A DNA stretch of 64,000 nucleotides, from contig JAACPN010000005.1 of the NCBI GenBank assembly GCA_009995425.1, positions 55,349 through 119,348 on the forward strand, given 5' to 3'. The notes under the pieces were generated by a model. The model was given only the letters and a program-made list of their open reading frames with translations. It had not been told where the DNA came from and made no database searches. The stretch comes from Legionella sp. GTDB lineage: Bacteria > Pseudomonadota > Gammaproteobacteria > Legionellales > Legionellaceae. This document shows positions 1 to 64,000 of the stretch, one piece after another. Numbering within the stretch: the first letter of the stretch is position 1; the number at the start of each line of letters is the position of its first letter. The position numbers and the translations under genes were made by a program.

Positions 1-1325
1 TCATCTTGAGGCCTCATCACGTCGGGATGGGTGGCCGCCTCTTCGCGAATTTCGGTAAAGTAGGCTTGGTTTGGCCCGGTGGTTGCTATATTCGCGAAGT
101 CCGTGCAAATCAGACCTTTTTGCGTGAAGAATATATCGCTTGGGCCGCGGGCTTCGGTATCCAGTATCATGAAATCATCCATGTGTGGATTTTCTTTGGT
201 CGCCGTCACGGTGCGGTAGGTGATTTCGAATTTAGTTTGAATTGTATTTTTATCGGCTAGGTTTAAGTCACGTGATAAACTAAATGCTCTTTTATGTTCG
301 TTCACAAACCTGATGATACTATCTTCTACGTCATCGCCGTTTGTTAAAGCGTTCGATATACGCTCGACGAGCGCCTGACTTAATGCCGTGTTATTATCCA
401 GAATTTCTCCGAAGTTTTTATTACTTATGCCCCGTGCGCGACAATGAATATTTAAAACAGCTAAGTAAAATTGCGTCATAATTGACAAGCGTTCGGCTTG
501 CTCGGTTGGCGTCGTATACGTCCCAAGATAAAACGGTGAGCCTGTGAATGAAGTCGATAAGTTCGGTGCACATTCCCCTAATAAGCCTTCAATATAATCT
601 TCTGAAGTAGCATCATCACCAAAACGCATCACCGTATTGATATGCGCTTTATCCACTTCTTGTTTGACCCCACGTTCAATCCTATTGTAGAAATCTACAG
701 TCACGTTCAATAACGCTTGACACTGCCCGATTAAAACGCGTTGAATATCCTTAAATGATGGATTGTTAGGCAAGGCTTTCATCACTTCGGTTATCAACTT
801 CGTACGTGGGTCGAGTTTTCCCAGACTTACCCTGGGAAAAACTTCATGCATGTGATTATATAACGGTGATGATGGCGTGCCTGAAAAATCATTACTTCGA
901 TTAATCGTAAACACAGGATTCACCACGTTGCCGTCATTGTCTTGCTCACGTGGCCGCAATTGAATGCTGTATAAGTTGGAAGGTTTGGCTAAAAAAGCGT
1001 TGACCGTAGCTTGATAGCCCTGTCTCATACCGCGGACTGCTTCAAGGTAGATGTTAATTTGAGCCAGGCGCCCTTCTTTAATCACCCGTATCGCATCGTC
1101 TGCGCCAAGCAGGGAGATATGAAATTCCAGCACGCTTTTGTAAGATTCTAATTCGCTGAAGCCGCCACCGCCAAAAAACGCGTTGAGTTCTGTCGTTGAA
1201 CGACAGGTGTTATCGATGCTGATATCCTGGCCACCAACAAACGGCACGAGCAAGTGCACGCGATTGGTCTTGGAGTTAACGTGGATGTAACGCGTTGAGG
1301 TTGGTTCAATCAACGGAATAAGCAT
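1..1325 (-). CDS. Hypothetical protein, N-terminal part only (at least 441 codons; ORF runs off the left window edge); possible effector-type protein
   Basis: My translation of the minus strand from the ATG at 1325 (GAGGAAAG SD just upstream) stays open to position 1: MLIPLIEPTSTRYIHVNSKTNRVHLLVPFVGGQDISIDN... It is missing from the ORF track, presumably because no stop lies in the window. No complete ORF of 60 aa or more competes except the 84-aa antisense 6..260. No family recognised. Confidence 0.6.
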   Translation of the reverse strand, partial: MLIPLIEPTSTRYIHVNSKTNRVHLLVPFVGGQDISIDNTCRSTTELNAFFGGGGFSELESYKSVLEFHISLLGADDAIRVIKEGRLAQINIYLEAVRGMRQGYQATVNAFLAKPSNLYSIQLRPREQDNDGNVVNPVFTINRSNDFSGTPSSPLYNHMHEVFPRVSLGKLDPRTKLITEVMKALPNNPSFKDIQRVLIGQCQALLNVTVDFYNRIERGVKQEVDKAHINTVMRFGDDATSEDYIEGLLGECAPNLSTSFTGSPFYLGTYTTPTEQAERLSIMTQFYLAVLNIHCRARGISNKNFGEILDNNTALSQALVERISNALTNGDDVEDSIIRFVNEHKRAFSLSRDLNLADKNTIQTKFEITYRTVTATKENPHMDDFMILDTEARGPSDIFFTQKGLICTDFANIATTGPNQAYFTEIREEAATHPDVMRPQD

Positions 1326-1565
1326 GGGGCTTTCCTCATGTGTTAAGTAAGTTTTCTTAGTGGTTATTATAAACTATTTTTGGTGAAAAATTCGCTGGTT
1401 ATTTAAACGAAAACGCTATGGACCGAATAAATTACAGTCAAATTGACCAACAATAACCAACAAGAGCCCGATTCCGCCATCATCTTCTCATTTTATCTAA
1501 GATAACGTATTATCAAATAACTCTATTTTAAGTCTATTTAATTATTATTCAATTAGGAGAAGGAC

Positions 1566-2354
1566 ATGTCTGCCGAGCTCTGTTCGACTTCTCTCGTGGG
1601 CCCATGTGGTGTGCCAGGCACATTTCAGACACCATCGAGTTACTATCGCTCCAAACTATTTCGTGCATCTTACACATCCAATGCTTTTTTGGCGGCAGCA
1701 GGCCCGCTCTTTTCGTTGCTTGAACGCTTGGGTACAAGTCACACACTGCCCCCCATCGAAACCGTCACCCATAATCTTGAACATGAACTTAATGCATTCC
1801 GTAGTCGCTTAAATTTACAAAAAAATGCAGATGAGCATATTATGATCGCTCAATATTTACTAAGCTCTACAATGGATGAACTCCTCGGAAAAAGCTATTT
1901 ACGTGTACATGAAAGCCCTGCTGAATTTCAGGCATTCACACCGTCATCCCACGATGGTGTTGGCCCTGAACGTCGTTTTTTTGAGATTATCGAGCACTTA
2001 AAAACACGTCCTAATCAATACCTAGATCTCATTGAATTAGCTTATTATTGCCTTATTTCAGGCTTTGAAGGCGAACAACATTTGAACTCTTCTGGGCGAC
2101 AAACTCTGGATAACTTAATTGAAGAATTGCATGAGCTCATTCAAAAACATCGGGCAAGCAAACCGTTACGCCTGTTTACTGAGCCACAAGAAAGACCACC
2201 TGAAATTTCGATCGATCATAAGCCTTGGCTTAAAACCGCAGGTCTTGTGTGTGCTATTTTGCTAGGATCGTACATGATGAGCCAAACATTACTCGAGCAC
2301 CGGGCAAAACAAATTGTTGACCAGCAATTTCAATCCAACTCCTTGAGCTTTTAA
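1566..2354 (+). CDS. icmH: IcmH/DotU (TssL-like) component of the Dot/Icm type IVB secretion system
   Basis: 262 aa, close to my recollection of the L. pneumophila IcmH length. AGGAGA SD. DotU-like core (YLDLIELAYYCLISGFEGEQHL). Single C-terminal TM (AGLVCAILLGSYMM). Stop overlaps the start of the IcmF-like gene (TAATG). Confidence 0.85.
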   Translation: MSAELCSTSLVGPCGVPGTFQTPSSYYRSKLFRASYTSNAFLAAAGPLFSLLERLGTSHTLPPIETVTHNLEHELNAFRSRLNLQKNADEHIMIAQYLLSSTMDELLGKSYLRVHESPAEFQAFTPSSHDGVGPERRFFEIIEHLKTRPNQYLDLIELAYYCLISGFEGEQHLNSSGRQTLDNLIEELHELIQKHRASKPLRLFTEPQERPPEISIDHKPWLKTAGLVCAILLGSYMMSQTLLEHRAKQIVDQQFQSNSLSF

Positions 2355-5278
2355 TGGACAAATCACTCATAGCACTGACCGATGCTTTAAAAAAAGTTTT
2401 AGTTGGATTACAACCCAACCAAAATAACCTGTCGTTTATCCTGCTTATTGGCAAGGCGGGACAAGGCAAAGCGACATTACTGCGTCATAATACACACAAA
2501 AATATCACCATTCATGCCGAGCGCACCGCTGAAATTTATTATAATGCCCAAGGCATTATACTTGAACTTGACGAAACTTGGAGTCAGCAAAGCACCGGCG
2601 TCCTAGCGCAAGCGTTAAAGCAGTTGAATCAATGTCATCGCGCGCTGAAAATTACGGGCCTTCTTTTAGTGGTTGATATCAACGAACTGATTATTCATTC
2701 ACCGACAGAGTTAACCCAAAATACACAAAGCCATGCCCAATTGCTGCAACGCTATGGGCGTGCACTGGGTTATGTGGTTGATACCGGATTTATTTTTACA
2801 AAACTGGATAGCTTGGCTGGTTTTTGTGATTTTTTTCAACATGATAAACGACTTGATCAACACAAACCGCTTGGATTTTCTATCGACTGGGGGCAAAAAA
2901 AAGGAAAACTTGCGCATAATTATCACGCGCGTTTTGAATACTTGTTGGAATCTTTAAGCCAAGATATGCTCCAAAAGGTGCATCCTGTGCGCTCCAGCCT
3001 GAAACGTAGTTTGATTCGAGAATTTCCACTACAACTGGCCAATTTTCAGTTTGCAATCGAAAGCCTGCTGAAACAAATATCCCCTAAACATTGCCGCGTT
3101 TGCGCTATTTATTTTACGAGTGCCCGACAAGGCGGCATGAGTGCTGATCATCTCAATCAAAAAATTTGTCATGAATATGCTTTAACCTTGCCCACACAAA
3201 TACCTCAGTCGAGCAATGATCGCGCGTATTTTATAGAGGGTGCGTTAGATGCATTTCAACGCCAAACCTACTATACCGCACCACGCCCTGCCGTCGCTCA
3301 AAAATACGTGGTGAGAACTGCATCGTGCTTGGTCGGATTTGCTATTGCATTGATCGTGCATCACCATGTTGCCTCATCACGCGTGCTGGATAACGTCACC
3401 CAAGAGCTTTTAGCGTATGACAGCTTAAACAAACAGACCAATAAGCAAAACAACGCGCTGTTTCACTTATCAAAAGCTGCTGATGCTCTCATGCAAATTA
3501 AACTCAATCGTTTATCACCACCCGCACTTCAACAACTTCACGCACGCATTGATTTTACGTCAAAACAACATGTGAACAACGGCTTTTTACCTCAAACGCT
3601 AAGAAGCCTTGAACATGTGCTGCGTGATCCTGAACAAAACACGTCCGCGCGTTATCATGCTTTAAAAATTTACATCATGTTGGGCGATCCGTTTAAACGT
3701 AACCCGGATGAAATGATCAACTGGTTTCAACACTATTGGCAAAAAAACAGTACCGCCGAAGAGCTACCCCGACAGATTGAACTTTTAAATAAAACCCTGA
3801 TTACACCCAAACAAGCGCTTGCTATTAATCAACAACTGGTACGTGATATTCGCGCCTACCTCAATGCCATACCAGCAGGTTATCTCTATTATTCGCTGCT
3901 GAAAGAAAGTTTTTCTACCGAGACAAAAAAACTTCATTGGGATGGCTTTAATTTGGGTGCAACCGAGGTTCCGCTGTATTTTTTAAAAACAGGATTTCAA
4001 CAAACCAGCTTAAATATTCCTTACGCAGCATCACAGTTTCAACTCGACAACTGGGTTTTAGAACGTCAGGATTTAGACAACTTATCCCATTTACTCGAAC
4101 AAGCCTACGCTTATGATTATTTCACATGGTGGAAGCAATTTATTAAGCATACCTCACCGCATCCTATTCAAAATTATACCGAAGGACAACGCCTGCTCAG
4201 CCTCTTTGATCAAGCCGATACACTTCGTGATCTCACGCATTTTATTCAAGCTCAAACCAGCCCCGATGTTGAACATCAAAACACCGTATTCAACCAACAC
4301 GTTGCAAGTCACTTTACCCACTTGAGCTTGGTGAGTGAGGCTGGACTACGTGATTTAGCGCTTGATATACGCGAAATACGCCAGCTATTAAATACCCTCA
4401 CCGTGGTTCAAGATGAAGGACAAACGGCCTTTAGGCTAACTAAGCAACGGTTTCTGAACACAGGATCTCGTCATGCACTCTCAACGCTCTATGCCAACGC
4501 AAAACAACTGCCTGAACCGGTTGCATCGTGGACGGAACAAATCGCAGATGATACGTGGTTTTTATTACTCAGTGACACCAAGCAATACGTGAATAGGGCA
4601 TGGTCGCAACAGATCCTTCCTGAATATCAACGTACGATTGCGCATCGTTACCCACTGGATGCAAACGCTTCAGAAGACATCGCACTCGCTGATTTTAACC
4701 ATTTTTTTGCACCCCATGGCGTACTCAATACCTTTACTGAACAATATATTAAACCATTTTTAGATACCTCACAGCCTGAATGGACGCGACAAGAAGCCGA
4801 CGGCCATGTTCTACCGATTCAGCAAGATATGATTCAAGCTTTCGTGCACGCAAACGTGATCACCGCCATGTTTTTTCCTGATGAACATGCATCAAGCCAA
4901 ATTAATTTTAGTTTACAAAAAATCGACTTAGATCCCATCATTGCCGGGCTTGAACTTTCTTTAGGTAGTCGACGTCTTCGCGACACACAAAATACGGATG
5001 CTGCAACTGATTTTATTTGGCCAGAATCCAATGCAGAGCTCATTTTGCATAGCATTGAAGGCAAACACTATGAACTCTCGGAAAAAGGCCCTTGGGCTTT
5101 ATTTAAAATCTTACAAAAATTCAATATTACTCTGGATGATAACGACGGTTCAAAACTTCAGGTTTTATTTGAAATCAACGGTGATTCAGGGCACTATTTA
5201 CTTCAAGCTAAGAGCGCACTGAATCCGTTTACACCAGGTATTTTAGCTGGTTTTAAATTAAAAGACCGTGTTGCCTAA
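2354..5278 (+). CDS. icmF: IcmF (TssM-like) component of the Dot/Icm system
   Basis: 974 aa, close to my recollection of the L. pneumophila IcmF length. N-terminal Walker A-like LLIGKAGQGKATLL. TM segment (CLVGFAIALIVHHHV). Translationally coupled to icmH. Confidence 0.85.
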   Translation: MDKSLIALTDALKKVLVGLQPNQNNLSFILLIGKAGQGKATLLRHNTHKNITIHAERTAEIYYNAQGIILELDETWSQQSTGVLAQALKQLNQCHRALKITGLLLVVDINELIIHSPTELTQNTQSHAQLLQRYGRALGYVVDTGFIFTKLDSLAGFCDFFQHDKRLDQHKPLGFSIDWGQKKGKLAHNYHARFEYLLESLSQDMLQKVHPVRSSLKRSLIREFPLQLANFQFAIESLLKQISPKHCRVCAIYFTSARQGGMSADHLNQKICHEYALTLPTQIPQSSNDRAYFIEGALDAFQRQTYYTAPRPAVAQKYVVRTASCLVGFAIALIVHHHVASSRVLDNVTQELLAYDSLNKQTNKQNNALFHLSKAADALMQIKLNRLSPPALQQLHARIDFTSKQHVNNGFLPQTLRSLEHVLRDPEQNTSARYHALKIYIMLGDPFKRNPDEMINWFQHYWQKNSTAEELPRQIELLNKTLITPKQALAINQQLVRDIRAYLNAIPAGYLYYSLLKESFSTETKKLHWDGFNLGATEVPLYFLKTGFQQTSLNIPYAASQFQLDNWVLERQDLDNLSHLLEQAYAYDYFTWWKQFIKHTSPHPIQNYTEGQRLLSLFDQADTLRDLTHFIQAQTSPDVEHQNTVFNQHVASHFTHLSLVSEAGLRDLALDIREIRQLLNTLTVVQDEGQTAFRLTKQRFLNTGSRHALSTLYANAKQLPEPVASWTEQIADDTWFLLLSDTKQYVNRAWSQQILPEYQRTIAHRYPLDANASEDIALADFNHFFAPHGVLNTFTEQYIKPFLDTSQPEWTRQEADGHVLPIQQDMIQAFVHANVITAMFFPDEHASSQINFSLQKIDLDPIIAGLELSLGSRRLRDTQNTDAATDFIWPESNAELILHSIEGKHYELSEKGPWALFKILQKFNITLDDNDGSKLQVLFEINGDSGHYLLQAKSALNPFTPGILAGFKLKDRVA

Positions 5279-5656
5279 TAACTTTTTGAACAAAGCCTTA
5301 ATGCTCACTCAATAAACATATGATCTCATTCAATCTTGTTTGTTAATTAATCAATACGGTGCTTATTGCTTACTCCCGATCAAATATCCCAGCTTGTCCT
5401 TATGATAAGTCGTACGTTTTCAGCTCAACAGGCTCTCCCTCAGACAACGAAAACATTGACACACTAAAAAAACAGGCCCTCGCGCTCAAAAATGAAAATC
5501 CATGTTGATAAATAAGCGTCATGTTGAAGATATGGCCATGGGCTTTAGCGTGATCACCCTATGAATTCAGTTACAATGGGTTAAGAAACAACGCCCCCTT
5601 AGAGAAATTTTTGTGTCGTTTGTATGTTATAGATCTAGATTGATGGCGCCATTTCG

Positions 5657-6572
5657 TTAATCCAATAGTGATAGGGGAATGGCCCAGAGATTATCCCCAA
5701 ATGACAAACATTCACTTCCATTATAAAGAACTATACCTGAAATCCACTTTTTATCAGCTAGCGTAGCGAGTTTTCTTAAGCCACGGAAATCTTGATCAAA
5801 AATCGTGTAACTTGATTTAACTTCGATACCTATAATCTTACGTGCATGATTTTCCAGAATAAAATCTACTTCCACTTGGTCTTTATCACGATAGTAATAA
5901 ATGTTCCATGGCTCATCAACTAGCGTACACATTTTCAATAATTCGCTATATACCCAAGTTTCTAATAAAGCCCCAAAAGAAGATTTATCCGTTTTAATAC
6001 TTTCGTGTGTATGTCTGTTCAGACAGGCTAGAAGACCACTGTCAATAAAATAGATTTTTGGTGATTTAAGGATTCTGCTTAAATTATTATCATGCCATGG
6101 CTTTAATTGATGCACTAAAAATAATGTTTCAAGTAAACCAACATACTTTTGCGCTGTTTTAGTATCCAATTTTAATTGCCCGCCAATTTGAGTAAAATTG
6201 ATCAGTTTACCTGATTGCTGTGCCAGCACCTCAAGTAAACGAGGCATTTCAACTAATTTTTCTATTGATGAGATGTCTTTAACGTCTCGTTCTACGATTG
6301 CTTTTATATAAGATTTAGCCCAAGCATTTCGCCGCTCAAAATATGATTACTTTATCGATTCGATTAACAAAACCAACAGGATCTTGCTTGACAGCATTGA
6401 GTATATTGTCATCATCCAACGTGTAGTAAGGTAAGGGCGGTGAGTACTCTTTGACTAAAGTTATCTTTCCTGATTGCCGAGGACCAATAACTAAAACAAC
6501 GGGTGTATCCTTCATGGCAATTTCCATTCGATTTTTAAGCTGTCTTGGAAAATTATTTGTATTCATATTCAC
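5657..6572 (-). pseudogene. Decayed AAA-ATPase (AAA_14 + DUF4143 type) gene: internal deletion plus frame change
   Basis: The 78-aa N-terminal ORF has the P-loop (VLVIGPRQSGKITL) and stops inside the Walker B strand (DKVIIF*). The 196-aa C-terminal ORF continues upstream in another frame as ..FERRNAWAKSYIKAIVERDVKDISSIEKLVE-MPRLLEVLAQQSG.., the typical DUF4143 entry. About 100 aa expected between the two parts are missing. Confidence 0.6.
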
Positions 6573-6589
6573 AGAGGCATCCTAAGTTT

Positions 6590-6624
6590 CGTCCAATATG
6601 GATTTCAAGCGCGTCCAATATGGA
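6590..6624. repeat. Two copies of the 13-bp direct repeat CGTCCAATATGGA, 22 bp apart, just upstream of the decayed ATPase gene
   Basis: Exact copies at 6590-6602 and 6612-6624. Each has a CCAATATGG near-palindromic core. They lie 18-52 bp upstream of the ATG at 6572. Confidence 0.5.
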
Positions 6625-6773
6625 ATACAAATAAATAGCATCTTTAATATAGCGTACAAAAAATGGCGACATGATGAAAAAAAAGAGATGGTATCATCTG
6701 AATCATTCTTTGCTGTCTTGATCATGGCGTGATGAAGTAGGCCAGCGGCATAAGCTGCTGGCTTTAGATCCGA

Positions 6774-8270
6774 TTAACTGGTTTTATCATGCCGCAAATG
6801 CGGAAAAAGCACCACGTCACGAATCGATGGCGCATCGGTAAACAACATCACCAAACGATCGATACCAATCCCTTCGCCCGCTGTGGGTGGCATGCCGTAT
6901 TCCAAAGCCTCAATGTAGTCATGATCAAAATGCATGGCTTCTAAATCACCGGCTTCTTTATCTTCGACTTGCTTCCTAAAGCGCTCGGCCTGATCTTCTG
7001 CATCGTTGAGCTCAGAAAAGCCGTTCGCAATTTCGCGACCTGCAATAAATAACTCAAATCTATCCGTCACCTCAGGATCGTGATGACTACGTCTGGCCAG
7101 TGGTGAGACTTCGGTTGGATAATCCATCACAAATGTCGGTTGGATGAGTAAATGCTCAACACGCTCTTCAAACATGATTAATTGCAACTTACCCACACCA
7201 TCCGTGGTTTTATAAACCAAACCAAACTTATCGAGCACAGCCTGACAAGCCACTTGTGTACTCAAATCCGCTTCTGATAACTCAGGATGATAATGTAAAA
7301 TAGCATTTTTTACACTGATACGTAGAAAAGGCTTATCAAAATCCAAAACATTGCCTTGGTACGTAATTTGACGTGTTTCAGCAACCTCATCACAAATTTT
7401 TTGAAATAACTGCTCCGTCAAATTCATCAAATCATGATAATCCGCATACGCTTGATAAAATTCAATCATGGTAAATTCAGGATTATGTCGCGTTGAAATT
7501 CCTTCGTTTCTAAAATTTCGGTTAATTTCATACACGCGCTCAAAACCACCCACCACCAAGCGTTTTAAATAAAGCTCAGGTGCTATACGCAAATACATAT
7601 CCATACCTAAGGCATGATGATGTGTTACAAAAGGACGGGCCACAGCGCCACCAGGAATCGGATGCATCATCGGTGTTTCTACTTCTAAAAATGCATGACT
7701 GTCCATAAATTGACGGAACACTTGAATCAAGCGCGAACGCAAAATAAACGCACGGCGTGTTTCTTCGTTAGCAATTAAATCCACATAGCGTTTACGGTAC
7801 CGCATTTCTTGATCAGCTAAACCATGAAATTTATCCGGTAGCGGTCGTAGTGATTTAGTCAACAATTGCAAGCTTGTTGCATGCAACGTAAGTTCACCTG
7901 TTTTTGTGATAAATAATGTACCCGTAACACCCACAATATCGCCTAAATCCCACTGCTTAAATTGCTCGTAGCTCTCCGGCATGTCATTGGCGCGTACATA
8001 GACTTGAATACGCCCTGAGACATCTTGAATATGAAAAAAGCTTGCCTTACCCATCACACGCCGCAGCACGATACGACCCGCAATTGCAGCAGGAACGGCT
8101 TGCTCAGCCAAAGCATCTTTTTCAACATGACCGTATGTTTCGTTCAGATCGCCTGCAAGCGAATCGCGACGAAAGCTATTTGGAAAATCAAATCCCTCTT
8201 CTCGAAGCGCAACCAGCTTTTGTTTACGTACATCATATACATCTAAATTATTTTCTATTACATCAGTCAT
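6774..8270 (-). CDS. lysS: Lysyl-tRNA synthetase, class II
   Basis: 498 aa. Class II motifs ([35 protein letters not shown]). Start overlaps the prfB stop by 8 nt, as in the conserved prfB-lysS operon. Confidence 0.95.
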
Positions 8271-9372
8271 GGTTACTTACTCCTGCCTTTAAACTGGCTT
8301 CAATAAATAGGTCTAAATCGCCATCAAGAACGGCTTGTGTGTTACTCGTCTCAACACCGGTTCGCAAATCTTTGATACGTGATTGATCGAGCACATACGA
8401 ACGAATTTGAGAGCCCCAGCCAATATCTGACTTGCTTGCCTCGAGTGTGGCCTGCTCTGCCAGCTGCTTTTGTTGCTCATGTTCATATAATTTGGCACGT
8501 AATTGCTTCATGGCTTGATCTCTATTCTTATGCTGACTTCTGTCGTTCTGACACTGCACCACAATATTCGTAGGTATATGTGTGATTCGAATAGCGGAAT
8601 CGGTCTTATTTATATGCTGCCCACCTGCGCCCGAGGCGCGATAGGTATCAATGCGTAAATCAGCAGGATTAATCTCAATTTCGATATCATCATCCACTTC
8701 AGGCGAAACAAACACCGATGCAAACGATGTATGACGACGATTACCCGAATCAAACGGTGATTTTCGTACCAAACGATGAACCCCCGTCTCGGTACGTAGC
8801 CAACCGTAAACATAATCCCCAGTCATCTGAATGGTTGCACTTTTGATGCCGGCCACATCACCCGCTGAACATTCAAGTAAGCTCACATCAAACCCATGCT
8901 GCTCACCCCAACGTAAATACATGCGGAGTAATATTTCGGCCCAGTCTTGTGCTTCGGTACCACCCGAGCCCGATTGAATATCAATAAAAGCATTGGATGC
9001 ATCCTGCTTACCTGAAAACATGCGTCTAAATTCCAACCCTTCCACTTCTTTTTGAATGTTCGTAAGGTCTTCCGCAAGCTCATGAATCGTTTGTTCGTCT
9101 GATTCATCACGTGCCATCTCAAATAAATCTTTTAAGTCAACGACACTCGATGCCAACGCATGAATTTTCACCACCACCGACTCGAGCTGTGCCCGCTCAC
9201 GCCCTAAGGCTTGTGCTTTCTCAGGATTGTCCCAAATACTCGGCAGCTCAAGCTCACGGGTTACTTCCTCCAGGCGTTCGGCCTTAACGTCCAGCTCTAA
9301 ATATTGGCTCAATGCTGTAATACGTTTTGATAAATCATCCAACGTCAGATTGACTTGATTCACTTCTAACAT
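8263..9372 (-). CDS. prfB: Peptide chain release factor 2
   Basis: 369 aa. GGQ motif ([19 protein letters not shown]) and SPF tripeptide ([16 protein letters not shown]). The reading frame is uninterrupted from the first ATG. Confidence 0.95.
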
Positions 9373-9454
9373 AACGCCCCTTGACGTGTTGCAATAGCTT
9401 GATTATAAACGCTGACCAACGAAAATACGCTACATTATGACAGATAAATCCAGA

Positions 9455-10204
9455 TTAATCTTGAATACGCGATCGAATACGATGCGTCGCTTGACCATGC
9501 AGTTGTGAAACACGCGACTCACTCACATCGAGTAAATCACCAATCTCTTTAAGATTCAGCTCATGCTCATAATAAAGTGATAATACTAAACGTTCTTTTT
9601 CAGGTAGGCCATCAATAATTTCAGTCAATTGCCTTTTGAAATCATCTTTCATCACACGGTCTTGTGGCTCAGGCAAGGCCGCTGCTCCTTCACTTTTAAG
9701 TGAGTCATCGGTGACACCTAAATCATCAAAGCCGTACAAATGCGCACCGGTCGCATCACTCAAGATATGATGGTATTCTTCAAGACTGACCCCAAGCTCT
9801 TTGGCCACATCACTATCTTTTGCATCACGATTCAACGTGTTTTCTACTTTACGCACGGCTTCAGAAATCATACGTGCGTTGCGATAAACCGAACGCGGCA
9901 CCCAATCATTTCGGCGCACTTCATCCAGCATATGTCCACGAATACGAATACCGGCATAGGTCTCAAACGAAGCCCCTTTGCTGTCATCATAGCGCATCGC
10001 CGCTTCCAGTAAACCGACCATACCGGCTTGCATTAAATCCTCAAGCTGAATGGAGCGTGGCAAGCGCCCTAACAAATGATAGGCAATCCGCTTAATTAAA
10101 AGCGTATGCGTTCGCACCAACACTTCTTTAGCCTGTGCATTCAATTGATGATTGACACAGCTATTGCCTAATTCAGGCTCTTTGAGGTCATCCCTATCCA
10201 TCAA
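9455..10204 (-). CDS. fliA: RNA polymerase sigma-28 factor FliA
   Basis: 249 aa. Sigma-70 family regions 2 to 4 (EDLMQAGMVGLLEAAMRYD; YAGIRIRGHMLDEVRRNDWVPRSV; LNLKEIGDLLDVSESRVSQLH), typical of FliA. Confidence 0.85.
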   Translation of the reverse strand: MMDRDDLKEPELGNSCVNHQLNAQAKEVLVRTHTLLIKRIAYHLLGRLPRSIQLEDLMQAGMVGLLEAAMRYDDSKGASFETYAGIRIRGHMLDEVRRNDWVPRSVYRNARMISEAVRKVENTLNRDAKDSDVAKELGVSLEEYHHILSDATGAHLYGFDDLGVTDDSLKSEGAAALPEPQDRVMKDDFKRQLTEIIDGLPEKERLVLSLYYEHELNLKEIGDLLDVSESRVSQLHGQATHRIRSRIQD

Positions 10205-10310
10205 GTACGCTCGCTGTTATCTTAAAATACCTTATAAAAACAGTATTGACTATAATAGCAGTCCTTGCAATGCGCGTGCATGAAAATTAGGCCGGGGGGA
10301 ATGTTTAACG

Positions 10311-11921
10311 TTATACTGGTATTGGAAGCGGTTCTTTGCCATTTTCTTCAGCGATTGCAAACTGCCTAACTTCTTTTAGATATTCCTTTTCTTGTGTTGC
10401 AAAATATCCACAAAGTCCAATAGAGCCCGTTACAATTGGCAAAATAGAGGCCGTCATTGCTGAAGCCCCGACACTTGTTACCGGTATACCAGCTAATTTG
10501 GCAAAAACACTCGTCATAGGTAGCGCCCAGTGCATTAAACTGGGTAATAGCGCCAGGCCGTTAATTGGCGAGCATAGTAAACTACCTAGGATTATCATCG
10601 TGATTGTAAACATACAAAAACCGAGAAATATTTTATGCCAAAAATCACGCCTTGCATCTATAAAATTAACAGTTTCAATTAATGCATTTAAATTATCTTT
10701 ATGCTCCTCTAAAAAATAGTACGGTCTTTGCATACGAGGATATTCTGAATGATAAATCGTATCAAAGTTTATTGATAACCTCATTCTTTCAAGTATTTCA
10801 CTGGCAGCTATAAAATCAGAAATATGTTTTTCTGTTGCAGAATAGGTAAGTTCAAAATCGTTGTTATCAGTATTGCACTGTGCCGCAAGAACTTTGTCGG
10901 AATCCATGTTTTTTATTATTTGCTTCAGTAGATTGAATGACTTAAATTTAAGGCTTTGTGGTGTATTTAATAATTGCTCATCCCAATAAGTAATCGTGTC
11001 TTGCATTAAAGAGCGTTGAACAAGATAATTTTCTACTTGCCTGCCCAAGTCGGGCAGATTAAAACCATATGTTTTTTCTTTGACACTTGAATATGAAACA
11101 ATTTTTTTATCACATAATTCAGCAGCACATCCATATGTAATAAAATGCTCGTTTTCAAATAGACGCTCATGTTCATTTTTAAAAAAAACATTTGTCGCTC
11201 TATAGGTGTCCTGTTGATTATTAAGCCTACTTAAAATATGGTTAGTGTAGGGCGCGGTAAAATCACCTACTTCTGGCGCAGGAAAACGACATACTGCCTT
11301 TTTTTCTTCTTCTATATCGTCTAGAAAAAAGGAAATTGATTCATCTAGAGCGGTATATAATGCTTCGTAATTTAAGTTTTTAACTAGCTGTAAAGCCGTC
11401 ACCCTCGTGGTATCTAATAAATAGCCTCTTATATTGCTTGCTCGGCGTGACGTAAAATCGAGTTCTCTTAAGCAAAAAACCAATGAAATTGATCGATGAG
11501 AGGCAAATCTAGATAAATATTTATACTCGAATTCTCCAGGGGTAATTCGGTTGTAGTTTAATTTCGCTCCATAGTCATGCATGGTTTCTGAATGCATGAT
11601 TTCTTCGAGCTGCCATCCATGTTGGGTTGCTTCTGTGTGTATTCTCAGCACAAATCCTTTTTCAGTGGTATGTCCTGCTTTTGATGTAACATCTAAAATT
11701 TCATTGACGAAATTAATATCTTCTATTTTGTTAGATAAATCAGTCAAATCAATGTTACCTGGTAGAGTGATTGCTTCCTGCATGCCTTGAGTAAAATAGG
11801 TTTTATTTGCATCATCCAAATACACGCAATCTTTCTCTGCGTTGCTTAAATCATCAAACAGAGACGACATTAATTTCAGACGAGATCTGTCCCACATTAA
11901 ATTATGCATTAAACGATCCAT
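10311..11921 (-). CDS. Hypothetical membrane-anchored protein (effector-like); 3-prime major part of a gene split by a MITE
   Basis: 536-aa ORF with no recognised family. C-terminal hydrophobic hairpins (IFLGFCMFTITMIILGSLLC..; ILPIVTGSIGLCGYF) followed by a Glu-rich tail (AIAEENGKEPLPIPV). The frame stays open 14 codons upstream of the Met, up to the MITE. Confidence 0.6.
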   Translation of the reverse strand: MDRLMHNLMWDRSRLKLMSSLFDDLSNAEKDCVYLDDANKTYFTQGMQEAITLPGNIDLTDLSNKIEDINFVNEILDVTSKAGHTTEKGFVLRIHTEATQHGWQLEEIMHSETMHDYGAKLNYNRITPGEFEYKYLSRFASHRSISLVFCLRELDFTSRRASNIRGYLLDTTRVTALQLVKNLNYEALYTALDESISFFLDDIEEEKKAVCRFPAPEVGDFTAPYTNHILSRLNNQQDTYRATNVFFKNEHERLFENEHFITYGCAAELCDKKIVSYSSVKEKTYGFNLPDLGRQVENYLVQRSLMQDTITYWDEQLLNTPQSLKFKSFNLLKQIIKNMDSDKVLAAQCNTDNNDFELTYSATEKHISDFIAASEILERMRLSINFDTIYHSEYPRMQRPYYFLEEHKDNLNALIETVNFIDARRDFWHKIFLGFCMFTITMIILGSLLCSPINGLALLPSLMHWALPMTSVFAKLAGIPVTSVGASAMTASILPIVTGSIGLCGYFATQEKEYLKEVRQFAIAEENGKEPLPIPV

Positions 11922-11963
11922 ACCAGAGATGAAAATTTTATAAAGATTATCTTCTTTTTTATA

Positions 11964-12121
11964 CTCGATTCCGAAGTTTTTAATGCTTGACTTTCAAAGA
12001 TCTCGACGTACCGCGTTTTATGCGCGGTATCCAGGAATCTTGCACCATCGCTGGTTCCCGCTGTTAAGCCACGGGAGGAGGGCACTTTAAAAAGTCAAGC
12101 ATTAAAAACTTCGGAATCGAG
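11964..12121. mobile_element. 158-bp MITE-like element with perfect 31-bp terminal inverted repeats and a 6-bp target-site duplication
   Basis: Left arm 11964-11994 (CTCGATTCCGAAGTTTTTAATGCTTGACTTT) is the exact reverse complement of right arm 12091-12121. It is flanked by TTTATA at 11958-11963 and at 12122-12127. The 96-bp core has no ORF and contains small hairpins (TACCGCG..CGCGGTA). Confidence 0.75.
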
Positions 12122-12205
12122 TTTATAGATTACAGCACTCAGGCTGCCGTCGAATTGGGTGCCAAAATCTTTAAAATTATTTTGTTGCTTTTTAAGATCT
12201 AGCAT
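12122..12205 (-). other. Orphaned 5-prime coding segment (28 codons) of the MITE-split gene
   Basis: ATG at 12205 with a GGAG SD 6 nt upstream. It encodes MLDLKKQQNNFKDFGTQFDGSLSAVIYK, then reads into the MITE and stops after 9 codons. Removing the element plus one TSD copy joins it in frame to 10311..11963. Confidence 0.65.
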
Positions 12206-12381
12206 TTCTAACTCCGATTTAAACTCTGTACACTCGTTTTAAATGCGGATTGTACTATAAACAGCTTAGTATTTAAACAATATTCATAAAATATGTTGCA
12301 TAATTTACTCTTTAAGTTCATTTTTTTGTGATTACTAATCATACCGAAACAACGGTTACTTTTCTAACACGTGCATGAAAA

Positions 12382-12963
12382 TCAGGATGAAGGAAAGTTT
12401 AACGTTGCACTGGCATTTGAAGTACACATTTGCGTTGCATCAACACAGGTAATCGCAATAGGTGCTGGTGTTGTGTTGTTCGACCACGTCACCACGTTAC
12501 TTAATGCCGCAGAGGGTGATGTGTTTGTACCAACAGTATACGTAGGATATTGAGCGGGTGTTCCCTGCAAAATGCCTAACTGAACGCACCAAGTTCCCGC
12601 ACCATTGCCTGGCGTCGTGGGTGCTGGACCTGAATTTTGCGCAGCTTCATACAGATAATTCATCATCATGCTATACACATAACCTGCGCCCAATGGCGCA
12701 GACGCAGAAGGATTCAATGTCATATCGTTTGACCACATGGCCCCGTAAAGATCACCATGATTATCAAAGTAAGATGTCGTGCAATCCGCTTGAAAAAGTT
12801 GTTGAATAAAGACGCCTGTGATCGTAAACATTTGGGCTTCAGAAGAATTCCGAATGGTTATAGAAGATAGTGAATCACCCAGCCTCCTGTCAAAGAATGC
12901 AGCATGCGCTATGTCTATAAAAAAAACACTTATACCTATCGTGATCAAGAAAATTTTTTTCAT
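12382..12963 (-). CDS. Secreted protein of unknown function, paralog A (4 conserved Cys)
   Basis: 193 aa with a signal peptide (MKKIFLITIGISVFFIDIAHA). It aligns with the neighbouring ORF: LSSITIRN / C / GAMWS / GAGYVYSMMMNYLYEA / TWCVQLG / ITCVDATQMCT. Confidence 0.7.
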   Translation of the reverse strand: MKKIFLITIGISVFFIDIAHAAFFDRRLGDSLSSITIRNSSEAQMFTITGVFIQQLFQADCTTSYFDNHGDLYGAMWSNDMTLNPSASAPLGAGYVYSMMMNYLYEAAQNSGPAPTTPGNGAGTWCVQLGILQGTPAQYPTYTVGTNTSPSAALSNVVTWSNNTTPAPIAITCVDATQMCTSNASATLNFPSS

Positions 12964-12990
12964 GCTCGTCCATTTAGGTTTTAATAAAAA

Positions 12991-13614
12991 TCAAGGCCGC
13001 TGATGTGGAAAAGGTTGCGGTTGAATGATATCTGTTGTAGTGCATTGCCTCGTTGAGTCATTGCAAATAATATTTGTAAAACTTATGGGAAGATCGCCCT
13101 CGATATACTGCACCAATTGATTGGCATTCTCTAACGCGCCATTTGTGCTTGTTAAAGTACCGGTACCTACGGTTTGATTGGTGACGCCTAACCACACACA
13201 ATAGGTATTACCGCCATTAAAAGAACCAGGCGTACCCAAAGCTCCATGCCCATCAATATGTGCTTGATACAAAAACATCATGATCATATTGTACAAATAA
13301 TTCGCGCCAATATTTCTCGTTTCATTCGTCGCCATCGTCACTTTCGGCGACCAAAGCGCACCAAAAGGAGCCCCCTCACTTTCAATCAAGGGCGTTAAGC
13401 AAGCATTTCCAGCACCCTCACCTAGCACGAACAAATAAATGCCCGTAACCGTATCTTCAGCACCAATATTTTGAATGCTTATCTGTGAAAGTGTGGCAGA
13501 AAGTATATCTCTTGACGTCATGAATTCAGTATTTTTAGAATTTAACATGGGAGGCGAAGCCAAGACCAAATGTGGTATAAGCAAGAATAGAAAAACCCAT
13601 GGCTTTATCATCAA
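12991..13614 (-). CDS. Secreted protein of unknown function, paralog B (4 conserved Cys)
   Basis: 207 aa with a signal peptide (MMIKPWVFLFLLIPHLVLAS). It shares blocks with paralog A: LSQISIQN / C / GALWS / GANYLYNMIMMFLYQA / TYCVWLG / IICNDSTRQCT. Confidence 0.7.
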   Translation of the reverse strand: MMIKPWVFLFLLIPHLVLASPPMLNSKNTEFMTSRDILSATLSQISIQNIGAEDTVTGIYLFVLGEGAGNACLTPLIESEGAPFGALWSPKVTMATNETRNIGANYLYNMIMMFLYQAHIDGHGALGTPGSFNGGNTYCVWLGVTNQTVGTGTLTSTNGALENANQLVQYIEGDLPISFTNIICNDSTRQCTTTDIIQPQPFPHQRP

Positions 13615-13684
13615 AATATGACTACATTAGATTGCATGAACTGATGTTATCATCGTTATTTTCGTTCCGCAATGAACTGACTGG

Positions 13685-15595
13685 ATGCTTATGAGTGCGA
13701 TTGGTGCAATATTTTCGATTCAAAACAAACCGATTGACGAAGCATCGCTGCAAGCATTGCATCATGGCATGGCTCGTCATGGAAAACATGGTTCAAACAC
13801 CTGGTTTTCGAACACGTGTGGGCTAACACAACAAAGCTACTACCACACATTAAGCACACAACTCGCGTCCTTTCCATATTTTGATAAAAAGCACAACATT
13901 GGCCTTGTTGCTGATGTTCGCTTATCGAATCGAACTGACCTGCACAAATCACTTCACGCCTCTTTTTCACATCAATATTCCGATGCTGAACTTATTATAT
14001 TGGCTTATTTAACATGGGGTATCGATTTTATACTCCATTTGGTGGGTGAATTTAGTTTAATCCTCTGGGACACAAAATTACATCGTTTCGTGGTTGCTGT
14101 GGATCACTTTAATACCCGGCCACTTTATTATTTTTTTAATCAAGATTTTCTGATCATTTCAAGCGTGCTTTCTGCCTTACATCATGTGCCGTGGGTACCA
14201 CGAGAACCTAATTTAAGTGTGATTGCACGACATGACTTTAAACGTTTTTTATTAGAACCCGGTGAAACATGCTTTAAACATCTTTATTTTTTACCACCGG
14301 CCAATCTTTTAATTGCTGATCCCTCGGGTATAAAATTTCACACGTACTGGCGTCCAACGTTAGGAGCGCCTTACGCTTTTAAATCAGATAACGATTTCCA
14401 AGAAGCCTTTCACGAGCATTTTTCAAACGCCGTGCATGCAACGGTCGATACCGACCGTCCTGTTTGCTTACAATTGAGTGGCGGTTTAGATTCTTCTGCA
14501 ATTGCACTTATGGCGGCTAACGTGCTTGGTTTTGAACAAAAGAAATTAATTTGCTTGTCCAACGTTTTGCCTCCTAATAGCCATGATAGCCTAAACGACG
14601 AACATGAATACATCGATTTAATCCATGCACCAAACCTTATCAAAGAAACCGTGATCGACCCATGGCGAGGGCCTTTTGATCATTTGGATGCATGCAAAAC
14701 ACACTTGTACACCAGTCCGCAACATTACCAGCACCGCGCGATCAACGCTGCGGCAAGGCGTCATCAAGCATCTGTTGTGTTACATGGCACACTTGCAGAA
14801 CTCACCACCAGTTATTCTGGCCACGAGCGCTTATCTGAGCTGTTCCATCGCTTACATTGGATAACGTTGATCCGCGAGCTTTTTGCTCACCGTAAAATTT
14901 ACAAAACATCGTCTCTATCGCTTGCCGCTTTGGTCATACACCCCAAAATTCTCCACGGATATCTTAAAAAACGACAGCACAGTACGCGCCAAAAATTACT
15001 GACAGCGAGCTTAATCAACCCAACATTTATTTTAGAGCAGATGACGCCCGATGCGTTGATGTGGCTTGAGCAACAGTTTTTAAAACCTTTGATTTTACAC
15101 AGCATGAATGCCCGTAAAAACGCCCTGATCCAGATAGAATCTCACCTAAGACATGCCAGCACCTTGTTTACCCAACTGGATGATGGAATTGATTCAGCTC
15201 TTTATTTTAGTAATCCTTATTTTGATAAACGCTTAGTCGAGTTTTGCCTCAACATTCCGAACGCCTATCGCTTTAGGCATGGCTATCCTCGCAGTATTAT
15301 TCGGCTAGGCATGCAAAAATATTTACCCAAAGCCATTGGCCAGCGCATCACAAAATCGCCTTTTTTACCTGATTATCATGTGCGCTATCATCAGCATATG
15401 TCAAAAGCACGGGAGGCTATCGAAGCCGTCCAATCACATCCTTTAGTACAACATGTGATTGATGTACCGCGCTTGTTATCATGCCTCAACACCCCTTCGT
15501 CTTCTCATGCACTCAGCACAGAAACAAACTTTTTAAATTACTATGTGATCCCACAAGCCGTTTATTTAGCTGTCTTTTTGTCTTCGTTTAGCTGA
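13685..15595 (+). CDS. Asparagine-synthetase homologue of the lasso-peptide cyclase (McjC-like, C protein) type
   Basis: 636 aa. The N-terminus MLMSAIGAIF lacks the Cys2 nucleophile of glutamine-hydrolysing AsnB. PP-loop ATP pyrophosphatase motif VCLQLSGGLDSSAIAL. Adjacent to PqqD-like and HPrK-like genes. Confidence 0.75.
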   Translation: MLMSAIGAIFSIQNKPIDEASLQALHHGMARHGKHGSNTWFSNTCGLTQQSYYHTLSTQLASFPYFDKKHNIGLVADVRLSNRTDLHKSLHASFSHQYSDAELIILAYLTWGIDFILHLVGEFSLILWDTKLHRFVVAVDHFNTRPLYYFFNQDFLIISSVLSALHHVPWVPREPNLSVIARHDFKRFLLEPGETCFKHLYFLPPANLLIADPSGIKFHTYWRPTLGAPYAFKSDNDFQEAFHEHFSNAVHATVDTDRPVCLQLSGGLDSSAIALMAANVLGFEQKKLICLSNVLPPNSHDSLNDEHEYIDLIHAPNLIKETVIDPWRGPFDHLDACKTHLYTSPQHYQHRAINAAARRHQASVVLHGTLAELTTSYSGHERLSELFHRLHWITLIRELFAHRKIYKTSSLSLAALVIHPKILHGYLKKRQHSTRQKLLTASLINPTFILEQMTPDALMWLEQQFLKPLILHSMNARKNALIQIESHLRHASTLFTQLDDGIDSALYFSNPYFDKRLVEFCLNIPNAYRFRHGYPRSIIRLGMQKYLPKAIGQRITKSPFLPDYHVRYHQHMSKAREAIEAVQSHPLVQHVIDVPRLLSCLNTPSSSHALSTETNFLNYYVIPQAVYLAVFLSSFS

Positions 15596-16404
15596 GCATC
15601 TAACCACGTGCCGAATTCATCAAAACACGCCAAATTATCTGGACGCGTTAATTGATAACACGGAATGGCGCTCGCCATGTGCGTCACGTGCTGCAAGTGT
15701 AGGTTTAATTTTCCAAGCGCTTTTAACATAGAATAACGGTAGGTATTTCTAATAAGCAATTGGATTTTATCGAAGTTGTATACCGGGGTTTCTTTGATTA
15801 TACCCTGACGATTGTCTACATGTAATTCATACACACGACTGATTTGAATCGGATGCTTCCACGCATGTTCAATGGGTAATTCAAACTTACCCGGTCGATG
15901 ACTAATCGGTTGAAGCGCGTCGCTTGACTTACCTAAATACGCAAGCGTATCTGTCCAAAGTTTTGCGCTTGTTGACATGGGCATAAGCTCCATCTGCTGG
16001 TCATGAAAACGAACAACGGCTAAATCATCCGTTAAAAACGGATAACCTTTTTGGTTCATGGTGGCAGCCAACGTTGATTTACCTTGTCCTGATGGGCCAC
16101 AGAACAAAACTGCTTGCCCATGCACAACAATTGCCGAGGCATGTAACACTAAAAAATCATGATATTGAAGTAAGTAGGCTAAAACCGTGCCATTAAGCCA
16201 GGTTAAAACGAGCTTAGGTTCACGTAAAGCAGGATCCATATCAATAAAAATGGTATTACTTTTTGCGCATACCTCATAACATGCAACATCTTTAATTTTA
16301 AAAAAAAATCGCGCTGCGTCACAATAATAATGCGTAGATGCATCTGGAAAGTTGATACGCTTATGTTTTAATACAATGTTCAACCCGAACGATTCTTTTA
16401 ACAT
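15562..16404 (-). CDS. HPr-kinase-related P-loop kinase (lasso-precursor Ser kinase type)
   Basis: 280 aa. LHASAIVVHGQAVLFCGPSGQGKSTLAATMNQKGYPFLTDDLAVV matches the HPrK/P C-terminal domain signature (LHG..V...G.G.L..G.SG.GKS..AL.L...GH.L..DD). Its 3-prime end overlaps the cyclase 3-prime end by 34 nt. Confidence 0.75.
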   Translation of the reverse strand: MLKESFGLNIVLKHKRINFPDASTHYYCDAARFFFKIKDVACYEVCAKSNTIFIDMDPALREPKLVLTWLNGTVLAYLLQYHDFLVLHASAIVVHGQAVLFCGPSGQGKSTLAATMNQKGYPFLTDDLAVVRFHDQQMELMPMSTSAKLWTDTLAYLGKSSDALQPISHRPGKFELPIEHAWKHPIQISRVYELHVDNRQGIIKETPVYNFDKIQLLIRNTYRYSMLKALGKLNLHLQHVTHMASAIPCYQLTRPDNLACFDEFGTWLDAQLNEDKKTAK

Positions 16405-16494
16405 CTTTATTTATTATACCTTGATGGGTAAATTGTCAAAAGCAGACAACCCAGTTAGAATAAATCCATACTAATGTAACGTAAATGCTTTGAT

Positions 16495-16941
16495 ATGAAT
16501 ATAGACTCAACAACCTTACTTAAAAAAGCAACGTCTTGCATTACTGAAGCAGATTTCGGGCATGAAACCGTCCTTCTTCACCTTGAAGATGGAAACTATC
16601 ATTGCATGAATGCCACCGCTTCTTTGCTTTGGGCGTGGCTAAATGAGCCCATCTCTTCTTCTTCCCTACATCAACGATTAGTCCGTGAATTGGGATATCA
16701 GCCAAGTCACGCGGACACCGAGATTTTTCAATGGGTCAACGATGCCTTAGCCAACAAACTACTCGAATTAGTTTCTCCACGTGCGTTTGAAGGATCTGTT
16801 GCAATCACAGAACAGAGCATGGATAACCAGCAACCCATCACGCATTATAGTTCGCCCAAAACAACCTTATTTGACGTGCTAACCATCACACAAGGCAATA
16901 GCACCGATTTTCAAACCGATAATTTAGAAACAGGATCATAA
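16495..16941 (+). CDS. PqqD-like RRE protein (lasso B1 type) carrying a 55-aa C-terminal extension that looks like a lasso precursor
   Basis: 148 aa. Residues about 5-92 have PqqD-family size and pattern (ETVLLHLEDGNYHCMNATASLLWAWLNEP.S...L...L). The tail is ..MDNQQPITHYSSPKTTLFDVLTITQGNSTDFQTDNLETGS*. Confidence 0.7.
   Translation: MNIDSTTLLKKATSCITEADFGHETVLLHLEDGNYHCMNATASLLWAWLNEPISSSSLHQRLVRELGYQPSHADTEIFQWVNDALANKLLELVSPRAFEGSVAITEQSMDNQQPITHYSSPKTTLFDVLTITQGNSTDFQTDNLETGS
16819..16941 (+). other. Candidate lasso precursor peptide (25-aa leader + 15-aa core GNSTDFQTDNLETGS), in frame within the PqqD-like ORF
   Basis: From the internal Met at 16819: leader MDNQQPITHYSSPKTTLFDVLTITQ with a YxxP motif and Thr at -2. 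The core (16894-16938) starts with Gly, has Asp at position 9 and ends in Ser. No convincing SD precedes the internal ATG, so independent translation is uncertain. Confidence 0.45.
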
Positions 16942-16964
16942 CGATTCACCAAGGATGTGTTAAC

Positions 16965-17666
16965 ATGAAAACAATCATTATTGCGATAGCCGGCGCATCC
17001 GGTTCAGGAAAAACCACCGTCGCACGAAAAATTCATCAACATTATGGTGATGATCAATGCCTCATCCTTTCTTCCGATAATTATTACAAAGACCAACGTC
17101 ATCTTTCACAAACAGAACGAGATAAGCTTAACTTCGATCATCCTGATAGCCTTGATTTTGAACTTCTGGCACATCATCTCCAGTTGCTGAAACAAGGTGA
17201 AAGCATTGACATGCCCACCTATGATTTTGAAACACATGCCCGTCAAGAACAAACCGTTCGTATTTTACCCAAGCCCATGATGATTATCGAAGGTATTTTG
17301 ATTTTACATCCCGCATGCCTCACGCGCTTGTATGATACAAAAATTTTTGTGGATGCCGATGCTGATGTATGCTTGGTACGACGTCTTCGACGCGATATCA
17401 CAGAACGCGGAAGAGCTATGGGAGACATCTTGACGCAATACATCCGGGACGTAAAACCTATGTTTCATACTTATGTCGATCCGTGTAAAGCTTCTGCTGA
17501 TTTGGTCATTAATACCACAAATTTTTGTGATATCACGCCTGTAGTTATGCATATCGATCATAAAACCGAGACAGCACAACGCGTAGATTTAAGTTTTTTT
17601 GCACACGCACATGCTATGACGCCTCAAGCTGAAATATACCAAGGGGATTATACCTATTGGTCTTAA
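16965..17666 (+). CDS. udk: Uridine kinase family P-loop kinase
   Basis: 233 aa. IAIAGASGSGKTTVA P-loop, NFDHPDSLDFELL and PTYDFETH blocks typical of Udk. It starts 24 nt after the stop of the PqqD/precursor ORF. About 20 aa C-terminal extension. Confidence 0.8.
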   Translation: MKTIIIAIAGASGSGKTTVARKIHQHYGDDQCLILSSDNYYKDQRHLSQTERDKLNFDHPDSLDFELLAHHLQLLKQGESIDMPTYDFETHARQEQTVRILPKPMMIIEGILILHPACLTRLYDTKIFVDADADVCLVRRLRRDITERGRAMGDILTQYIRDVKPMFHTYVDPCKASADLVINTTNFCDITPVVMHIDHKTETAQRVDLSFFAHAHAMTPQAEIYQGDYTYWS

Positions 17667-17705
17667 CTTCATATTCCCACAACGCACACCAGCTTTATCA
17701 CCGTC

Positions 17706-17728
17706 TTATCCCCAGAATGTGTGGATAA
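17706..17728. promoter_or_regulatory. Inverted pair of DnaA-box-like 9-mers (TTATCCCCA .. TGTGGATAA)
   Basis: TGTGGATAA at 17720-17728 is the exact complement of the TTATCCACA consensus. TTATCCCCA at 17706-17714 has one mismatch. The two are 5 bp apart, in the udk/peptidase intergenic region. Confidence 0.35.
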
Positions 17729-17801
17729 AGCCCCCAGGGAAGATTGATGATTAGACACTTAGATGTTAAAATAACACTTTTGATGTAAAGTCTAGAAAAA
17801 A

Positions 17802-18902
17802 ATGAAAATAATCAAACTCACGCTATTTATGATAGCCATTTTCTTCTGTGGATTTTGTCATGCTCATGATGCCCGATCAATATTTTATCAAGCATTCGAT
17901 TTTGCAAAAAATGAATCAGCATTTAAAGACAATATCGATTGGAATCAAATTGAAGAAAAGGGACTCGCGTTTATTGGAGATAAGCCGCTAGCTTGCCGTG
18001 GTATTTCAGCAATTAGTCATATTTTAGCACCCGAACTATTTAAATATGATTACCATACGTTTGTCACTGAAAATGGTTTAGACAGTGGTGAATGTCCTTT
18101 GTATAAGCCCCATGAAATAAGTGATTATTGGCACGATTGGGTTCAATTAAGCACGGTTAGAAGAGATTTTATTAAAAAAAAGATCGAGACCTTTTGGGGT
18201 AAACGATTTGGCGATATTGCATATATCTATATACCCAGCGGCTTTGCCTACAATGATGATGAAATAGAGGCAAGGATTCGCGAAGGAAGAAGTGTTGTTG
18301 ATAGCTTAAACCTTGAAACTGCAACGGGCATAATTGTTGATTTTCGCCTTAATACTGGGGGAAATTACGTCCCGATGCTGATGAGTCTTGCTAAAATAAT
18401 CAATCCTGCGACCCTATTTAAATATACACATGGAGAGAGCATAAGAATATCAGAAGATGGTAATACCCTCTTATCTTTAATACCTGGTGAACAAGAAGAA
18501 ATACTCTATAAAATAAGCTACCTCCCTCCGGTCAACCGAGTGAACCTACCCATCGTAATTTTAATCGATGAGGGAACAGCTAGCTCTGGGGCTATCGCGG
18601 CTTTCGCCCTCAAAGAAAATTCAAGTACGAATCAGTTATTAGGCGAAAAAACCAATCCGAGCCTATCCGTGAATGCAAGCTTACAATTAAACGATGGTAA
18701 CTATTTTAACTTGATGATCTTGAGAATTTTATCACCAACAGGTCTAGAGCAACCGCTATATCTAGACAGTGACATCCATGTAAAACATGATTTTTTCTCA
18801 ATATTTAGCACCAAGGATGAAAGTATTATACAAGGTATTAATTTAATAAGAGATCGGGTTAGGCGAAATACACGTGGAGAGCGTTATGTCCTTAAATCAT
18901 GA
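17802..18902 (+). CDS. Secreted S41-family (C-terminal processing) peptidase-like protein
   Basis: 366 aa with a signal peptide (MKIIKLTLFMIAIFFCGFCHA). S41-like blocks: IIVDFRLNTGGN and PIVILIDEGTASSGAIAAFAL. Confidence 0.6.
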   Translation: MKIIKLTLFMIAIFFCGFCHAHDARSIFYQAFDFAKNESAFKDNIDWNQIEEKGLAFIGDKPLACRGISAISHILAPELFKYDYHTFVTENGLDSGECPLYKPHEISDYWHDWVQLSTVRRDFIKKKIETFWGKRFGDIAYIYIPSGFAYNDDEIEARIREGRSVVDSLNLETATGIIVDFRLNTGGNYVPMLMSLAKIINPATLFKYTHGESIRISEDGNTLLSLIPGEQEEILYKISYLPPVNRVNLPIVILIDEGTASSGAIAAFALKENSSTNQLLGEKTNPSLSVNASLQLNDGNYFNLMILRILSPTGLEQPLYLDSDIHVKHDFFSIFSTKDESIIQGINLIRDRVRRNTRGERYVLKS

Positions 18903-19239
18903 AACATCTATCATTCAGTTTGAAGATTTTTTAAAAGTTGATATGCGTGCAGGTACCATTCTTGAGGCAAACTTTAATTCTAAAGCAAAAATACCAGCTT
19001 ATGTTTTAAAGATTGATTTTGGAGAGCTGGGAATTAAAACAAGTTCAGCACAAATCACGGATAACTATAAGCCAGAAGATCTTGTTGGTAAGCAAATTAT
19101 CGCTATAATGAACTTTCCTCCCAAACGCGTGGCTGGAATCAAATCAGAAGTTTTGGTTCTTGCTTGTGTTTCTCCTACATCAGGCACGGTTTTACTCCAT
19201 CCGTCGTTGGATGTAAGCGATGGATGCCGCGTGCTATAA
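18886..19239 (+). CDS. tRNA-binding domain protein (CsaA/YgjH-like)
   Basis: FEDFLKVDMRAGTILEA...IPAYVLKIDFGELGIKTSSAQIT..Y.PEDLVGKQIIAIMNFPPKRVAGIKSEVLVLA matches the EMAP/CsaA tRNA-binding fold pattern. The start is taken at MSLNHE; the track ORF starts 4 codons earlier. Confidence 0.75.
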   Translation: MSLNHETSIIQFEDFLKVDMRAGTILEANFNSKAKIPAYVLKIDFGELGIKTSSAQITDNYKPEDLVGKQIIAIMNFPPKRVAGIKSEVLVLACVSPTSGTVLLHPSLDVSDGCRVL

Positions 19240-19265
19240 ATATAAATGTACATGGAAGATTAAAC

Positions 19266-20384
19266 ATGAACACAACGCCTCAACGATTTTTATCTCTTGA
19301 TATCTTTCGTGGCTTAACCGTTGCCATGATGATTTTAGTCAATAGCATTGATGATCAACAGGCTTACTCATGGCTTAGACACTCAAGTTGGAACGGTTGC
19401 ACCTTAGCCGATCTTGTTTTTCCATTTTTTATATTTATCGTCGGTATGTCAGGCGTACTCTCGATTACAGGCTTAAAAAACAAAGGATTATCAACACAAG
19501 ACATCTTAAATAAAATTATAAAACGCACAGCGATTCTCTTTTTGATAGGCTTGCTCATCAATGCATTTCCTCATCATTTTGATCTGACCTCGATTCGCTT
19601 ATTCGGTGTTTTACAGCGCATTGCTATCTGTTATTTTTTTGCCTCACTGCTCTTTCTCACCTGTCGTGCACAAACACACATCATCATCCTAACCAGCTTA
19701 TTGGTGGCCTATTGGCTCGTCATGATTTTAATCCCCGTACCCGGTTATGGCGTACATAACTTAACTCAAGAAGGAAACTTTGCTGCCTACCTCGATAGAT
19801 TATTTATTCCAGCCCAGCATTTATATACGAAAAATTTCGATCCAGAAGGTATCTTCAGTACACTTCCTGCCATTGCAACCGCCTTGCTTGGCAATCTGCT
19901 GAGCATGTGGCTTCTGACACCCAACCCTCAAACCCGGCGGTTACATGGCATGATCCTTGCCGGGAGCGTGGCCATGATACTTGGCTGGTTGTGGGGGGTT
20001 AGCTTTCCCATCAATAAAGCAATCTGGTCAAGTTCTTACGTCTTATGGACGTCTGGAATCGCCCTGCTCCTGTATGCCTTAGTTTACTGGTGCGTTGAAA
20101 TGCACCGTTGGCATTCATGGCTTAAACCGTTTGAAATTTTTGGCAAACATGCACTGATTGCATTTGTACTTCATGTTTTATTTTTAAAACTACAGGCAAA
20201 ACTCTTTGTTCATACGCCAGCAGGTGGGCTCATCAATTTACGTGATTTTCTTACGTTGCATCTCTTTCCTCATGTTGCTTTGTCTCATGCTGCATTTCTT
20301 TATGCCTTAGCATGCGTCGCATTTTGGCTGATCGTTATACTTGCTTATGATCGCGCGAAGCGCTGGACTAAAGTAGAAACATAA
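19266..20384 (+). CDS. Multi-pass membrane acyltransferase-like protein (DUF1624/DUF5009, HGSNAT-like)
   Basis: N-terminal RFLSLDIFRGLTVAMMILVN motif and about 10 predicted TM helices. The start is taken at the internal Met (MNTTPQRF), which removes the overlap with the upstream gene. Confidence 0.7.
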   Translation: MNTTPQRFLSLDIFRGLTVAMMILVNSIDDQQAYSWLRHSSWNGCTLADLVFPFFIFIVGMSGVLSITGLKNKGLSTQDILNKIIKRTAILFLIGLLINAFPHHFDLTSIRLFGVLQRIAICYFFASLLFLTCRAQTHIIILTSLLVAYWLVMILIPVPGYGVHNLTQEGNFAAYLDRLFIPAQHLYTKNFDPEGIFSTLPAIATALLGNLLSMWLLTPNPQTRRLHGMILAGSVAMILGWLWGVSFPINKAIWSSSYVLWTSGIALLLYALVYWCVEMHRWHSWLKPFEIFGKHALIAFVLHVLFLKLQAKLFVHTPAGGLINLRDFLTLHLFPHVALSHAAFLYALACVAFWLIVILAYDRAKRWTKVET

Positions 20385-20449
20385 CTACTTTCGTGCTATA
20401 CTATCTACATCTACACGAGTGAAGCAAAAATTTATTATGCGAGGTTGAT

Positions 20450-20707
20450 ATGACCATAACAACGATTAGCAGCAGAGAATTCAATCAAGACGTTAGTAAG
20501 GTAAAACGTGCGTCTTCACGTGGCCCTGTCTTTATTACTGACAGAGGCCGACCGGCGCACGTTTTATTAACAATAAAAGATTATCAAAATCTTACAAAAA
20601 CAAAAGAGAGTATCGTTGAACTTCTAGCCATGCCTGATGCGGCTAACATTGATTTTGAACCACCCAAATTAAATAAGACACTTTATCAAAAAGAGGACTT
20701 GAAATAA
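20450..20707 (+). CDS. Type II antitoxin, Phd/YefM family
   Basis: 85 aa. The opening ISSREFNQDVSKVKRASSRGPVFITDRGRPAHVLLTIKDYQNL is typical. Its stop overlaps the start of the PIN toxin gene. Confidence 0.8.
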   Translation: MTITTISSREFNQDVSKVKRASSRGPVFITDRGRPAHVLLTIKDYQNLTKTKESIVELLAMPDAANIDFEPPKLNKTLYQKEDLK

Positions 20708-21129
20708 TGTATCTACTGGATACCAACGTGATTTCTGAGTTAAGAAAAGCAAAATCAGGAAATGCCCATGAAGGCGTCATTTCATGGGCTAACAGCATCC
20801 CCGTATCTAACCTTTTTTTGTCGGTTATGACTATTTTAGAGCTTGAAACCGGTATATTACAGATAGAGCGGCGTGATGTATCTCAAGGATCCGTCTTACG
20901 AACATGGCTTTCCATGCATGTTTTACCAGCATTCAATGATCGCATTTTGCCTCTCGACACGGCTGTTGCAGCACGCTGCGCAAGACTCCATGTCCCTAAT
21001 CCAAAATCAGATAGAGATGCAATCATCGCAGCAACAGCTTTAGTTCATGGGATGACCGTTGTTACACGAAACGTTGCTGATTTTGATAAAACAGGCGTAG
21101 ATATCATAAATCCTTGGGGATCTGATTAA
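20707..21129 (+). CDS. vapC: Type II toxin, PIN-domain VapC family
   Basis: 140 aa. MYLLDTNVISELRK N-terminus. Conserved acidic residues (D5, E..; DAIIAATALVHGMTVVTRNVADF). Confidence 0.85.
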   Translation: MYLLDTNVISELRKAKSGNAHEGVISWANSIPVSNLFLSVMTILELETGILQIERRDVSQGSVLRTWLSMHVLPAFNDRILPLDTAVAARCARLHVPNPKSDRDAIIAATALVHGMTVVTRNVADFDKTGVDIINPWGSD

Positions 21130-24100
21130 CTTTAGCCCTCATTTTTTCTTGCCACGTTTGTAACATCACATAAAACGACGGGACAAAAACAACGGCAAGA
21201 CACGTAGAAGCAAGCATCCCACTGCTAACCGCAATACCTATGGAGCGCCGTGCATTGGCACCTGCGCCACTGGCAAACACCAACGGCATCATCCCTAAAA
21301 TAAACGCAAACGATGTCATCAAAATAGGACGGAAGCGCTTTTTGGCGCCAATGAGTGCCGCATCAATAATGGATTTTTTATGAATCTCGCGCTCTTCTCG
21401 TGCGACTTCGACAATCAAAATCGCATTTTTAGCGGCAAGTGCTATGAGTAATAAAATACCGATTTGCGTGTACATATTATTCGATATTTTCAAAAGCAGT
21501 AGCACGGCAACCGTTCCAATCAATGCCAGTGGCACACTGAATATCACCGCTAAGGACGTAATCCAATTTTCATACTGACCCGCCAAAATTAAATACACCA
21601 GCACCAACGAAAGCAAAAAGATGTAATAACTCATGTTACCCGTTAATTTTTCTTGATACGCGGTACCGGTCCATTCAAACGACATCCCTGTCGGCAAAAT
21701 TTGCTTGGCTAATTTTTCAAGCACATCAATTGCCTGCCCCGAACTGTAGCCCGCACCAGCCATGCCATAAATATTACTTGAGGGATACAAATTATAAAGC
21801 GATATAATCGATGGCCCAACAGCCGGATACATGTTGGTGAGTGTGCCCAAAGGCACCATTTCTTGTTTATTATTGCGTACATAATAATTGCGTACATCAT
21901 CAATCGTCATACGTGAATTGGCGTCAGCCTGTACATAGACTTGGAATACTTGGCCAAATTTCGCAAAAAGATTCACAAACGAAGAACCTAAATAGGTTTC
22001 TAACACGCTCGTTGCATCACCCAGACTCACCCCCAAAGATTCAGATTTCTGTCGGTCGATGGGCGCTAAAAGTTGCGGTGCACTGGCTCGAAACGACGTC
22101 ATCAAATTTTTGAGCTCAGGCTGCTTTCTTGCATAATCTAACAGCTCCTCGGTTGCGCTTTGTAATTTTTGATAATCAAAACTTCCATCTTGAAGTTCAA
22201 TTTGCATTTGAAAACCGCCTGATAATCCTAGCCCTTGAATCGGCGGCGGTACCAAGACCAAGACTTGCGCATCGAGCGTTTGTGCTGCAATCTCGTTTAA
22301 TTTTTCATATAGGGTTTTAAGATCGCCGTTTTTGCCACGGTTCGACCAATCTTTAAAAATAATATAGACCGCGCCGCCATTCGCAAGCGTTGCGTTATTA
22401 TCCAACAACGAAATGCCATCGATACCAATCACGTTTTCAACGGCTTCAATCTTTTTTGCCTCACGTGTTAATTGCTGGATCAGTGCTTGGGTACGTTCTA
22501 ACGATGCGCCATCCGGTAATTGGACATTGAGCATCATGTAACCTTGATCTTCTATTGGAACAAAACCTGTAGGAATACGCGTGAGCCCGATGATTGCAAG
22601 CAACACGAATCCCCCGCCAACTAAACAAACTTTACCACTATGATGAATCATTTGCTCAATATAGCTACCGTAACGTTTTTCTAATGGATAATAAACATGG
22701 TCAAACGCACGAAAAACAAGATTTTTAGGCTTCTTATTTGATACCACGACAGGCTGTAACCACATTGCACACTGCACGGGCTTCAAACTCACCGCATTTA
22801 TCGCACTAATAAACGCCGTAGCTGCAATCACCAAGGCAAATTGAGCATACATAGCACCCGTCAATCCCGGAATAAAACCTGCTGGTACAAACACAGCCAT
22901 CAACACCAGAGTAATACCAACAATAGGCCCCATCAACTCCGACATCGCCAAAATAGACGCTTGTTTTGGCGTGTGCTTTTGCTCAATTTTTTGAGTCACT
23001 CCTTCCACAATCACAATCGCATCATCAATGACAATCCCGATTGCGAGCACCAGCGCGAACAACGTTAATAAATTAATTGAGTAACTTAAAATAAGCATGG
23101 CAAAAAAGGCACCAATAATCGTCACCGGTACGGTGGTCGCAGGAATGAGTGTGGCGCGTGAGTTTTGCAAAAATAATAAAATGACCAATAAAACTAAAAA
23201 GCCGGCTTCATAGAGCGTATGATAAACTTCATGAATGGATGCATTCACAAACATCGTCGTATCGAAAGGGATCGCGTATTCAATACCTGGCGGAAAGCTT
23301 TTGGCCATGTTAGCCACGGTTTTTCGGACATCTTCAGCTACATCTAATGCATTGGCTTCTGGCAATTGATAAATAGCGATCGCCGCTGTTGGCTTATTAT
23401 TTAACGTAGCAAATTGGTTATAACTCGACGCGCCTAACTCAACCCGCCCAACATCACGTATTCGAATGGTTTGAGCACTACGGGTTAATTTGCTATTCGT
23501 CAATTTTGCGGTTTGATTGGGATTGATGGCATCACTTCTGACAATAATATCAGCAAATTTATTGGGATCTTCAATTTGACCTGGTACATTCACCGTAAAT
23601 TGATACGCTTGCTGACCGGTGGTTGGGTTGCCGCCTACTTGGCCTGCGGAGATTTGTTTGTTTTGATTTTTAATCGCATCCAACACATCACTTGGATTAA
23701 GCGAGTAGGCATACATTTTTTTGGGATCAAGCCATACGCGCATGGCATAATTACCTGCACCAAAAACGGCGACATTGCCAACACCCGGTAAACGCGCCAA
23801 TTCATTTTGCATATTAATCGTTGCATAATTATTTAAAAACAAACCATCATATTGATTGTTTTTGGCCGTCAACGTCACAAACTGTAAAATAGCGGTTGAT
23901 TTTTTTTGAACGACGACGCCTTGTTTTTGTACAGGATCGGGCAATTGCGCCATAGCGGCCTGCACACGGCTTTGCACCAAGACCTGTGCAAAATTCATGT
24001 CGGTTCCTATCTTAAACGTGATGATCAGTGAATAATTACCGCCATTCGTACTGGTCGATTGCATATACAACATATCTTCGACGCCATTGACTTGCTTTTC

Positions 24101-24298
24101 TATCGGCAGCGCGACGGTCTTAATCAGCGTTTTTGAATCGGCCCCTGGGTAATTGGTTGTGACTTGGATCGTGGGTGGCACAATTTCAGGGTACTGTGAA
24201 ATAGGTAACACCTTCATGGCTATTAATCCCAAAAACACAATCACAATCGCAATCACATTGGATAATATGGGGCGCTCAATAAAAAATTTAGAAATCAT
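21104..24298 (-). CDS. RND efflux permease (AcrB/HAE1 family)
   Basis: 1064 aa. MISKFFIERPILSNVIAIVIVFLGLIAM start, 12-TM architecture and conserved IGIVIDDAIVIVE motif. Last gene of an OMF-MFP-RND operon. Confidence 0.9.
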   Translation of the reverse strand: MISKFFIERPILSNVIAIVIVFLGLIAMKVLPISQYPEIVPPTIQVTTNYPGADSKTLIKTVALPIEKQVNGVEDMLYMQSTSTNGGNYSLIITFKIGTDMNFAQVLVQSRVQAAMAQLPDPVQKQGVVVQKKSTAILQFVTLTAKNNQYDGLFLNNYATINMQNELARLPGVGNVAVFGAGNYAMRVWLDPKKMYAYSLNPSDVLDAIKNQNKQISAGQVGGNPTTGQQAYQFTVNVPGQIEDPNKFADIIVRSDAINPNQTAKLTNSKLTRSAQTIRIRDVGRVELGASSYNQFATLNNKPTAAIAIYQLPEANALDVAEDVRKTVANMAKSFPPGIEYAIPFDTTMFVNASIHEVYHTLYEAGFLVLLVILLFLQNSRATLIPATTVPVTIIGAFFAMLILSYSINLLTLFALVLAIGIVIDDAIVIVEGVTQKIEQKHTPKQASILAMSELMGPIVGITLVLMAVFVPAGFIPGLTGAMYAQFALVIAATAFISAINAVSLKPVQCAMWLQPVVVSNKKPKNLVFRAFDHVYYPLEKRYGSYIEQMIHHSGKVCLVGGGFVLLAIIGLTRIPTGFVPIEDQGYMMLNVQLPDGASLERTQALIQQLTREAKKIEAVENVIGIDGISLLDNNATLANGGAVYIIFKDWSNRGKNGDLKTLYEKLNEIAAQTLDAQVLVLVPPPIQGLGLSGGFQMQIELQDGSFDYQKLQSATEELLDYARKQPELKNLMTSFRASAPQLLAPIDRQKSESLGVSLGDATSVLETYLGSSFVNLFAKFGQVFQVYVQADANSRMTIDDVRNYYVRNNKQEMVPLGTLTNMYPAVGPSIISLYNLYPSSNIYGMAGAGYSSGQAIDVLEKLAKQILPTGMSFEWTGTAYQEKLTGNMSYYIFLLSLVLVYLILAGQYENWITSLAVIFSVPLALIGTVAVLLLLKISNNMYTQIGILLLIALAAKNAILIVEVAREEREIHKKSIIDAALIGAKKRFRPILMTSFAFILGMMPLVFASGAGANARRSIGIAVSSGMLASTCLAVVFVPSFYVMLQTWQEKMRAKVNQIPKDL

Positions 24299-25470
24299 GC
24301 GGTTTTCTTCTTATGATCAAATATTGGGTTAACTAACTTACCGTCCGATGCACGCTGAAGACCCTTAACAATCACGTGATCCGTTGATTGAATACCACTT
24401 GCTATCGCCTGAATACCGTTTTCAAGCGGCCCTAAAACAACACGTTTTAAAACAACGCGGTTATCTGAGTTAACCGTCAAGAGATAAGGCCCAACTTGAT
24501 CATATTGAATCGCGGTATCAGGTACGGTTAATCGAGGCTCGGGTGAATTCACCGCAATTTTTATTTGCACAAACGAACCCGGCAGCAAAGCGTATTCTGT
24601 ATTCGGCAATAATGCTCTAAATTCTAATGTTCCGGTTGAGGCATTAAGTCCCGTGTTAATAAAATCGATCTTGCCTTTAAATTTATAATTTTCACCTGAG
24701 GGAAGATTAATCTCAACAGGCACTTCCCGAATGACTTGCTCATCAATATTTTGCTCTTTCATCACAGCTCTTAAGCGAATCAAATCAATTTCGTTTAAAT
24801 TAAAATAAACATAAATAGGATCCAATTGCTCAAGCGTTGCCAAAACAGTTGCTTCACCGTGACCCACTAAATTATGTTTATCCACTAAATGCCGGCCAAT
24901 ACGGCCATCAAACGGTGCCTTAACCTGTGTATAGCTTTGGTTAATTTGAACAAGAATTAAATTTTCTTCAGCTTCCGTCACATCCGCGGCTGATGCTTGA
25001 CTTTTGGCCAACCATTTTTCAACATTACTTTTAGATGTTGCGTTTTGTTTATACATACGTTGCTGACGTGCATACTCGATAGCATCATACGTATGGGTTG
25101 CTTTTTTTGAAGCAAGCTTAGCTTCTGCTTCGATAACTTTGGCGCGATACGGCTCAGGCTCAATCAAGAATAATATCGCCCCTTGCTTAACAAACGTACC
25201 GTCAATAAAGTTAATTTTATCGAGAAAACCTTCAACACGTGCAACCAAATCAACCGCATGAAACGCAACTGTATTGCCGGTTTGAATCACATATTCAGAC
25301 ATCGCTCTTGAAACAGGCTGCTGGGTTTGTACGGTTGGCAAAGGAATTTTAACGGTTCGATATTTTGATGTGTAATAATTTACAATATTGATGATCAATA
25401 AAATAATTAAGATCATACGTGTGATGCGTTTAAATTTTTCTGCCTTGGCTGAATTCATGCTTATCACCAT
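24295..25470 (-). CDS. RND efflux periplasmic adaptor (membrane fusion protein)
   Basis: 391 aa. N-terminal TM, then lipoyl/hairpin/beta-barrel pattern (VKAPFDGRIGRHLVDKHNLV). 4-nt overlap with the RND gene and 7-nt overlap with the OMF gene. Confidence 0.85.
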   Translation of the reverse strand: MVISMNSAKAEKFKRITRMILIILLIINIVNYYTSKYRTVKIPLPTVQTQQPVSRAMSEYVIQTGNTVAFHAVDLVARVEGFLDKINFIDGTFVKQGAILFLIEPEPYRAKVIEAEAKLASKKATHTYDAIEYARQQRMYKQNATSKSNVEKWLAKSQASAADVTEAEENLILVQINQSYTQVKAPFDGRIGRHLVDKHNLVGHGEATVLATLEQLDPIYVYFNLNEIDLIRLRAVMKEQNIDEQVIREVPVEINLPSGENYKFKGKIDFINTGLNASTGTLEFRALLPNTEYALLPGSFVQIKIAVNSPEPRLTVPDTAIQYDQVGPYLLTVNSDNRVVLKRVVLGPLENGIQAIASGIQSTDHVIVKGLQRASDGKLVNPIFDHKKKTA

Positions 25471-27020
25471 GTAGGAAAATAAAGGGTTTTAAATTGTGCG
25501 TATTTTGTTTCGGGCACTTCATGATTCTGTTGCAGCAACAACTTACCCCAGTTGGTTCTTTTTGCCATGTCACGCTTAATCGTTTCGGGTATGTAGTCAT
25601 GATTTTCCCGAATTTGCCAGCCACCACCCAATGCGCGATACAAATTCACCAGCGATTTAGGCAGTTCGGCACGGGCGTTCACGAGAGCGGTTTGCGTGTA
25701 AAATTGCTGTTGTTGCGCATACAACACGGATGTATAGCCTGTTTCACCTTCTTTGTATTGAATCAACGTGAGTTGTGTCGCCTTCATGGCTGCACGAACG
25801 GCATCTTCATAATGTTTGACGGCTTTTTTAGTTTCGGTGTAGCGTGTTATGTTATCTTGCACTTCTTGCTGTGCAATTAAAATAATATTTTGATAATGAA
25901 GTAATTTCTCTTGAAACAAAGCATCTTGTGTACGCACCATGTTGGTGATTTGTCCATAATTCAATATAGGCCAATTAAGCCCAGGCCCAATCGTCGTATT
26001 ACGATTTGACCAATTGAACATCTCTGACAACGTCGCGCCACTGATTGTATTTCCCGCAAAATAAAAACTCCCACTTAAAGAAAAAGCCGGAAAAAGCTCA
26101 GCCTTGGTCGCACCAATGGTCTCTGAGTGCATGATGGCATCAAAACGTGCTTGACGCACATCGGGCCGCCGAATGAGCATTTCGCGTGGAATACCTACCT
26201 CGACAGCCTCAGGTGCTTTAGGTATGCCATGGTGTTGATGAAGCAGTGCTTCGATATCATTCGGCACCATGCCAAGCAACACAGCAAGCGCATCTTTTTG
26301 TATTTGCTGTTGGCTGATAAGTTCCGGCAATCTGGCTTTGGTTTCGGCCAATTGCGTTTTAGCTTCTTCGACATCACGTAAGCTTGCAGCCCCGGCTTGA
26401 TAACGCGACATGGTTAATGCGAGACTGGTTTCTTGGAGTGTAATATTTTGTTGTGTGATACGAATCAGGGATTCACTTCCCCGAAAGCCTATATACGTGT
26501 GTGCAATATCTGATATGAGTGAAACCAAAGCTTGATCGTAAGCTGCAACCGATGACAAAAAACTTGCATCACGGGAACGCACCGAGCGGCGAAACTTTCC
26601 CCAAAAGTCCGTTTCCCAGTTGGCCGAAAAACCGAGCAATGCGGCATCAAAACCACTGGGCAGCACATCTTGTAAATACGAACCCCCAATACGATAGTTT
26701 AAATAATTACCGTTCATGGTTTGTAATTGAGGATAAAGCCCACCAACAGATTTCGCCAACTGTGCACGCGCTTGTAATATGCGCATACCCGCCATATGCA
26801 GCGTTAAGTTATTATGGTAGCCATGATAGATAAGTTGTGTCAGATTAGGATCATCAAAAACATCCCACCATTTATCTTGTTTGAATTCTTTTTCTTTGAC
26901 TGATTTGTCTTTTTTTGCCCAATGCTTGGGAGTATTAATTTGGGGCTCTTTGTAATCGGGGCCAACCATACAAGCCGTGAGAAATAAGCATGCTAATACC
27001 GCAATATTTTTTGACATCAT
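25464..27020 (-). CDS. Efflux outer-membrane factor lipoprotein (NodT/OprM family)
   Basis: 518 aa. Lipobox LFLTAC followed by MVGPDYKEP, typical of NodT-family OMFs. Ends with the LYRALGGGW motif. Confidence 0.85.
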   Translation of the reverse strand: MMSKNIAVLACLFLTACMVGPDYKEPQINTPKHWAKKDKSVKEKEFKQDKWWDVFDDPNLTQLIYHGYHNNLTLHMAGMRILQARAQLAKSVGGLYPQLQTMNGNYLNYRIGGSYLQDVLPSGFDAALLGFSANWETDFWGKFRRSVRSRDASFLSSVAAYDQALVSLISDIAHTYIGFRGSESLIRITQQNITLQETSLALTMSRYQAGAASLRDVEEAKTQLAETKARLPELISQQQIQKDALAVLLGMVPNDIEALLHQHHGIPKAPEAVEVGIPREMLIRRPDVRQARFDAIMHSETIGATKAELFPAFSLSGSFYFAGNTISGATLSEMFNWSNRNTTIGPGLNWPILNYGQITNMVRTQDALFQEKLLHYQNIILIAQQEVQDNITRYTETKKAVKHYEDAVRAAMKATQLTLIQYKEGETGYTSVLYAQQQQFYTQTALVNARAELPKSLVNLYRALGGGWQIRENHDYIPETIKRDMAKRTNWGKLLLQQNHEVPETKYAQFKTLYFPTW

Positions 27021-27070
27021 GAGTTGGCAAATTAAAAACGTCCCTTTTCATCCATACTAACATGTAATTT

Positions 27071-28513
27071 CTATTTAGGAAGCGCTAAAAACTCTGCAAT
27101 ATCAACAATACGATAAAAATAACCCTCTGTAGAAACCGATGATGTAACACCCCCTAGATGAAACACAACAGGTATACTTGCAAACCCTCTTGGCACGTTT
27201 AACGCCTGAATTTTATCCTTCACTTGCTCAATAATAGCCACACCAAGCTCTTGACGCTTAAATTTAAATTCACAGATAAATAAGTTTTTCGTTGTTGTTT
27301 GTATCAGATAATCAATTTGACATCCTTGTTGCGTGGCTGTTTTAAATTGCCTAAAAGGACCATCTGACACGACATCACTGGCAGGTATGCCCAGAGCTTT
27401 TAATATTAATGTTCGGTTTTGTAATAATAACTGCTCGAGTTGCAACCCCATGTGTGCATCAAATCCGGGTAATGTTGATAATGGAGCGTCTTGGTAAGCA
27501 CCTAAATTTATTTGATTCATGTGGGGCTCGATTAATTTTAAGTAAAACCGCATATAAGGATCGGAGATACGATATAAGCTTTTTTTCAGTGGCTTTGTGG
27601 TTTTAAACGACCATAAATTTTGCTTACTTACGAATCCTGCTGTGCTCAAGTGCCCCATAAGTTTACTGAGTGTTCCACTATGTGCAAACTCAATCGACTC
27701 ACGTATTTCGGCGAGTGTTTTCATGCCATCTTTAAGAGCATTCAGAATTTTTTTGTACGTTGTGCCTTTACCATGAAACAAATCATGGACAATACGCTCA
27801 AATTCTAAAACCAATAAACCATGTTTTTCAAAGCATAACTGCTTAATCAGCTCATCGGCGGTTTGTCCTGGTGAAATTTGTTCTAAATACCAAGGAACAC
27901 CGCCTAGAATGCTCAAAATTTTATACATATCATACGTGGAACCTTGATATTTCGAGGCTTTTAAAAGCTTTGCACTTTCAAGTATTGTGAGTGGCTCTAA
28001 CGTCATGCTTAAATTAATTCTTCCAAAAAATGCCGTACTCTTTAAAATATTGTCTTCAATCCATGTCGAAACTGATCCACAAAAAACCATCACAATCGAT
28101 AATGTCTGTTGATCCCACCACGCTTTGAGTTTTGGAATAAAGCTTGGATCGTGAGCTCCCATCCAAGATATTTCATCAAATAAAATAATATCACCTGGGC
28201 TTAGATACTGATTTAAATACTCAAAAGCATCACTCCAGTCTTGAAATGTAAAAGGCGATGTATTGAGTCGCGTTGCTAATTGCCTGGCAAAATGATCGCG
28301 TTGGCTTTGATCACTCATGCCGTCCTGCGGCGCAAGACCCGAAAAACTCCATAATGTATTTTTCGGATGTTTTGATGCAAATTCAGCGATAAGGCGGCTT
28401 TTTCCAATCCTTCGCCTGCCTTTAACCACCACTAAACCAGGCGTTTGTTTTTTATGTAAATCTTCTAAACGCGCTAATTCACGCTCACGGCCAATAAATA
28501 TTTGCAAAACCAA
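27071..28513 (-). CDS. AAA-type ATPase (Arch_ATPase + DUF234-like)
   Basis: 480 aa. FIGRERELARLEDL...VVVKGRRRIGKSRLI Walker A. ILFDEISW Walker B. C-terminal restriction-endonuclease-like/DUF234-type region. Confidence 0.65.
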   Translation of the reverse strand: MVLQIFIGRERELARLEDLHKKQTPGLVVVKGRRRIGKSRLIAEFASKHPKNTLWSFSGLAPQDGMSDQSQRDHFARQLATRLNTSPFTFQDWSDAFEYLNQYLSPGDIILFDEISWMGAHDPSFIPKLKAWWDQQTLSIVMVFCGSVSTWIEDNILKSTAFFGRINLSMTLEPLTILESAKLLKASKYQGSTYDMYKILSILGGVPWYLEQISPGQTADELIKQLCFEKHGLLVLEFERIVHDLFHGKGTTYKKILNALKDGMKTLAEIRESIEFAHSGTLSKLMGHLSTAGFVSKQNLWSFKTTKPLKKSLYRISDPYMRFYLKLIEPHMNQINLGAYQDAPLSTLPGFDAHMGLQLEQLLLQNRTLILKALGIPASDVVSDGPFRQFKTATQQGCQIDYLIQTTTKNLFICEFKFKRQELGVAIIEQVKDKIQALNVPRGFASIPVVFHLGGVTSSVSTEGYFYRIVDIAEFLALPK

Positions 28514-28715
28514 CGCCTCTTTTTATGCTCAACTTAAATAAAACTATATAATGAGCAAAAAATAAAGTAAATATTAAATGCTCATCTTGATGTTTTTTAT
28601 ATATTGAGCATTGATAAAATATCCTTGCCTTCACTCCATGAATTTTTCTTTACCATAGAGGGCGCTTGTCTTACTATACGTAAACAAAAATACAAAAATC
28701 ACCAAGGAAGTATTT

Positions 28716-29639
28716 ATGAATATTCTCATTGCAGGCGCCTCGGGTTTTATTGGGCATGAGCTGGTGAACACCTTGCATGTTAACCATAAAGTCACGGTTT
28801 TAGGACGTAATAAACAAAGCTTATTCCAACAATTTTCTAAAATAGCGGCCTGCCATGATTGGGGTGAGCTTCATACATTAAATGCAAACGACTATGACGC
28901 CATCATCAATCTTTGCGGTGAAAATATTGCCAATTCACGCTGGAGCGATACGGTCAAAAAAAACCTGATTGTCTCGCGTGTTGAAACAAGTGAAAAGTTG
29001 ATTAACTGGTGCATCAGTCAAAACGCGAAGCCTCACTTTATTTGTGCGAATGCCATCGGTATTTATGGTGTTCAAGCATCTGATGACACAACATCGTTGG
29101 ATGAAAACACGCAAATTAATGCAAACAATCCTCCTGATTTTCTGACGGAGATTTGTGTCAAATGGCAAGAAGCGCTTAAGCCTGCCATAGATTACGGTAT
29201 GCCGGTCACCACAACACGGTTTGGTGTCGTCTTAAAAAAACAGCAAGGCATGCTAAAAAAACTTTTCCCAAGCTTTTTTGTCGGACTAGGAAGCCTTGTG
29301 GGTGACGGAAAACAATGCTTATCATGGGTTCATGTGGATGATGTGGTGGGCGGACTTATTTTTCTTTTAAAGCATCCTGAATTAACCGGCCCGTTTAATA
29401 TCACCTCACCCAATCCAGTCAGCCAAGCAACCTTTGCTCGCGCACTTGCAAAAGCCATGCATCGTCCTTTGTTTTTAACCATGCCAGCTTTTCTTGTAAA
29501 ACTATTATTCGGTGAAATGGGTGATTATTTACTACTCAAGGGCCAACGTGTGCTGCCTACGCGTTTGCTTGAAGCTGGATATACGTTTTCTCATCCCGAC
29601 TTATGCGAAGCGCTAGAATATGATTTTCATCAAGCATAA
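28716..29639 (+). CDS. TIGR01777-family NAD-dependent epimerase-like protein (YfcH-like, DUF1731 C-terminus)
   Basis: 307 aa. MNILIAGASGFIGHEL Rossmann start. C-terminal GQRVLPTRLLEAGYTFSHPDLCEALE block typical of the family. Confidence 0.8.
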   Translation: MNILIAGASGFIGHELVNTLHVNHKVTVLGRNKQSLFQQFSKIAACHDWGELHTLNANDYDAIINLCGENIANSRWSDTVKKNLIVSRVETSEKLINWCISQNAKPHFICANAIGIYGVQASDDTTSLDENTQINANNPPDFLTEICVKWQEALKPAIDYGMPVTTTRFGVVLKKQQGMLKKLFPSFFVGLGSLVGDGKQCLSWVHVDDVVGGLIFLLKHPELTGPFNITSPNPVSQATFARALAKAMHRPLFLTMPAFLVKLLFGEMGDYLLLKGQRVLPTRLLEAGYTFSHPDLCEALEYDFHQA

Positions 29640-29777
29640 CAAGCTGGAATTTTCAGTTTCACTCGCGGTGACTTAAACTCATGATCCAATCTTGGTGCTA
29701 TGGGAACGGTTATGGTGGAAAAAATAAGTCTTACGGATTTAAGCCTCTTGAACACAACCCGAACTTTATTGTAAAAT

Positions 29778-30917
29778 ATGTACAAATTTTTCATACTTTT
29801 CGGGCAAATCATTTTGGTCAACATCACCACAACACCCATACAGTGCTCTACTAAAGCACCTAATCCAGCGCAAAAGCGCTTTAATACATTAACCAAAGGA
29901 TTACAGCGCGATAAAGCACAGTTACATCAGTGGTTGGAAGCGCATAGCCAATTAAAAACCGAGTTGGCGCAAAAAATTATTCCATTATCCCAAGAAATTA
30001 ACGCGATGCAGCTCAACATGCTCATCATGCTCGATCAATACCATAGCAACAGCAACACAGCACTAACCGTTAAACAGCAAGAAAAGCTGTATACGTTTAT
30101 CCAAGGCCTGGCTGATACCTGTTTGTGCTTTGATGAATCGGGGGTTGCCGAAGAAATACACGACCGTTATAACGAGATGTCTGTGGCTGAAATTAAGCAT
30201 GAGCAAGAAGCCATGCTAAAATCTGGACTGGAAGATTTGTATGATATCAACTTAGGGGAAGACTTCGACTTTGGCTCTGAAACGGCCTACGCTGATTTCT
30301 TGGGTGCAGTCAACGGTAAGAAAAAACAAAGATCATCCGCTCAAAAAAAAGTAAAAGAAACAAAAGTGTCTGACAACGAAATCATGGAAAACCAGTCCAT
30401 CAAAGAAATTTTCAGACAGCTCACAAAAGTCTTGCACCCCGATAGAGAAATGGACGAAGCGAAAAAAGCACAAAAAAGTGTATTAATGCAACGTGCAAAC
30501 CTTGCTTATAAACAAAATGATCTCCTCGCTCTTTTAGAATTACAGTTTGAAAGAGAACAATTTGAACAAAAAGAACTTAATTCTCTTGCCAATGAAAAGC
30601 TACTTGCCTACAACCGAATGCTGCAACGCCAACGCAAACAAATCAAAGAAGAAATAGCGATCCTAAAACAACGTATCAGCCATGATATTCAGATGCCTCC
30701 TTTTTATTTTTATGATGCGCCTGAGCATGCGTTTGCTTACCTTAACCAAGAAGCACGCAATATGAAAGCATCAAAATCACAACTGGCTGAAGAACTGGAA
30801 ATTTTTTCTGATATAAAGTCCTTGAAACGATGGCTCAATACCCTAAAAAAATCCCAGATGAAGGCAAACGAACACAGCTCGATTGATGAAATCATGGAAG
30901 ATCTTTTTAGTTTTTAA
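29778..30917 (+). CDS. J-domain (HPD motif) protein with coiled-coil regions
   Basis: 379 aa. IKEIFRQLTKVLHPDRE...ANLAYKQNDLLALLELQ is a J-domain with HPD. An in-frame stop 6 nt upstream fixes the earliest ATG. The N-terminal 30 aa are atypical, so the true start is uncertain. Confidence 0.55.
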   Translation: MYKFFILFGQIILVNITTTPIQCSTKAPNPAQKRFNTLTKGLQRDKAQLHQWLEAHSQLKTELAQKIIPLSQEINAMQLNMLIMLDQYHSNSNTALTVKQQEKLYTFIQGLADTCLCFDESGVAEEIHDRYNEMSVAEIKHEQEAMLKSGLEDLYDINLGEDFDFGSETAYADFLGAVNGKKKQRSSAQKKVKETKVSDNEIMENQSIKEIFRQLTKVLHPDREMDEAKKAQKSVLMQRANLAYKQNDLLALLELQFEREQFEQKELNSLANEKLLAYNRMLQRQRKQIKEEIAILKQRISHDIQMPPFYFYDAPEHAFAYLNQEARNMKASKSQLAEELEIFSDIKSLKRWLNTLKKSQMKANEHSSIDEIMEDLFSF

Positions 30918-30964
30918 TCAAAAAATAATTACGTTTACTGCTATAATCATAAAAAAAGGACTTT

Positions 30965-33247
30965 ATGATGATGCAGAAACGATGGCGTGTATTTTTAAGT
31001 TTTTTCTTTTTACTCTCTGTGTCCACAATGACATGCTCTGCTACCGTGGCAGACGATTCAACCCCCAAATTTTTTGATGTAACCCAGGGAAATCAACAGT
31101 TTGATGAAATTTCATTACAATTAGCCACCAAAAACATCCATATTCAAACTTTGAGCCAAGCCATCGAGCGCTTAAGTCAACTCGCTGGCGAAGCCGATCT
31201 TTGTGTTCAAAAAACCGAAGAAGAAATCAAGGCATTAAATCTTCAAATTCAAACCATCACCGGTGCCGCTGCTGGCAAAAAAACTTCAACCAATGTTGAT
31301 ACGAAGTATCTGGAAAATCAACGTGCTGAATTAAAGCAAACACAAGCCAATTGTCGATTATTTTTTATCCGCTCAGGTGAGGCCATCAAGGCTTATCGTA
31401 ATACGCTTTTATCGACTCAAAAAAAGATGACATTTACAAAAGGTGAGCATCTTGTGACAAAAATGAATCGCCTATCAACTGATCTAGAAAAAATGACTAT
31501 CCCAACATTCAATACAGCGTCGTTAGAAAATAGCGTTGATTACCCATTATATGCAGCACTTATTTTTATCTTCGCTCTCGTGTTTAACTGGCGGTTAAAA
31601 CCGTTCATGCATCAAACAAGCATCGTGCAATTTATCGTAAATATCGGACTCATTTTTTTTATTTTATGCGTTTCGACTTTTTTAATCCTAACAGACAAAT
31701 TCTTCAGCGAAGCTGAACATACTATTATTTTTCAACATGCGGTACTCACCTCGTTGGTCTATTTAACGTTTGTATTCCTCTACCGGTTTATTTTTGATTT
31801 AAAATGGTTGCCACGAACATTAATTTGGAAAAATTTCAACCTTACGGCTTTAAAAAAATTAGGCCTTGTCATTTCAACCCTTTATTTTGTTCATATGTTT
31901 GGGTTGGACTTATTATCGCTCTTTTCTGCCTCTCAAAATTTAATACAATTATTCAAAGAGACACTATTAATCGCTTCTTTGATAACCCTCGTGTATTTTA
32001 CATTATCTTTTTATCAATCGAATAGTCAACGACTTGAAAAACATGTTGCTCGAACCTTCGTTTATAAAATCTTAGGTTTGATTGTTGTTTGTTTTTTGTT
32101 GCTTGATTTTCTTGGTTATTCTGTTTTAGCGATCACAACATCTTACGTTTTATTTTCTTTATTGCTCACAAGTATCTTGGGTACGGTATTATTTTTATGT
32201 ATCAGCAAAGCTTACGGAATGCTCAATAATAAGCAACATGTTCACTATTATTTAAAAAAATTCTTGGGTTATTCCAAAAAGAAACCGCTGGTTGAATTTA
32301 TTTTGCTTAAAATCATCGGTCAAATTATGGTGATCGTTGGCATGACGTTTTTGTTTGCTCAATTAATCGGTGAAGCCAGCTATTTTTTAGATACCTTTTT
32401 AGATAAAGTTTATTCTGGCTTTAAAGCGGGAGGCATGATGATTGTTCCGGCTCAATGGCTGATTGGATTATTAACGTTTTGTTTTTTATCGCTTTTTTCA
32501 CGCCATATTGCAGCTAACATCAGTCGAAACCAACAGTTTGGAGGAGCAGAAGAAAAACAAGTCGCACTTGCTTCGATCGTGATGTATGTCGGCTTTGCTA
32601 TCGCTATCCTTTTTGGCTTGTTATTAGCCGGTTTTAACTTCACAAGCCTTGCTATCATCGCGGGCGCTTTGTCTGTAGGTATAGGCTTAGGTTTACAGTC
32701 GATTGTTAATAATTTTTTATCAGGCCTCATTCTTTTAATCGAGCAACCGATAAAACCCGGGGATAGAATTAAGATTGATGGTATTGAAGGCTTTGTTAAG
32801 AAAGTGAGTATTCGCTCAACACAAATCGTCACACCATCCAAAGAAGATATTATCATTCCTAACTCTGATCTAATTACTCACCATGTGACGAATTACATGT
32901 TTTCTGACAAATATTGGAGGGTCAACTGCCCCGTTGGTGTCGCTTATGGCAGTGATACGGCTAAGGTCTGTCAGGTACTCATGGATGTCGCTCTCGCTAA
33001 TCCTGAAGTCGTGAGAACACCATCGAACAAACCCGTAGTCTTATTTCGCTCATTTGGTGATAGTGCGTTGTTATTTGAACTATGGTGTTTAATTAAAGAC
33101 GTTAACAGTAAATTTGTCGTTACTAGCGAGTTAAATTTAGCCATTGATGAAGCGTTTCGAAAAAATAATATTTCTATCGCCTTTCCACAGCAAGACGTGC
33201 ATATAAAATTTGACCAAGAAAATCTGCCGTGGAATAAAAATGATTGA
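30965..33247 (+). CDS. Mechanosensitive channel, MscS family (MscK/KefA-like)
   Basis: 760 aa. Signal peptide, periplasmic coiled-coil, multiple TMs and the MscS core (LSGLILLIEQPIKPGDRIKIDGIEGFVKKVSIRSTQIV). Confidence 0.85.
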   Translation: MMMQKRWRVFLSFFFLLSVSTMTCSATVADDSTPKFFDVTQGNQQFDEISLQLATKNIHIQTLSQAIERLSQLAGEADLCVQKTEEEIKALNLQIQTITGAAAGKKTSTNVDTKYLENQRAELKQTQANCRLFFIRSGEAIKAYRNTLLSTQKKMTFTKGEHLVTKMNRLSTDLEKMTIPTFNTASLENSVDYPLYAALIFIFALVFNWRLKPFMHQTSIVQFIVNIGLIFFILCVSTFLILTDKFFSEAEHTIIFQHAVLTSLVYLTFVFLYRFIFDLKWLPRTLIWKNFNLTALKKLGLVISTLYFVHMFGLDLLSLFSASQNLIQLFKETLLIASLITLVYFTLSFYQSNSQRLEKHVARTFVYKILGLIVVCFLLLDFLGYSVLAITTSYVLFSLLLTSILGTVLFLCISKAYGMLNNKQHVHYYLKKFLGYSKKKPLVEFILLKIIGQIMVIVGMTFLFAQLIGEASYFLDTFLDKVYSGFKAGGMMIVPAQWLIGLLTFCFLSLFSRHIAANISRNQQFGGAEEKQVALASIVMYVGFAIAILFGLLLAGFNFTSLAIIAGALSVGIGLGLQSIVNNFLSGLILLIEQPIKPGDRIKIDGIEGFVKKVSIRSTQIVTPSKEDIIIPNSDLITHHVTNYMFSDKYWRVNCPVGVAYGSDTAKVCQVLMDVALANPEVVRTPSNKPVVLFRSFGDSALLFELWCLIKDVNSKFVVTSELNLAIDEAFRKNNISIAFPQQDVHIKFDQENLPWNKND

Positions 33248-33255
33248 AAGCGTGC

Positions 33256-35862
33256 TTACTCGCCTTCAATCATCCCAAACACCTGCTGTATGCGTGCATC
33301 CAAATCATCAGGAACCACGCCCCCGCCTTGAGCGAGATCATCACGGCCACCGCCTTGGCCACACAAGGCTTTGACAAACACACCCGCTTTGGGTAGGCCT
33401 TGCTCAAGTAACGGCTTGCTTACGCTGGCAATGACATGCATTTTATCTTGCAACACGCCAATTAAAACCAAAACCACATGGCCTTGGCTGGATTTAAGCT
33501 GCTCAAGCATGCTGCGTAAATCAGCTGGATCCACACCATCAAGCCGTTTAATTAACACATCAACACCTTGAATTTGCTTAAATTCAGCCAATAATGCACG
33601 TCCTGAGTCAGCAGCGGCTTGCTGTTTTAAATGATTGAGCTCCCTTGTTTGCTGCTTGGAAGCATCGAGCGCTTGTTGTAATTTTTGAGGCGCTTCGTCC
33701 GGCGTGGCTTTTAACAAGCTCGCCATAGTGCTTAAGTACGCGAGTTGCTGATTAGTCCAATCAAGTGCATACGAACCGGTCATAAAATCAACACGACGCA
33801 CACCACGTGCGATCCCATATTCTGCTGTGATTTTAAAAAGCCCCAGATCACCCGTACGTCGCGCATGCGTGCCACCGCACAGTTCTTTTGAGAACTCACC
33901 CATGGTAAGCACACGCACATCATCACCGTATTTTTCACCAAACAGTGCGACGGCACCGTCTTTCATCGCATCATCCATCGACATGACGCGAGTATCAACA
34001 TCAGCATTTTTACGAATCTCAGTGTTCACACGCGCTTCAACTTCGGCCAATTGTGCTGGCGTTAATGCTGCATCATAGGCAAAGTCAAATCGTGCACGCT
34101 CAGCATCGACCAGGGAGCCTTTTTGTGACACGCTTTCACCCAAGATTTGCTTTAACGCTGCATGCAACAAATGTGTTGCGGTATGGTTTAAGCGTATGGC
34201 CTCGCGACGCGCATGATTAATTTCTGCCCTAACGATCTCTTGAAGCTTAAGCTCACCTTGAACAAGCTCACCTTCATGAACAATCGCCTGCCCCACACGC
34301 TGCGTGTTCTCTACACGAAATAACACATCACTCGATAATAATCCACGCAACTCGCCTTGATCACCCACTTGACCACCACTCTCCGCATAAAATGGTGTGG
34401 CTGCTAATACGACCGATGCGCGTGTTCCTGCCGTAATACGCTCAACCACGTGACCCTCGGCACGTAAAGCAAGCACCCTGCTTTCACATGTATTTTGGGT
34501 ATAGCCTTCAAATACCGAAACATCGGTCAACGGCACCATCTCGTTATAATCCACACGAAAACTACTTGCAGATTGTGATAACTCACGTTGTCGCTTCATG
34601 CAGACTTCAAAACCTGGAAGATCAACTTGAATGCCCTGCTCTCGCAAAATATCTTGTGTTAAATCTAACGGAAAACCATACGTATCATAAAGTTTGAACG
34701 CCACTTCACCCGAAAGTGTCGTATTCGCAATATTAGGCAACGCTTCTTGTAATAACTTCAAACCGTGATCCAACGTTTTTGCAAATTGCACTTCTTCTTG
34801 CAGCAAGATTTTTTTAATCATGCTCGCTTGTTCAGCAAGCACAGGGTATGCAGCACCCATCTGATCAACCAGCGCATCCACTAAAAGGGTCAAGAAAGGC
34901 GTAGGCAGCTCTAACCGATGCCCGTGACGTACAGCTCGACGAATAATACGCCGCAGCACATAGCCTCGGCCTTCGTTACTAGGTGTCACGCCATCAATCA
35001 TTAAAAATGCCATGGCACGAATATGATCAGCAATCACGTTTAACGATGTATGTACCAATGGAATGGACGCAGGATGCTGAGATAAGCCTTGAATCGCTTG
35101 TTTTAAAAATTTGAACGTATCGGTATCGTAATTGCTTTGCACGTGTTGCATCACTGCCGCAAGACGCTCAAGCCCCATACCGGTATCAATCGAAGGCTTT
35201 TCAAGCGCATGCAACACGCCGTCAGCATCACGGTTGTACTGCATAAACACCAAATTCCAAATTTCAACATAACGATCGCCATCAGCATCGGGTGAACCCG
35301 GTGGGCCACCGACGACTTCTGGACCATGATCGTAAAAAATTTCGGTACAGGGACCACATGGGCCTGTATCCCCCATCGACCAAAAATTATCATCTTCGCC
35401 ACAACGTGAAAAACGGGCTGGCGACACACCGATTTCTTTGTGCCATATTGCAGCTGCTTCATCGTCTTTTTCATACACGGTGATCCACAAACGCTCTTCT
35501 GGAAGCTTTAAGATATTCGTTAAAAAATCCCAGGCATAATGAATCGCTTCGCGCTTAAAATAATCACCAAAACTAAAATTACCGAGCATTTCAAAAAACG
35601 TATGATGACGTGCCGTATAACCCACTTGATCTAAATCATTATGCTTACCACCGGCACGAACACAGCGCTGCACACTCACCGCGCGCGAATAAGGGCGTGA
35701 TTCAAGCCCCAAAAATACATTTTTAAACGGAACCATACCCGCATTCACAAACAAAAGCGTTGGATCGTTATCTGGAATCAGTGAAGCCGACGCCACCTCT
35801 TCATGCTGATGATGTTTAAAATAATCTAAAAAAGCTTGTCGTATTGCTGCACTGTTCATCAT
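33256..35862 (-). CDS. alaS: Alanyl-tRNA synthetase
   Basis: 868 aa. Blocks FVNAGMVPFKNVFLG, RHHTFFEMLGNFSFGDYFK and the editing-domain HTATHLLHAAL / CGGTH motifs. Confidence 0.95.
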   Translation of the reverse strand: MMNSAAIRQAFLDYFKHHQHEEVASASLIPDNDPTLLFVNAGMVPFKNVFLGLESRPYSRAVSVQRCVRAGGKHNDLDQVGYTARHHTFFEMLGNFSFGDYFKREAIHYAWDFLTNILKLPEERLWITVYEKDDEAAAIWHKEIGVSPARFSRCGEDDNFWSMGDTGPCGPCTEIFYDHGPEVVGGPPGSPDADGDRYVEIWNLVFMQYNRDADGVLHALEKPSIDTGMGLERLAAVMQHVQSNYDTDTFKFLKQAIQGLSQHPASIPLVHTSLNVIADHIRAMAFLMIDGVTPSNEGRGYVLRRIIRRAVRHGHRLELPTPFLTLLVDALVDQMGAAYPVLAEQASMIKKILLQEEVQFAKTLDHGLKLLQEALPNIANTTLSGEVAFKLYDTYGFPLDLTQDILREQGIQVDLPGFEVCMKRQRELSQSASSFRVDYNEMVPLTDVSVFEGYTQNTCESRVLALRAEGHVVERITAGTRASVVLAATPFYAESGGQVGDQGELRGLLSSDVLFRVENTQRVGQAIVHEGELVQGELKLQEIVRAEINHARREAIRLNHTATHLLHAALKQILGESVSQKGSLVDAERARFDFAYDAALTPAQLAEVEARVNTEIRKNADVDTRVMSMDDAMKDGAVALFGEKYGDDVRVLTMGEFSKELCGGTHARRTGDLGLFKITAEYGIARGVRRVDFMTGSYALDWTNQQLAYLSTMASLLKATPDEAPQKLQQALDASKQQTRELNHLKQQAAADSGRALLAEFKQIQGVDVLIKRLDGVDPADLRSMLEQLKSSQGHVVLVLIGVLQDKMHVIASVSKPLLEQGLPKAGVFVKALCGQGGGRDDLAQGGGVVPDDLDARIQQVFGMIEGE

Positions 35863-35898
35863 AATACCTAAAAAAATACCTAAAAAAATACCTAATAA
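35863..35898. repeat. 12-bp tandem repeat x3 (AATACCTAAAAA) spanning the recX stop and the alaS leader
   Basis: Units at 35863-35874, 35875-35886 and 35887-35898; the third has one mismatch. On the coding strand each unit reads TTTTTAGGTATT. The unit next to the alaS ATG supplies its AGGT SD. Confidence 0.7.
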
Positions 35899-36368
35899 TT
35901 ACTCTCTGCTTCGAGCGCTTCAAACACCGAACGAACCGTCGCGTCGGCAAAGCCTCGATAACGTAAAAATTGCCATTGTTTTTGTCGCGCTTTATTGGGC
36001 GCATCCAACCTATCGACCAAACCCTGGGAAGCAGCAAATTTTTTCATCCAAACAGCTAAGGCTGCAGCCACCCAGTCTATTTCTTGATTTATTTCATCCA
36101 ACACATGCTCAATGATATCAGCTGCAACACCGTCATGCTGAAGTAGCTGTTGAATCATCACCGGACCGTAACCTCGCGCAATACGCGACCTGCACGTCGC
36201 TTCAGCAAATCGCGTATCACTTTGTAAATTAAGGCGCTGACAATCCTCGAGAGCTCTGGCAATCGCCTGCTCATCGAAGCCTCGTTGGGCTAACTTTCGC
36301 TGCAGTTGCTGCACACTATGCTCACGTTTAGCAAGCAAGCCCACAGCAACGTCATACGCTTCACGCAT
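35892..36368 (-). CDS. recX: RecA regulator RecX
   Basis: 158 aa helical-repeat protein. It lies immediately downstream of recA and overlaps it by 8 nt. Typical [21 protein letters not shown] start. Confidence 0.85.
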
Positions 36369-37407
36369 CCATCAACTCAAGTGATTCAGGCTCATCTGAT
36401 TTGGGTTTCAAGGCAGGATTTTCAAAATATGCCGTTCGAATACGCGCTTCTAAATCAGCGGCAATCTCAGGATTTTCTTTCAAGAATACGCGAACGTTTT
36501 CTTTGCCTTGCCCAATTTTATTTTTATTGTAACTGTACCATGCTCCTGCTTTTTCGATAAAACCAAGCTCGGTGGCTAACGCAATAATTTCGCCTTCACG
36601 TGAAATACCTTCGTTATAAAAAATCTCAAACTCGGCTTTCTTAAACGGTGGCGCCACTTTATTTTTAACCACTTTGACACGTGTTTCACTACCTAAAATA
36701 TCATCGCCTTTTTTAATGGAGCCGATACGACGAATATCCAAGCGAACGGACGCGTAAAATTTAAGCGCATTGCCACCGGTGGTGGTTTCGGGACTGCCAA
36801 ACATCACCCCAATTTTCATGCGAATCTGATTAATAAAAATAACGAGTGTATTGGATCGCTTAATATTCGCTGTTAGTTTTCGAAGGGCTTGCGACATCAA
36901 TCGTGCATGTAAACCCACATGTGAATCACCCATGTCGCCTTCAATCTCAGCTTTAGGTGTTAATGCAGCAACCGAGTCAACCACAATCACATCCACAGCA
37001 GCTGAGCGTACAAGCATATCCGTGATTTCAAGTGCTTGCTCACCCGTATCAGGTTGTGAAATTAAAAGATTGTCGACATCGACACCTAAACGCTTGGCAT
37101 AACTTGGGTCTAATGCATGCTCCGCATCCACAAATGCTGCCGTGCCACCATGCTTTTGGCATTCGGCAATCACTTGTAACGTTAACGTGGTTTTACCTGA
37201 AGATTCTGGCCCGTAAATTTCGACCACACGCCCTTTTGGTAAGCCGCCTATGCCAAGTGCAATATCTAAACCTAAAGAGCCGGTTGAAATGGCTTCAATA
37301 TCTGGTAACGCCGTACCATCACCCAAACGCATCACCGAACCTTTTCCAAATTGACGCTCAATTTGCGAAAGTGCAGCACTTAAGGCTTTTTGCTTATTGT
37401 CTTCCAT
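36361..37407 (-). CDS. recA: Recombinase RecA
   Basis: 348 aa. [23 protein letters not shown] start, [13 protein letters not shown]-loop and the [37 protein letters not shown] block. Confidence 0.97.
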
Positions 37408-37490
37408 TCGTTCACCTGTAAAAATAGATCATCAAGAGGTAGGATCCCGATTATCACATACCTCCCCCGTAGCCGCAAAGGTAGGACACC

Positions 37491-39440
37491 ATGAATCAGC
37501 CTGTTTGGATGCAAAAAAATTCTGAAATCATAAACAAAACTCAGATGATGCGCTTTTTGCGCCTGCTCGAAAAAAAATACGCGTGTACGCTGCCAGACTA
37601 TGCAGCCCTGCATGCCTGGTCTATTCAACATATCGCCCTGTTTTGGGAAGAACTCGCACATTTTTTCAATATAAACTTTGAAACACCTCCCAAGCATATT
37701 TTTAAACCAGGCAAGCACATGATGGATGCCACCTGGTTTGAAGGCGCGACTCTAAATATTACCCAACACTTACTAAGACTTAATAATAACCACACGGCTT
37801 TAATTTGCATCAACGAACAAGGTCAACGTGAAGCTTTCAGCTATCATGCATTAAAAGAACAGGTTGCAGCCTGCGCCGCAGGGCTAAAAAAAGAAGGCAT
37901 CCAAGCGGGCGATCGCGTGGCGGCCATGCTCCCGAACAGTCAATTTGCGGTCATCGCGATGCTTGCAACCGCCTCATTAGGCGGCATTTGGTCATCGTGC
38001 TCACCTGATTTTGGGGTGGCAGCCGCCGTTGATCGCCTAAGCCAAATTACGCCTAAATTATTTTTTATCGCCGACGGCTATCAATACCATGGCAAAACGT
38101 ATGATTTACAAAACAAAGCTGAAGCAATTTGTACGGCCGTTTCATCCATCCAACAGCTTGTTGTTTGCCCAGTAAGCCCAACACACACACGCATCACCTG
38201 GCCCAACAGCTTAAGCTGGGATACTCTGCTTTGCCCGGGCACCCCCCTGCCCAACCAAGCCTTTGCATTCAATCATCCATGGATGATTTTATTTTCATCA
38301 GGCACCACCGGAAAACCCAAATGCATCACCCATAGTACCGGTGGTACGCTGCTTCAACACGTCAAAGAGCTAGGCTTACACACAGATTTAGATGCCGATG
38401 ATACGTTATTTTTTCATACCACCTGCGGATGGATGATGTGGAACTGGATGGTTTCGGGGCTTGCCTTAGGATGCACCTTGGTGCTCTACGACGGCTCGCC
38501 TACCTACCCAACACCTGAACGCATGTTTGACATCATCGACAACGAAAGTGTCACCGTGTTTGGTACCGGAGCACGCTTTTTAGCGGCCATAGAAAAAAAC
38601 GGCACGTATCCCAACACAACCCATAACGCTACAAAGCTTCGCACGATATTATCCACCGGATCGCCGTTGCTGCCACAGCAATATGATTTTGTTCGTGAGC
38701 ACATCAAACACGATGTACAACTGAGCTCGATTTCAGGCGGTACCGATATCGTATCGTGCTTTGCCCTGGGTAATCCTATCAGCCCGGTTTATCAGGGCGA
38801 AATTCAGTGCCTCGGCCTCGGCATGGATGTTCAAATTTTTAACCAAGAAGGCGACGCCGTTGATAACACGCCTGGTGAACTGGTGTGCACGCAAGCGTTT
38901 CCATCGATGCCGCTTGGTTTTTGGAACGATCTCGACCGTATCAACTACAAACACGCTTACTTTGAACAATTTCCTGGTGTTTGGGCGCACGGCGACATGG
39001 CAAAAATTACGCCACATGACGGGCTTGTGATTTATGGTCGTTCAGATGCCGTACTCAATCCAGGTGGGGTTCGCATTGGCACCGCTGAAATTTACAGGCC
39101 GCTCGACAAAATCCCAGAAATTCTTGAAAGCGTTGTCATCGGACAAACATGGCAGGATGACGTTCGTATTATATTATTCGTAAAACTTCGAGAGCATAGC
39201 CTATTAGATGAAGCGCTTACGCTTAAAATTAAGCAAACCATTCGAAACGAAGCTTCACCACGCCATGTGCCTGAAAAAATTTTGACGGTACCTGATATTC
39301 CGCGCACCATCAGCGGAAAAATTGTTGAGATTGCCGTACGACAATGTGTGAACGGTGAAGCTGTCGAAAATACAGGATCACTTGCCAACCCTGAAGCGCT
39401 TGAATATTTTAAACATCGCCCGGAGCTGATGTGCGGTTAA
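37491..39440 (+). CDS. Acetoacetyl-CoA synthetase (acetoacetate-CoA ligase, ANL superfamily)
   Basis: 649 aa. N-terminal pattern (MRFLRLLEKKY...YAALHAWSIQHIALFWEEL) and AMP-binding motif ILFSSGTTGKPKCITHS, typical of AACS. Confidence 0.8.
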   Translation: MNQPVWMQKNSEIINKTQMMRFLRLLEKKYACTLPDYAALHAWSIQHIALFWEELAHFFNINFETPPKHIFKPGKHMMDATWFEGATLNITQHLLRLNNNHTALICINEQGQREAFSYHALKEQVAACAAGLKKEGIQAGDRVAAMLPNSQFAVIAMLATASLGGIWSSCSPDFGVAAAVDRLSQITPKLFFIADGYQYHGKTYDLQNKAEAICTAVSSIQQLVVCPVSPTHTRITWPNSLSWDTLLCPGTPLPNQAFAFNHPWMILFSSGTTGKPKCITHSTGGTLLQHVKELGLHTDLDADDTLFFHTTCGWMMWNWMVSGLALGCTLVLYDGSPTYPTPERMFDIIDNESVTVFGTGARFLAAIEKNGTYPNTTHNATKLRTILSTGSPLLPQQYDFVREHIKHDVQLSSISGGTDIVSCFALGNPISPVYQGEIQCLGLGMDVQIFNQEGDAVDNTPGELVCTQAFPSMPLGFWNDLDRINYKHAYFEQFPGVWAHGDMAKITPHDGLVIYGRSDAVLNPGGVRIGTAEIYRPLDKIPEILESVVIGQTWQDDVRIILFVKLREHSLLDEALTLKIKQTIRNEASPRHVPEKILTVPDIPRTISGKIVEIAVRQCVNGEAVENTGSLANPEALEYFKHRPELMCG

Positions 39441-39512
39441 TCACAGAAGCTACCACAAGCACGTGAATTTCGTTATACTCGATGAGCACTTTTTAGGTGG
39501 TAAGTTATCTAC

Positions 39513-40550
39513 ATGACAACACACATGATTACACTCACAGATCTCAATAAACACTATGGATCGCATCACGTCTTAAACAAAATTAATTTAAGCATTCAAG
39601 AAGGCGAGATTTTTGGCATCATCGGCAAAAGTGGTGCAGGGAAATCCACCCTGCTGCGTTGCCTTAATTTACTTGAGCGCCCCGACAGCGGCACGGTTTT
39701 AATTAACCATCAATCACTGACAGATTTAAATCCTGAAGCGTTGCGTCATGCACGTCATCAGATTGGCATGATTTTTCAGCATTTTAATTTGCTGCATGCA
39801 AAATCGGTCTATGACAACATTGCTTTACCGCTGCGCATTCAAAACGTACCTGAAGCTGAGATTAAACCACGTGTTTTAGAACTGCTCGATCTTGTTGAAC
39901 TCAGCGATAAAATGCACGTAAAACCCAACGATTTAAGTGGTGGTCAAAAACAACGGGTTGCCATTGCTCGCGCGCTTAGCAGCTCACCCAAGGTGTTATT
40001 ATGCGACGAAGCAACGTCGGCACTCGATCCAGAAACCACCACATCGATTTTAAATTTACTCAAAAAAATCAACGTGCTATACAACATTACGATTGTACTC
40101 ATTACCCACGAAATGGATGTAATTAAACAACTCGCACATCGTGTGGCCTTAATGGAGCATGGTCAACTGGTTGATGTCATTGCCCTCGACGATTTATTTG
40201 CAGAACCTACAAGCCCCGCAAAACAATTATTATGCGCGCACTTAAGCCCCGAGTTACCCGCTTGCATGTTAGAAAACATCACGCAAGAAATCAATCATCG
40301 GCCTTTACTGCGTCTATTTTTTAAAGGCGACGCCGTCTCGGGGCCTTTAATTAGCAAAATCAGCCGTGAACTTCATCTGGATATTAATATTTTACTGGCC
40401 AACGTTGAACGCTTAAATCACATCACCTGCGGTGTCTTAATCGTCGAAGTTCATGCACACAAAAATAATTTAGATGCCTTTTTTAAACGCTGCGACGCGT
40501 TCAATATTACTGCGGAGATTCTCGGATATGTCACCGACCATGCTTTATGA
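39513..40550 (+). CDS. metN: Methionine ABC transporter ATP-binding protein
   Basis: 345 aa. GKSGAGKSTLLRC, LSGGQKQRVAIARAL and LLCDEATSALD motifs. C-terminal NIL domain. Followed by metI and metQ. Confidence 0.9.
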   Translation: MTTHMITLTDLNKHYGSHHVLNKINLSIQEGEIFGIIGKSGAGKSTLLRCLNLLERPDSGTVLINHQSLTDLNPEALRHARHQIGMIFQHFNLLHAKSVYDNIALPLRIQNVPEAEIKPRVLELLDLVELSDKMHVKPNDLSGGQKQRVAIARALSSSPKVLLCDEATSALDPETTTSILNLLKKINVLYNITIVLITHEMDVIKQLAHRVALMEHGQLVDVIALDDLFAEPTSPAKQLLCAHLSPELPACMLENITQEINHRPLLRLFFKGDAVSGPLISKISRELHLDINILLANVERLNHITCGVLIVEVHAHKNNLDAFFKRCDAFNITAEILGYVTDHAL

Positions 40551-41169
40551 CATCCTACTCGCTACGGGTGAGACTTTGTATATGGTACTCATCAGCACCT
40601 GCTGTGCAGCGCTGCTCGGTTTACCCTTAGGTACTCTACTGTTTGTAAGCCGTGATATCCGACCGCACCGCCTCATGCATCGTGCAATAAGTGGGCTCAT
40701 TAACTTCAGCCGCTCAATTCCGTTTATTATCCTTCTGGTCGCCCTCATACCGTTGACACGCTTATTAATCGGCACATCGATTGGTTTGCATGCCGCCATG
40801 GTGCCACTCACATTAGGTGCTGCACCTTTTTTTGCGCGCCTGGTCGACAATGCCTATCAAACCCTGCCCCGTGGACTGTTTGATGCCGCGGACGCCATGG
40901 GAGCCACCACGGGGCAAATTATTCGGCATATTTTATTACCCGAAGCACGTCCGGCGCTCATTCAAGCGCTCACCGTGACCGCCACAACCCTCGTTAATTA
41001 CTCAGCAATGGCAGGCACCGTGGGCGGCGGTGGCTTAGGTGATTTAGCCATTCGTTATGGCTACCAGCGTTTTGATTTAACCGTTATGCTATCCACCGTT
41101 TTCATCTTAGTTATCATTGTTCAATTAATTCAGATGCTCGGCGACAAATTATCACAAGGAGATATTTAA
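40528..41169 (+). CDS. metI: Methionine ABC transporter permease
   Basis: The start is taken at MSPTMLYDILLATGETLYMV, overlapping the metN end; the track ORF has an implausible 18-aa extension inside metN. Blocks RSIPFIILLVALIPLTRLLIGTSIGLHAAMVPLTLGAAPFFARLV closely match E. coli MetI. Confidence 0.9.
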   Translation: MSPTMLYDILLATGETLYMVLISTCCAALLGLPLGTLLFVSRDIRPHRLMHRAISGLINFSRSIPFIILLVALIPLTRLLIGTSIGLHAAMVPLTLGAAPFFARLVDNAYQTLPRGLFDAADAMGATTGQIIRHILLPEARPALIQALTVTATTLVNYSAMAGTVGGGGLGDLAIRYGYQRFDLTVMLSTVFILVIIVQLIQMLGDKLSQGDI

Positions 41170-41170
41170 C

Positions 41171-41962
41171 ATGCGCGCGCTACGATTATTGCTCTTACCC
41201 CTGGTTGCATCATGCTTTTTGAACGCGTGCCAACAGCCATCTTCACCCAAGACTTTAACCATTGGCACCATTGCAGGTCCTGAGAGTGATTTGGTTCGAA
41301 CAGCCAAAACCGTGGCGCACGATCAGTATGATTTAGATATCCGTGTGGTTGAATTCAGTGACTATAATCTACCCAATGCAGCACTTGAAGACGGCAGCCT
41401 CGATGCCAACGTCTACCAACACCTGCCCTACCTTGAAGCATCCGTCAAAGCGAATCATTATTTGATTGAACCCATAGGGCGTACTTTTTTATTTCCAGCC
41501 GGATTATATTCAAAAAAAATTAAATCACTCGAAGCCCTACCCAACAAAGCACGCATTGCCATTCCCAACGATCCCAGTAACGAAGCACGTGCATTACGCC
41601 TGTTAGCTGCCGCTAAACTTATCACATTAAACGAAAACCCAACGCCAAGCGTTCAAGATATCATTGCCAATCCTAAAAACATACATATTAAAACGTTGGA
41701 TGCAGCTCAACTCACGCGTATTTTGCCTGACGTGGACGCCGCTGTTATCAATACGACGTTCGCTATTCCGGCAGGACTCAACCCCTCACGCGATGCGCTC
41801 ATCCGTGAATCCAAAGACTCACCGTATGCGAACCTTGTGGTGATCCATACCCATACCAAAAAACGTGAACAACTCGAACAGTTTGTGGAAGCACTGCATT
41901 CTGATGCCGTCAAAGCGAAAGCCCAGCAACTTTTTGGTGATGCCGCCATCCAAGCTTGGTAA
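41171..41962 (+). CDS. metQ: Methionine-binding lipoprotein (NlpA/MetQ family)
   Basis: 263 aa. Lipobox FLNAC. Blocks DANVYQHLPYLE and IAIPNDPSNEARALRLL are typical of MetQ. Confidence 0.9.
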   Translation: MRALRLLLLPLVASCFLNACQQPSSPKTLTIGTIAGPESDLVRTAKTVAHDQYDLDIRVVEFSDYNLPNAALEDGSLDANVYQHLPYLEASVKANHYLIEPIGRTFLFPAGLYSKKIKSLEALPNKARIAIPNDPSNEARALRLLAAAKLITLNENPTPSVQDIIANPKNIHIKTLDAAQLTRILPDVDAAVINTTFAIPAGLNPSRDALIRESKDSPYANLVVIHTHTKKREQLEQFVEALHSDAVKAKAQQLFGDAAIQAW

Positions 41963-42005
41963 TTATATGCTATAATGAATAACAGTTATCCATGGGAGTT
42001 GATTT

Positions 42006-43721
42006 ATGGCCTGGTTTGAAAAAGAACAACGTCTTAAAAATTTATCACCTCAGCATAAAGAGGTATGGATAAACTCTTATGGTGGTAAGCTAGGTATAGA
42101 GTCTGGCGCTTTTGAAAAACTGGTGACTGATTATCTCGATAAGCAAGAAAAAATCGATCTCGATCTTAATGAACTTTCAACCGAGCAAAAAGCAGTCTAT
42201 GACGAATTAGAAAATTTAAAAACAGCCCTCAAAGCAGAACTCAAGACATTTACTGCTGAAATAAAAAACCTCCCTTCGAATACGCTTGCTGAGGCGCTAG
42301 CCAATGAAGCGACCGAAGAAAAAAAGCTTATTATTGAAAAACTTAAGCTTTTAAACCAACAAACACGTGAATTTACCAAAAGTCTTCCAGACACTAAACA
42401 AGCAGGCGCTGAAGATACATCTCATCAAGCAGCATCAACACCCGGTGCTAAAACCGATAGGAATACACGTGCTGGTACAGGTACTGGCACAGGCTCCGAT
42501 GACGTAACAATCGATAAAGATGCCACATCAAAAACAACTGATTTTAAACCAATGACCCATGCTGAAGCAGCGGCTCTGGGTGATATGCTGGACGCAACAA
42601 AAAAAAGTCTCGAGGATAATAGCACACCAGAACTTGATGAACTCGAGAAACAACTCACCGGGGCCATCACCGACATGCATCGTTCCGCACAAATCGAACG
42701 TGACCGTATTCCTTTATTAGCCGTACTTACCGCCAATAAACGTAAGCTCAGCCTCTTTACCAGTACAGTTGAGAACTTAAGTGAACATGGTATCAGCGCC
42801 CTATGGTCTAAACAAAAAGCCTCGCCTCCGAGCGTACTGGTTACCGGGGATGATCAAGTAGGTGTTGATAAATTACGTGCGGCTATGCGCAAGCTTGATT
42901 TAAGCGGTCAAGATAAAGAAGCACTTGATGAGGCAAACATAAATCTCAAACAGGCTGAAACACGCTTAAAAAAAGCAGAAGAAGATAATAATCAAGACAA
43001 CATCGACAAATATAAAGAAGAAATCAAACAATATAACAAAAAAATCAGCGAACTAAATCAAAAAACCACCCTTAAGACACAAGAAGTTGCTGCTGAGCTG
43101 CAGGTTAACGCTGGATTTTTAGGTCTTGTGGGTTACAAACCTGGACTTACCTCTCTTTCAGGAAGACATATTACAGTAGGCGCGGCCGACCAAGGCCTAA
43201 CCTTTCAAATGAACTTTCCTACGCCTCTTTTTTCTCCAGGATATTACTTAAGTCGCGAGCATAATACCAAAGCTGATTTGGTGAGTATGGCGGAGCTTAT
43301 TAAAGCGACCGGTGCACAAAACATTTATTTTAACATTGAATGTCGAAACCCTAAAATGAAACAACGACTCATGCAAGAAGCGTATGAAGCAGCCCTTGAA
43401 GTGGGTGGGTTTAAAAGCATCACGATTAATGGCCAAGAAATCACAAAAGAGAACATGCACGAGAAGTTATACAAACACACGGATCCTAATACACGAGAGG
43501 AAACCAATAAGCATCAAAGAAAAGAGCAACGCGCCCAAGAACTTCAAGGGATCGCAGAAAAAAGGCGTTCTGAAGTCAAACAAGCCCAAGCGCCAGAAAT
43601 AGAAAACCAACAAAACGTGTTTAAACATGCTATGCATGCGGAACGAACAGCTTTAGAAAAAGCCGCTGAAAAAGTTGCAAGCAACGCGCCGGCTAACCCT
43701 TCGTCAGGCCTCGCCCTTTAG
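42006..43721 (+). CDS. Hypothetical coiled-coil protein (Dot/Icm effector candidate)
   Basis: 571 aa. Long Lys/Glu-rich heptad-like stretches and a low-complexity TGTGTGS linker. No signal peptide or TM. Glu-rich, small-residue C-terminus (ERTALEKAAEKVASNAPANPSSGLAL). No family recognised. Confidence 0.55.
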   Translation: MAWFEKEQRLKNLSPQHKEVWINSYGGKLGIESGAFEKLVTDYLDKQEKIDLDLNELSTEQKAVYDELENLKTALKAELKTFTAEIKNLPSNTLAEALANEATEEKKLIIEKLKLLNQQTREFTKSLPDTKQAGAEDTSHQAASTPGAKTDRNTRAGTGTGTGSDDVTIDKDATSKTTDFKPMTHAEAAALGDMLDATKKSLEDNSTPELDELEKQLTGAITDMHRSAQIERDRIPLLAVLTANKRKLSLFTSTVENLSEHGISALWSKQKASPPSVLVTGDDQVGVDKLRAAMRKLDLSGQDKEALDEANINLKQAETRLKKAEEDNNQDNIDKYKEEIKQYNKKISELNQKTTLKTQEVAAELQVNAGFLGLVGYKPGLTSLSGRHITVGAADQGLTFQMNFPTPLFSPGYYLSREHNTKADLVSMAELIKATGAQNIYFNIECRNPKMKQRLMQEAYEAALEVGGFKSITINGQEITKENMHEKLYKHTDPNTREETNKHQRKEQRAQELQGIAEKRRSEVKQAQAPEIENQQNVFKHAMHAERTALEKAAEKVASNAPANPSSGLAL

Positions 43722-43754
43722 AGCAATAGTTATAAGCAGGATTACAACCCCAAG

Positions 43755-43885
43755 AAAATACAGAGTATCCGTTGCTTTCCATAAAAAATATCGCCCGTTA
43801 GGGGTCGAGCATATAATTTTTGTTTATTTTTACTCCTAAAAATCTCATTTTCAAACAAAGAAGACCCGCCTTCCTAAAAAATAGC
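43755..43885 (-). pseudogene. Decayed fragment homologous to the C-terminal part of the adjacent LRR gene
   Basis: 43755-43804 matches 44403-44450 at roughly 40 of 48 positions by my hand alignment. It translates to PNGRYFLWKATDTLYF, against PNRLYSLWEATNTLYSE in the intact gene. A second short match (AGACCCGCC..TAAAAAA) follows after an insertion of about 55 bp. There is no intact ORF. Confidence 0.45.
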
Positions 43886-44038
43886 CCTGTTTTTTAAACC
43901 CTTTAGCAAATCGATGTAACAAAGCGCATCAGTTGGTCTACTGTTAACGCTAAGATGCCAAACATTAGGTGCGCCATGATTTACTATGTCCCCGCACCCG
44001 AATACATATAGCGGGCGAAAAATCTTAACCAAGGTTTT

Positions 44039-45835
44039 TTAGAAAGTACTGAATCCTTGACTCTCAGCAGGATCCTTGCAAGACGTGCGATAAGCATTCA
44101 TTGCAAAGCTTGTCGCGCCCAATAAAGCTAACCCAGCACCAAGCCCCATGATAGCAACATTACTGGATGCAAAAAAAATGATGCAACCTAATATTATCGT
44201 CGCGAGCTGAACCTCTTGCATGGAAAGTATTTTAAAAAAATACGCATCCCCTTGACTAGCCCCCACAAGCCCTGAAGGCTCTTCCGAAGACGACATACCA
44301 CTCGCCTGACTAACTCCAGGTCCTGAAAACTGCTCTGCCGAAGTCAATAAAAGCTTATTTTTATCCTCGAAAAGCTCTTTTTTATCCTTGCGTTTCCCTT
44401 CAGAATACAGAGTATTGGTTGCTTCCCATAAAGAATATAGCCTATTAGGGAACAGAGACCCACCTGATAAAAAAGATAAAATAAGAGGGAATAAATCATC
44501 CGGGATTTGCCTTGCGTTGAACAACGTAAACAGGGGTAACAACCCACGCCCGATATCAGTATCTCCATTACCCCGGATATTTAAACGCAGGCTAGCTTGA
44601 GGAATGGGCGAAATGGCGCACTCAGTCAATGTACTAGGCACACCTTCGCGTAATGCCGTGAGCAACGCATCTCGATCATTAGTTGAATGTAAAAAAAATA
44701 ACTTATTACGATTCAAGTTAATTTCACGAACAGTCTTAGGGATACCGTTAAGTGCGATGAGTAAATCACGTGTACTAAGGCAATCAAGGCTGTTAGCACT
44801 CAAATTAAGCGAGGTCACGTTCACGGGTATCCCTGCAAAAGCCTGAGCTAATTCAGCGCCGGTTTTTTGGCCTAACCCGTTATTACTCAACTCAAGCGAG
44901 GTCACGCCTGCGGGTATCGCTGCAAAAGCCTGAGCTAATTCAGCGCCGGTTTTTTGGCCTAACCCGTTACCACTCAAATTAAGCGAGGTCACGTTCACGG
45001 GTATCCCTGCAAAAGCCAGAGCTAATTCAGCGCCGGTTTTTTGGCATAACTCGTAACTCAAATTAAGCGAGGCCACGCCTGCGGGTATCCCTGCAAAAGC
45101 CAGAGCTAATTCAGCGCCGGTTTTTCGGTATAACTTGTTATCACTCAACTCAAGCGAGGTCACGTTCACGGGTATCCCTGCAAAAGCCAGAGCTAATTCA
45201 GCGCCGGTTTTTTGGCATAACTCGTTACGTCTTAAATCAAGCGAGGTCACGCCTGCGGGTATCGCTGCAAAAGCCTGAGCTAATTCAGCGCCGGTTTTTT
45301 GGCCTAACTCGTTCTCACTCAACTCAAGCGAGGTCACGTTCACGGGTATCCCTGCAAAAGCCTGAGCTAATTCAGCGCCGGTTTTTTCGTTTAACCTGTT
45401 AAAAGCCAAACCAAGCCTGGTCACGTTCACGGGTATCTCTGCAAAAGCCTGAGCTAATTCAGCGCCGGTTTTTTGGCCTAACCTGTTATTACCCAACTCA
45501 AGCGAGGCCACGCCTGCGGGTATCCCTGCAAAAGCCCGAGCTAATTCAGCGCCGGTTTTTTGGCCTAACCTGTTATTACTCAACTCAAGCGAGGTCACGT
45601 TCACGGGTATCCCTGCAAAAGCCTGAGCTAATTCAGCGCCGGTTTTTTGGCCTAACTCGTTCTCACCCAAAGCAAGCGAGGTCACGCTTGCGGGTATCGC
45701 TGCAAAAGCCTGAGCTAATTCAGCGCCGGTTTTTTGGCCTAACCCGTTACCACTCAAATAAAGCGAGGTCACGCCCGCGAGAATACTTTCAACCTCGCTT
45801 GACATCGTTGAAACATTCTTGAATTGTAAGTGCAT
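44039..45835 (-). CDS. Ribonuclease-inhibitor-type leucine-rich repeat protein with C-terminal TM segments (eukaryotic-like effector candidate)
   Basis: 598 aa. It has 12-13 units of 29 aa with consensus VTSLELSxNxLGQKTGAELAQAFAGIPxx. The C-terminal region has hydrophobic stretches (LATIILGCIIFFASSNVAIMGLGAGLALLGATSFAM). It lies directly downstream of icmB. Confidence 0.8.
   Translation of the reverse strand: MHLQFKNVSTMSSEVESILAGVTSLYLSGNGLGQKTGAELAQAFAAIPASVTSLALGENELGQKTGAELAQAFAGIPVNVTSLELSNNRLGQKTGAELARAFAGIPAGVASLELGNNRLGQKTGAELAQAFAEIPVNVTRLGLAFNRLNEKTGAELAQAFAGIPVNVTSLELSENELGQKTGAELAQAFAAIPAGVTSLDLRRNELCQKTGAELALAFAGIPVNVTSLELSDNKLYRKTGAELALAFAGIPAGVASLNLSYELCQKTGAELALAFAGIPVNVTSLNLSGNGLGQKTGAELAQAFAAIPAGVTSLELSNNGLGQKTGAELAQAFAGIPVNVTSLNLSANSLDCLSTRDLLIALNGIPKTVREINLNRNKLFFLHSTNDRDALLTALREGVPSTLTECAISPIPQASLRLNIRGNGDTDIGRGLLPLFTLFNARQIPDDLFPLILSFLSGGSLFPNRLYSLWEATNTLYSEGKRKDKKELFEDKNKLLLTSAEQFSGPGVSQASGMSSSEEPSGLVGASQGDAYFFKILSMQEVQLATIILGCIIFFASSNVAIMGLGAGLALLGATSFAMNAYRTSCKDPAESQGFSTF
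44732..45772. repeat. Tandem array of 87-bp coding repeats (12 units; unit 9 is 84 bp)
   Basis: The 87-bp period is visible in the DNA: GAGGTCACG recurs at 44811 and 44898, and so on. Long stretches such as GCCTGAGCTAATTCAGCGCCGGTTTTTTGGCCTAAC are identical between units. Confidence 0.85.
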
Positions 45836-45922
45836 TGCTGAACCTTGATAGTAAAAGTATTATTTTAACAAAACCAAGGGGTGGTGTCAAAAAAATAGGC
45901 AACTGGGTCAGTTTGGCTGCTT

Positions 45923-45940
45923 AGTTAATGGTGTATTAAT
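45923..45940 (-). promoter_or_regulatory. Possible PmrA-type tandem half-sites (TTAATA-N5-TTAACT, 11-bp period) upstream of the LRR gene
   Basis: The minus strand reads aTTAATAcaccaTTAACTaa, about 88 nt upstream of the ATG at 45835. It resembles the cTTAATatT-N2-cTTAATatT repeat reported for Legionella/Coxiella PmrA. No clear -10 element follows. Confidence 0.3.
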
Positions 45941-45982
45941 ATGTGTATGTCCTGAGCTATAAAACAACGCCATCCGCCGGTT

Positions 45983-48900
45983 TTACATTTCACGTTTTTC
46001 TAGATGCTTGCTATCTGGATTACGTGAGTGTGTCCATAAAATATCGTCGATAAGCCCATCCATCACGCTGATTTTATTTTCCTCTTCAATAAACCCTAAG
46101 TCTTCTTTAAGCTTATTGAGACGCTCGCTCAGCTCTTTTGTGATTGAACCGTTAGGAAATAACAAGGCTAAAAAGCGGCGTGCTTTAGCTGGCCCTAAAT
46201 GCTTATATAGGCGATTTCGTAGAATGGCGTCTTCAGCGGTTGTGCTGAACGCCCAAAGCTCAATAGGCCCCAAGGTTAAGGTGAGCAATTGGACCATAAT
46301 ACCCTGCTTTGTCGCAAATTGGGCAAGAAACGTTGCACCACCTTGGCGCGGCCCATGCACACGCGTGCGTAAAGCAATTTTAGCCGTTTCGGATAAACCA
46401 AAAATCTTCGCGGTTTTTGCGATGGTTTGAGCAGGCCCTGCATCCATGATAAAAACTGCCGTCGCAAATTCAATCATCACCGGATCGAAGTCATCAAGCG
46501 ACTGCGATAATAATGAAATTTGGACATTCCATTTTCGCCCTTCTCGCATGTCGATGATCACTTGATCACGTACCGCAGCCGAACGCGAGGTCCGGTGAAA
46601 TTCATCATAAACAATACGCTTAGGATCTTCGCGAATTTCACGAATGCGTTCCATGTGATACGGATGATATTGCGGAAGCACATGGGCCACACTTTCTTCG
46701 GTTAAATAATAATGTCGCGCGAGCACATAACGTGCCAACATATACATCACCGATGTTCTGCGATCGGCGGCTTCCCCACCGCTTTTTGCCACTTCATCTA
46801 AATCAAGTGACACAACACGTGCATCACCAATATCAAACGCGGTGACACGCGATAGAATCGGGTATTCACGTACAGCACTCGACACCATACGAGAAAAAGC
46901 AGCGATCAACGACTCGCCGGTAGGTGCCTTAATTTTTTCATATAAATCTTCAATGGCGGGCGTACGACAAATCGAGGCGGCATCAGCCAATAACGGCATG
47001 GCATAACGTTGGGCGAGCATGGCTTCATGAATAAAGCCTGCAGAAAATAAGGCGTCGGTCACTTCCCACCACGTCGATTTTGAATCACGAACAAAACCGA
47101 TTTCTTCCAAAAGCGCATCGACAAGATCTTCTAGGCCGGGTGAATATGGCGTTGGATTATATTCATCGGCTAAGCCTTTATATAACTCATCGATCACCAT
47201 GCCGGCTAAGTCAGGCATACCGTCATAGGGCCTATCTAAACCCAAAGGTGTGGTTAAAAGCGTTAAAAAATTGACCATAAACGAGCGCTCTGATGGCGTT
47301 AAATAACGCGATCCTAATTGTGTATCAAACGGATTAATCGAATATTCGGGCAGCATGCGCAAGCGATGATATGCCACCAGATGGCGCTGTTTTTCAGGCA
47401 GTGCTTCGCGCAACAACGAAATAAGCCCACTGCTGGATGGCCCAATATCGATGATCGCAATGCGAGGAAGCCGGGCAATACCGCCCGACATACACAACGC
47501 TAAGTTAAGCGCATTCGACAACACCGATTTACCCGAGCCTGGTCGTGCATAAACCAAATCAATCCATGTGGTTTGCTGGTTGGAACCCGGTTGATATGGC
47601 CACGGCTTACCATCCGGCGAACGAAAGAGTAATGCACCGGTTTCCCAAGGGGAAGCTGGGCGCGTAATCGGCAGCATGGTCACCACATCCGACAACGGCG
47701 CAATCGAAGCCACAGCCGGACTTGTCGTCGTCATGGCAAGCATGCTCGCAGCAAAACCCGCAAAAGGATCGCCACAGATCTCGGATGTATCGGTTGATCC
47801 CCAACCTTGGATCGCTTTAGCCAACTCTGAGCCGCGACGCCGTAACAACGACAATTGGCCCTCGGGCGCCCAGGTGGTTGCAACCACACGTAAACGTACA
47901 ATGGCTTCGTCTGTATTCAAGTGCAAGTACTTCAGTAAATTCACCGAATCACTGATCAGGCGATTTTCACTCGACGAGAATGTTAAAATAGACGCCAATA
48001 AACCTTTGAGCTTAATGCTGCTTAACCCTTCGCTCTCGACTAAAAAAGAAATTCGCCAGGGAACATGCGTGGGCAGGATGCGCGCAAACAAGGTCACAAA
48101 CGCACGTACATCTTTAGGAAATAAATCAATATACGAACTGGTATATAAGCGATTACCAACAAGAACCGTACGCCTATCAATGATTTCGGCATCGCGTGGA
48201 ATCACCTGCTTCGCAAGGGAGGGCCACAGCAAATCAGAGGGATCGCCTTCAAAGTCATTAACCTCTTGAATCGGGAGATTATCGCCCGGCAAACTGGGGC
48301 GCCAGTCTTCCGCGGTATAATCAGGATCGGCCGTCATACGAACCGCATACAACGCTTCATGGACTTCTAATAAACGCGCAACGATATTCAACGTACCAAA
48401 ATCATTCAAAACTGAACGCACAAACGCATCGTGTGTATCACGTAATTCGGGAATGGCAGCATACACGGTTTGGGCTGTTTTAAACGGTGGTGCTTTCTTG
48501 TCTTTGAGCATCTTCATTTTTGCAGCATTGGCAAGCTTTAACTGCTCTGTAGATAAATTAAATGGACGCGTGAATAGCACAAAGTAAACGTTTTCTGCTG
48601 CGCAATAGTCACTTAAAAAGTTTTCGCGCTCTTGAAATAAATCATCTAAATTTAACCCCACCCGCTTGCTTGTTGCGAGCGCAGGCGTATAAATATCATG
48701 AATGAGTTGTTTAACTTTTTGTTTATCTTGCTCAAAAAAAACTTGTATGGCATGCCCAGGACGCCCCATGGGCGCCCGAAACGCATTCGTCACACCTTCG
48801 ACCAAACGCTCAAATTCATCGTTTCCTAAGAGTTCAGTCACGCCGTCAATGCGTATGACTGACACCAAAGACCCATCATGGTTCACCAACACCGTGGGGG

Positions 48901-49012
48901 CATCAGCCGTTTCTAACTCACAATAAGATTCTGTGGTTTGTTTTAACGACGCACTTAACCAAGCAAAAAACGTATCAACCCCTTCAAAAAACGATTCTGC
49001 CCAGTTTGCCAT
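45983..49012 (-). CDS. icmB: IcmB/DotO, Dot/Icm type IVB secretion ATPase
   Basis: 1009 aa, as I recall for L. pneumophila IcmB. Walker A VYARPGSGKSVLSN. Last gene of the icmT..icmB series. Confidence 0.9.
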   Translation of the reverse strand: MANWAESFFEGVDTFFAWLSASLKQTTESYCELETADAPTVLVNHDGSLVSVIRIDGVTELLGNDEFERLVEGVTNAFRAPMGRPGHAIQVFFEQDKQKVKQLIHDIYTPALATSKRVGLNLDDLFQERENFLSDYCAAENVYFVLFTRPFNLSTEQLKLANAAKMKMLKDKKAPPFKTAQTVYAAIPELRDTHDAFVRSVLNDFGTLNIVARLLEVHEALYAVRMTADPDYTAEDWRPSLPGDNLPIQEVNDFEGDPSDLLWPSLAKQVIPRDAEIIDRRTVLVGNRLYTSSYIDLFPKDVRAFVTLFARILPTHVPWRISFLVESEGLSSIKLKGLLASILTFSSSENRLISDSVNLLKYLHLNTDEAIVRLRVVATTWAPEGQLSLLRRRGSELAKAIQGWGSTDTSEICGDPFAGFAASMLAMTTTSPAVASIAPLSDVVTMLPITRPASPWETGALLFRSPDGKPWPYQPGSNQQTTWIDLVYARPGSGKSVLSNALNLALCMSGGIARLPRIAIIDIGPSSSGLISLLREALPEKQRHLVAYHRLRMLPEYSINPFDTQLGSRYLTPSERSFMVNFLTLLTTPLGLDRPYDGMPDLAGMVIDELYKGLADEYNPTPYSPGLEDLVDALLEEIGFVRDSKSTWWEVTDALFSAGFIHEAMLAQRYAMPLLADAASICRTPAIEDLYEKIKAPTGESLIAAFSRMVSSAVREYPILSRVTAFDIGDARVVSLDLDEVAKSGGEAADRRTSVMYMLARYVLARHYYLTEESVAHVLPQYHPYHMERIREIREDPKRIVYDEFHRTSRSAAVRDQVIIDMREGRKWNVQISLLSQSLDDFDPVMIEFATAVFIMDAGPAQTIAKTAKIFGLSETAKIALRTRVHGPRQGGATFLAQFATKQGIMVQLLTLTLGPIELWAFSTTAEDAILRNRLYKHLGPAKARRFLALLFPNGSITKELSERLNKLKEDLGFIEEENKISVMDGLIDDILWTHSRNPDSKHLEKREM

Positions 49013-49042
49013 TCGTTATCTCCACATTCGCATGTTTACACA

Positions 49043-49687
49043 TCATTTTTTTTCGTCAGATGATTTCCCTGACATTTCTTCGAGCGCACCTGCTGCCCAA
49101 CGCTCAATTTGTCGACGGAATTTTGCACGTGATGGCAAAAGTCGAATATCTTGAAATAATTTATCACGTGTCGCCGAATCTGTATTTGAATCAATCAACA
49201 GCCTTCCTAATATGGCTGGATCACTGGTACCTTCCCCCAACTTTTCTTCAACGGGCTGCGATCTAAATTTAAAGCTTCGATAAATACCCTGTGCGGTACT
49301 TTTATACCCTGTATCGTTGGTAATCGCACAAAATAGAACATGACATAGACTATTGAGCTCGACTTGTGATAACTCCGGTAAATATATAAGCGTTCCACCG
49401 CCATAACCACCCACACCGACCGATTCAATAAAAAAACATTGAGCACAAAAACAACATGCAGTCACTAAATTTGCAAGCTTATTATGGGTGTAATTACCAT
49501 CTAGATTGATAACCTCTTGAAAACTTTGCGCCTGAAAACCACAAAACTGACACGTGTGGTTATCACGCTGAAAAACTTTTTTTTCAAACGCTTTAAAACG
49601 AGGATCTGCTTGCCTGGCGGAATACAACCGCCAAGCCCCTGCAGATGCCGTCAAACGTATAGAGGGCGATTTTGATGAAAGCTGCAT
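49043..49687 (-). CDS. icmJ: IcmJ/DotN
   Basis: 214 aa. Cys-rich zinc-binding pattern (HTCQFCGF ... TACCFCAQCFF). Positioned between icmD and icmB. Confidence 0.85.
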   Translation of the reverse strand: MQLSSKSPSIRLTASAGAWRLYSARQADPRFKAFEKKVFQRDNHTCQFCGFQAQSFQEVINLDGNYTHNKLANLVTACCFCAQCFFIESVGVGGYGGGTLIYLPELSQVELNSLCHVLFCAITNDTGYKSTAQGIYRSFKFRSQPVEEKLGEGTSDPAILGRLLIDSNTDSATRDKLFQDIRLLPSRAKFRRQIERWAAGALEEMSGKSSDEKK

Positions 49688-49712
49688 CGCTCATCACCCT
49701 CTTATAAGTCTT

Positions 49713-50102
49713 TTATCGACCATAAAGCGTACCACCAGCGCCCGCAACAGATTGCTCACCACCAAACATGGTTGAACCGGTCATATCCAAGATGGATGGC
49801 AGGAATAACAACGCCGCAGCAATAAACACAAGCGCAATCGGTGTACCGACGGTGATTTGGGTTGGGTTATCTTTATGAGCTTTAAACTTCATAATAGCTC
49901 CAATCGCAAAACCTAAGCCAGCTAAATACGATGCGGCGGTAATTAATTTTGCAAGATTCTCAAATGAACTGGTTACTTGGGCTGCCATATCACCTAACGT
50001 CATAGAAGTGGCCATGGCACCCGTTGAAAACATCAACAACCCCAAAGCCGCAAACGTAATGACGCCTTGCGTTCGAGCTAATTTTTTATTTTTATTTTTC
50101 AT
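49713..50102 (-). CDS. icmD: IcmD/DotP small inner-membrane protein
   Basis: 129 aa with 3 hydrophobic helices. Conserved position between icmC and icmJ. Confidence 0.75.
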   Translation of the reverse strand: MKNKNKKLARTQGVITFAALGLLMFSTGAMATSMTLGDMAAQVTSSFENLAKLITAASYLAGLGFAIGAIMKFKAHKDNPTQITVGTPIALVFIAAALLFLPSILDMTGSTMFGGEQSVAGAGGTLYGR

Positions 50103-50149
50103 TATTTATCCCCTAAGTTACATTTTTTGATAATTTTTAATGACTAAGA

Positions 50150-50680
50150 CTAACCAAACAGCGTATTTTTAATAACCTCCACCGTTCCAACAATGTTTAC
50201 AGCCAAAATGCCTCCCACAATATGCATCAAGCCTTTACCTGTTCCTCCCGGTTGCTGCCCTTGTCCCGCGGCTCGAGAAATTAAAACCCATCCTCGCGTA
50301 AAGGCATACAACCCTATCGTTTGAAAGATAATCACCACCGCATGACCTAATTGGCTATTCCCTCCAAAAAACGATTGAGTCAAACTACTATCACTATACG
50401 CCAGGACGTTAGAATAACCAAACGTCGTATTCATCATAAGCTCAAAACCCGTCGGAAAAAAGATCAAAAACCCTGCGATCATCATATTAAATAAAGGTTC
50501 TTTGATACTCGTACTCGAAGACTGCATCGTCTTCGCTTCTCCATATATTTTAAGGCTATATAACGCTTTTAGCGCAAAAGCAATACCCACCACATACGCA
50601 GCCCCCGTAATCAACTGCTGAACGGGAAGCAGTGACTTAGCAATGTTGATTAAGACACTGGTTTGACTTGCGTCAATCAT
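50150..50680 (-). CDS. icmC: IcmC/DotE inner-membrane protein
   Basis: 176 aa multi-TM protein. Conserved position between icmG and icmD. Confidence 0.75.
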   Translation of the reverse strand: MIDASQTSVLINIAKSLLPVQQLITGAAYVVGIAFALKALYSLKIYGEAKTMQSSSTSIKEPLFNMMIAGFLIFFPTGFELMMNTTFGYSNVLAYSDSSLTQSFFGGNSQLGHAVVIIFQTIGLYAFTRGWVLISRAAGQGQQPGGTGKGLMHIVGGILAVNIVGTVEVIKNTLFG

Positions 50681-50687
50681 AATTTTC

Positions 50688-51545
50688 TCAACTATCCGCT
50701 TGACTAAACTGAATCACTCGGCCAGAGCTCGTAAAAATACGCCCAAGCTTTGGATTAATTAAACGAACATCACCATACCCTGGAACTTCGGAGCCTCGAC
50801 TCACCGTAAGCGTTGCACCTTGGGTTGACATAAGCCATGCACGACCAGGAATAATGGCCTGAATGAAATATTGTGTCGATTCAACTTTTGGCCTTATTTT
50901 TTTTACGCTGGGCGTTGAAGCACGGCGCTCTGCACGTTTAATCGATTGTAAACGTACCATCTGTTGTGATTGCTGCTCCATCTTATCGTTCATTTGCTCC
51001 ATGCTTTGCTTGATTGCATCCAAGCTTGTCGTCATGTTACTCACGGTTTGCGTGACGTCTCTCATTTGCTGTTGCATGGCAAATAAATCGGTTTTCAAAC
51101 GACCCCGTTCCTCTTCAAGCGCTTTTACCTTTTTTTCGGTTTGATTCAACGCATCATTTGATGCTGCTGATACTTGTACTGGTAGAGGCGTTGCAACTTT
51201 GGGTTGCTCAGGTTGAACAGGTACAACTTTTTGTGCAACCACGGATTGTTGTTGATTGACAGCTTTAGGTGACGAATCCCAAAACGAGAGAATAAGTTTG
51301 TACGTCAGCACAAATAAAATTAAGCCACCGACCACCAGAACACCTTTTTTCATGATTTTCATCATAGCCGGGTCAAGTCGTCCCCGCCCTGGAGGTGAGG
51401 ACACACCTTCTTCGGCCCCTTCAAATTCAGCTTCATCCGCTTCCAAAGCAGCGTCAAGCGACTCCGTGCCTAACCCATCGAGATCAGCAAATTGATATTC
51501 ATCGTTGTCACCAATATCTTCAACTTGCGTGTCTTTATCAGCCAT
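50688..51545 (-). CDS. icmG: IcmG/DotF
   Basis: 285 aa. Acidic N-terminus, one TM (VLVVGGLILFVLTYKLILSF), a coiled-coil, and a conserved C-terminal domain (YFIQAIIPGRAWL...GYGDV). Sits between icmE and icmC. Confidence 0.85.
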   Translation of the reverse strand: MADKDTQVEDIGDNDEYQFADLDGLGTESLDAALEADEAEFEGAEEGVSSPPGRGRLDPAMMKIMKKGVLVVGGLILFVLTYKLILSFWDSSPKAVNQQQSVVAQKVVPVQPEQPKVATPLPVQVSAASNDALNQTEKKVKALEEERGRLKTDLFAMQQQMRDVTQTVSNMTTSLDAIKQSMEQMNDKMEQQSQQMVRLQSIKRAERRASTPSVKKIRPKVESTQYFIQAIIPGRAWLMSTQGATLTVSRGSEVPGYGDVRLINPKLGRIFTSSGRVIQFSQADS

Positions 51546-51567
51546 GATTCACCTACTCACCTAAATT

Positions 51568-54500
51568 TTATGCCAGTTGAACATCTTGCGTAAACAAGAT
51601 CCCCATCCCTGTGCCCGAGTACAACTCGACCGTGGTGGGTCGATTCATCAATTGTTGAGCAGTTTGAGCCCATGCTCTACCGACCTCACCTAAACCAATC
51701 AAAGCATTTTCGAGTAACGATCGATCGATTCCGTTTTGAACGGTTGTATCTGTCGTGCCACCTGTTCCACCGATCGTTATCGTCGTATCCGCCGATTGAA
51801 TCGCACTACTAAAACCCGCTAAAAACGTTGAGGCAAACAGCGAGCCATAACGCATCAGATAATGATGATTCACACGACCTGCGAGCGCCGTGCGAGCCGT
51901 GCTCGGATCAATCGCATACGAGCTAATCGAAATCGTCTTATCTGATCCCAACATCGATAAAGTATTAAACGTGAGCACCATTTTATTTGCATTGCCCGGA
52001 AGTGTAAAACTTCCGATGAGTTTGGAGCCTTTTAACTTTCCTGACACAATGGTTGCAAGAATAGGACCTGGCTCATCGGTATTCACCGAAGTATCTAACA
52101 CAGCAAATAAAATATCCCCAGTTTTAATAAAAATACTGTTTGAAGATGATGGATTACTACCAGGGCCATTAAACGGTTGATTGGAACGGTCGTTATTTGG
52201 CTGGGCTAAATCGCCCTGCAACAGCGCTGTTTGTGCTGTTGCTTCATCGTCTTTGACACTGCCTTCAATAAAGACTTGTGTCGCAACTTTGGTCCAATCT
52301 CGCATGGCATTTTCAGCTGCAGAAAGCATACGGTCGGTCGAGCGCTTCATTTTTTCTTTGTTACGTTGATCCGACATATTGACTTGTTGACGTGCCATAA
52401 GTGCTTGCAGTTCTTTAGCATCGGATTGCGCTCCTTTTTGCTGACGCGACGAAGCACGGCCAATATCATCCAACGTTAAGGCTTTAGACTCTGAAGCAGA
52501 CGCCGTATCGCCTAAATCATTGGCACTAAACCCGGCATCTTCCAATTGGTCCATCGTATAACCTACCGCTTTTAACTGCTCGGCAGTTGCACCTAATGCT
52601 TTTAATTGCTTTGCAGTAAATCCTGCCTCTTTGAGTTGTGGACCGGTATAGCCCACATTGTTCAGCTGTTCAGCGGTATACCCACCCGCACTCAACTGTT
52701 GTGCTGTATATCCTGCATTTTTGAGTTGCTCAGCTGTAAATCCTGCGGCTCTTAACTGCTCGGCTGTATACCCTGCAGCTTTCAATTGCTGTGCTGTATA
52801 CCCTGCGGCTTTCAATTGCTGCGCCGTGTAACCCGCGTCTTTTAATTGCTGCGCCGTGTAACCCGCGTCTTTTAATTGCTCCGCTGTAAAACCCATGGCT
52901 TTTAATTGATCCGCCGTATAACGCGCGGCTTTGAGCTCTGTTGCTGTATAACCCGCAGCTTTTAACTGCTCTGGGGTAAAGCCTGCAGCTTTGAGCTGCT
53001 CAACAGAATAACCTGCGTCGTTTAATTGCGCAGCTGTATATCCTAAGGCTTTCAAATCATCGGCTTGGTAACCTGCTGTTTGCAGTTGTTTGACCGTGTA
53101 ACCTGCAGACTCGAGCTGCTTCTGGTTAAATCCTGCGTCTTTGAGTTGTTCGGCTGTGTAGCCAACCGATTTTAACTGCTCCGCTGTATAGCCTACATCT
53201 TTTAAATCTTCAGCCGAATAACCTGCCTCTTTAAGTTGCTCCGCGGTATAATTTAATTCTTTTAAGTCTTGCGCGGTATAACCACCGGCTTGAAGTTGTT
53301 GGGGTGTATAGCCAGCCACTTCAAGTTGTTGCGCACGAAAGCCTGCCTCTTTGAGCTGCTCCGCTGTATAACCTAAAGATTTCAATTGAGCAGCTGTATA
53401 ACCTAACGCTTTTAATTCTTCAGCAGTGTAACCAGCCGTTTTTAATTCTTCCAACGTAAAACCTGCTGCTTTCATCGCTTCAGCCGAAGAGCCTAAAGCG
53501 TCTCGAATAACACCTGCAGAAACACCGGCCGCACGTGCTGAACGCAACTTATTGACGTTATTAATATCTTTTTCCATACCACGCAGACTATCCGGAATGG
53601 GTGTGTTTTTTTTGACACCAGCGGCTGTTGCAGCCATCATCTCTGCTGAAGAAAATCCAGCAGTTAGCAGATCGCCTGAAGAATACCCAGCCTTAGCCAG
53701 TGCTAAAGCATCGTAGCCCAGTTTTTTTAAGTCGGAAGCAGAAGCACCTGAATTCTTGAGCGTTTCAGCTGAAATACCTTCACGTTTTAAATCCGCTGCA
53801 CGAAAACCTGCTGTAACAAGTTCACGAGGAGAAAAGCCCGATTTTATCAGTGCAGCAGCATCATAACCGTTCTTTTTTAAATCAGAAGTAGAAAAGCCGG
53901 CTTGTTCCAGATCATCAGGAGAATAACCCGCTTGAATAAGGGCCGCCGCATCATAACCAAACTGTTTTAAATCAGCTGCAGAAAATCCAGCTTTTTTTAA
54001 CGCATCAACTGACAATCCTGCTGCTTTAAAATCTGCAGCAGCATAACCCGCTTGCTTGAGATCATCAGCAGCATAGCCTGCCTTAATAAGCGTCGCTGCA
54101 TCATAGCCAAGGTTTTTTAAATCCGATGCAGTAAAATTATATTTTTTAAGACCTTCAGCAGAAAAACCAGCACTCATCAGATCGGATGCTCGAAAACCGG
54201 CCGCTTTAAGCTCTTTTGGACTGTAACCCGTCGCACGAAGGTCTGAAACTGAATAGCCCGCATCTTTTAAATCTTTTAAAGAATAACCCGCTTTATCAAG
54301 CTCGGCAGCATTGTACCCAGCATCTTTAAGTTCTTGAGCCGTATAACCCGCAGCTTTCATAGCCTCAGCTGAAGAGCCTAAAGCATCTCGAATCACACGT
54401 GCCGAAACACCCGCTGCTCGTGCAGCGTTTAAACCACCTACATTATTTCGATCACCCTTTTTACCTAATGCAATTACACTTGCAGGCAGCGGTGGCAAAC

Positions 54501-55605
54501 CTCGCTGTGCAACGTCAATATCTTCGGGTGTAAAGCCTACTCCAGCCAGGTCTTTCGCCGTCAGACCTGCTTTTAATAGATCCCGCGCATCATAGCCGCC
54601 TTGTTTTAATTCTGCGGCGCTGAATCCATTCGCAAGAAGTGCTGCAGCACTGATGCCCGCCCGCTTGAGATCGGCGACACTAAAACCTGCGGCTTTAAAA
54701 TTAGCAGGTGGACATGCAAGACCCCGTTGAATCACGGCGGCCGTTACACCCTTCGCTCGCATGGCTTTGAGTGTGTCAACATCACAATCAGCATTGGCAA
54801 TGTCTTCCACGATCATACCTTCTGGCAATCCGCTGGCCTGCGCGACCTCAAGTGCGGAAAAACCAGCGCCGCGTAGCTCGCCATCTGAAAATCCACCCTC
54901 TCGCATGGCTTGTGCACTAAATTCAGCTCCACGTGTTTCACAGGCAGAAAAACCGCAGCGCTTCAGTTTCTCTGCCGTATAACCCACGGCTTTTAATTCA
55001 CTCGCTGTAAATGCAATGGCTTTTAATTCGGGACAAGAACAGGCCGTGACCAAATCAGGCAGTGTGTAGCCATAATCCCTGAGAATTGCACACGAACATA
55101 CGCGATGTAAATCAATAATCGAACCACCCTGCTCAACAACTTTTTTAATGACGTTACGACTGCAGTTATCATTTTTTAGTGTTTGAATCCATAAATCTTT
55201 TTGTGCACCGTTAAGATTTGCTGTCGACAATGCGGTAAAACCGAGGCCACCCTCACCCGGCTCTTCGCCGATAAGATCAATACCATCACCAAATTGTTGA
55301 GTTTTAATCAAGGTCGGGATTGCACTGCCGCCTTTTTTTGCCGCCGTTTCAGCTTGATTTATATTTTGTAGCTCCTGCAAACCCGCGTATTGGGCTGTTG
55401 GATCTAAAGCTCCAGGAATCGAGCGAATATTAGGAGAAATTCGTTTCAAATTTGTACCAGCAGAACGTGTTGGCTCGATGGCGCCACTCAATTTTAAAAA
55501 GCCAATCGTCACCGTGACACCTAGCAAAATAACGGTGAATAAAATAATCACTCGTGTTCGCGTGTTTGAAAAAAGTGCTTTTATATTTTCTTTTTTTCCG
55601 GCCAT
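51568..55605 (-). CDS. icmE: IcmE/DotG, VirB10-like core-complex protein with a greatly expanded decapeptide-repeat region
   Basis: 1345 aa. N-terminal TM. About 85 units of the xGY(T/S)AxxLKx type. C-terminal TrbI/VirB10-like domain (IFIKTGDILFAVLDTSVNTDEPGPILATIVSGKLKGSKLIGSF). Confidence 0.9.
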   Translation of the reverse strand: MAGKKENIKALFSNTRTRVIILFTVILLGVTVTIGFLKLSGAIEPTRSAGTNLKRISPNIRSIPGALDPTAQYAGLQELQNINQAETAAKKGGSAIPTLIKTQQFGDGIDLIGEEPGEGGLGFTALSTANLNGAQKDLWIQTLKNDNCSRNVIKKVVEQGGSIIDLHRVCSCAILRDYGYTLPDLVTACSCPELKAIAFTASELKAVGYTAEKLKRCGFSACETRGAEFSAQAMREGGFSDGELRGAGFSALEVAQASGLPEGMIVEDIANADCDVDTLKAMRAKGVTAAVIQRGLACPPANFKAAGFSVADLKRAGISAAALLANGFSAAELKQGGYDARDLLKAGLTAKDLAGVGFTPEDIDVAQRGLPPLPASVIALGKKGDRNNVGGLNAARAAGVSARVIRDALGSSAEAMKAAGYTAQELKDAGYNAAELDKAGYSLKDLKDAGYSVSDLRATGYSPKELKAAGFRASDLMSAGFSAEGLKKYNFTASDLKNLGYDAATLIKAGYAADDLKQAGYAAADFKAAGLSVDALKKAGFSAADLKQFGYDAAALIQAGYSPDDLEQAGFSTSDLKKNGYDAAALIKSGFSPRELVTAGFRAADLKREGISAETLKNSGASASDLKKLGYDALALAKAGYSSGDLLTAGFSSAEMMAATAAGVKKNTPIPDSLRGMEKDINNVNKLRSARAAGVSAGVIRDALGSSAEAMKAAGFTLEELKTAGYTAEELKALGYTAAQLKSLGYTAEQLKEAGFRAQQLEVAGYTPQQLQAGGYTAQDLKELNYTAEQLKEAGYSAEDLKDVGYTAEQLKSVGYTAEQLKDAGFNQKQLESAGYTVKQLQTAGYQADDLKALGYTAAQLNDAGYSVEQLKAAGFTPEQLKAAGYTATELKAARYTADQLKAMGFTAEQLKDAGYTAQQLKDAGYTAQQLKAAGYTAQQLKAAGYTAEQLRAAGFTAEQLKNAGYTAQQLSAGGYTAEQLNNVGYTGPQLKEAGFTAKQLKALGATAEQLKAVGYTMDQLEDAGFSANDLGDTASASESKALTLDDIGRASSRQQKGAQSDAKELQALMARQQVNMSDQRNKEKMKRSTDRMLSAAENAMRDWTKVATQVFIEGSVKDDEATAQTALLQGDLAQPNNDRSNQPFNGPGSNPSSSNSIFIKTGDILFAVLDTSVNTDEPGPILATIVSGKLKGSKLIGSFTLPGNANKMVLTFNTLSMLGSDKTISISSYAIDPSTARTALAGRVNHHYLMRYGSLFASTFLAGFSSAIQSADTTITIGGTGGTTDTTVQNGIDRSLLENALIGLGEVGRAWAQTAQQLMNRPTTVELYSGTGMGILFTQDVQLA
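52513..55074. repeat. 30-bp (10-aa) coding repeat region of icmE, including a perfect 30-bp tandem duplication at 52821-52880
   Basis: GCGCCGTGTAACCCGCGTCTTTTAATTGCT occurs at 52821-52850 and again, identical, at 52851-52880. Flanking units differ at only 2-5 positions. Protein residues about 178-1031. Confidence 0.85.
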
Positions 55606-55609
55606 GGTT

Positions 55610-56665
55610 TTATAACCCTTCCACCTTAAGCTGCATCACTTTTCCATGCCATGAAACCAGCAGCACGGGCGATTTATGCATTTCATAGGCATGTGTGCCA
55701 TCTGCACTGGTCATGCTTCCAAGCCATCCTGGAGACAAGATGGTTAAACTCGTTCGAACAAACATCTTACCGTTTAATAACCACGCTTGAGCATCCCCTC
55801 CACTGACCGTCAATCGTGAGCTTCCGCTTGGGGGAACACCATCAAGTACATGCAATAATACATCACTCGCCGAAGAAGGAAGGCTGACTCCCATAGGTGC
55901 TTGCTTTGCGTTAGGACCATTACCCTGTACTCGCAAATCAACACGATAATCCACGGCTTTTTGTCCTGGAATAAGTGTTAACATCACCGGGGTATTTAAA
56001 CCACGAAGTCGAACGGCTAAGTTACCATAATTATACAACTTACTCGCTTGGATCATAAGCGTGTTACTGACTCTATCCCATTGAATATTAAACGCACTGG
56101 GATCACCTAAGTCATAGGCAGAAATCGGCCAAGGCGCTCCTGTTGAATCTAAAAAAACCAACGACGACACAAAGCCTTGCGATAAACGAATCACCGGCGG
56201 TGTTGAGCCAGGTGACAAATCGACCATTTGCGACGTTGCCGTGGGTTTAGGAGGCGTGCTGGCTGAAGATGCTTTCGCATATTCATCGCTTTCATACCAT
56301 TTTTTTACCTCGACCGTTTGCTCAGGTGATAACGGAAACATCTGTTTTCTCACTTCACGAAACGCCATATCATCAATGAGTGCATCGTTCGATGGAGATA
56401 GACTTGAGGAAATATTATTTTCGCTGGAAGCTCGGCTTTTCGTAACGCGCGATTGCCTTACGGGAGGTTTTGAAGATGCAGCAGCGGCCTCAGCGGACGC
56501 CCCATCTTCTGAAGAAGATGTACCCAGTCGTTTTTGTAATAATCGCAATTGCTGGAGCGCCTGCTCTGCTGAATCTTTTTTTTCAGCAGACCACGTGATA
56601 TCAGCCAGGCCGAGACAAGCAATCAGCATACCCCAAACAAGCCTGTATTTTATCTTGTTTTTCAT
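55610..56665 (-). CDS. icmK: IcmK/DotH outer-membrane core-complex protein
   Basis: 351 aa with a signal peptide (MLIACLGLADITWSA). Conserved C-terminal beta-rich domain. Positioned between icmL and icmE, overlapping icmL by 4 nt. Confidence 0.85.
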   Translation of the reverse strand: MKNKIKYRLVWGMLIACLGLADITWSAEKKDSAEQALQQLRLLQKRLGTSSSEDGASAEAAAASSKPPVRQSRVTKSRASSENNISSSLSPSNDALIDDMAFREVRKQMFPLSPEQTVEVKKWYESDEYAKASSASTPPKPTATSQMVDLSPGSTPPVIRLSQGFVSSLVFLDSTGAPWPISAYDLGDPSAFNIQWDRVSNTLMIQASKLYNYGNLAVRLRGLNTPVMLTLIPGQKAVDYRVDLRVQGNGPNAKQAPMGVSLPSSASDVLLHVLDGVPPSGSSRLTVSGGDAQAWLLNGKMFVRTSLTILSPGWLGSMTSADGTHAYEMHKSPVLLVSWHGKVMQLKVEGL

Positions 56666-57306
56666 CGCACACCTGCTCCAGACGCCTCAGGCCCCACCAC
56701 AAATTGAGCAATACCAATGCCTCGCGGTGAATTCAAGGTAGATATACGCGAAATCAAAAGGGTAACCACATTTCGCTGTTGTGAAAATTCACTCGCACTC
56801 TGATACGTCACCAACATCGGCATTTGCACACGCCAAGAATAACGTCCATTGAGTACACCTTTTTGAAGAATAATCGGTGCACTGGTCGCAACGGCTGAAA
56901 CAATTAATTTTTTCGCTCGTACCGCATCTAAATTATTCGAGTCTTCTAATGCGGTTAAAAATTGCGTCCAACCTTCTGAGGTAAAAAATCCGGAGGACGC
57001 TTGAAGCTCGGTTCTATAATTCACAAAATTATAAGTAAAAGCTGCAACCGCCGCTTGATTAGCCCATTGCAAAACAGCAGAGTCGGACTGATTGGGTTCG
57101 TTTAAAGCAAACAACGGCGTAATACGACCATTGATGCTTGTTGCAAAATATTTAGGTGCTGGGGGATGCGTTAATAAATACGCCAACAGCGACGCCATCA
57201 GGATGTTTGAAATAAACGATAGCAATAAAATCACCATCATTTTTCGTTGTCCATCACGATAAAAATCGTTTCTTAATGTCACCGCGGTCAAGGCATCGTT
57301 TGCCAT
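56662..57306 (-). CDS. icmL: IcmL/DotI
   Basis: 214 aa. FYRDGQRKMMVILLLSFISNILMASLLAYLL N-terminal TM. Periplasmic VirB8-like size and position. Confidence 0.85.
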   Translation of the reverse strand: MANDALTAVTLRNDFYRDGQRKMMVILLLSFISNILMASLLAYLLTHPPAPKYFATSINGRITPLFALNEPNQSDSAVLQWANQAAVAAFTYNFVNYRTELQASSGFFTSEGWTQFLTALEDSNNLDAVRAKKLIVSAVATSAPIILQKGVLNGRYSWRVQMPMLVTYQSASEFSQQRNVVTLLISRISTLNSPRGIGIAQFVVGPEASGAGVR

Positions 57307-57321
57307 GGCGTCCTCTCTTAA

Positions 57322-57609
57322 TTATTCAACATTTAATATTTTTTCATCCACAACAGCATCCGGATCATTCCCCAGCAACGGAACAGCACTCATATTACGA
57401 GCATCCAACGGAATCACTTCCGTCGGTGGAACCATACCGTTGGTGATATAAAAATGACGTTTTGGCTGATATAAATAAGTGTGCCAAATAACCACGCCTA
57501 ACACCACATTAATCACTAACGAAAAAACCAGTGCGCTTTGTGAAAAACGAAAAGTTGTCGTATAAAAACGTTTCGTTCGTCTTATGTTACGCCACACCTG
57601 TCGCCGCAT
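57322..57609 (-). CDS. icmM: IcmM/DotJ
   Basis: 95 aa with a single TM. Sits between icmN and icmL, as in Legionella. Confidence 0.75.
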   Translation of the reverse strand: MRRQVWRNIRRTKRFYTTTFRFSQSALVFSLVINVVLGVVIWHTYLYQPKRHFYITNGMVPPTEVIPLDARNMSAVPLLGNDPDAVVDEKILNVE

Positions 57610-57631
57610 GCTTACCCCTACAGACTATCCA

Positions 57632-58207
57632 TCAAACAATCGTTCGTCTAAACGTAATCTCTACACGAGCATTGGGTGATTTATCACTCGCACGCGCTGT
57701 TGTTACAATAGGTTTATCACTCCCCATCCCTTGTGTAAAGAGCAAGCGCGAATCAACGCCTTGTGACCACAAATAATTTGCAACCGCATGAGCCCTTGCT
57801 AACGACAACGCGTGTTCTCGTTTAGGTGAAACATAAGGACTGGTAAATGCTGCGACATTGAGCCCAACCATTCGAAATTGACGTAAATAACACGCGATTT
57901 CATTTAATTGCTTATATGATTCTCGTATCAAACGGGGTGATTGGTCTGCAAACAGTGATTTGGCGGGCATGCTTAATAAATAATCTTGCCCAATTGAAAT
58001 AATTTGCACACCTTGCTGTTCTAAACGTCGCTCCAAAGCGATGATTTCAGCATCCCCTAGAGCCACTTGATTTGGCAATTGAGGTTCATTCTGAATCAAG
58101 CTTGGTGGAAGATTGGACTGACATGCAACAAGGCATACTAAAACAGCAACAAGGCTTGCTTTCATAACTGGCATCGCACGCAGATCAGCAAACAATCGAC
58201 TTAACAC
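57632..58207 (-). CDS. icmN: IcmN/DotK OmpA-like lipoprotein
   Basis: 191 aa. Lipobox LVACQ. C-terminal OmpA-type peptidoglycan-binding block (LSLARAHAVANYLWSQGVD..RLLFTQGMGSDKPI...NARVEI). Confidence 0.85.
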   Translation of the reverse strand: MLSRLFADLRAMPVMKASLVAVLVCLVACQSNLPPSLIQNEPQLPNQVALGDAEIIALERRLEQQGVQIISIGQDYLLSMPAKSLFADQSPRLIRESYKQLNEIACYLRQFRMVGLNVAAFTSPYVSPKREHALSLARAHAVANYLWSQGVDSRLLFTQGMGSDKPIVTTARASDKSPNARVEITFRRTIV

Positions 58208-58288
58208 GAATTCAAACCCTTACTTATTTTTATATACTTATCATAACAACACAGAACACATCAAGAGACAAGTTCTAAGCTTGATATT

Positions 58289-60622
58289 TTATTTGCCTTT
58301 TGCCCCTGCTTTACGTGACTCATCGATGCGTTTAACTAAAGTTTTCACCGAGTCTGCGAGTAAATTCGGTTCCATGAGGACACGACGTTCAGGTGGGTAA
58401 GCTGTCGCCATTTGAAGGTCTTTCACGATTTCGTTGGCAACGGCACCCGCCAACTTATCTTTATCGCCACACAAACGACCAATATTCATTAAATAATCAC
58501 GCGCTTCTTGAATCGGTAATAATGCTTTTGAAAAAGCTTTAACATCTGCGGCTTTGACAGCAGGACTGCCCTCTGGAGCTTCACGCAGCTCACTGAAGAT
58601 GGTGATATTCTCTGGAGGCGTTTCATCAAACAAGGCTTCCACTTCTTCGGGTTCATTACGTTTATGAAAGGCTAGCAAAGCAGCAACACCTCGTTCCATG
58701 GGATCAGCAGCCTGAGCCTCCCGTAAATAGTGCGCTATATGAGGGACCTCATCATCTTTGATTACTGCACGTATCGTTAAATCATCACGTGCTAAAGCCT
58801 CTTGAAAACTCTTCGCTTGCATCATAAGTTTATTCAAATACACATCGGGAGGCGGTTCTACTTTTAAAAATTGATTCACTTTGAGACGAGCCACGGGCTT
58901 TGGATTCGCATAAAACATACGTGCTCGAACAATTTTCGATTTAAAAAAGATGTGTGCTTCACCTTCTGTTTGTTCTTTGAGATCTAATAAATCAACACGC
59001 GCACGGCGCTCAAAAGAAGAGCTCTTGGTGTCTTTATAAGTATTCGAGATACCACTTTCTTCTGTCTGAAACGCGTCAACTTTGGTTACATAGGCCTCGC
59101 CCGCTGTTTTTGTGAAAAAATCCCATGTCTCTGTCGGATCTTCAAGCTTCATACAAATTTTAATATTCGTATTAGCTCCAATCGAGGCCGCTTCTTCTTT
59201 GGATGATTTTTGAAATGCCGGTAAATCCTGACCCGCAAAAATGGCCGAAAAACCAAGCGACCGTGCCTGTGCTGGCACCACGGCAAAGCCTTCTACCGCA
59301 TAATAACCGTACTCATCTAAAATACACATATAAGGCGTAGGCGCATTGGTCGGTTTACGCTCAATTACATCACGATAATCCCCCTCCACATCTTCACCTA
59401 AACCTGCCGCCATCATCGCTTTCAACGAGGCCACGATCACTTTACCCAAATTGGCTAACTCATCCGGTGATTTTTCGAGCGCAGGCAAAAGCACGACAAG
59501 AACTCGACGATTTAAAATCACATCTTTAAAATCCACTTCGGCTAAATTGGTTCGAATAATATGTCCGTACGTATCCGCCAATGATGAAAAACTTCGAACC
59601 AATTGCATCGTAATAAAACCATGTTGCTCGAGTACTTGAGAAACTTGCTTTCCTTTTTTTTCAGGATTATACCCCGGCAGCGTTTTCAAATAGTTACGCA
59701 GTGGATCCGTCACAAGCTTTGGAATCGATTCAATATTGACACTCTCTTGATCATCACGAGGAAACACTTTATCAATCACAATCGATTCTAAGCGCTGCAA
59801 ATCAAAATAATTACGAATACTGTTTGCATCGAGTAAAATCGCCCCTTCATCACGCATGTAGACAAGCAAACGCATGAGCGCTTCAACAAACGCAATGGCT
59901 CGCCCTTTCCACATATCACCATCACCCTGACCTGAGCTTCCCATCAAGTTAACCACCAACTGAGTTAACATACTCGATGAACCTTGGCAAAATGGATTCA
60001 ATGTATTGGACAAGCGTTTTTCTTGTGGACCGATAATATCGCGCGCACCCGTCATAAAATTAATCAGCAACAGATCATCTTCTCGCCCCATGCTACGCAC
60101 CATCGAAAAGACTTTAGCATAAAGCGAGTTATCACCTTTTCCATCCACATAAATAAAGCCGCTGCCTTGCACCAAGGCATTGTAAGCAATCGAAACCAGC
60201 GCTTCTGTTTTACCACTCCCGGTCGAACCAAAAATCAAAGCATGGGTTCGCATATCATCATTAGCAAACCATAATTCTTCACTTGTTTTATTATCATTAC
60301 CAAAAAATGCTATGCCGCGTGACATATTCGGTTTTTTAATACCCGGTATAAGATCATTATAATCTTTTACGCGTGCCGTCATCGGCATCCGAAACGGCAA
60401 AATCTGCTTACGCGTTAAGGTATACCAACCCGCAAGGCCACCCAGAATGAAACCCAACAGCGCAATTTCGGGTACCGCATAACTGACAATCGCAATACCA
60501 CAAATCAAAGCCGTGACATTAACTGAGTCAGCAAAAAAATCTTTAATGCGCTGGCTTAAGGTTCGGGTATCCCGTAACAGCAGGGTAGGATCCATTTCAT
60601 GACGTGCTTCAACCCCTCTCAT
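58289..60622 (-). CDS. icmO: IcmO/DotL type IV coupling protein
   Basis: 777 aa. Two N-terminal TMs, Walker A IFGSTGSGKTEAL and Walker B ILDEYGYY. 4-nt overlap with icmP. Confidence 0.9.
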   Translation of the reverse strand: MRGVEARHEMDPTLLLRDTRTLSQRIKDFFADSVNVTALICGIAIVSYAVPEIALLGFILGGLAGWYTLTRKQILPFRMPMTARVKDYNDLIPGIKKPNMSRGIAFFGNDNKTSEELWFANDDMRTHALIFGSTGSGKTEALVSIAYNALVQGSGFIYVDGKGDNSLYAKVFSMVRSMGREDDLLLINFMTGARDIIGPQEKRLSNTLNPFCQGSSSMLTQLVVNLMGSSGQGDGDMWKGRAIAFVEALMRLLVYMRDEGAILLDANSIRNYFDLQRLESIVIDKVFPRDDQESVNIESIPKLVTDPLRNYLKTLPGYNPEKKGKQVSQVLEQHGFITMQLVRSFSSLADTYGHIIRTNLAEVDFKDVILNRRVLVVLLPALEKSPDELANLGKVIVASLKAMMAAGLGEDVEGDYRDVIERKPTNAPTPYMCILDEYGYYAVEGFAVVPAQARSLGFSAIFAGQDLPAFQKSSKEEAASIGANTNIKICMKLEDPTETWDFFTKTAGEAYVTKVDAFQTEESGISNTYKDTKSSSFERRARVDLLDLKEQTEGEAHIFFKSKIVRARMFYANPKPVARLKVNQFLKVEPPPDVYLNKLMMQAKSFQEALARDDLTIRAVIKDDEVPHIAHYLREAQAADPMERGVAALLAFHKRNEPEEVEALFDETPPENITIFSELREAPEGSPAVKAADVKAFSKALLPIQEARDYLMNIGRLCGDKDKLAGAVANEIVKDLQMATAYPPERRVLMEPNLLADSVKTLVKRIDESRKAGAKGK

Positions 60623-61749
60623 GTTTCCAGTCCTTGAAATTCCTTCGGTGATAATTTAACTTCTTTGACGGCGACTTCGAGTGCTTTGATTGCTTCATCA
60701 ATCATCGGTGTGAGCGAACGTCGCTTCATCACCTGCTCCGCACGCCAATGAGCAAAAGCGCCCCCCACTTCTGAATACGGTGTTTGCCTTCCTGCACTGT
60801 TCAACATGTACCACAAACGCCTATCAACCAATTTAAGCCATAAAAATTCTGATGTAGGCACAACGCCATCATTACGAGCCGCCATGATAAGCGCCGCCAT
60901 CACGGTTAAAACATACGCATGGCGCGCCACGACTTCTTGCACTAACTCCGAATCTTTATATTTTTCAAACGTCGGTGTAGCTACTGAATAATCGGGCTTG
61001 CCTGTCGTACTGGTTGTATCAAGCACTCTTAAAATTAACGTCGCTGCTGCACGATCGCGGCACATACGCGCCATAAAAACAGCAGCGAGCGCTTTCACAT
61101 GCGGTTGACAACGATCAAAGCCTTCCCATGCAGCACCTAATTGCAACGTAAAAATACGTTTCGCATCACCACGCCGTATCCCAGCCGTCAACTCCATGCC
61201 TGGAAGTGGTGCGTCAATTAAAGGATCTTCCAGCTTCAATAATTTATGCTTCCAAGCAAATTCAACGGGGGTTAAAGCCATAGCCCAAGGCCCTGTATTA
61301 ATATCCATGCTCACAAGATCTTGTGCTTTAACAACAGGCGTAATGCATGGCCAATTTTGTTGTTCTTGCTCACGCAGCGATTTCATACTGTAGGTTTTCC
61401 GATAGCGTAATGCTGTATTCGAGCGATAAAGTATGACCGCAAACCCAAACAATGCAACGGCATAAGGATAGCGCATGTAGGCACCCACACGACTCATGAT
61501 TTCAACCAGATCCCCCCATTTAACATAAGCTGGGTCAACCGTTTGCATCAAATCAATTTCGTCGGTCAAAACCGTACCACCTAAAACAAGATGAACCAGC
61601 TTCGCTTGCACAAGATTCACTGAAAAAACAGCGGCAACGATATATTGATGTGCAACATACCAAATAAAATAGGCTGTAAGAAACAGAAGGAGGGTAATCC
61701 AAACCGGTGCTAAGGAGTTATCACCACCACCTGATTGTTGTTGGGCCAT
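60619..61749 (-). CDS. icmP: IcmP/DotM
   Basis: 376 aa, as I recall for L. pneumophila IcmP. N-terminal TM pair. Immediately upstream of icmO and coupled to it. Confidence 0.85.
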   Translation of the reverse strand: MAQQQSGGGDNSLAPVWITLLLFLTAYFIWYVAHQYIVAAVFSVNLVQAKLVHLVLGGTVLTDEIDLMQTVDPAYVKWGDLVEIMSRVGAYMRYPYAVALFGFAVILYRSNTALRYRKTYSMKSLREQEQQNWPCITPVVKAQDLVSMDINTGPWAMALTPVEFAWKHKLLKLEDPLIDAPLPGMELTAGIRRGDAKRIFTLQLGAAWEGFDRCQPHVKALAAVFMARMCRDRAAATLILRVLDTTSTTGKPDYSVATPTFEKYKDSELVQEVVARHAYVLTVMAALIMAARNDGVVPTSEFLWLKLVDRRLWYMLNSAGRQTPYSEVGGAFAHWRAEQVMKRRSLTPMIDEAIKALEVAVKEVKLSPKEFQGLET

Positions 61750-61816
61750 GCGCTTGCCCTTATGTTATGAATCCATATAATAAATTTAGTATATACTCAC
61801 TTTTACCCAGATGCGA

Positions 61817-62413
61817 CTACCCAGCAGAATTCGCATCAGGCATTTTAATAAGTCGTCCTTTTTTATACCTATACTCACCACTAGCATGCACAAAACGCAT
61901 GATATTATCCAGTTCTAATGCTTTATTTTTTAAGGTCAAAAGCTCGGTTCCAAAGCGATCTTTCGGTGTTTTATCTGCCGGTGTTGGCAAAATAAAATCA
62001 CGCATAATATAGATCGCAACATAAGCCTCATTCAGATGATTGCGCCTTTCTTTGAATGCTTTCTCGATGGCTTTTTGATCTGCATAGACAGGCCTTGATA
62101 TCGCTTGACGCGGAAGGTTTGTCAAAATCTTTTCCCAGGATTCGAGTTTCCCACCGTCAGATGAATATAAGGCTATAAAAACTTCTTGTTGCGTATCAGA
62201 CGGTGCTTGGACTTTTTTATGCTCTGTTGTTTGATGGTTCTCAGTTTGCGCGGCACGGCCCGCACGCTCAGTAAAATCATCATGACTTTTTTGTATCTTC
62301 TTACCAAGTACACGTAAAAAAGCGGAGTTATTCCAAGGCCCCCGCTCCAATAACTCACGCAGTGAATCCAACACCGTGTGAACTTGCTTTTCTGATAATT
62401 TATTATTTTTCAT
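61817..62413 (-). CDS. icmQ: IcmQ
   Basis: 198 aa. Blocks GPWNNSAFLRVLGKK, VFIALYSSDGGKLESWEKILTNLPRQAISRPVYAD, NEAYVAIYI and FVHASGEY resemble L. pneumophila IcmQ as I remember it. Confidence 0.85.
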   Translation of the reverse strand: MKNNKLSEKQVHTVLDSLRELLERGPWNNSAFLRVLGKKIQKSHDDFTERAGRAAQTENHQTTEHKKVQAPSDTQQEVFIALYSSDGGKLESWEKILTNLPRQAISRPVYADQKAIEKAFKERRNHLNEAYVAIYIMRDFILPTPADKTPKDRFGTELLTLKNKALELDNIMRFVHASGEYRYKKGRLIKMPDANSAG

Positions 62414-62460
62414 AGAGCGTAGGCTAGCAAAAATAAGGTGTTATTCAGATTATAGCACCG

Positions 62461-62757
62461 TTACATGCTTCGCGTTGGAGTAGACGATGCAATCTTAGCT
62501 TCATCGGCTGTTTTTTCAACGCTTAATTCAGGATTAATCACATCATAAATACGGCGCTCCGCATACTTAAGCATCGCTAGAGCTTCATCATTCTGCTCAC
62601 TTTGACGAGACGAGTTACACAAAGTCTGTAAAGGCGCCATCACTTCAGCCAGTACAGCTAACACGGCTAGAACATCACTGCGATCAGCCGCATTGAGTTC
62701 TACATGATTCTCAAAAAATTTCATACCCACAGCCCCTATTAAAAGCAGCATGCCCAA
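62461..62757 (-). CDS. Small protein in the icmR slot (putative functional IcmR homologue, IcmQ chaperone)
   Basis: 98-aa ORF between icmS and icmQ on the same strand. Predicted helical and acidic. I recognise no sequence similarity to IcmR. The call is by position only. Confidence 0.5.
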   Translation of the reverse strand: MGMLLLIGAVGMKFFENHVELNAADRSDVLAVLAVLAEVMAPLQTLCNSSRQSEQNDEALAMLKYAERRIYDVINPELSVEKTADEAKIASSTPTRSM

Positions 62758-62823
62758 ACAAAGAGCAATACATAATATTAAGCGTACAAAAGATAGCTTA
62801 AAGGAAGCTTAATAAGGCATCTC

Positions 62824-62839
62824 TTTTCGAATTCTTTAC
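62824..62839 (-). promoter_or_regulatory. Possible CpxR-type box GTAAA-N6-GAAAA upstream of the icmR-slot gene
   Basis: The minus strand reads GTAAAGAATTCGAAAA, 67 nt upstream of the ATG at 62757. The E. coli CpxR consensus is GTAAA-N5-GTAAA. L. pneumophila icmR is reported to be CpxR-activated. Confidence 0.3.
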
Positions 62840-62860
62840 ATTATCTTACATAATTAAAGC

Positions 62861-63205
62861 TTAATCATACATCAATTCATCCAAAGGCGTGTGATCTTTG
62901 CTCGGACCACCTTGCACAAGTTCATGAAGCACATCCGTCATACAGAGCAAGCGAAGAGCATTGGGTGTGACTTCATCAAATAATACACGCGTGCCAAGTA
63001 AGGCGTCTTCCGCGTCTTCAAACGATGCGCCAAGACCGTAGCCCAAACATAACGAAGCCAATTGATCTGCACGGCGAACAATCGCTGGTAAAAGCCCCGT
63101 GGCTGAAAAAACATCTTCATGCTTAATGGGATGATTGTTCAAAAAGAAATGAGCTTTCATTTTTGAAGCGACCAACACCATACCTTTAGAAATTTCAAGT
63201 GACAT
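62861..63205 (-). CDS. icmS: IcmS adaptor/chaperone
   Basis: Starting at the internal Met (MSLEISKGMVLVASKM...) gives the canonical 114 aa. Conserved ATGLLPAIVRRADQLASLCLGYGLGASFED..., LRLLC.TD and PLDELMYD. The 149-aa track ORF would overlap icmT. Confidence 0.9.
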   Translation of the reverse strand: MSLEISKGMVLVASKMKAHFFLNNHPIKHEDVFSATGLLPAIVRRADQLASLCLGYGLGASFEDAEDALLGTRVLFDEVTPNALRLLCMTDVLHELVQGGPSKDHTPLDELMYD

Positions 63206-63206
63206 A

Positions 63207-63470
63207 TTACGTCCACCATGGTCGAGATGATTTGATATAGCCTGCAAAAAACGTGCGTATCCAACGAAAGAATACCGGCAAACTAAAGCCATAACGCTCG
63301 AGTACGCCAAAAAAAGCCGCTGAAATCAACACAAGAATACCGGTCCAAACACGAATATGCATCAAAAAGAAAAAAATAGGAAACGCTGCGCGAGCATCCA
63401 CAATAAAAAAACGCGGGCTCCTCGCTGAATCTCGCCAATGCGTTCCAGGAGGAAAATCATATGCCATCAT
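63207..63470 (-). CDS. icmT: IcmT
   Basis: Starting at MMAYDFPPGTHWRDSARSPRFFIVDARAAFPIFFFLMHIR.. gives about 87 aa with a GTGAGG SD. The HWRDSAR..FF.VDARAAFP block is IcmT-like. The stop is one nt from the icmS ATG (TAATATG). Confidence 0.85.
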   Translation of the reverse strand: MMAYDFPPGTHWRDSARSPRFFIVDARAAFPIFFFLMHIRVWTGILVLISAAFFGVLERYGFSLPVFFRWIRTFFAGYIKSSRPWWT

Positions 63471-63605
63471 GGCCTCACTTTTGATGATCTCAATCAGACT
63501 TAAAAGTATACCGAAGACCGTATCGAATGCAATGCGAGATATTTGATGTTCGAACACATCCACGCCATAATCATACCTATGCAACATCATAACCATACTG
63601 ACACT

Positions 63606-64000
63606 GTGACTAAGAAACAAATCATTAAACAAACCATTCGTCGCTCAATGCAGGCTAAGCGTAAGGCGCTGCCTCTTCATGCACGTACCAAAGCCTCACA
63701 GGCGCTCTGTGCACGCCTTCAAACCCTTTCGGTGTATCAGCAGGCTACGCATATTGCACTCTATCAAGCCATCGAGGGTGAAATCGACCTACATCCCCTT
63801 TGGACGCTTGCAGAACAAGCAGGTAAAACCTGTTATATGCCTGTCATGAACACGCAAACAAAAACATTATTTTTTTTGCCTACAACACAAACATCACCTC
63901 AACAAAGCAATATCTATCATATAGTAGAGCCCAAGACCCCACATACACAAGCTATCGAACTTGATTATCTCGATTTAATGCTTATACCCTTAGTGGCTTT
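63606..64000 (+). CDS. 5-formyltetrahydrofolate cyclo-ligase (N-terminal part; runs off the right edge)
   Basis: My translation from the GTG at 63606: VTKKQIIKQTIRRSMQAKRKALPLHARTKASQALCARLQTLSVYQQATHIALYQAIEGEIDLHPLW..GKTCYMPV... This is the typical MTHFS-family N-terminus. There is no stop before the window end. The start codon is uncertain. Confidence 0.7.
   Translation, partial: MTKKQIIKQTIRRSMQAKRKALPLHARTKASQALCARLQTLSVYQQATHIALYQAIEGEIDLHPLWTLAEQAGKTCYMPVMNTQTKTLFFLPTTQTSPQQSNIYHIVEPKTPHTQAIELDYLDLMLIPLVA

Follow-up and report, generated by a model that had tools for sequence, protein, structure and literature searches.

Element anatomy

On a contig of an uncultured Legionella, 158 bp with inverted-repeat ends lie between a short minus-strand reading frame and a 536-amino-acid (aa) open reading frame (ORF) near fliA. 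Is this segment a mobile element that has recently split a gene, or is it a native part of the locus? We analyzed a 64-kb stretch of this DNA (hereafter, the window) together with related sequences from other genomes and metagenomes.

The segment (11964–12121, no strand assigned) has the anatomy of a non-autonomous MITE. An exact search identified terminal inverted repeats (TIRs) of 31 nt reading CTCGATTCCGAAGTTTTTAATGCTTGACTTT, at 11964–11994 on the plus strand and 12091–12121 on the minus strand, with 0 mismatches between them; none of 100 shuffled sequences produced a match. The outer 28 nt are common to a wider family of elements and to its candidate parent IS. Direct TTTATA target-site duplications (TATAAA on the gene strand) flank the segment at 11958–11963 and 12122–12127. 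The boundary can be drawn in two ways, as 158 bp with a 6-bp duplication or as 160 bp with A...T ends and a 4-bp duplication, and both the sequence and the empty site described below fit either version. The original prediction had described a 158-bp element with perfect 31-bp TIRs and a TTTATA duplication, which proved correct in each checked detail.

Between the TIRs lies a 96-bp core composed of an inverted pair of GC-rich, REP-like hairpins. Unit 1 (12010–12034, plus strand) reads ACCGCGTTTTATGCGCGGT then ATCCAG and has similar counterparts at other Legionellaceae loci; unit 2 (12051–12076, minus strand), which reads CTGGTTCCCGCTGTTAAGCCACGGGA on the plus strand, is inverted relative to unit 1 and was recognized from alignments to family copies and to a hairpin pair in Legionella shakespearei. 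With a 14-nt seed, no inverted repeat other than the element was detected in the window, and nothing else there matched the family profile. Its RNA is predicted to fold with −81 kcal/mol (z = −12 versus shuffled sequences), in agreement with the strong transcript hairpin proposed earlier. The only Rfam match was to a plant microRNA precursor family, with 30.9 bits against a gathering threshold of 119 bits, and was rejected as a generic resemblance between long hairpins.

ORFs beginning within the element encode only 26, 35 and 58 aa, with no transposase among them, and tblastn detected no homologue of the family transposase in the 64-kb window, bearing out the earlier statement that none is encoded there. 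A scan revealed no terminator-like site, and neither inspection by eye nor a consensus scan located a promoter inside it that could drive the truncated ORF. The features that define a MITE, namely small size, TIRs, a duplication relative to an empty site and the lack of a transposase, were each present at this locus, while a multi-copy family and an IS sharing the TIRs were found in other genomes.

Interrupted reading frame

On the minus strand, an ATG at 12205 opens a 36-aa ORF (12095–12205) that consists of 28 native codons, MLDLKKQQNNFKDFGTQFDGSLSAVIYK, followed by eight element-encoded codons and a TGA. A Shine–Dalgarno-like GGAG (12212–12215, minus strand) stands 6 nt ahead of this ATG. 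Farther upstream, a sigma-70-like sequence, TTTAAA-17-TACAAT (12249–12277, minus strand), matches the promoter consensus; such matches are no commoner near this position than in shuffled sequence, making it a weak indication of a promoter. On the other side of the element, the remainder of the gene (10311–11963, minus strand) is open from the insertion site onward. Its first ATG, at 11921, lacks a Shine–Dalgarno sequence and begins the 536-aa ORF (10311–11921). Removing 164 bp, that is, the MITE plus one TTTATA, joins both parts into a single open frame of 576 aa. The SD-preceded ATG, the 28-codon frame that stops inside the element and the in-frame fusion to 576 aa had all been predicted and were reproduced here, and the frame is likewise continuous in the empty allele.

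To judge whether the restored N-terminal part has the character of coding sequence, we computed log-odds of codon usage, with 28 long ORFs from the window as the training set. The 40 restored codons scored 10.3, compared with a mean of 10.8 ± 4.3 for in-frame windows from real genes, and 2% of intergenic 40-codon windows reached this value or exceeded it. Among simulated intergenic windows, 9% were free of stop codons, and 0.5% of those attained 10.3. No protein homologue was found over residues 1–40 of the fused protein; one candidate, P0011, with 74% identity over residues 1–38, was rejected as the same locus translated through the element's TGA. On the basis of codon usage, start context and frame continuity, translation of the 40 upstream codons is a well-supported inference.

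For the present allele, translation from the GGAG-associated ATG at 12205 would stop after 36 codons, at the TGA within the MITE. Translation of the other 536 codons would have to start at an ATG without a ribosome-binding site, located behind a very stable hairpin with a 31-bp stem. A truncated ORF, the missing ribosome-binding site and the hairpin together suggest that the gene is inactivated or weakly expressed. Because the insertion shifts the frame by adding 164 bases, reading through the TGA would still not restore the protein. Most probably, the allele is null or strongly reduced and yields at best small amounts of an N-terminally truncated protein.

Empty site in a sister strain

A member of the protein's 90% cluster, 541 aa in length, led us to scaffold Ga0401687_0122 from JGI sample 3300036184, here termed L112. 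At the corresponding site this scaffold reads ...GCTGTAATC TATAAA AAAGAAGAT..., with one TATAAA and no element. This empty junction is present on both contig ends adjoining a 100-N scaffold gap, with a 95-nt overlap between the two. The frame is unbroken from the same GGAG-ATG onward (MLDLKK...SAVIYKKEDNLYKIFISGMDRLMHNL), with the 28 native codons running on into the rest of the gene, and merging the overlap produces a 581-aa ORF. When the window was aligned to the merged L112 sequence, the two BLAST pieces overlapped by exactly the 6 nt of the duplication. The sequences are 100% identical over 2,769 bp upstream of the site and 98.9% identical downstream.

The original prediction had proposed looking in sister strains for an empty site with a single TTTATA, and L112 carries such a site within an uninterrupted frame. 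It had also named a single-copy element and the lack of any uninterrupted allele as arguments against a mobile insertion. We found the opposite on both counts, given this allele and the dispersed copies described below. The empty site conclusively identifies the 164 bp as a recent insertion. Since the sister strain keeps an intact gene, the insertion is young and polymorphic between the two sampled strains. The earlier description of the event as very recent agrees with the intact ends of the element and with the 0 differences in the 2,769-bp upstream flank between filled and empty strains.

All contigs encoding exactly the 536-aa or 532-aa product belong to one strain and contain the element. 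Three of the 11 filled-allele assemblies span the full element, with identical sequence and flanks, and the other eight break inside it. As a separate observation, the break in the L112 scaffold, with its overlapping ends, may be due to the presence of both filled and empty alleles in that sample.

Family copies in other genomes

Fourteen loci in JGI metagenome contigs matched a 20-mer taken from the TIR. The richest source was Ga0155617, which, judging from an asparagine synthase 81% identical to its Legionella taurinensis homologue, is another uncultured Legionella assembly. It contains at least 12 (12 or 13) full-length copies of about 158 bp (147–174 bp) that share 75–78% identity overall with the window copy and have near-identical TIRs. 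These copies occupy unrelated sites, each with its own 5–6-bp duplication that always has the form T...A (TGTATA, TGAACA, TTAAAA, TTTAGA, TATAAA, TATCAA, TTTAA, TTTTA, TTTCA and TGATA). Eleven of 12 copies are intergenic, often tens of bases from gene ends, so an insertion within a likely coding region, as in the window, is an exception. In the one JGI sample of the window strain covered by the scan, only the present locus matched. The exact 31-mer TIR had no match in 185,579 species-representative genomes, where the representative is a different strain or species; the conserved end of the family, moreover, amounts to only 28 nt. Viral contigs likewise contained no match to the TIR pattern.

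Candidate parent IS

A metagenomic contig of 1,708 bp (Ga0066378, termed L016) carries family ends at positions 2–29 and 1595–1623 that delimit an IS of 1,622 bp. This IS encodes a 466-aa ORF recognized as a DDE transposase. Homology between MITE and IS is limited to the 28-bp ends. The original prediction had proposed searching for further copies and a parent IS; the at least 12 copies described above and this 1,622-bp IS with the same 28-bp ends correspond to both. Three additional contigs from other samples encode a 99.8%-identical transposase and have at least two different flanks, and the transposase family is large, numbering over 1,800 proteins at E ≤ 1e-10. A 60%-identical relative is present four times on a single 2.78-Mb contig; it has ends that read ACTCGATTCAGCAGTTTTTAATTCTTGAC, and its duplications (TAATA, TGGTA, TACAAA and TATAA) show the same 5–6-bp T...A signature as the MITE copies.

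A transposase of the L016 type, supplied in trans, would bind both inverted ends of the MITE. The element would integrate where the two strands of an AT-rich T(N3–4)A site are cut at staggered positions, and repair of the stagger would generate the TTTATA duplication. The candidate parent IS comes from other metagenomes, and we infer that such an enzyme mobilized the window copy.

For classification of the L016 transposase, we compared Pfam and NCBIfam models with published family traits. In Pfam, the protein matches DDE_5 (35.9 bits, cutoff 27) and DDE_Tnp_1. The best NCBIfam matches are IS701 models, with NF033540 scoring 76.9 bits, under its cutoff of 150; the other IS701 and IS4 models score below 76.9 bits, and no IS1634 model was among the NCBIfam matches at E ≤ 0.01. 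IS701 and IS1634 are ‘emerging’ families separated from IS4 (De Palmenaer et al. 2008, PMC2266710). IS701, ISH3 and IS1634 are set apart from IS4 proper by duplications of ~5 bp instead of ~10 bp (PMC2266710). IS701 elements are reported to measure 1,400–1,550 bp and to duplicate exactly 4 bp, and IS1634 elements to measure 1,500–2,000 bp and to make AT-rich duplications of 5–6 bp (PMC2266710). In contrast to IS701, the parent IS is longer (1,622 bp) and duplications in the family read 5–6 bp; if the invariant A and T belonged to the element, they would measure 3–4 bp and not uniformly 4 bp. The length of 1,622 bp and the duplications, including TTTATA, TGTATA, TTAAAA, TATAAA, TTTAA and TAATA, resemble those of IS1634. 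Sequence similarity thus points weakly to IS701, while size and duplications fit the IS1634 values, and the ends of the parent IS (CTCGATTC...) fit neither published end consensus well. We regard the protein as a DDE transposase of the IS4-related ‘emerging’ group with IS701/IS1634-like character and leave its family unassigned.

REP-like core

The core has a distribution of its own. Units of its type, single or paired, occur without the family TIRs at many Legionellaceae loci. TIR-less hairpin pairs that align to the core were found in L058, L054, L081, L044 and others; in L. shakespearei (L058), units of this kind lie at 3730–3812 and 8429–8511. Ga0155617 also contains a second repeat family, in which a similar core is enclosed by other TIRs (AACGCCATTCTCAACTTCTC...) and the copies have 5-bp duplications of their own. 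There is a third type as well.

As the doublet also occurs naked or between other TIRs, the MITE looks like IS ends placed around a REP-like doublet rather than a deleted IS. We tentatively extend this to a scenario in which the MITE is a chimera of IS ends and a Legionellaceae REP-like doublet that has been captured repeatedly, and in which filled and empty alleles coexist in the L112 sample; this combined proposal is possible but rather doubtful.

Alternative explanations

The reading that we favor, with a probability of about 90% for the overall explanation, is that a MITE split an orphan gene of 576 codons between its codons 28 and 29. The competing possibility that deserves most attention accepts the same MITE insertion and places it in a 5′ untranslated leader. 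The true start would then be the ATG at 11921 and the upstream frame would be coincidental, so that the element would alter transcription or mRNA structure and leave the protein untruncated. This agrees with the fact that all gene callers start at or after ATG 11921 (536, 532 and 541 aa), with residues 1–40 lacking a homologue while conserved domains begin at about residue 52, and with a chance of ~7% for a 40-codon open run at the intergenic stop-codon frequency. However, these gene calls were made on interrupted or gapped sequence, where the upstream start was impossible to choose. The 40 codons moreover score as coding, at a level that few intergenic windows (2%) reach; the start at 12205 has a canonical GGAG-N6-ATG context, in contrast to ATG 11921 without a Shine–Dalgarno sequence; and the frame is continuous in the empty allele. 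We therefore consider a leader insertion unlikely and a true disruption of coding sequence highly probable, with the leader version accounting for the remainder.

Other interpretations dispense with a MITE of the proposed type. If the 158 bp were native to the locus, acting as a structured RNA or in regulation (for instance as a leader hairpin, an attenuator or a small RNA), one could expect the very stable fold (−81 kcal/mol, z = −12), the single copy in the window and the presence of the element on every contig of the strain. The sister strain lacks the element at a precise, single TATAAA, though, at least 12 copies sit at unrelated loci with their own duplications, a transposase-encoding IS has identical ends, and the search for terminator-like sites came up empty. 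In view of the empty site and the dispersed copies with duplications, this interpretation is already refuted; we assign it a negligible probability. A REPIN-type REP doublet moved by a RAYT, with an incidental match of its ends to the IS, would account for the core as an inverted pair of REP-like hairpins and for the many Legionellaceae loci with hairpin pairs devoid of TIRs. To our knowledge, RAYT or IS200/IS605-type movement creates no target duplications, yet every copy here has one of 5–6 bp, with the signature seen for the DDE IS that has the same 28-bp ends, and MITE–IS homology is confined exactly to those ends; such an origin is very improbable. Lastly, the hairpin could have been created or misplaced by assemblers, a suspicion raised by the gapped L112 scaffold and by the breaks inside the element in eight of 11 independent filled-allele assemblies. 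Against this, three assemblies from different samples and assemblers span the whole element identically, de Bruijn assemblies would be expected to break at the second arm of a 31-bp inverted repeat, and the family is present at many other loci. An artefact is about as implausible as a native RNA. As a counterpoint to the insertion of a MITE into an orphan gene, there is one copy in 64 kb, and a candidate partner IS was seen only in other metagenomes.

Genomic setting of the interrupted gene

The interrupted gene lies directly upstream of fliA. FliA matches came only from Legionellaceae genomes, the best being a Legionellaceae metagenome-assembled genome with 93% identity. In the closest reference genome, whose fliA is 93% identical, ~6.7 kb of the window (10273–16949) are absent. 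Besides the interrupted gene, this segment contains a pair of small paralogous genes and a lasso-peptide-like cluster, and its absence from the closest reference places the gene in a variable accessory region. Synteny around fliA showed the gene to be absent from 80 of 80 Legionellaceae genomes, and this route provided no empty site. The closest relative has a divergently oriented gene upstream of fliA; a separate promoter thus presumably serves fliA, whose expression need not suffer from the insertion.

No Pfam family matches the interrupted protein. A search of 5.8 billion clustered proteins yielded no relative other than itself, with the fused 576-aa query recovering only the 536-aa form. 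An exhaustive HMMER search revealed only short modules, at residues ~52–131 and 138–289, shared with unnamed metagenomic proteins, and a 75-aa module of the protein is common to such proteins. We considered a diversity-generating retroelement as the source of clustered amino-acid differences and rejected it, as the substitution spectrum lacked an adenine bias. A hydrophobic C-terminal region comprises residues 467–501 of the fused protein and beyond. The E-rich C-terminus (EENGKE) and the hydrophobic stretch at 467–501 are hints only regarding a Dot/Icm effector nature. The label ‘effector-like’ is no more than a reasonable guess.

Comparison with known mobile repeats

Bacterial MITEs include the Correia elements of Neisseria. 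Two others, QMITE1 and QMITE2 of Coxiella burnetii, overlap ORFs (PMC5896051). QMITE2 measures 150–190 bp, and its host has been called close to Legionella pneumophila (PMC5896051). A census reported MITEs to be widespread in Legionella genomes (PMC11602168). Compared by description rather than by sequence alignment, the present element resembles QMITE- and Correia-type MITEs in its small size (150–400-bp class), TIRs, flanking direct repeats and lack of a transposase. It also shares with bacterial MITEs the many copies, mostly intergenic and sometimes overlapping or altering ORFs, and the strong transcript hairpin. Direct repeats measure 7–11 nt for QMITE2 and 2–3 nt for QMITE1 (PMC5896051), whereas the duplications of the Legionella family are 5–6 bp. 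In contrast to QMITE and Correia elements, the family also has a candidate parent IS with identical ends.

By general description, the core can be likened to REP doublets (REPINs) or BIMEs, with two inverted GC-rich hairpin units and a short spacer between them. As for REPINs, the core unit is dispersed, single or paired, in intergenic DNA of many Legionellaceae; unlike REPINs, the doublet here is located inside IS-type TIRs and moves with target duplication. Rickettsia palindromic elements (RPEs) insert in frame into genes. The Legionella MITE is similarly a palindromic element of ~150 bp inside a protein gene of an intracellular bacterium. However, the insertion adds 164 bases, a number not divisible by three, and a TGA follows eight codons into the element. 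Because of this frame shift and stop codon, the MITE breaks the protein and adds no peptide segment to it.

Discussion

The insertion is well proven but, as a probable gene knock-out by a mobile element, ordinary, and its significance is modest; current understanding of transposition and of Legionella biology is unchanged by these results. Its value lies in being a clean natural case in which a MITE has probably knocked out an accessory gene that is strain-specific and diverges fast, and for which a filled site, an empty site and a candidate parent IS are all at hand. A limited literature check found no prior description of the MITE/IS pair. With the ends, the target signature and the core now specified, annotators can recognize this pair in Legionellaceae. 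The element also explains why assemblies of this organism repeatedly break at the locus.

Beyond the locus, the REP-like core common to several repeat families is a lead on the origins of MITEs. If the chimera proposal is true, a host palindromic repeat has repeatedly become the ‘cargo’ of different transposition systems. If filled and empty alleles coexist in the L112 sample, the family would be active now in natural Legionella populations, where it would be switching off a fast-diverging accessory gene.

Accessory islet adjoining fliA

Comparison with the closest reference genome, a Legionellaceae MAG (L022) with a 93% identical FliA and flanks of ~88% nucleotide identity to the window, revealed that positions 10273-16949 (6.7 kb) are replaced there by ~50 bp (L022 5886-5935). 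This difference marks the stretch as an accessory islet adjacent to fliA that is specific to the strain or species. L022 likewise had no aligned counterpart of window positions 5263-6786, 17732-19261 and 20359-21130.

A lasso-peptide-like gene set was identified at 13685-16941, comprising a 636-aa asparagine-synthase homologue along with an HprK-related kinase and a PqqD-like chaperone. The top NCBIfam match of the homologue was lasso cyclase (283 bits, under the cutoff), and it shares only 27% identity with the housekeeping-type asparagine synthase of another Legionella. Two adjacent minus-strand genes at 12382-12963 and 12991-13614 are paralogous; their products (193 and 207 aa) have hydrophobic N-termini and matched no family in Pfam or NCBIfam. 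Inside the first of these genes, at ~12465, three assemblies are interrupted, probably owing to the paralogy.

Allelic variation and assembly breaks at the interrupted gene

Relative to its allele in the empty-site strain, the interrupted gene of the window strain differs by 29 substitutions and one 15-nt indel (window 11092-11894), concentrated in ~800 bp and chiefly affecting residues 198-279. Amino acid changes result from 23 of these differences (dN/dS ~1.1); in the 2,769 bp upstream, and also in the fliA-prfB region, the two strains are identical. Such clustering could reflect recombination of a divergent segment or, alternatively, relaxed or diversifying selection. A DGR-like origin was ruled out, as the substitution spectrum lacks an adenine bias.

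Assemblies of the filled allele frequently break at the MITE. In eight of 11 independent assemblies (L001, L002, L006, L007, L020 and L109-L111), the contig stops within the element, on the inner border of its second TIR. The sister-strain scaffold with the empty site (L112) contains a 100-N gap at 2832-2931; the sequences on either side of it share 95 nt, and this overlap lies exactly at the insertion site, a configuration that might have arisen if the filled and the empty allele were both present in the sample.

Database searches also returned an apparent N-terminal homologue, P0011 (82 aa, from a 791-bp ENA contig), which we rejected. It corresponds to window 11958-12205 and is the severed 5′ ORF, translated through the TGA of the element as Trp, and mimics a homologue in searches. 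Presumably, it was called on a short contig with a genetic code that treats TGA as sense.

Transposase remnant and REP-like doublet beyond the MITE

In the MITE-rich Legionella assembly Ga0155617, contig L019 retains a short fragment of a related transposase (5607-5714; residues 290-325, 61% identical), which hints that an IS of this transposase family was formerly present there. The same assembly contains a second repeat family with TIRs (AACGCCATTCTCAACTTCTC...) that differ from those of the MITE and with its own 5-bp duplications (TAATT and GATCT). This family encloses the REP-like hairpin doublet that forms the MITE core (window 12010-12076). Moreover, the doublet occurs without TIRs in many Legionellaceae. 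Occurrences with or without TIRs were located in L. shakespearei (L058 3730-3812 and 8429-8511) and at the further loci L009 (~585-705), L011 (~3920-4150), L014 (~7312-7418) and L018 (683-785 and 8012-8112). Its presence both outside any TIRs and within a family bearing other TIRs suggests that several kinds of element carry the REP-like doublet as one common ‘core’.

Follow-up and report, generated by a model that had tools for sequence, protein, structure and literature searches.

A probable kinase-type lasso peptide system in Legionella sp. with its predicted precursor encoded as the tail of an RRE protein

Introduction

How would a lasso peptide be made from a locus in which neither a leader peptidase nor an exporter is recognisable, and for which no precursor had been named? 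The question is raised by a 64-kb stretch (henceforth the window) of a 704-kb contig of Legionella sp., in which an earlier note, made from the sequence alone, described a compact gene set of this kind. We read positions 12382–16941 as a kinase-type (paeninodin-like) lasso system whose precursor forms the C-terminal end of the RRE protein that recognises it, and give this reading a probability of about 0.65. The assignment to the kinase-type lasso class agrees with our profile searches of the three genes. The picture of a locus without precursor and secreted partners had to be revised, as both were found: the precursor lies in frame in the C-terminal 32–40 residues of the supposed PqqD ORF, and two adjacent secreted paralogs (12382–13614), previously overlooked, accompany the system in all relatives.

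Results

An ORF check returned the three genes already described, at 13685–15595 (+, 636 aa), 15562–16404 (−, 280 aa) and 16495–16941 (+, 148 aa). The cyclase and kinase genes are convergent and overlap at their 3' ends by 34 nt (15562–15595), and the motifs quoted for these ORFs (MLMSAIGAIF, SGGLDSS and GPSGQGKSTL...LTDDLAVV) were all present. The features of the locus are listed below with their evidence in brackets; L001 to L005 and L172 to L174 are related loci.

12382–12963, − strand: secreted orphan paralog B, 193 aa, signal peptide, four conserved Cys (identity to L004 and L173)
12991–13614, − strand: secreted orphan paralog A, 207 aa, signal peptide, conserved Cys (adjacency in nine clade loci)
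13685–15595, + strand: lasso macrolactam synthetase (cyclase, C), asparagine-synthetase fold (PF00733, NF033535, PP-loop, N-terminus)
15562–16404, − strand: HPr-kinase-like RiPP kinase, K (PF07475, TIGR04352, alignment to 2qmh, H-K-D-D)
16495–16779, + strand: RRE (PqqD-like, B1-type), aa 1–95 of the fusion ORF (PF05402, PDB relatives, selection)
16780–16842, + strand: variable linker, aa 96–116, in-frame ATG at 16819 (substitution counts, length variation)
16843–16893, + strand: predicted leader HYSSPKTTLFDVLTITQ with YxxP motif, Thr(−2) and Gln(−1) (conservation in nine loci)
16894–16941, + strand: predicted core GNSTDFQTDNLETGS, 15 aa plus stop (conservation, substitutions against L001, free precursor of L172)

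The cyclase carries GATase_7 and Asn_synthase domains in Pfam and matched PF00733 above its gathering score (1.9e-24, 87 bits), and its best NCBIfam model was that of the lasso cyclases (NF033535, 283 bits, cut-off 525). Its N-terminus, MSAI.GI with Ser in place of Cys2, is common to the clade and to annotated lasso cyclases, and the SGGLDSS PP-loop is invariant in an alignment of 18 clade members. The lasso-cyclase configuration proposed before thus stands. The start of the 636-aa ORF probably does not: a start at 13691 (MSAIGAIF) matches the 634-aa call of NCBI and all 17 relatives. That the protein is an ordinary glutamine-dependent asparagine synthetase with coincidental neighbours would agree with its public annotation as asparagine synthase and with its two domains, but has next to no probability: the Cys2 nucleophile is missing, the AsnB models scored below their cut-offs (TIGR01536, 137 bits against 267; PRK09431, 79 against 499), the lasso cyclase model scored twice as high as TIGR01536, and the gene is constantly linked to precursor, kinase and RRE. 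The idea that Ser2 acts as an Ntn-type nucleophile replacing the leader peptidase B2 was rejected, since MSAI.GI is the common lasso-cyclase N-terminus, B2-containing loci included.

For the kinase, the description as an HPr-kinase-like P-loop protein was supported by profile matches (PF07475, 27.7 bits, gathering score 33.3; TIGR04352, 53 bits, cut-off 200) and by alignment to the HPrK/P structure 2qmh over the P-loop and DD motif. A His (LH), the Walker-A Lys (GKS) and an Asp-Asp pair (DD) are invariant in eight orthologues and correspond to the H-K-D-D motif shared by lasso kinases (PMC9266682). We found no literature on TIGR04352 or the HPr-rel-A system. In the profile check that the earlier note had proposed, PF00733 and PF05402 were matched above their gathering scores and PF07475 below; the lasso-specific NCBIfam scores all lay below their curated cut-offs (cyclase 283/525, RRE 31.6/80, kinase 53/200).

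The 148-aa ORF had been taken for a PqqD-like RRE protein only. It does contain an RRE domain (PF05402, 28.9 bits, gathering score 23.4; lasso_PqqD_Bac, 31.6 bits), with the lasso B1 chaperones 9x90_B (1.4e-4) and TbiB1 5v1u (5.4e-4) as its nearest solved structures, and this domain is predicted to be a leader binder of the PqqD-like B1/E type. Behind it, however, follow the variable linker, the leader and the 15-aa core, in the layout HYSSPKTTLFDVLTITQ|GNSTDFQTDNLETGS: a cut site, then Gly1, Asp9 and a C-terminal Ser. The pattern [YF]xxPx[TLF] followed by [TI][QH]|G is kept in nine loci, and the window's leader fits the rules described for (phosphorylated) lasso leaders, YxxPxL and Thr/Ile(−2) (PMC10368454). 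All nine precursor modules end in G-S and a stop codon; the eight fusion ORFs share Gly1, T-D-N and the final G-S without exception, and the acceptor Asp stands at core position 8 or 9, inside the lasso range. The C-terminal Ser is the only invariant Ser of the core, since that of L002 has none at position 2 or 3, and this fits the phosphorylation of the precursor C-terminal Ser by PadeK, ThcoK and PsmK (PMC9266682, PMC6993621). Judged from these sequences, the core would form a Gly1–Asp9 macrolactam and carry a C-terminal Ser phosphosite, with a computed [M+H]+ of 1567.651 for the lactam and 1647.617 with one phosphate (+79.966 Da).

The same fused ORF is found in seven relatives, with cyclases 43–85% identical to the window's (eight loci and 43–100% when the window is included). 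Substitutions between close relatives differ along the ORF, synonymous changes prevailing in leader and core and non-synonymous ones in the linker. Between the window and L001, synonymous and non-synonymous changes number 19 and 13 in the RRE, 4 and 17 in the linker (plus an in-frame 3-nt indel), and 10 and 2 in leader and core together (leader 6/2, core 4/0). Linker length ranges from ~8 to ~40 aa among the relatives. A nested precursor gene starting from the ATG at 16819, which may apply to the window, is impossible in L003 and L005, whose linkers contain no Met, so that in these two the fusion is the only route to a precursor. L172 encodes this leader and core family in a separate 55-aa gene that keeps Gly1, D-N (IDN instead of TDN) and G-S, which shows that the fused tail is a precursor module. 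An AF2 model of the fusion (3-sequence MSA, pLDDT 38) is too uncertain for use and gives cis docking no structural support. Only engineered tags, and no natural RRE-precursor fusion, were found in the literature searched.

We scanned genome and metagenome contigs with the cyclase-clade alignment; among the matches listed, cyclases were at most 28% identical, and 166 lasso loci from those scans were reused as negative controls. A B2 HMM (PF13471-type, built from 120 sequences, run with --max at E≤0.01) had no match in the window nor in six of the eight related loci (L001, L002, L003, L005, L172 and L173), the search covering every available flank of the seven B2-minus clade loci, up to 64 kb. 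It did match in L004, L174 and 111 of the 166 controls; in the deeper-branching L004 and L174 the fusion gene adjoins B2. When only kinase-positive loci of 8 kb or more were counted, B2 was present in 69 of 78 controls (88%) versus 2/7 in the clade, a comparison in which the Fisher test overstates independence owing to the shared ancestry of the B2-minus clade loci. In the cyclase tree, several branches carry B2-minus loci.

The missing B2 reported for the window ORFs is thereby confirmed, and so, among the ORFs tested, is that of a dedicated ABC exporter: none was identified at the locus, the only pump being of RND type ~4 kb downstream, and the neighbours scanned held no S26/SpI, NTP_transf_5 or ABC domain. 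Of the features previously held to be unusual, the lack of B2 has a precedent in published B-less kinase-type lasso clusters (PMC6993621), and the host lineage is not unusual by itself: canonical lasso loci, so named by NCBI, exist in Legionellaceae and Legionella MAGs, with B2, PqqD and cyclase accompanied by a kinase, NTP-transferase, sulfotransferase or ABC exporter. The fragment 13685–17666 suggested for expression takes in a genuine uridine kinase gene (udk, 248 bits, cut-off 180) outside the system. Both udk, absent from this position in L002, L003, L005 and L173, and an S41 peptidase (17802–18902) are unlikely components since their presence at the locus is not conserved among other relatives. 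Promoter and terminator signals were not above chance, and an Rfam search gave no match.

The secreted family adjoins the system in 9/9 clade loci, even where gene order differs, and in 0/166 control lasso loci. It is rare (45 representative clusters among 1.84 billion proteins) and highly conserved: paralog B is 70% identical to its orthologues in L004 and L173, for which the cyclase shows 45–46%, the kinase 36–41% and the fusion 31–35% identity. No sequence-profile homology was found in Pfam, PHROG, NCBIfam or PDB, 33 members scanned one by one against Pfam gave no match, and the cluster look-up returned no names; Foldseek searches of the PDB with an AF2 model of poor quality (2-sequence MSA, pLDDT 46) gave matches at E>1 only. 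Paralog A is likely a functional partner of the lasso system, and the two proteins probably belong to it in some way, perhaps as receptor, carrier or immunity factor.

Discussion

With the kinase-type lasso systems (PMC9266682) the window shares an Asn-synthetase-like cyclase, a discrete PqqD-type RRE domain, an HPrK-like kinase with H-K-D-D and a precursor with conserved C-terminal Ser and a Gly1/Asp8–9 core. It differs in its RRE-fused precursor, in a locus without B2, ABC exporter or NTP-transferase, in a much shorter core (15 aa, with a 6-aa tail) and in the linked orphan secreted family. The fused precursor is the most unusual feature. [quoted passage not shown] A B-less cluster of Stanieria (PMC6993621) consists of cyclase, precursor and kinase only and has no RRE, whereas in the window the RRE is attached to the substrate. 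The Bsf system of Bradymonadales (PMC10368454) is likewise proteobacterial and kinase-type, with a YxxPxL leader and an Ile(−2) that also occurs in most relatives of the window, and kinases of its type are sped up by B1. Its A, B1 and B2 are however separate genes and BsfK targets core Ser3, while in our clade Ser2/3 varies and the C-terminal Ser alone is kept throughout.

A core carried as the tail of a folded domain that assists in maturing or recognising it is known from other RiPP classes. In the borosins this domain is the N-methyltransferase acting on the core (PMC8429565), and in NHLP/Nif11 it is a protein-like, nitrile-hydratase-like leader (PMC12537861); in neither is it an RRE. The LPP RiPPs of Bacillota (PMC13381572) also combine an HprK-like kinase with an RRE module, around which the leader peptidase is exchangeable, but their clusters have an SpI-like peptidase, an MsbA-like exporter and an NTP-transferase and lack a macrolactam synthetase. 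The window does not belong to this type, having a cyclase and no SpI-like gene in the scanned neighbours.

From the gene identities and conserved residues we infer a route covering cis binding, phosphosite, ring position, cleavage agent and topology. The N-terminal part of the 148-aa protein would fold into a PqqD/B1-type RRE, the flexible linker letting it bind the YxxP leader segment (HYSSPKTTLFDVL) of its own chain (cis) or of a partner chain. The docked complex would recruit the HPrK-like kinase for phosphorylation of the invariant Ser15, and the leader–core bond Gln133|Gly134 would be cut by an enzyme encoded outside the locus, for which we infer either a B2 encoded at another place in the genome or, as in pseudomycoidin, a housekeeping protease. 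The cyclase could then adenylate the Asp9 side chain (Asp142) and link it to the amine of the released Gly1. The product would be a lasso or lariat of 15 residues with a 9-membered ring and a 6-residue tail, which the phosphate may help to lock, and each RRE molecule would be consumed together with its own substrate. Since a 6-residue tail is very short for threading, the product may be an unthreaded lariat rather than a threaded lasso. Against this reading of an RRE-fused lasso precursor stand the step freeing Gly1, for which the locus encodes no enzyme, the linker of only ~8 aa in L003, and the lasso-specific NCBIfam scores well below the cut-offs.

The system could be the same but split, with the leader cut by a canonical B2 elsewhere in the genome rather than independently of B2, a serious contender to which we would nonetheless give less than even odds. 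Such a B2 might be part of a second, canonical lasso locus of the type seen in Legionellaceae, or serve both loci; Legionellales-like metagenomes and MAGs commonly encode B2b-type peptidases 50–73% identical to that of the clade; in B2-minus loci purifying selection still acts on the leader features that B2 recognises ([TI](−2), YxxP); and the deeper-branching L004 and L174 keep B2 beside the fusion gene. Yet the window's 704,226-bp contig had no B2 match among the 120 matches listed (267 further), none lies in the available flanks (up to 64 kb) of the seven clade loci, and B2 is clustered in 88% of the kinase-type controls. Rather tentative is a self-chaperoned precursor, in which the RRE, as part of the substrate and consumed stoichiometrically, would recruit kinase and cyclase with no dedicated peptidase, the product working together with the secreted pair.

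Two further readings take the lack of peptidase and exporter at face value. That the product is the uncleaved 16.5-kDa RRE-tail protein itself, modified at its C-terminus (phosphate plus a side-chain amide or ester) and acting with the secreted proteins, would also suit the very short tail after Asp9 and the operation of the HprK, RRE and NTP-transferase module outside lasso chemistry (PMC13381572). We consider it improbable, as the invariance of Gly1 at the junction is understandable only if this residue becomes a new N-terminus, the cyclase groups with lasso cyclases, and the free precursor of L172 together with the pairing of fusion and B2 in L004 and L174 implies that cleavage at [QH]|G is ancestral. 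A decaying remnant that lost B2 and exporter and makes no product, to which the sub-threshold profile scores could also point, is more doubtful still: the ORFs are intact in at least eight loci across 43–100% cyclase identity, catalytic motifs are invariant, the changes against L001 cited above leave the core without a non-synonymous substitution (4/0) and the leader with few (6/2), and B2-minus loci are spread over several branches of the cyclase tree.

Lasso mining tools seek a short free-standing precursor gene and usually B2 too. Loci like the window's carry no annotation beyond "asparagine synthase / hypothetical / PqqD family protein" and are thus likely to escape such tools. A natural RRE-precursor fusion would offer a ready-made test of leader recognition in cis versus trans, and could show what the RRE does without B2 and whether a recognition element can serve only once, as part of the substrate. 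Within the self-chaperoned reading, the small phospho-lasso or lariat and the secreted pair may be a physiological ligand-receptor or carrier system rather than an antibiotic, and, if true, this system would sit in Legionellales-type intracellular bacteria. The strict link to a very rare, highly conserved secreted family gives a handle on what lasso peptides do in a host-associated lineage.

The lasso gene set and its neighborhood

The locus comprises three ORFs whose coordinates, strands and lengths are exactly those given in the earlier note:

13685-15595, + strand: lasso macrolactam synthetase (cyclase), 636 aa
15562-16404, - strand: kinase, 280 aa, with 34 nt of overlap at the cyclase 3' end
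16495-16941, + strand: "PqqD" ORF, 148 aa

Profile searches also supported the functions proposed there. The cyclase matched PF00733 (1.9e-24) and GATase_7, its top NCBIfam model being lasso cyclase NF033535 (283 bits, versus 137 bits for the AsnB model), the kinase matched Hpr_kinase_C (27.7 bits) and HprK_rel_A (53 bits), and the 148-aa protein matched PqqD with 28.9 bits, which exceeds the gathering score, and lasso_PqqD_Bac with 31.6 bits. Every lasso-specific NCBIfam score was well under its curated cut-off, so the window proteins are divergent members. By sequence, the closest solved structures to the PqqD-like leader-recognition domain (RRE, or B1) are the lasso B1 chaperones 9x90_B and TbiB1, and the kinase aligns with HPrK/P over the P-loop and the Asp-Asp motif. 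The cyclase N-terminus, MSAIGAIF, has Ser where AsnB has Cys2. It is common to lasso cyclases far beyond the clade formed by the window and eight related loci (L001-L005 and L172-L174), which suggests that the true start is at 13691, matching NCBI's 634-aa call.

The convergent overlap of cyclase and kinase is kept across the clade (34 nt in the window, 9-34 nt in the relatives) and may be a sign of transcriptional interference or antisense coupling.

Positions of the cyclase-kinase overlap
Window: 15562-15595
L001: 9053-9086
L003: 5742-5772
L005: 6574-6607
L173: 4357-4371
L004: 7928-7936

Between the lasso locus and an RND efflux operon lies a Phd/YefM-type antitoxin with a PIN-domain (VapC-like) toxin (20450-21129, + strand); L001 has ParD/ParE at the equivalent place.

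A precursor fused to the recognition domain

The PqqD domain stops near residue 95, and the ORF continues for 53 residues more, ending in ...HYSSPKTTLFDVLTITQ up to the leader/core junction and GNSTDFQTDNLETGS after it. The tail carries the typical features of a lasso precursor. Its leader contains a YxxP motif and Thr at position -2, and its core begins with Gly, has Asp at position 9 and ends in Ser, like kinase-type lasso peptides. The tail obeys both the YxxPxL and Thr/Ile(-2) leader rules (PMC10368454) and the C-terminal Ser rule of kinase-type precursors (PMC9266682). The window encodes the cyclase, RRE, precursor and kinase of a lasso pathway, with no B2 (the transglutaminase-like leader peptidase) in the cluster.

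A single fusion ORF is also present in two closely related loci, at 87% and 78% identity, and in five more distant loci (L003, L005, L173, L004 and L174), the cyclases of which are only 43-55% identical. An alignment of all fusions gives RRE, linker, [YF]xxPx[TLF]...[TI][QH] before the junction and G...TDN[LF]x[TM]GS after it, followed by the stop. Several features of the sequences show that the fusion is very probably real and translated. There is no Met at all between the RRE and the leader motif in L003 and L005. L172 (cyclase 50% identical) has an ordinary free precursor of 55 aa with the same leader and core, ...YTPPELTIFSANEITH and GNSNHGIDNFSTGS on either side of the junction, so the window tail is homologous to a bona fide precursor gene. 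Finally, substitution counts between the window and L001 indicate that leader and core are under selection.

Substitutions between the window and L001
RRE domain: 19 synonymous, 13 non-synonymous
Linker: 4 synonymous, 17 non-synonymous, plus an in-frame 3-nt indel
Leader and core: 10 synonymous, 2 non-synonymous

In the window, an internal start at the in-frame ATG at 16819 may yield an additional 40-aa product. No comparable C-terminal tail was found on the RRE ORF of any of 107 RRE-bearing control lasso loci.

Two relatives differ in gene content. The free precursor of L172 (4547-4714, + strand) is on an 8.8-kb contig from which kinase and RRE are absent. In L004 the fusion is accompanied, at 2715-5854, by a pair of B2 genes, an additional short PqqD of 92 aa and an NTP_transf_5 gene; this arrangement may have come from the merger of two lasso systems or be an intermediate step in evolution.

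Leader peptidase and exporter

The earlier note had recognized no B2 among the window's ORFs, and this held throughout the 64-kb window in an unfiltered six-frame search with an HMM built from 120 B2 sequences. The same search found no B2 in L001 (20 kb), L002, L003, L005, L172 or L173, and was clearly positive in L004 (two copies), L174 and 111 of 166 control loci drawn from many phyla. When only kinase-positive loci of 8 kb or more are counted, B2 was clustered in 69/78 control vs 2/7 clade loci (Fisher p = 0.001, a value that overstates independence because the clade loci are related to one another). In a neighbor-joining cyclase tree the B2-positive loci make up one subclade and the B2-minus loci fill the others. 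Since nine of the 78 ordinary kinase-type control loci (~12%, at least 8 kb) have no detectable copy in their flanks, B2-less kinase-type lasso loci may be commoner than has been assumed.

Two genes downstream of the fusion lies an S41-family peptidase that has a signal peptide (17802-18902, + strand). It is missing at that position in L002, L003, L005 and L173, so it probably plays no part in removing the leader. As also noted before, there is no ABC exporter among the neighbors or the larger window ORFs scanned. The RND pump ~4 kb downstream is part of the syntenic backbone.

A closely linked family of secreted proteins

Upstream of the cyclase are genes for two paralogous proteins (~190-207 aa), each with a Sec-type signal peptide and four conserved Cys:

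12382-12963, - strand: secreted paralog B
12991-13614, - strand: secreted paralog A

A member of this family adjoins the lasso system in all nine clade loci (among them L004 8959-10302, L173 5380-6684, L005 3329-4627 and L172 4768-6069). The genes lie downstream of the kinase, not upstream of the cyclase, in L004 and L173, the L174 member is at the contig end, and that of L172 (- strand) is a tandem-duplicated 433-aa form. The family amounts to 45 representative clusters in 1.84 billion proteins, and was not found in any of 166 control lasso loci (2.2 Mb searched). No protein of the neighborhood is better conserved than paralog B, which is 70% identical between the window and L004/L173 (cyclase, 45-46%). 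Searches of Pfam, PHROG and PDB gave no homologue, also when a 33-member profile was used, and an AF2 model was too poor for use. The linkage suggests a possible role as receptor, carrier or immunity protein.

Between a FliA-type sigma factor gene and the paralogs there is a 536-aa ORF with a hydrophobic C-terminus (10311-11921, - strand). It had no family match, the syntenic L001 lacks it, and it may be an effector-like gene specific to this lineage.

Proposed pathway and product

With the parts list, the fusion, the selection on leader and core, the lack of B2 at the locus and intact catalytic motifs established in this analysis, we infer a pathway of leader binding, kinase recruitment, cleavage and cyclization. 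The RRE would bind the YxxP leader of its own or a partner chain, and the complex would bring in the kinase to phosphorylate Ser148, the C-terminal residue; B1 is known to stimulate such kinases (PMC10368454). All eight kinase orthologues keep the Walker-A Lys, a His upstream of it and the Asp-Asp pair, and His-Lys-Asp-Asp is the signature reported for lasso-tailoring kinases (PMC9266682). Ser3 is the residue phosphorylated in the Bsf and Lpp systems (PMC10368454, PMC13381572). Here the C-terminal Ser is the sole invariant Ser across cores, and the L002 core, GNNADFQTDNLETGS, lacks one at positions 2 and 3, which favors paeninodin-type C-terminal phosphorylation as the likelier modification.

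Cleavage of the Gln133-Gly134 bond might come next, either through a B2 whose gene lies elsewhere or through housekeeping proteases. Cleavage of the second kind was demonstrated for pseudomycoidin, in work that also mentions a B-less cluster made up of cyclase, precursor and kinase (PMC6993621). The cyclase would join Gly1 to Asp9. This leaves a six-residue tail in which a large plug is absent except for Leu/Phe11, so the product may be an unthreaded lariat; alternatively, the phosphorylated C-terminus may act as a lock, a speculation made for pseudomycoidin (PMC6993621). Computed [M+H]+ values are 1585.661 for the linear core, 1567.651 for the macrolactam and 1647.617 for the macrolactam with one phosphate; the whole fusion protein would weigh 16.47 kDa and its RRE-leader fragment 14.90 kDa.

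Relation to known systems

The genome is of the Legionella type: NCBI labels the proteins as Legionella sp., and the window encodes DotU, IcmF, a DotL-like protein and a DotG-like protein. The 1345-aa DotG/TrbI-like protein (51568-55605, - strand) contains decapeptide repeats (PF25296, 877 bits, 14 stretches) over a very long region. The earlier note regarded such a host as unusual for lasso peptides. This did not stand: Legionellaceae MAGs hold canonical loci with B2, short PqqD, cyclase and kinase, NTP-transferase, sulfotransferase or ABC exporter, so such a host is no exception, and the locus in the window is a derived form.

Judged by its sequence, the system would work like the paeninodin/pseudomycoidin-type phosphorylated lasso pathway, but differs in that B2 is not in the cluster and the precursor is not its own gene. 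B-less lasso biosynthesis has precedents (PMC6993621; triculamin, PMC12070363). The gene set of L175, a more distant locus (7164-10467, cyclase 31% identical), is limited to a ScmC/HprK-like kinase, a cyclase, an MFS transporter and a precursor of 43 aa ending in ...GGGGGPDFASELS; with neither RRE nor B2, it resembles the published B-less Stanieria cluster. Full-text searches of the available literature found no natural RRE-precursor fusion, the nearest concepts being the borosins, with the core fused to its own enzyme (PMC8429565), and the protein-like NHLP leaders (PMC12537861). The main interest of this system is the fused RRE together with its dedicated secreted partners, the absence of B2 alone and the host lineage being less remarkable.

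Follow-up and report, generated by a model that had tools for sequence, protein, structure and literature searches.

A Legionella PqqD-family protein with an in-frame lasso-precursor-like tail, probably a natural fusion of recognition element and substrate

In a 64-kb stretch of DNA from an uncultured Legionella sp. (hereafter the window, meaning the whole of the DNA analysed), we detected a gene for a 148-aa protein that is probably a natural B1-A fusion, in which a lasso-type recognition element (RRE) is followed by a disposable linker and by its own leader and core, and which would serve a paeninodin-like pathway. The protein is recorded in GenBank as NCT56254.1 and labelled 'PqqD family protein [Legionella sp.]'. 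Comparison with orthologous sequences confirms that its in-frame tail with lasso-precursor hallmarks is real and selected; a threaded macrolactam made from this tail is the predicted product. The parts of the gene and its upstream region are as follows.

16495..16941, + strand: putative B1-A fusion gene, a 148-aa ORF with RRE (B1), linker, leader-like segment and 15-aa core
16495..16776, + strand: RRE/PqqD-like domain, aa 1-94, with three strands and three helices (Pfam, AF2, Foldseek)
16777..16842, + strand: variable linker, aa 95-116 (alignment with n=18, dN/dS against L001, AF2 pLDDT ~62)
16819..16821, + strand: internal in-frame ATG, codon 109, start of an alternative 40-aa peptide
16843..16893, + strand: leader-like segment, aa 117-133, H-Y118-S-S-P121-K-T-T-L-F-D-V-L-T-I-T132-Q133
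16894..16938, + strand: predicted core peptide GNSTDFQTDNLETGS, 15 aa, from Gly134 to Ser148
16433..16461, + strand: promoter-like site (TTGTCA, 17 nt, TAGAAT) preceding the fusion gene, within the divergent gap of 90 nt

The reading frame was checked and runs unbroken through 16495..16941 (+) from the PqqD domain into the tail, ending in ..SMDNQQPITHYSSPKTTLFDVLTITQGNSTDFQTDNLETGS at the stop codon, as in the original prediction. The features singled out there, namely a 15-aa core with Gly at position 1, Asp at position 9 and a C-terminal Ser, fall on codons Gly134, Asp142 and Ser148. The predicted ring spans Gly134(1) to Asp142(9) and the predicted tail is NLETGS, with Ser148 as the predicted phosphorylation site. 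A separate small precursor ORF had been reported as absent, and this was borne out: the gaps between the genes around the cluster measure 70, 90 and 23 nt and therefore leave no room for one, and the 64-kb window yielded no further RRE or small precursor and no B2 peptidase. Promoter and terminator scans gave site counts no higher than in shuffled sequence, and the position of the one promoter-like site is alone suggestive. An Rfam search of 10-20 kb yielded no matches.

Conservation was assessed in an orthologue set of 18 distinct sequences with identities down to 27%. The tail is fused to the PqqD domain in all 18, and no stop codon intervenes in any of them. Gly1 of the core and the terminal Gly-Ser are present in 18/18, and Asp9 in 17/18, the remaining sequence having Asp8 instead. 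Lasso precursors have Gly, Ala, Ser or Cys at core position 1 and Asp or Glu at position 7-9, and all 18 sequences agree with this. The canonical leader motif of lasso peptides is Tyr-x-x-Pro-x-Leu at about -17/-14/-12; here Tyr and Pro lie at -16 and -13 (-15 and -12 in some orthologues), the Leu position is not fixed, and the aromatic-x-x-Pro motif keeps its Pro throughout (18/18). The linker varies from 7 to 25 aa with a mean pairwise identity of 0.06 (n=18), so that the expected picture of fixed YxxP, Gly1, Asp9 and terminal Ser positions beside a drifting linker was recovered. Thr at position -2, listed originally as a further hallmark, did not prove to be a conserved one, being found in 5 of the 18 sequences, and Ile in the other 13. 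Ile at -2 has a precedent in the leaders of phosphorylated lasso peptides (PMC10368454). Val, too, is accepted there in such peptides.

Within the protein, conservation is highest in the core, which has a mean identity of 0.63 (0.78 over its last 10 residues) compared with 0.34 for the RRE (n=18). Between the window and its close relative L001, dN/dS is 0.05 for the tail (11 synonymous and 3 non-synonymous changes), 0.08-0.10 for the leader-like segment, 0.11 for the RRE and 0.83-1.0 for the linker; the core itself shows 4 synonymous changes and no non-synonymous one. Judged by these substitution patterns, the tail is under purifying selection in this reading frame and the linker is nearly neutral.

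These values bear on the simplest alternative, that the PqqD protein simply ends in a disordered extension which resembles a lasso precursor by chance. A relaxed lasso-precursor pattern matches nine times in the six-frame translation of the 64-kb window, and eight of these matches are due to chance and far from the cluster, so the motif alone is statistically unconvincing. The 40-aa tail also matched none of the curated lasso-precursor models (e.g., NF033524, paeninodin family) at E <= 10. It is the comparative evidence that lifts the tail above chance: the core is the most conserved part of the 18 sequences beside a neutral linker, a lasso-type cyclase always adjoins the fusion, as does the kinase wherever flanks are available, and such a tail does not occur in ordinary lasso RREs. 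The last comparison uses a background set from a scan of a genome collection by cyclase alignment and generic patterns, in which the matches listed were 22-33% identical generic lasso loci, unusable as orthologues. The RRE ORFs of 66 ordinary lasso loci all stop at the end of the domain, and a precursor-like tail was found in 0/66. A metagenome scan with the tail motif added only one new locus (L093), likewise fused. Chance likeness is thus effectively refuted by the comparative data, and we give it almost no weight.

The original prediction left two readings of the ORF, a single polypeptide or a precursor made from the internal ATG at 16819, and of these the first was favoured and the second failed as a conserved route. 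If the gene were nested, a 40-aa precursor would start at this ATG, and the continuity of the frame would reflect an overlap, or both products would be made. A 40-aa peptide with a 25-aa leader has the typical size of a lasso precursor, and the window, L002, L001 and L084 all have a Met in frame 24-25 residues ahead of the core, that of L001 being preceded by a good GGAGG five nucleotides upstream. The ATG at 16819 has no Shine-Dalgarno-like sequence upstream, as had been suspected; this does not weigh against its use because the main start at 16495 lacks one as well. In three orthologues (L083, L085 and L087), however, the frame contains none of the start codons ATG, GTG and TTG from the RRE to the leader motif, and internal initiation is therefore not the conserved route. 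Met is absent from 11 of the 18 linkers, the two parts are separated by a stop codon in 0/18 sequences, and the RREs of the 66 ordinary loci never carry a precursor-like tail. A confident strand modelled at residues 123-126 (see below) also sits better with one chain. We consider a nested gene quite improbable and continue with the fusion as a single chain.

The N-terminal domain matches Pfam PF05402 (PqqD) over aa 24-90 with 28.9 bits (cut-off 23.4), and scores 31.6 bits with the NCBIfam lasso_PqqD equivalog NF033536, below its 80-bit cut-off. It was the sole match of an RRE-HMM search of the 64-kb window. AF2 modelled the domain with a pLDDT of 87-96, and the best Foldseek matches are the lasso B1 proteins TbiB1 (5v1v, 5v1u) and TfuB1 (6jx3); the best matches in a PDB profile search are likewise lasso B1 proteins. 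These closest structural relatives were solved with leaders bound. By its sequence, the fusion RRE is a divergent member of the lasso B1/PqqD group. In the AF2 model, residues 123-126 of the leader-like segment form a confident beta strand (pLDDT 83-90) on a TbiB1-like RRE. The pairing partner of this strand is inferred, and binding of the leader by the RRE is predicted.

The neighbouring genes that accompany the fusion are the following.

13685..15595, + strand: putative lasso-type macrolactam synthetase (C), asparagine-synthetase-like, with PP-loop SGGLDS at aa 265
15562..16404, - strand: HPr-kinase-like peptide kinase (K), with weak Hpr_kinase_C and HprK_rel_A matches
12382..13614, - strand: two paralogous signal-peptide proteins of 193 and 207 aa that travel with the cluster, family unassigned

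The cyclase has Ser at the place of the N-terminal nucleophile Cys of Asn synthetase. Its best NCBIfam match is NF033535 (lasso isopeptide cyclase) with 282.9 bits, below the 525-bit cut-off, and the kinase also scores under its NCBIfam cut-off. Every locus shows the cyclase in synteny with the fusion, and the kinase is next to them wherever flanking DNA is available; cyclase relatives at 30-31% identity adjoin separate lasso-type precursors. The 3' end of the kinase gene overlaps the cyclase gene convergently by 34 nt. The kinase motif H88-G103-G106-G108-K109-S110-D126-D127 is intact and spaced as in BsfK, where this catalytic motif was shown to matter (PMC10368454). Likeness to the HPr-rel-A models is weak for both the kinase (TIGR04352, 53 bits against 200) and the PqqD domain (TIGR04353, 17.7 bits against 35).

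Of the 11 related loci with flanking DNA, 9 have at least one copy of the secreted paralogue next to the cluster, the exceptions being L091 and L093. The paralogues have no Pfam match and nothing significant in a PDB profile search, and an AF2 model built from two sequences was unusable (pLDDT 49). No ABC exporter (D) lies beside the cluster, which is flanked by udk, an S41 peptidase, a tRNA-binding protein and an acyltransferase. We rejected udk as a part of the system, since it scores as a full equivalog of uridine kinase and its synteny extends no further than the closest relative. An RND pump 4 kb away follows genome synteny.

HMM searches found no B2 leader peptidase in the 64-kb window (six frames) or in eight other fusion loci; in ordinary lasso loci, the same HMM detects B2 in 57 of 80. 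A tblastn search of the window with the B2, N and B1 proteins of L086 also gave nothing, and was insensitive, as L086 B1 missed the RRE of the window itself. An essential step is therefore left here without an assigned enzyme. The S41 peptidase (17802..18902) was tried as the leader peptidase and rejected, because it has a signal peptide and because the orthologous loci of L001 and L002 lack it. The original prediction had suggested that a fusion would fit the absence of B2, and this idea has to be given up because two loci, L086 and L091, hold the fusion together with a Transglut_core3 B2 peptidase in the cluster. L091 has an operon of fusion, K, N and B2 with no discrete B1 in view; in L086, the fusion adjoins B2 and a discrete B1 is also present, which means that the fused RRE is perhaps not the functional one in every case. 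The fusion therefore does not replace B2, and by comparison of these loci the missing B2 of the window appears as a separate loss or relocation.

A pathway of five steps can be proposed for the fusion. The protein would be translated as one chain, as supported by the conserved fusion and by the lack of internal starts in some orthologues. The leader-like segment, with Y118-x-x-P121 and the strand at 123-126, is predicted to dock on the RRE, either in cis or in trans between two copies. The HPr-kinase-like enzyme would then phosphorylate Ser148, as paeninodin-type kinases do on uncleaved precursors. The chain would be cut between Gln133 and Gly134, a step that in L086 and L091 falls most obviously to the B2 cysteine peptidase of the cluster; at the locus in the window, the cut could be the work of some other protease or of a peptidase whose gene lies elsewhere. 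Finally, the cyclase would join the amine of Gly134 to the side chain of Asp142, giving a 9-residue ring and a 6-residue tail with a predicted [M+H]+ of 1567.65, or 1647.62 with one phosphate. Such a scheme would use one recognition domain per peptide, each RRE copy being consumed with its substrate. It counts against a lasso product that the 6-residue tail has no bulky plug residue, save possibly the phospho-Ser.

The tail might instead be modified and never released. It would then act as a cis-bound pseudo-substrate or regulatory tail, with Ser148 phosphorylated by the kinase and with the attached tail, or something else, as the target of the Asn-synthetase-like enzyme. The loci without B2 would make no lasso peptide and would represent a phospho-signalling or other module with the two secreted paralogues. 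We think this reading unlikely. Nine loci without leader peptidase or exporter in which all parts are under purifying selection agree with this, as do the two secreted paralogues as conserved partners and a core more conserved than the RRE (0.63 against 0.34), unlike the usual variable cores of RiPPs; the weak likeness to the HPr-rel-A models implies that kinase/PqqD pairs exist outside classical lasso clusters. Retention of the tail is harder to reconcile with a Gly placed 15 residues (14 once) from the C-terminus, preceded by Thr/Ile-x and followed by Asp at position 9 or 8, which is what a cleave-then-cyclise route needs; phosphorylation of the terminal Ser alone does not explain the Gly/Asp pattern. 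Lasso cyclases require a free N-terminal amine, and two fusion loci have B2 peptidases. We thus retain a released and cyclised peptide as the favoured outcome of the fusion.

A core more conserved than the RRE, a lineage of intracellular pathogens and the lack of exporter and peptidase hint at a role other than antibiosis. A bolder proposal, which we advance tentatively and consider doubtful, is that the fused RRE serves as a single-use built-in chaperone without B2 that presents the leader in cis to kinase and cyclase, that a new partner cuts at Gln133|Gly134, and that the invariant phospho-lasso or phospho-tail is a ligand of the secreted paralogues and not an antibiotic. If this were true, it would constitute a new RiPP-based signalling or host-interaction module in Legionella-like bacteria.

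RiPP biosynthesis generally keeps separate roles for a small precursor, a leader-binding recognition domain and multiple-turnover enzymes. A natural fusion of RRE and substrate would break this separation, making recognition intramolecular, or reciprocal within a dimer, and the RRE stoichiometric instead of catalytic. It would also offer a ready-made system for studying how an RRE passes a leader to kinase, peptidase and cyclase in turn. Genome-mining tools seek a short stand-alone precursor ORF, and clusters with a fusion would therefore be called precursor-less. Other tailed PqqD proteins (P0165, P0217 and P0218, the last being MCR9191305.1) likewise finish in a lasso-like core whose final residue is Ser, and at least three unrelated-looking tail types occur among long PqqD proteins. 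Part of the 21% of over-length PF05402 proteins reported without a second domain (PMC12710340) may therefore hide fused precursors.

A literature search, with most subscription-journal papers outside its scope, found no description of a natural RRE-precursor fusion. The nearest known systems are the paeninodin-type clusters (padeCAKB1B2D, pseudomycoidin psm and the proteobacterial A-B1-B2-C-K-D clusters), which have an HPr-kinase-like kinase, a PqqD-type B1 and, probably, the lasso cyclase in common with the Legionella locus. In their precursors, a leader with Tyr-x-x-Pro precedes a core that starts with a small residue, has Asp at position 8-9 and ends in a Ser; this Ser is phosphorylated while the precursor is still uncleaved (PMC5067487, PMC6993621, PMC10368454). 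Two features of kinase-containing lasso clusters, an intact kinase motif and a precursor ending in Ser, are both present in the Legionella locus. However, its precursor would be the C-terminal tail of B1 and not a separate small gene, B2, ABC transporter and nucleotidyltransferase are missing, and the core has only 15 aa. More distant cyclase relatives carry ordinary separate precursor genes. The separate 43-aa peptide of L088 matches the paeninodin family model (NF033524), whereas the Legionella tail does not. In L089, a PqqD gene is followed after 28 nt by the ORF of a 60-aa peptide, which has a 'YSTPK' leader, ends in Ser and matches a curated precursor model.

The Bradymonas sediminis bsf cluster (BsfA/B1/B2/C/K/N/D) is a proteobacterial kinase-type lasso cluster with Ile at -2 and an identically spaced kinase motif (H-G-G-G-K-S-D-D). 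Its B1 is required for phosphorylation and for leader removal (PMC10368454). In contrast to the Legionella protein, BsfA stands alone as a peptide and carries its phosphate on Ser3 instead of at the C-terminus, and the B1 and B2 of bsf are discrete and both present.

RRE/PqqD domains are often joined to a partner of their pathway, as in McjB (RRE and leader peptidase) and in the PqqD-PqqC and PqqD-PqqE fusions, and splitting or fusing B1 and B2 was tolerated in experiments (PMC5067487, PMC7470986). The partners described there are enzymes, whereas the partner in Legionella would be the substrate. Borosins (omphalotin-type) also carry a folded biosynthetic domain in frame before the core, as a long 'leader', and spend one protein copy per product. 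Their fused domain is a catalytic methyltransferase, while the one in Legionella is a non-catalytic recognition domain, and the likeness is an analogy only, as fold, chemistry and phylogeny are unrelated. In the triculamin pathway, a lasso peptide is made without a cluster-encoded B1 or B2 (PMC12070363). That pathway relies on a follower peptide and on a cyclase truncated at its N-terminus and lacks any RRE, whereas the Legionella locus keeps an RRE and a full-length cyclase.

In the window the fusion gene lies next to genes for a cyclase, a kinase and two secreted paralogues:

12382..12963 and 12991..13614, minus strand: two secreted paralogues (~200 aa each) with signal peptides and a conserved Cys pair
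13685..15595, plus strand: asparagine-synthetase-like protein (636 aa), best NCBIfam match lasso isopeptide cyclase NF033535
15562..16404, minus strand: HPr-kinase-like protein (280 aa), neighbour of the fusion gene
16495..16941, plus strand: fusion gene, an uninterrupted 148-codon frame

The fusion protein, publicly annotated as 'PqqD family protein [Legionella sp.]', matches Pfam PqqD above threshold at residues 24-90, and its final 40 residues are MDNQQPITHYSSPKTTLFDVLTITQGNSTDFQTDNLETGS, exactly the tail that the original prediction had read as a lasso leader and core. A six-frame search of the window with an RRE profile derived from 63 PqqD sequences matched this ORF alone. The intergenic gaps around the cyclase, kinase and fusion genes (70, 90, and 23 nt) are too small to hold a separate precursor gene, and the original prediction had seen none there. 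A relaxed lasso-precursor pattern gave nine matches in the six-frame translation of the 64 kb; the motif alone is thus unconvincing, and the comparative evidence decides.

Using word-based and exhaustive protein searches and contigs reached through the neighbouring cyclase, we collected 18 distinct homologues (identity down to 27%), in all of which PqqD domain and tail share one frame with no stop between them. The fusion is rare, with about 18 distinct sequences from protein collections of up to 15 billion entries. In a background set of 80 generic lasso loci, not one of the 66 RRE ORFs carries an extension resembling a precursor. Gly at core position 1, the C-terminal dipeptide Gly-Ser and the proline of the aromatic-x-x-Pro motif are present in 18/18, and 17 have Asp9 as ring acceptor (the remaining one, whose core is 14 aa, has Asp8). 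These hallmarks stand as predicted, but the expected Thr at position -2 is found in only five sequences, the other 13 having Ile, which is precedented in phosphorylated lasso leaders.

Mean pairwise identity along the fusion protein (18 sequences)
RRE: 0.34
Linker (7-25 aa long): 0.06
Leader-like segment: 0.28
Core: 0.63
Last ten residues: 0.78

Comparison of the window with the related fusion locus L001 (78% identical) gave a dN/dS of 0.05 across leader and core, from 11 synonymous and 3 non-synonymous differences, against 0.11 in the RRE and 0.83 in the linker. The linker thus drifts while the tail features stay, as anticipated, and the low leader-and-core value shows that the tail is read in the fusion frame and is strongly constrained as protein. 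A lasso-like tail arising by chance, to which the nine pattern matches might point, is barely conceivable given this conservation.

The precursor might instead be translated separately from the ATG at 16819. In the window and in two related loci (L002 and L084), an in-frame ATG lies 24-25 codons ahead of the core without a Shine-Dalgarno sequence, the weakness noted originally for 16819, and in L001 it sits behind a good GGAGG. The main start at 16495 has no clear Shine-Dalgarno sequence either, which makes the criterion a weak one in this organism. No ATG, GTG or TTG occurs from the RRE end to the leader motif in three further fusion loci (L083, L085, and L087), and Met is absent from 11 of 18 linkers. 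Separate translation is therefore improbable, and the single polypeptide favoured by the original prediction is, judging from these sequences, the conserved product; additional internal initiation may occur in some species.

AlphaFold2, run on a 63-sequence alignment, gave a model of the fusion protein with a mean pLDDT of 86.8. The RRE shows the expected three strands and three helices (pLDDT 87-96), while values are lower in the linker (~62) and core (~70). A beta strand at residues 123-126 (T-T-L-F) directly follows Y118-x-x-P121 (block pLDDT 83-90), and the DSSP assignment suggests that it may dock on the RRE sheet. The top PDB matches in Foldseek are the lasso B1 (RRE) proteins TbiB1 (5v1v, 5v1u) and TfuB1 (6jx3), whose structures each include a bound leader peptide; lasso B1 proteins also rank first in the sequence profile search.

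The cyclase scores 282.9 bits against NF033535, under the 525-bit cut-off. Its PP-loop SGGLDS is intact, and Ser replaces the glutamine-hydrolysing Cys of asparagine synthetase. The kinase motif (H88-G103-G106-G108-K109-S110-D126-D127) has spacing identical to the key residues of the lasso kinase BsfK, which matter by mutagenesis (PMC10368454). The two genes are convergent, their 3' ends overlapping by 34 nt (15562..15595), and such an overlap is also found in L001, L002, L084-L087, and L092, that is, in all loci with both genes.

A profile for the transglutaminase-like leader peptidase B2, which detects the enzyme in 57 of 80 ordinary lasso loci, had no match in the window. Nine fusion loci, the window included, are B2-less. 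In L086 (2715..5298) the fusion adjoins B2, and the locus also has a second B2 (both peptidase genes are Transglut_core3), an NTP_transf_5 nucleotidyltransferase and a discrete 92-aa PqqD, so it could employ two recognition domains. The operon of L091 combines fusion, kinase, nucleotidyltransferase and B2; a discrete B1 was not found on its 8.4-kb contig, which stops just past the cyclase. Because B2 co-occurs with the fusion, the fusion is no substitute for B2, contrary to the suggestion that it fits the absence of this protease. With Ile at -2 and B2 as the two corrections, the observation is confirmed and its favoured interpretation supported. A tail that is modified yet never released, which the B2-less loci would allow, is rather unlikely given that fusion and B2 occur together in L086 and L091.

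Cyclase homologues form a graded series. At or above 43% identity on readable contigs, the fusion always adjoins the cyclase, and most loci also have the kinase, plus the unknown secreted family in one or two copies. At 30-31% identity, two more distant relatives show the ordinary arrangement: L088 has a kinase, a separate 43-aa peptide (…WYTPEVEVIEAEETAAGGGGGPDFASELS) matching the paeninodin family model, and a cyclase; L089 encodes a 96-aa PqqD and, 28 nt further on, a 60-aa peptide that has a 'YSTPK' leader and a C-terminal Ser and matches a lasso model. In the simplest history, the fusion arose when the stop codon separating neighbouring B1 and A (precursor) genes was lost.

The exhaustive search also detected further long PqqD proteins whose tails resemble different lasso precursors and end in Ser:

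P0165: …TFTQ followed by AGPGVGPDLGAQLGS
P0218 (MCR9191305.1): …NVAD followed by GDGNINESLSGDGLLMS
P0217: …NVAG followed by GTDDVQESVADGVLFS

Should these be confirmed, the fusion would have had more than one origin. With P0166, P0179, and P0213 they make up six PqqD proteins, 134-152 aa in length, that carry a C-terminal tail. Three of the six have a lasso-like core and terminal Ser; in the other three, a YxxPxL leader-like motif precedes a conserved tail of the 'LDPIH(D/E)V' type in which no core is obvious.

The secreted paralogues have no match in Pfam or PDB. They form two orthologous groups, present in L001, L002, L083-L087, L090, and L092, and at least one copy adjoins the cyclase, kinase and fusion genes in 9 of 11 related loci with flanking DNA. 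Downstream, a full-length uridine kinase gene (16965..17666, plus strand; equivalog score above cut-off) starts 23 nt past the fusion stop with no intervening terminator. This order recurs in L001 but not in L002, so the gene is probably co-transcribed merely through where it happens to lie. Between fliA and the cluster lies a 536-aa orphan (10311..11921, minus strand) with hydrophobic C-terminal segments and no Pfam or NCBIfam match, missing from the same position in L001, that could be an effector-like gene. A PhdYeFM-type antitoxin and PIN-like toxin pair with a one-base overlap (20450..21129, plus strand) is replaced in L001 by ParD/ParE. Dot/Icm type IVB secretion genes (DotI/IcmL, IcmQ, and IcmS; 56662..63310, minus strand) agree with a Legionellales origin.

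The fusion is conserved, its tail is under selection and the partner-enzyme motifs are intact. By analogy with established lasso biochemistry (PMC5067487; PMC10368454; PMC6993621), the leader segment would bind the RRE, either in cis or across two copies of the protein, and the kinase would phosphorylate the terminal Ser of the still uncleaved chain. A peptidase would then cleave between Gln133 and Gly134, and the cyclase would join Gly134 to Asp142. The predicted product has a 9-residue ring and the tail N-L-E-T-G-(p)S ([M+H]+ 1567.65 or 1647.62). Bulky C-terminal modifications have been proposed as thread holders in pseudomycoidin.

The system would work like the phosphorylated lasso pathways of paeninodin or Bsf type, but the window locus lacks the B2 and exporter expected of such clusters. 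Lasso precursors are stand-alone ORFs, unlike the fusion tail, which matches none of the curated precursor models. Lasso biosynthesis without B is known from triculamin and from the leaderless production of pseudomycoidin. In studies of RRE diversity, RREs are described as stand-alone or joined to biosynthetic proteins, and numerous over-length PF05402 proteins are noted without explanation. No description of an RRE joined to its own substrate turned up in the searchable literature, which leaves out most subscription journals. The B1-A fusion is unannotated as such and experimentally tractable. Its nearest conceptual precedent is the borosin family, where a folded pathway domain also precedes the core in frame, but there the fused domain is an enzyme and here it is an RRE.
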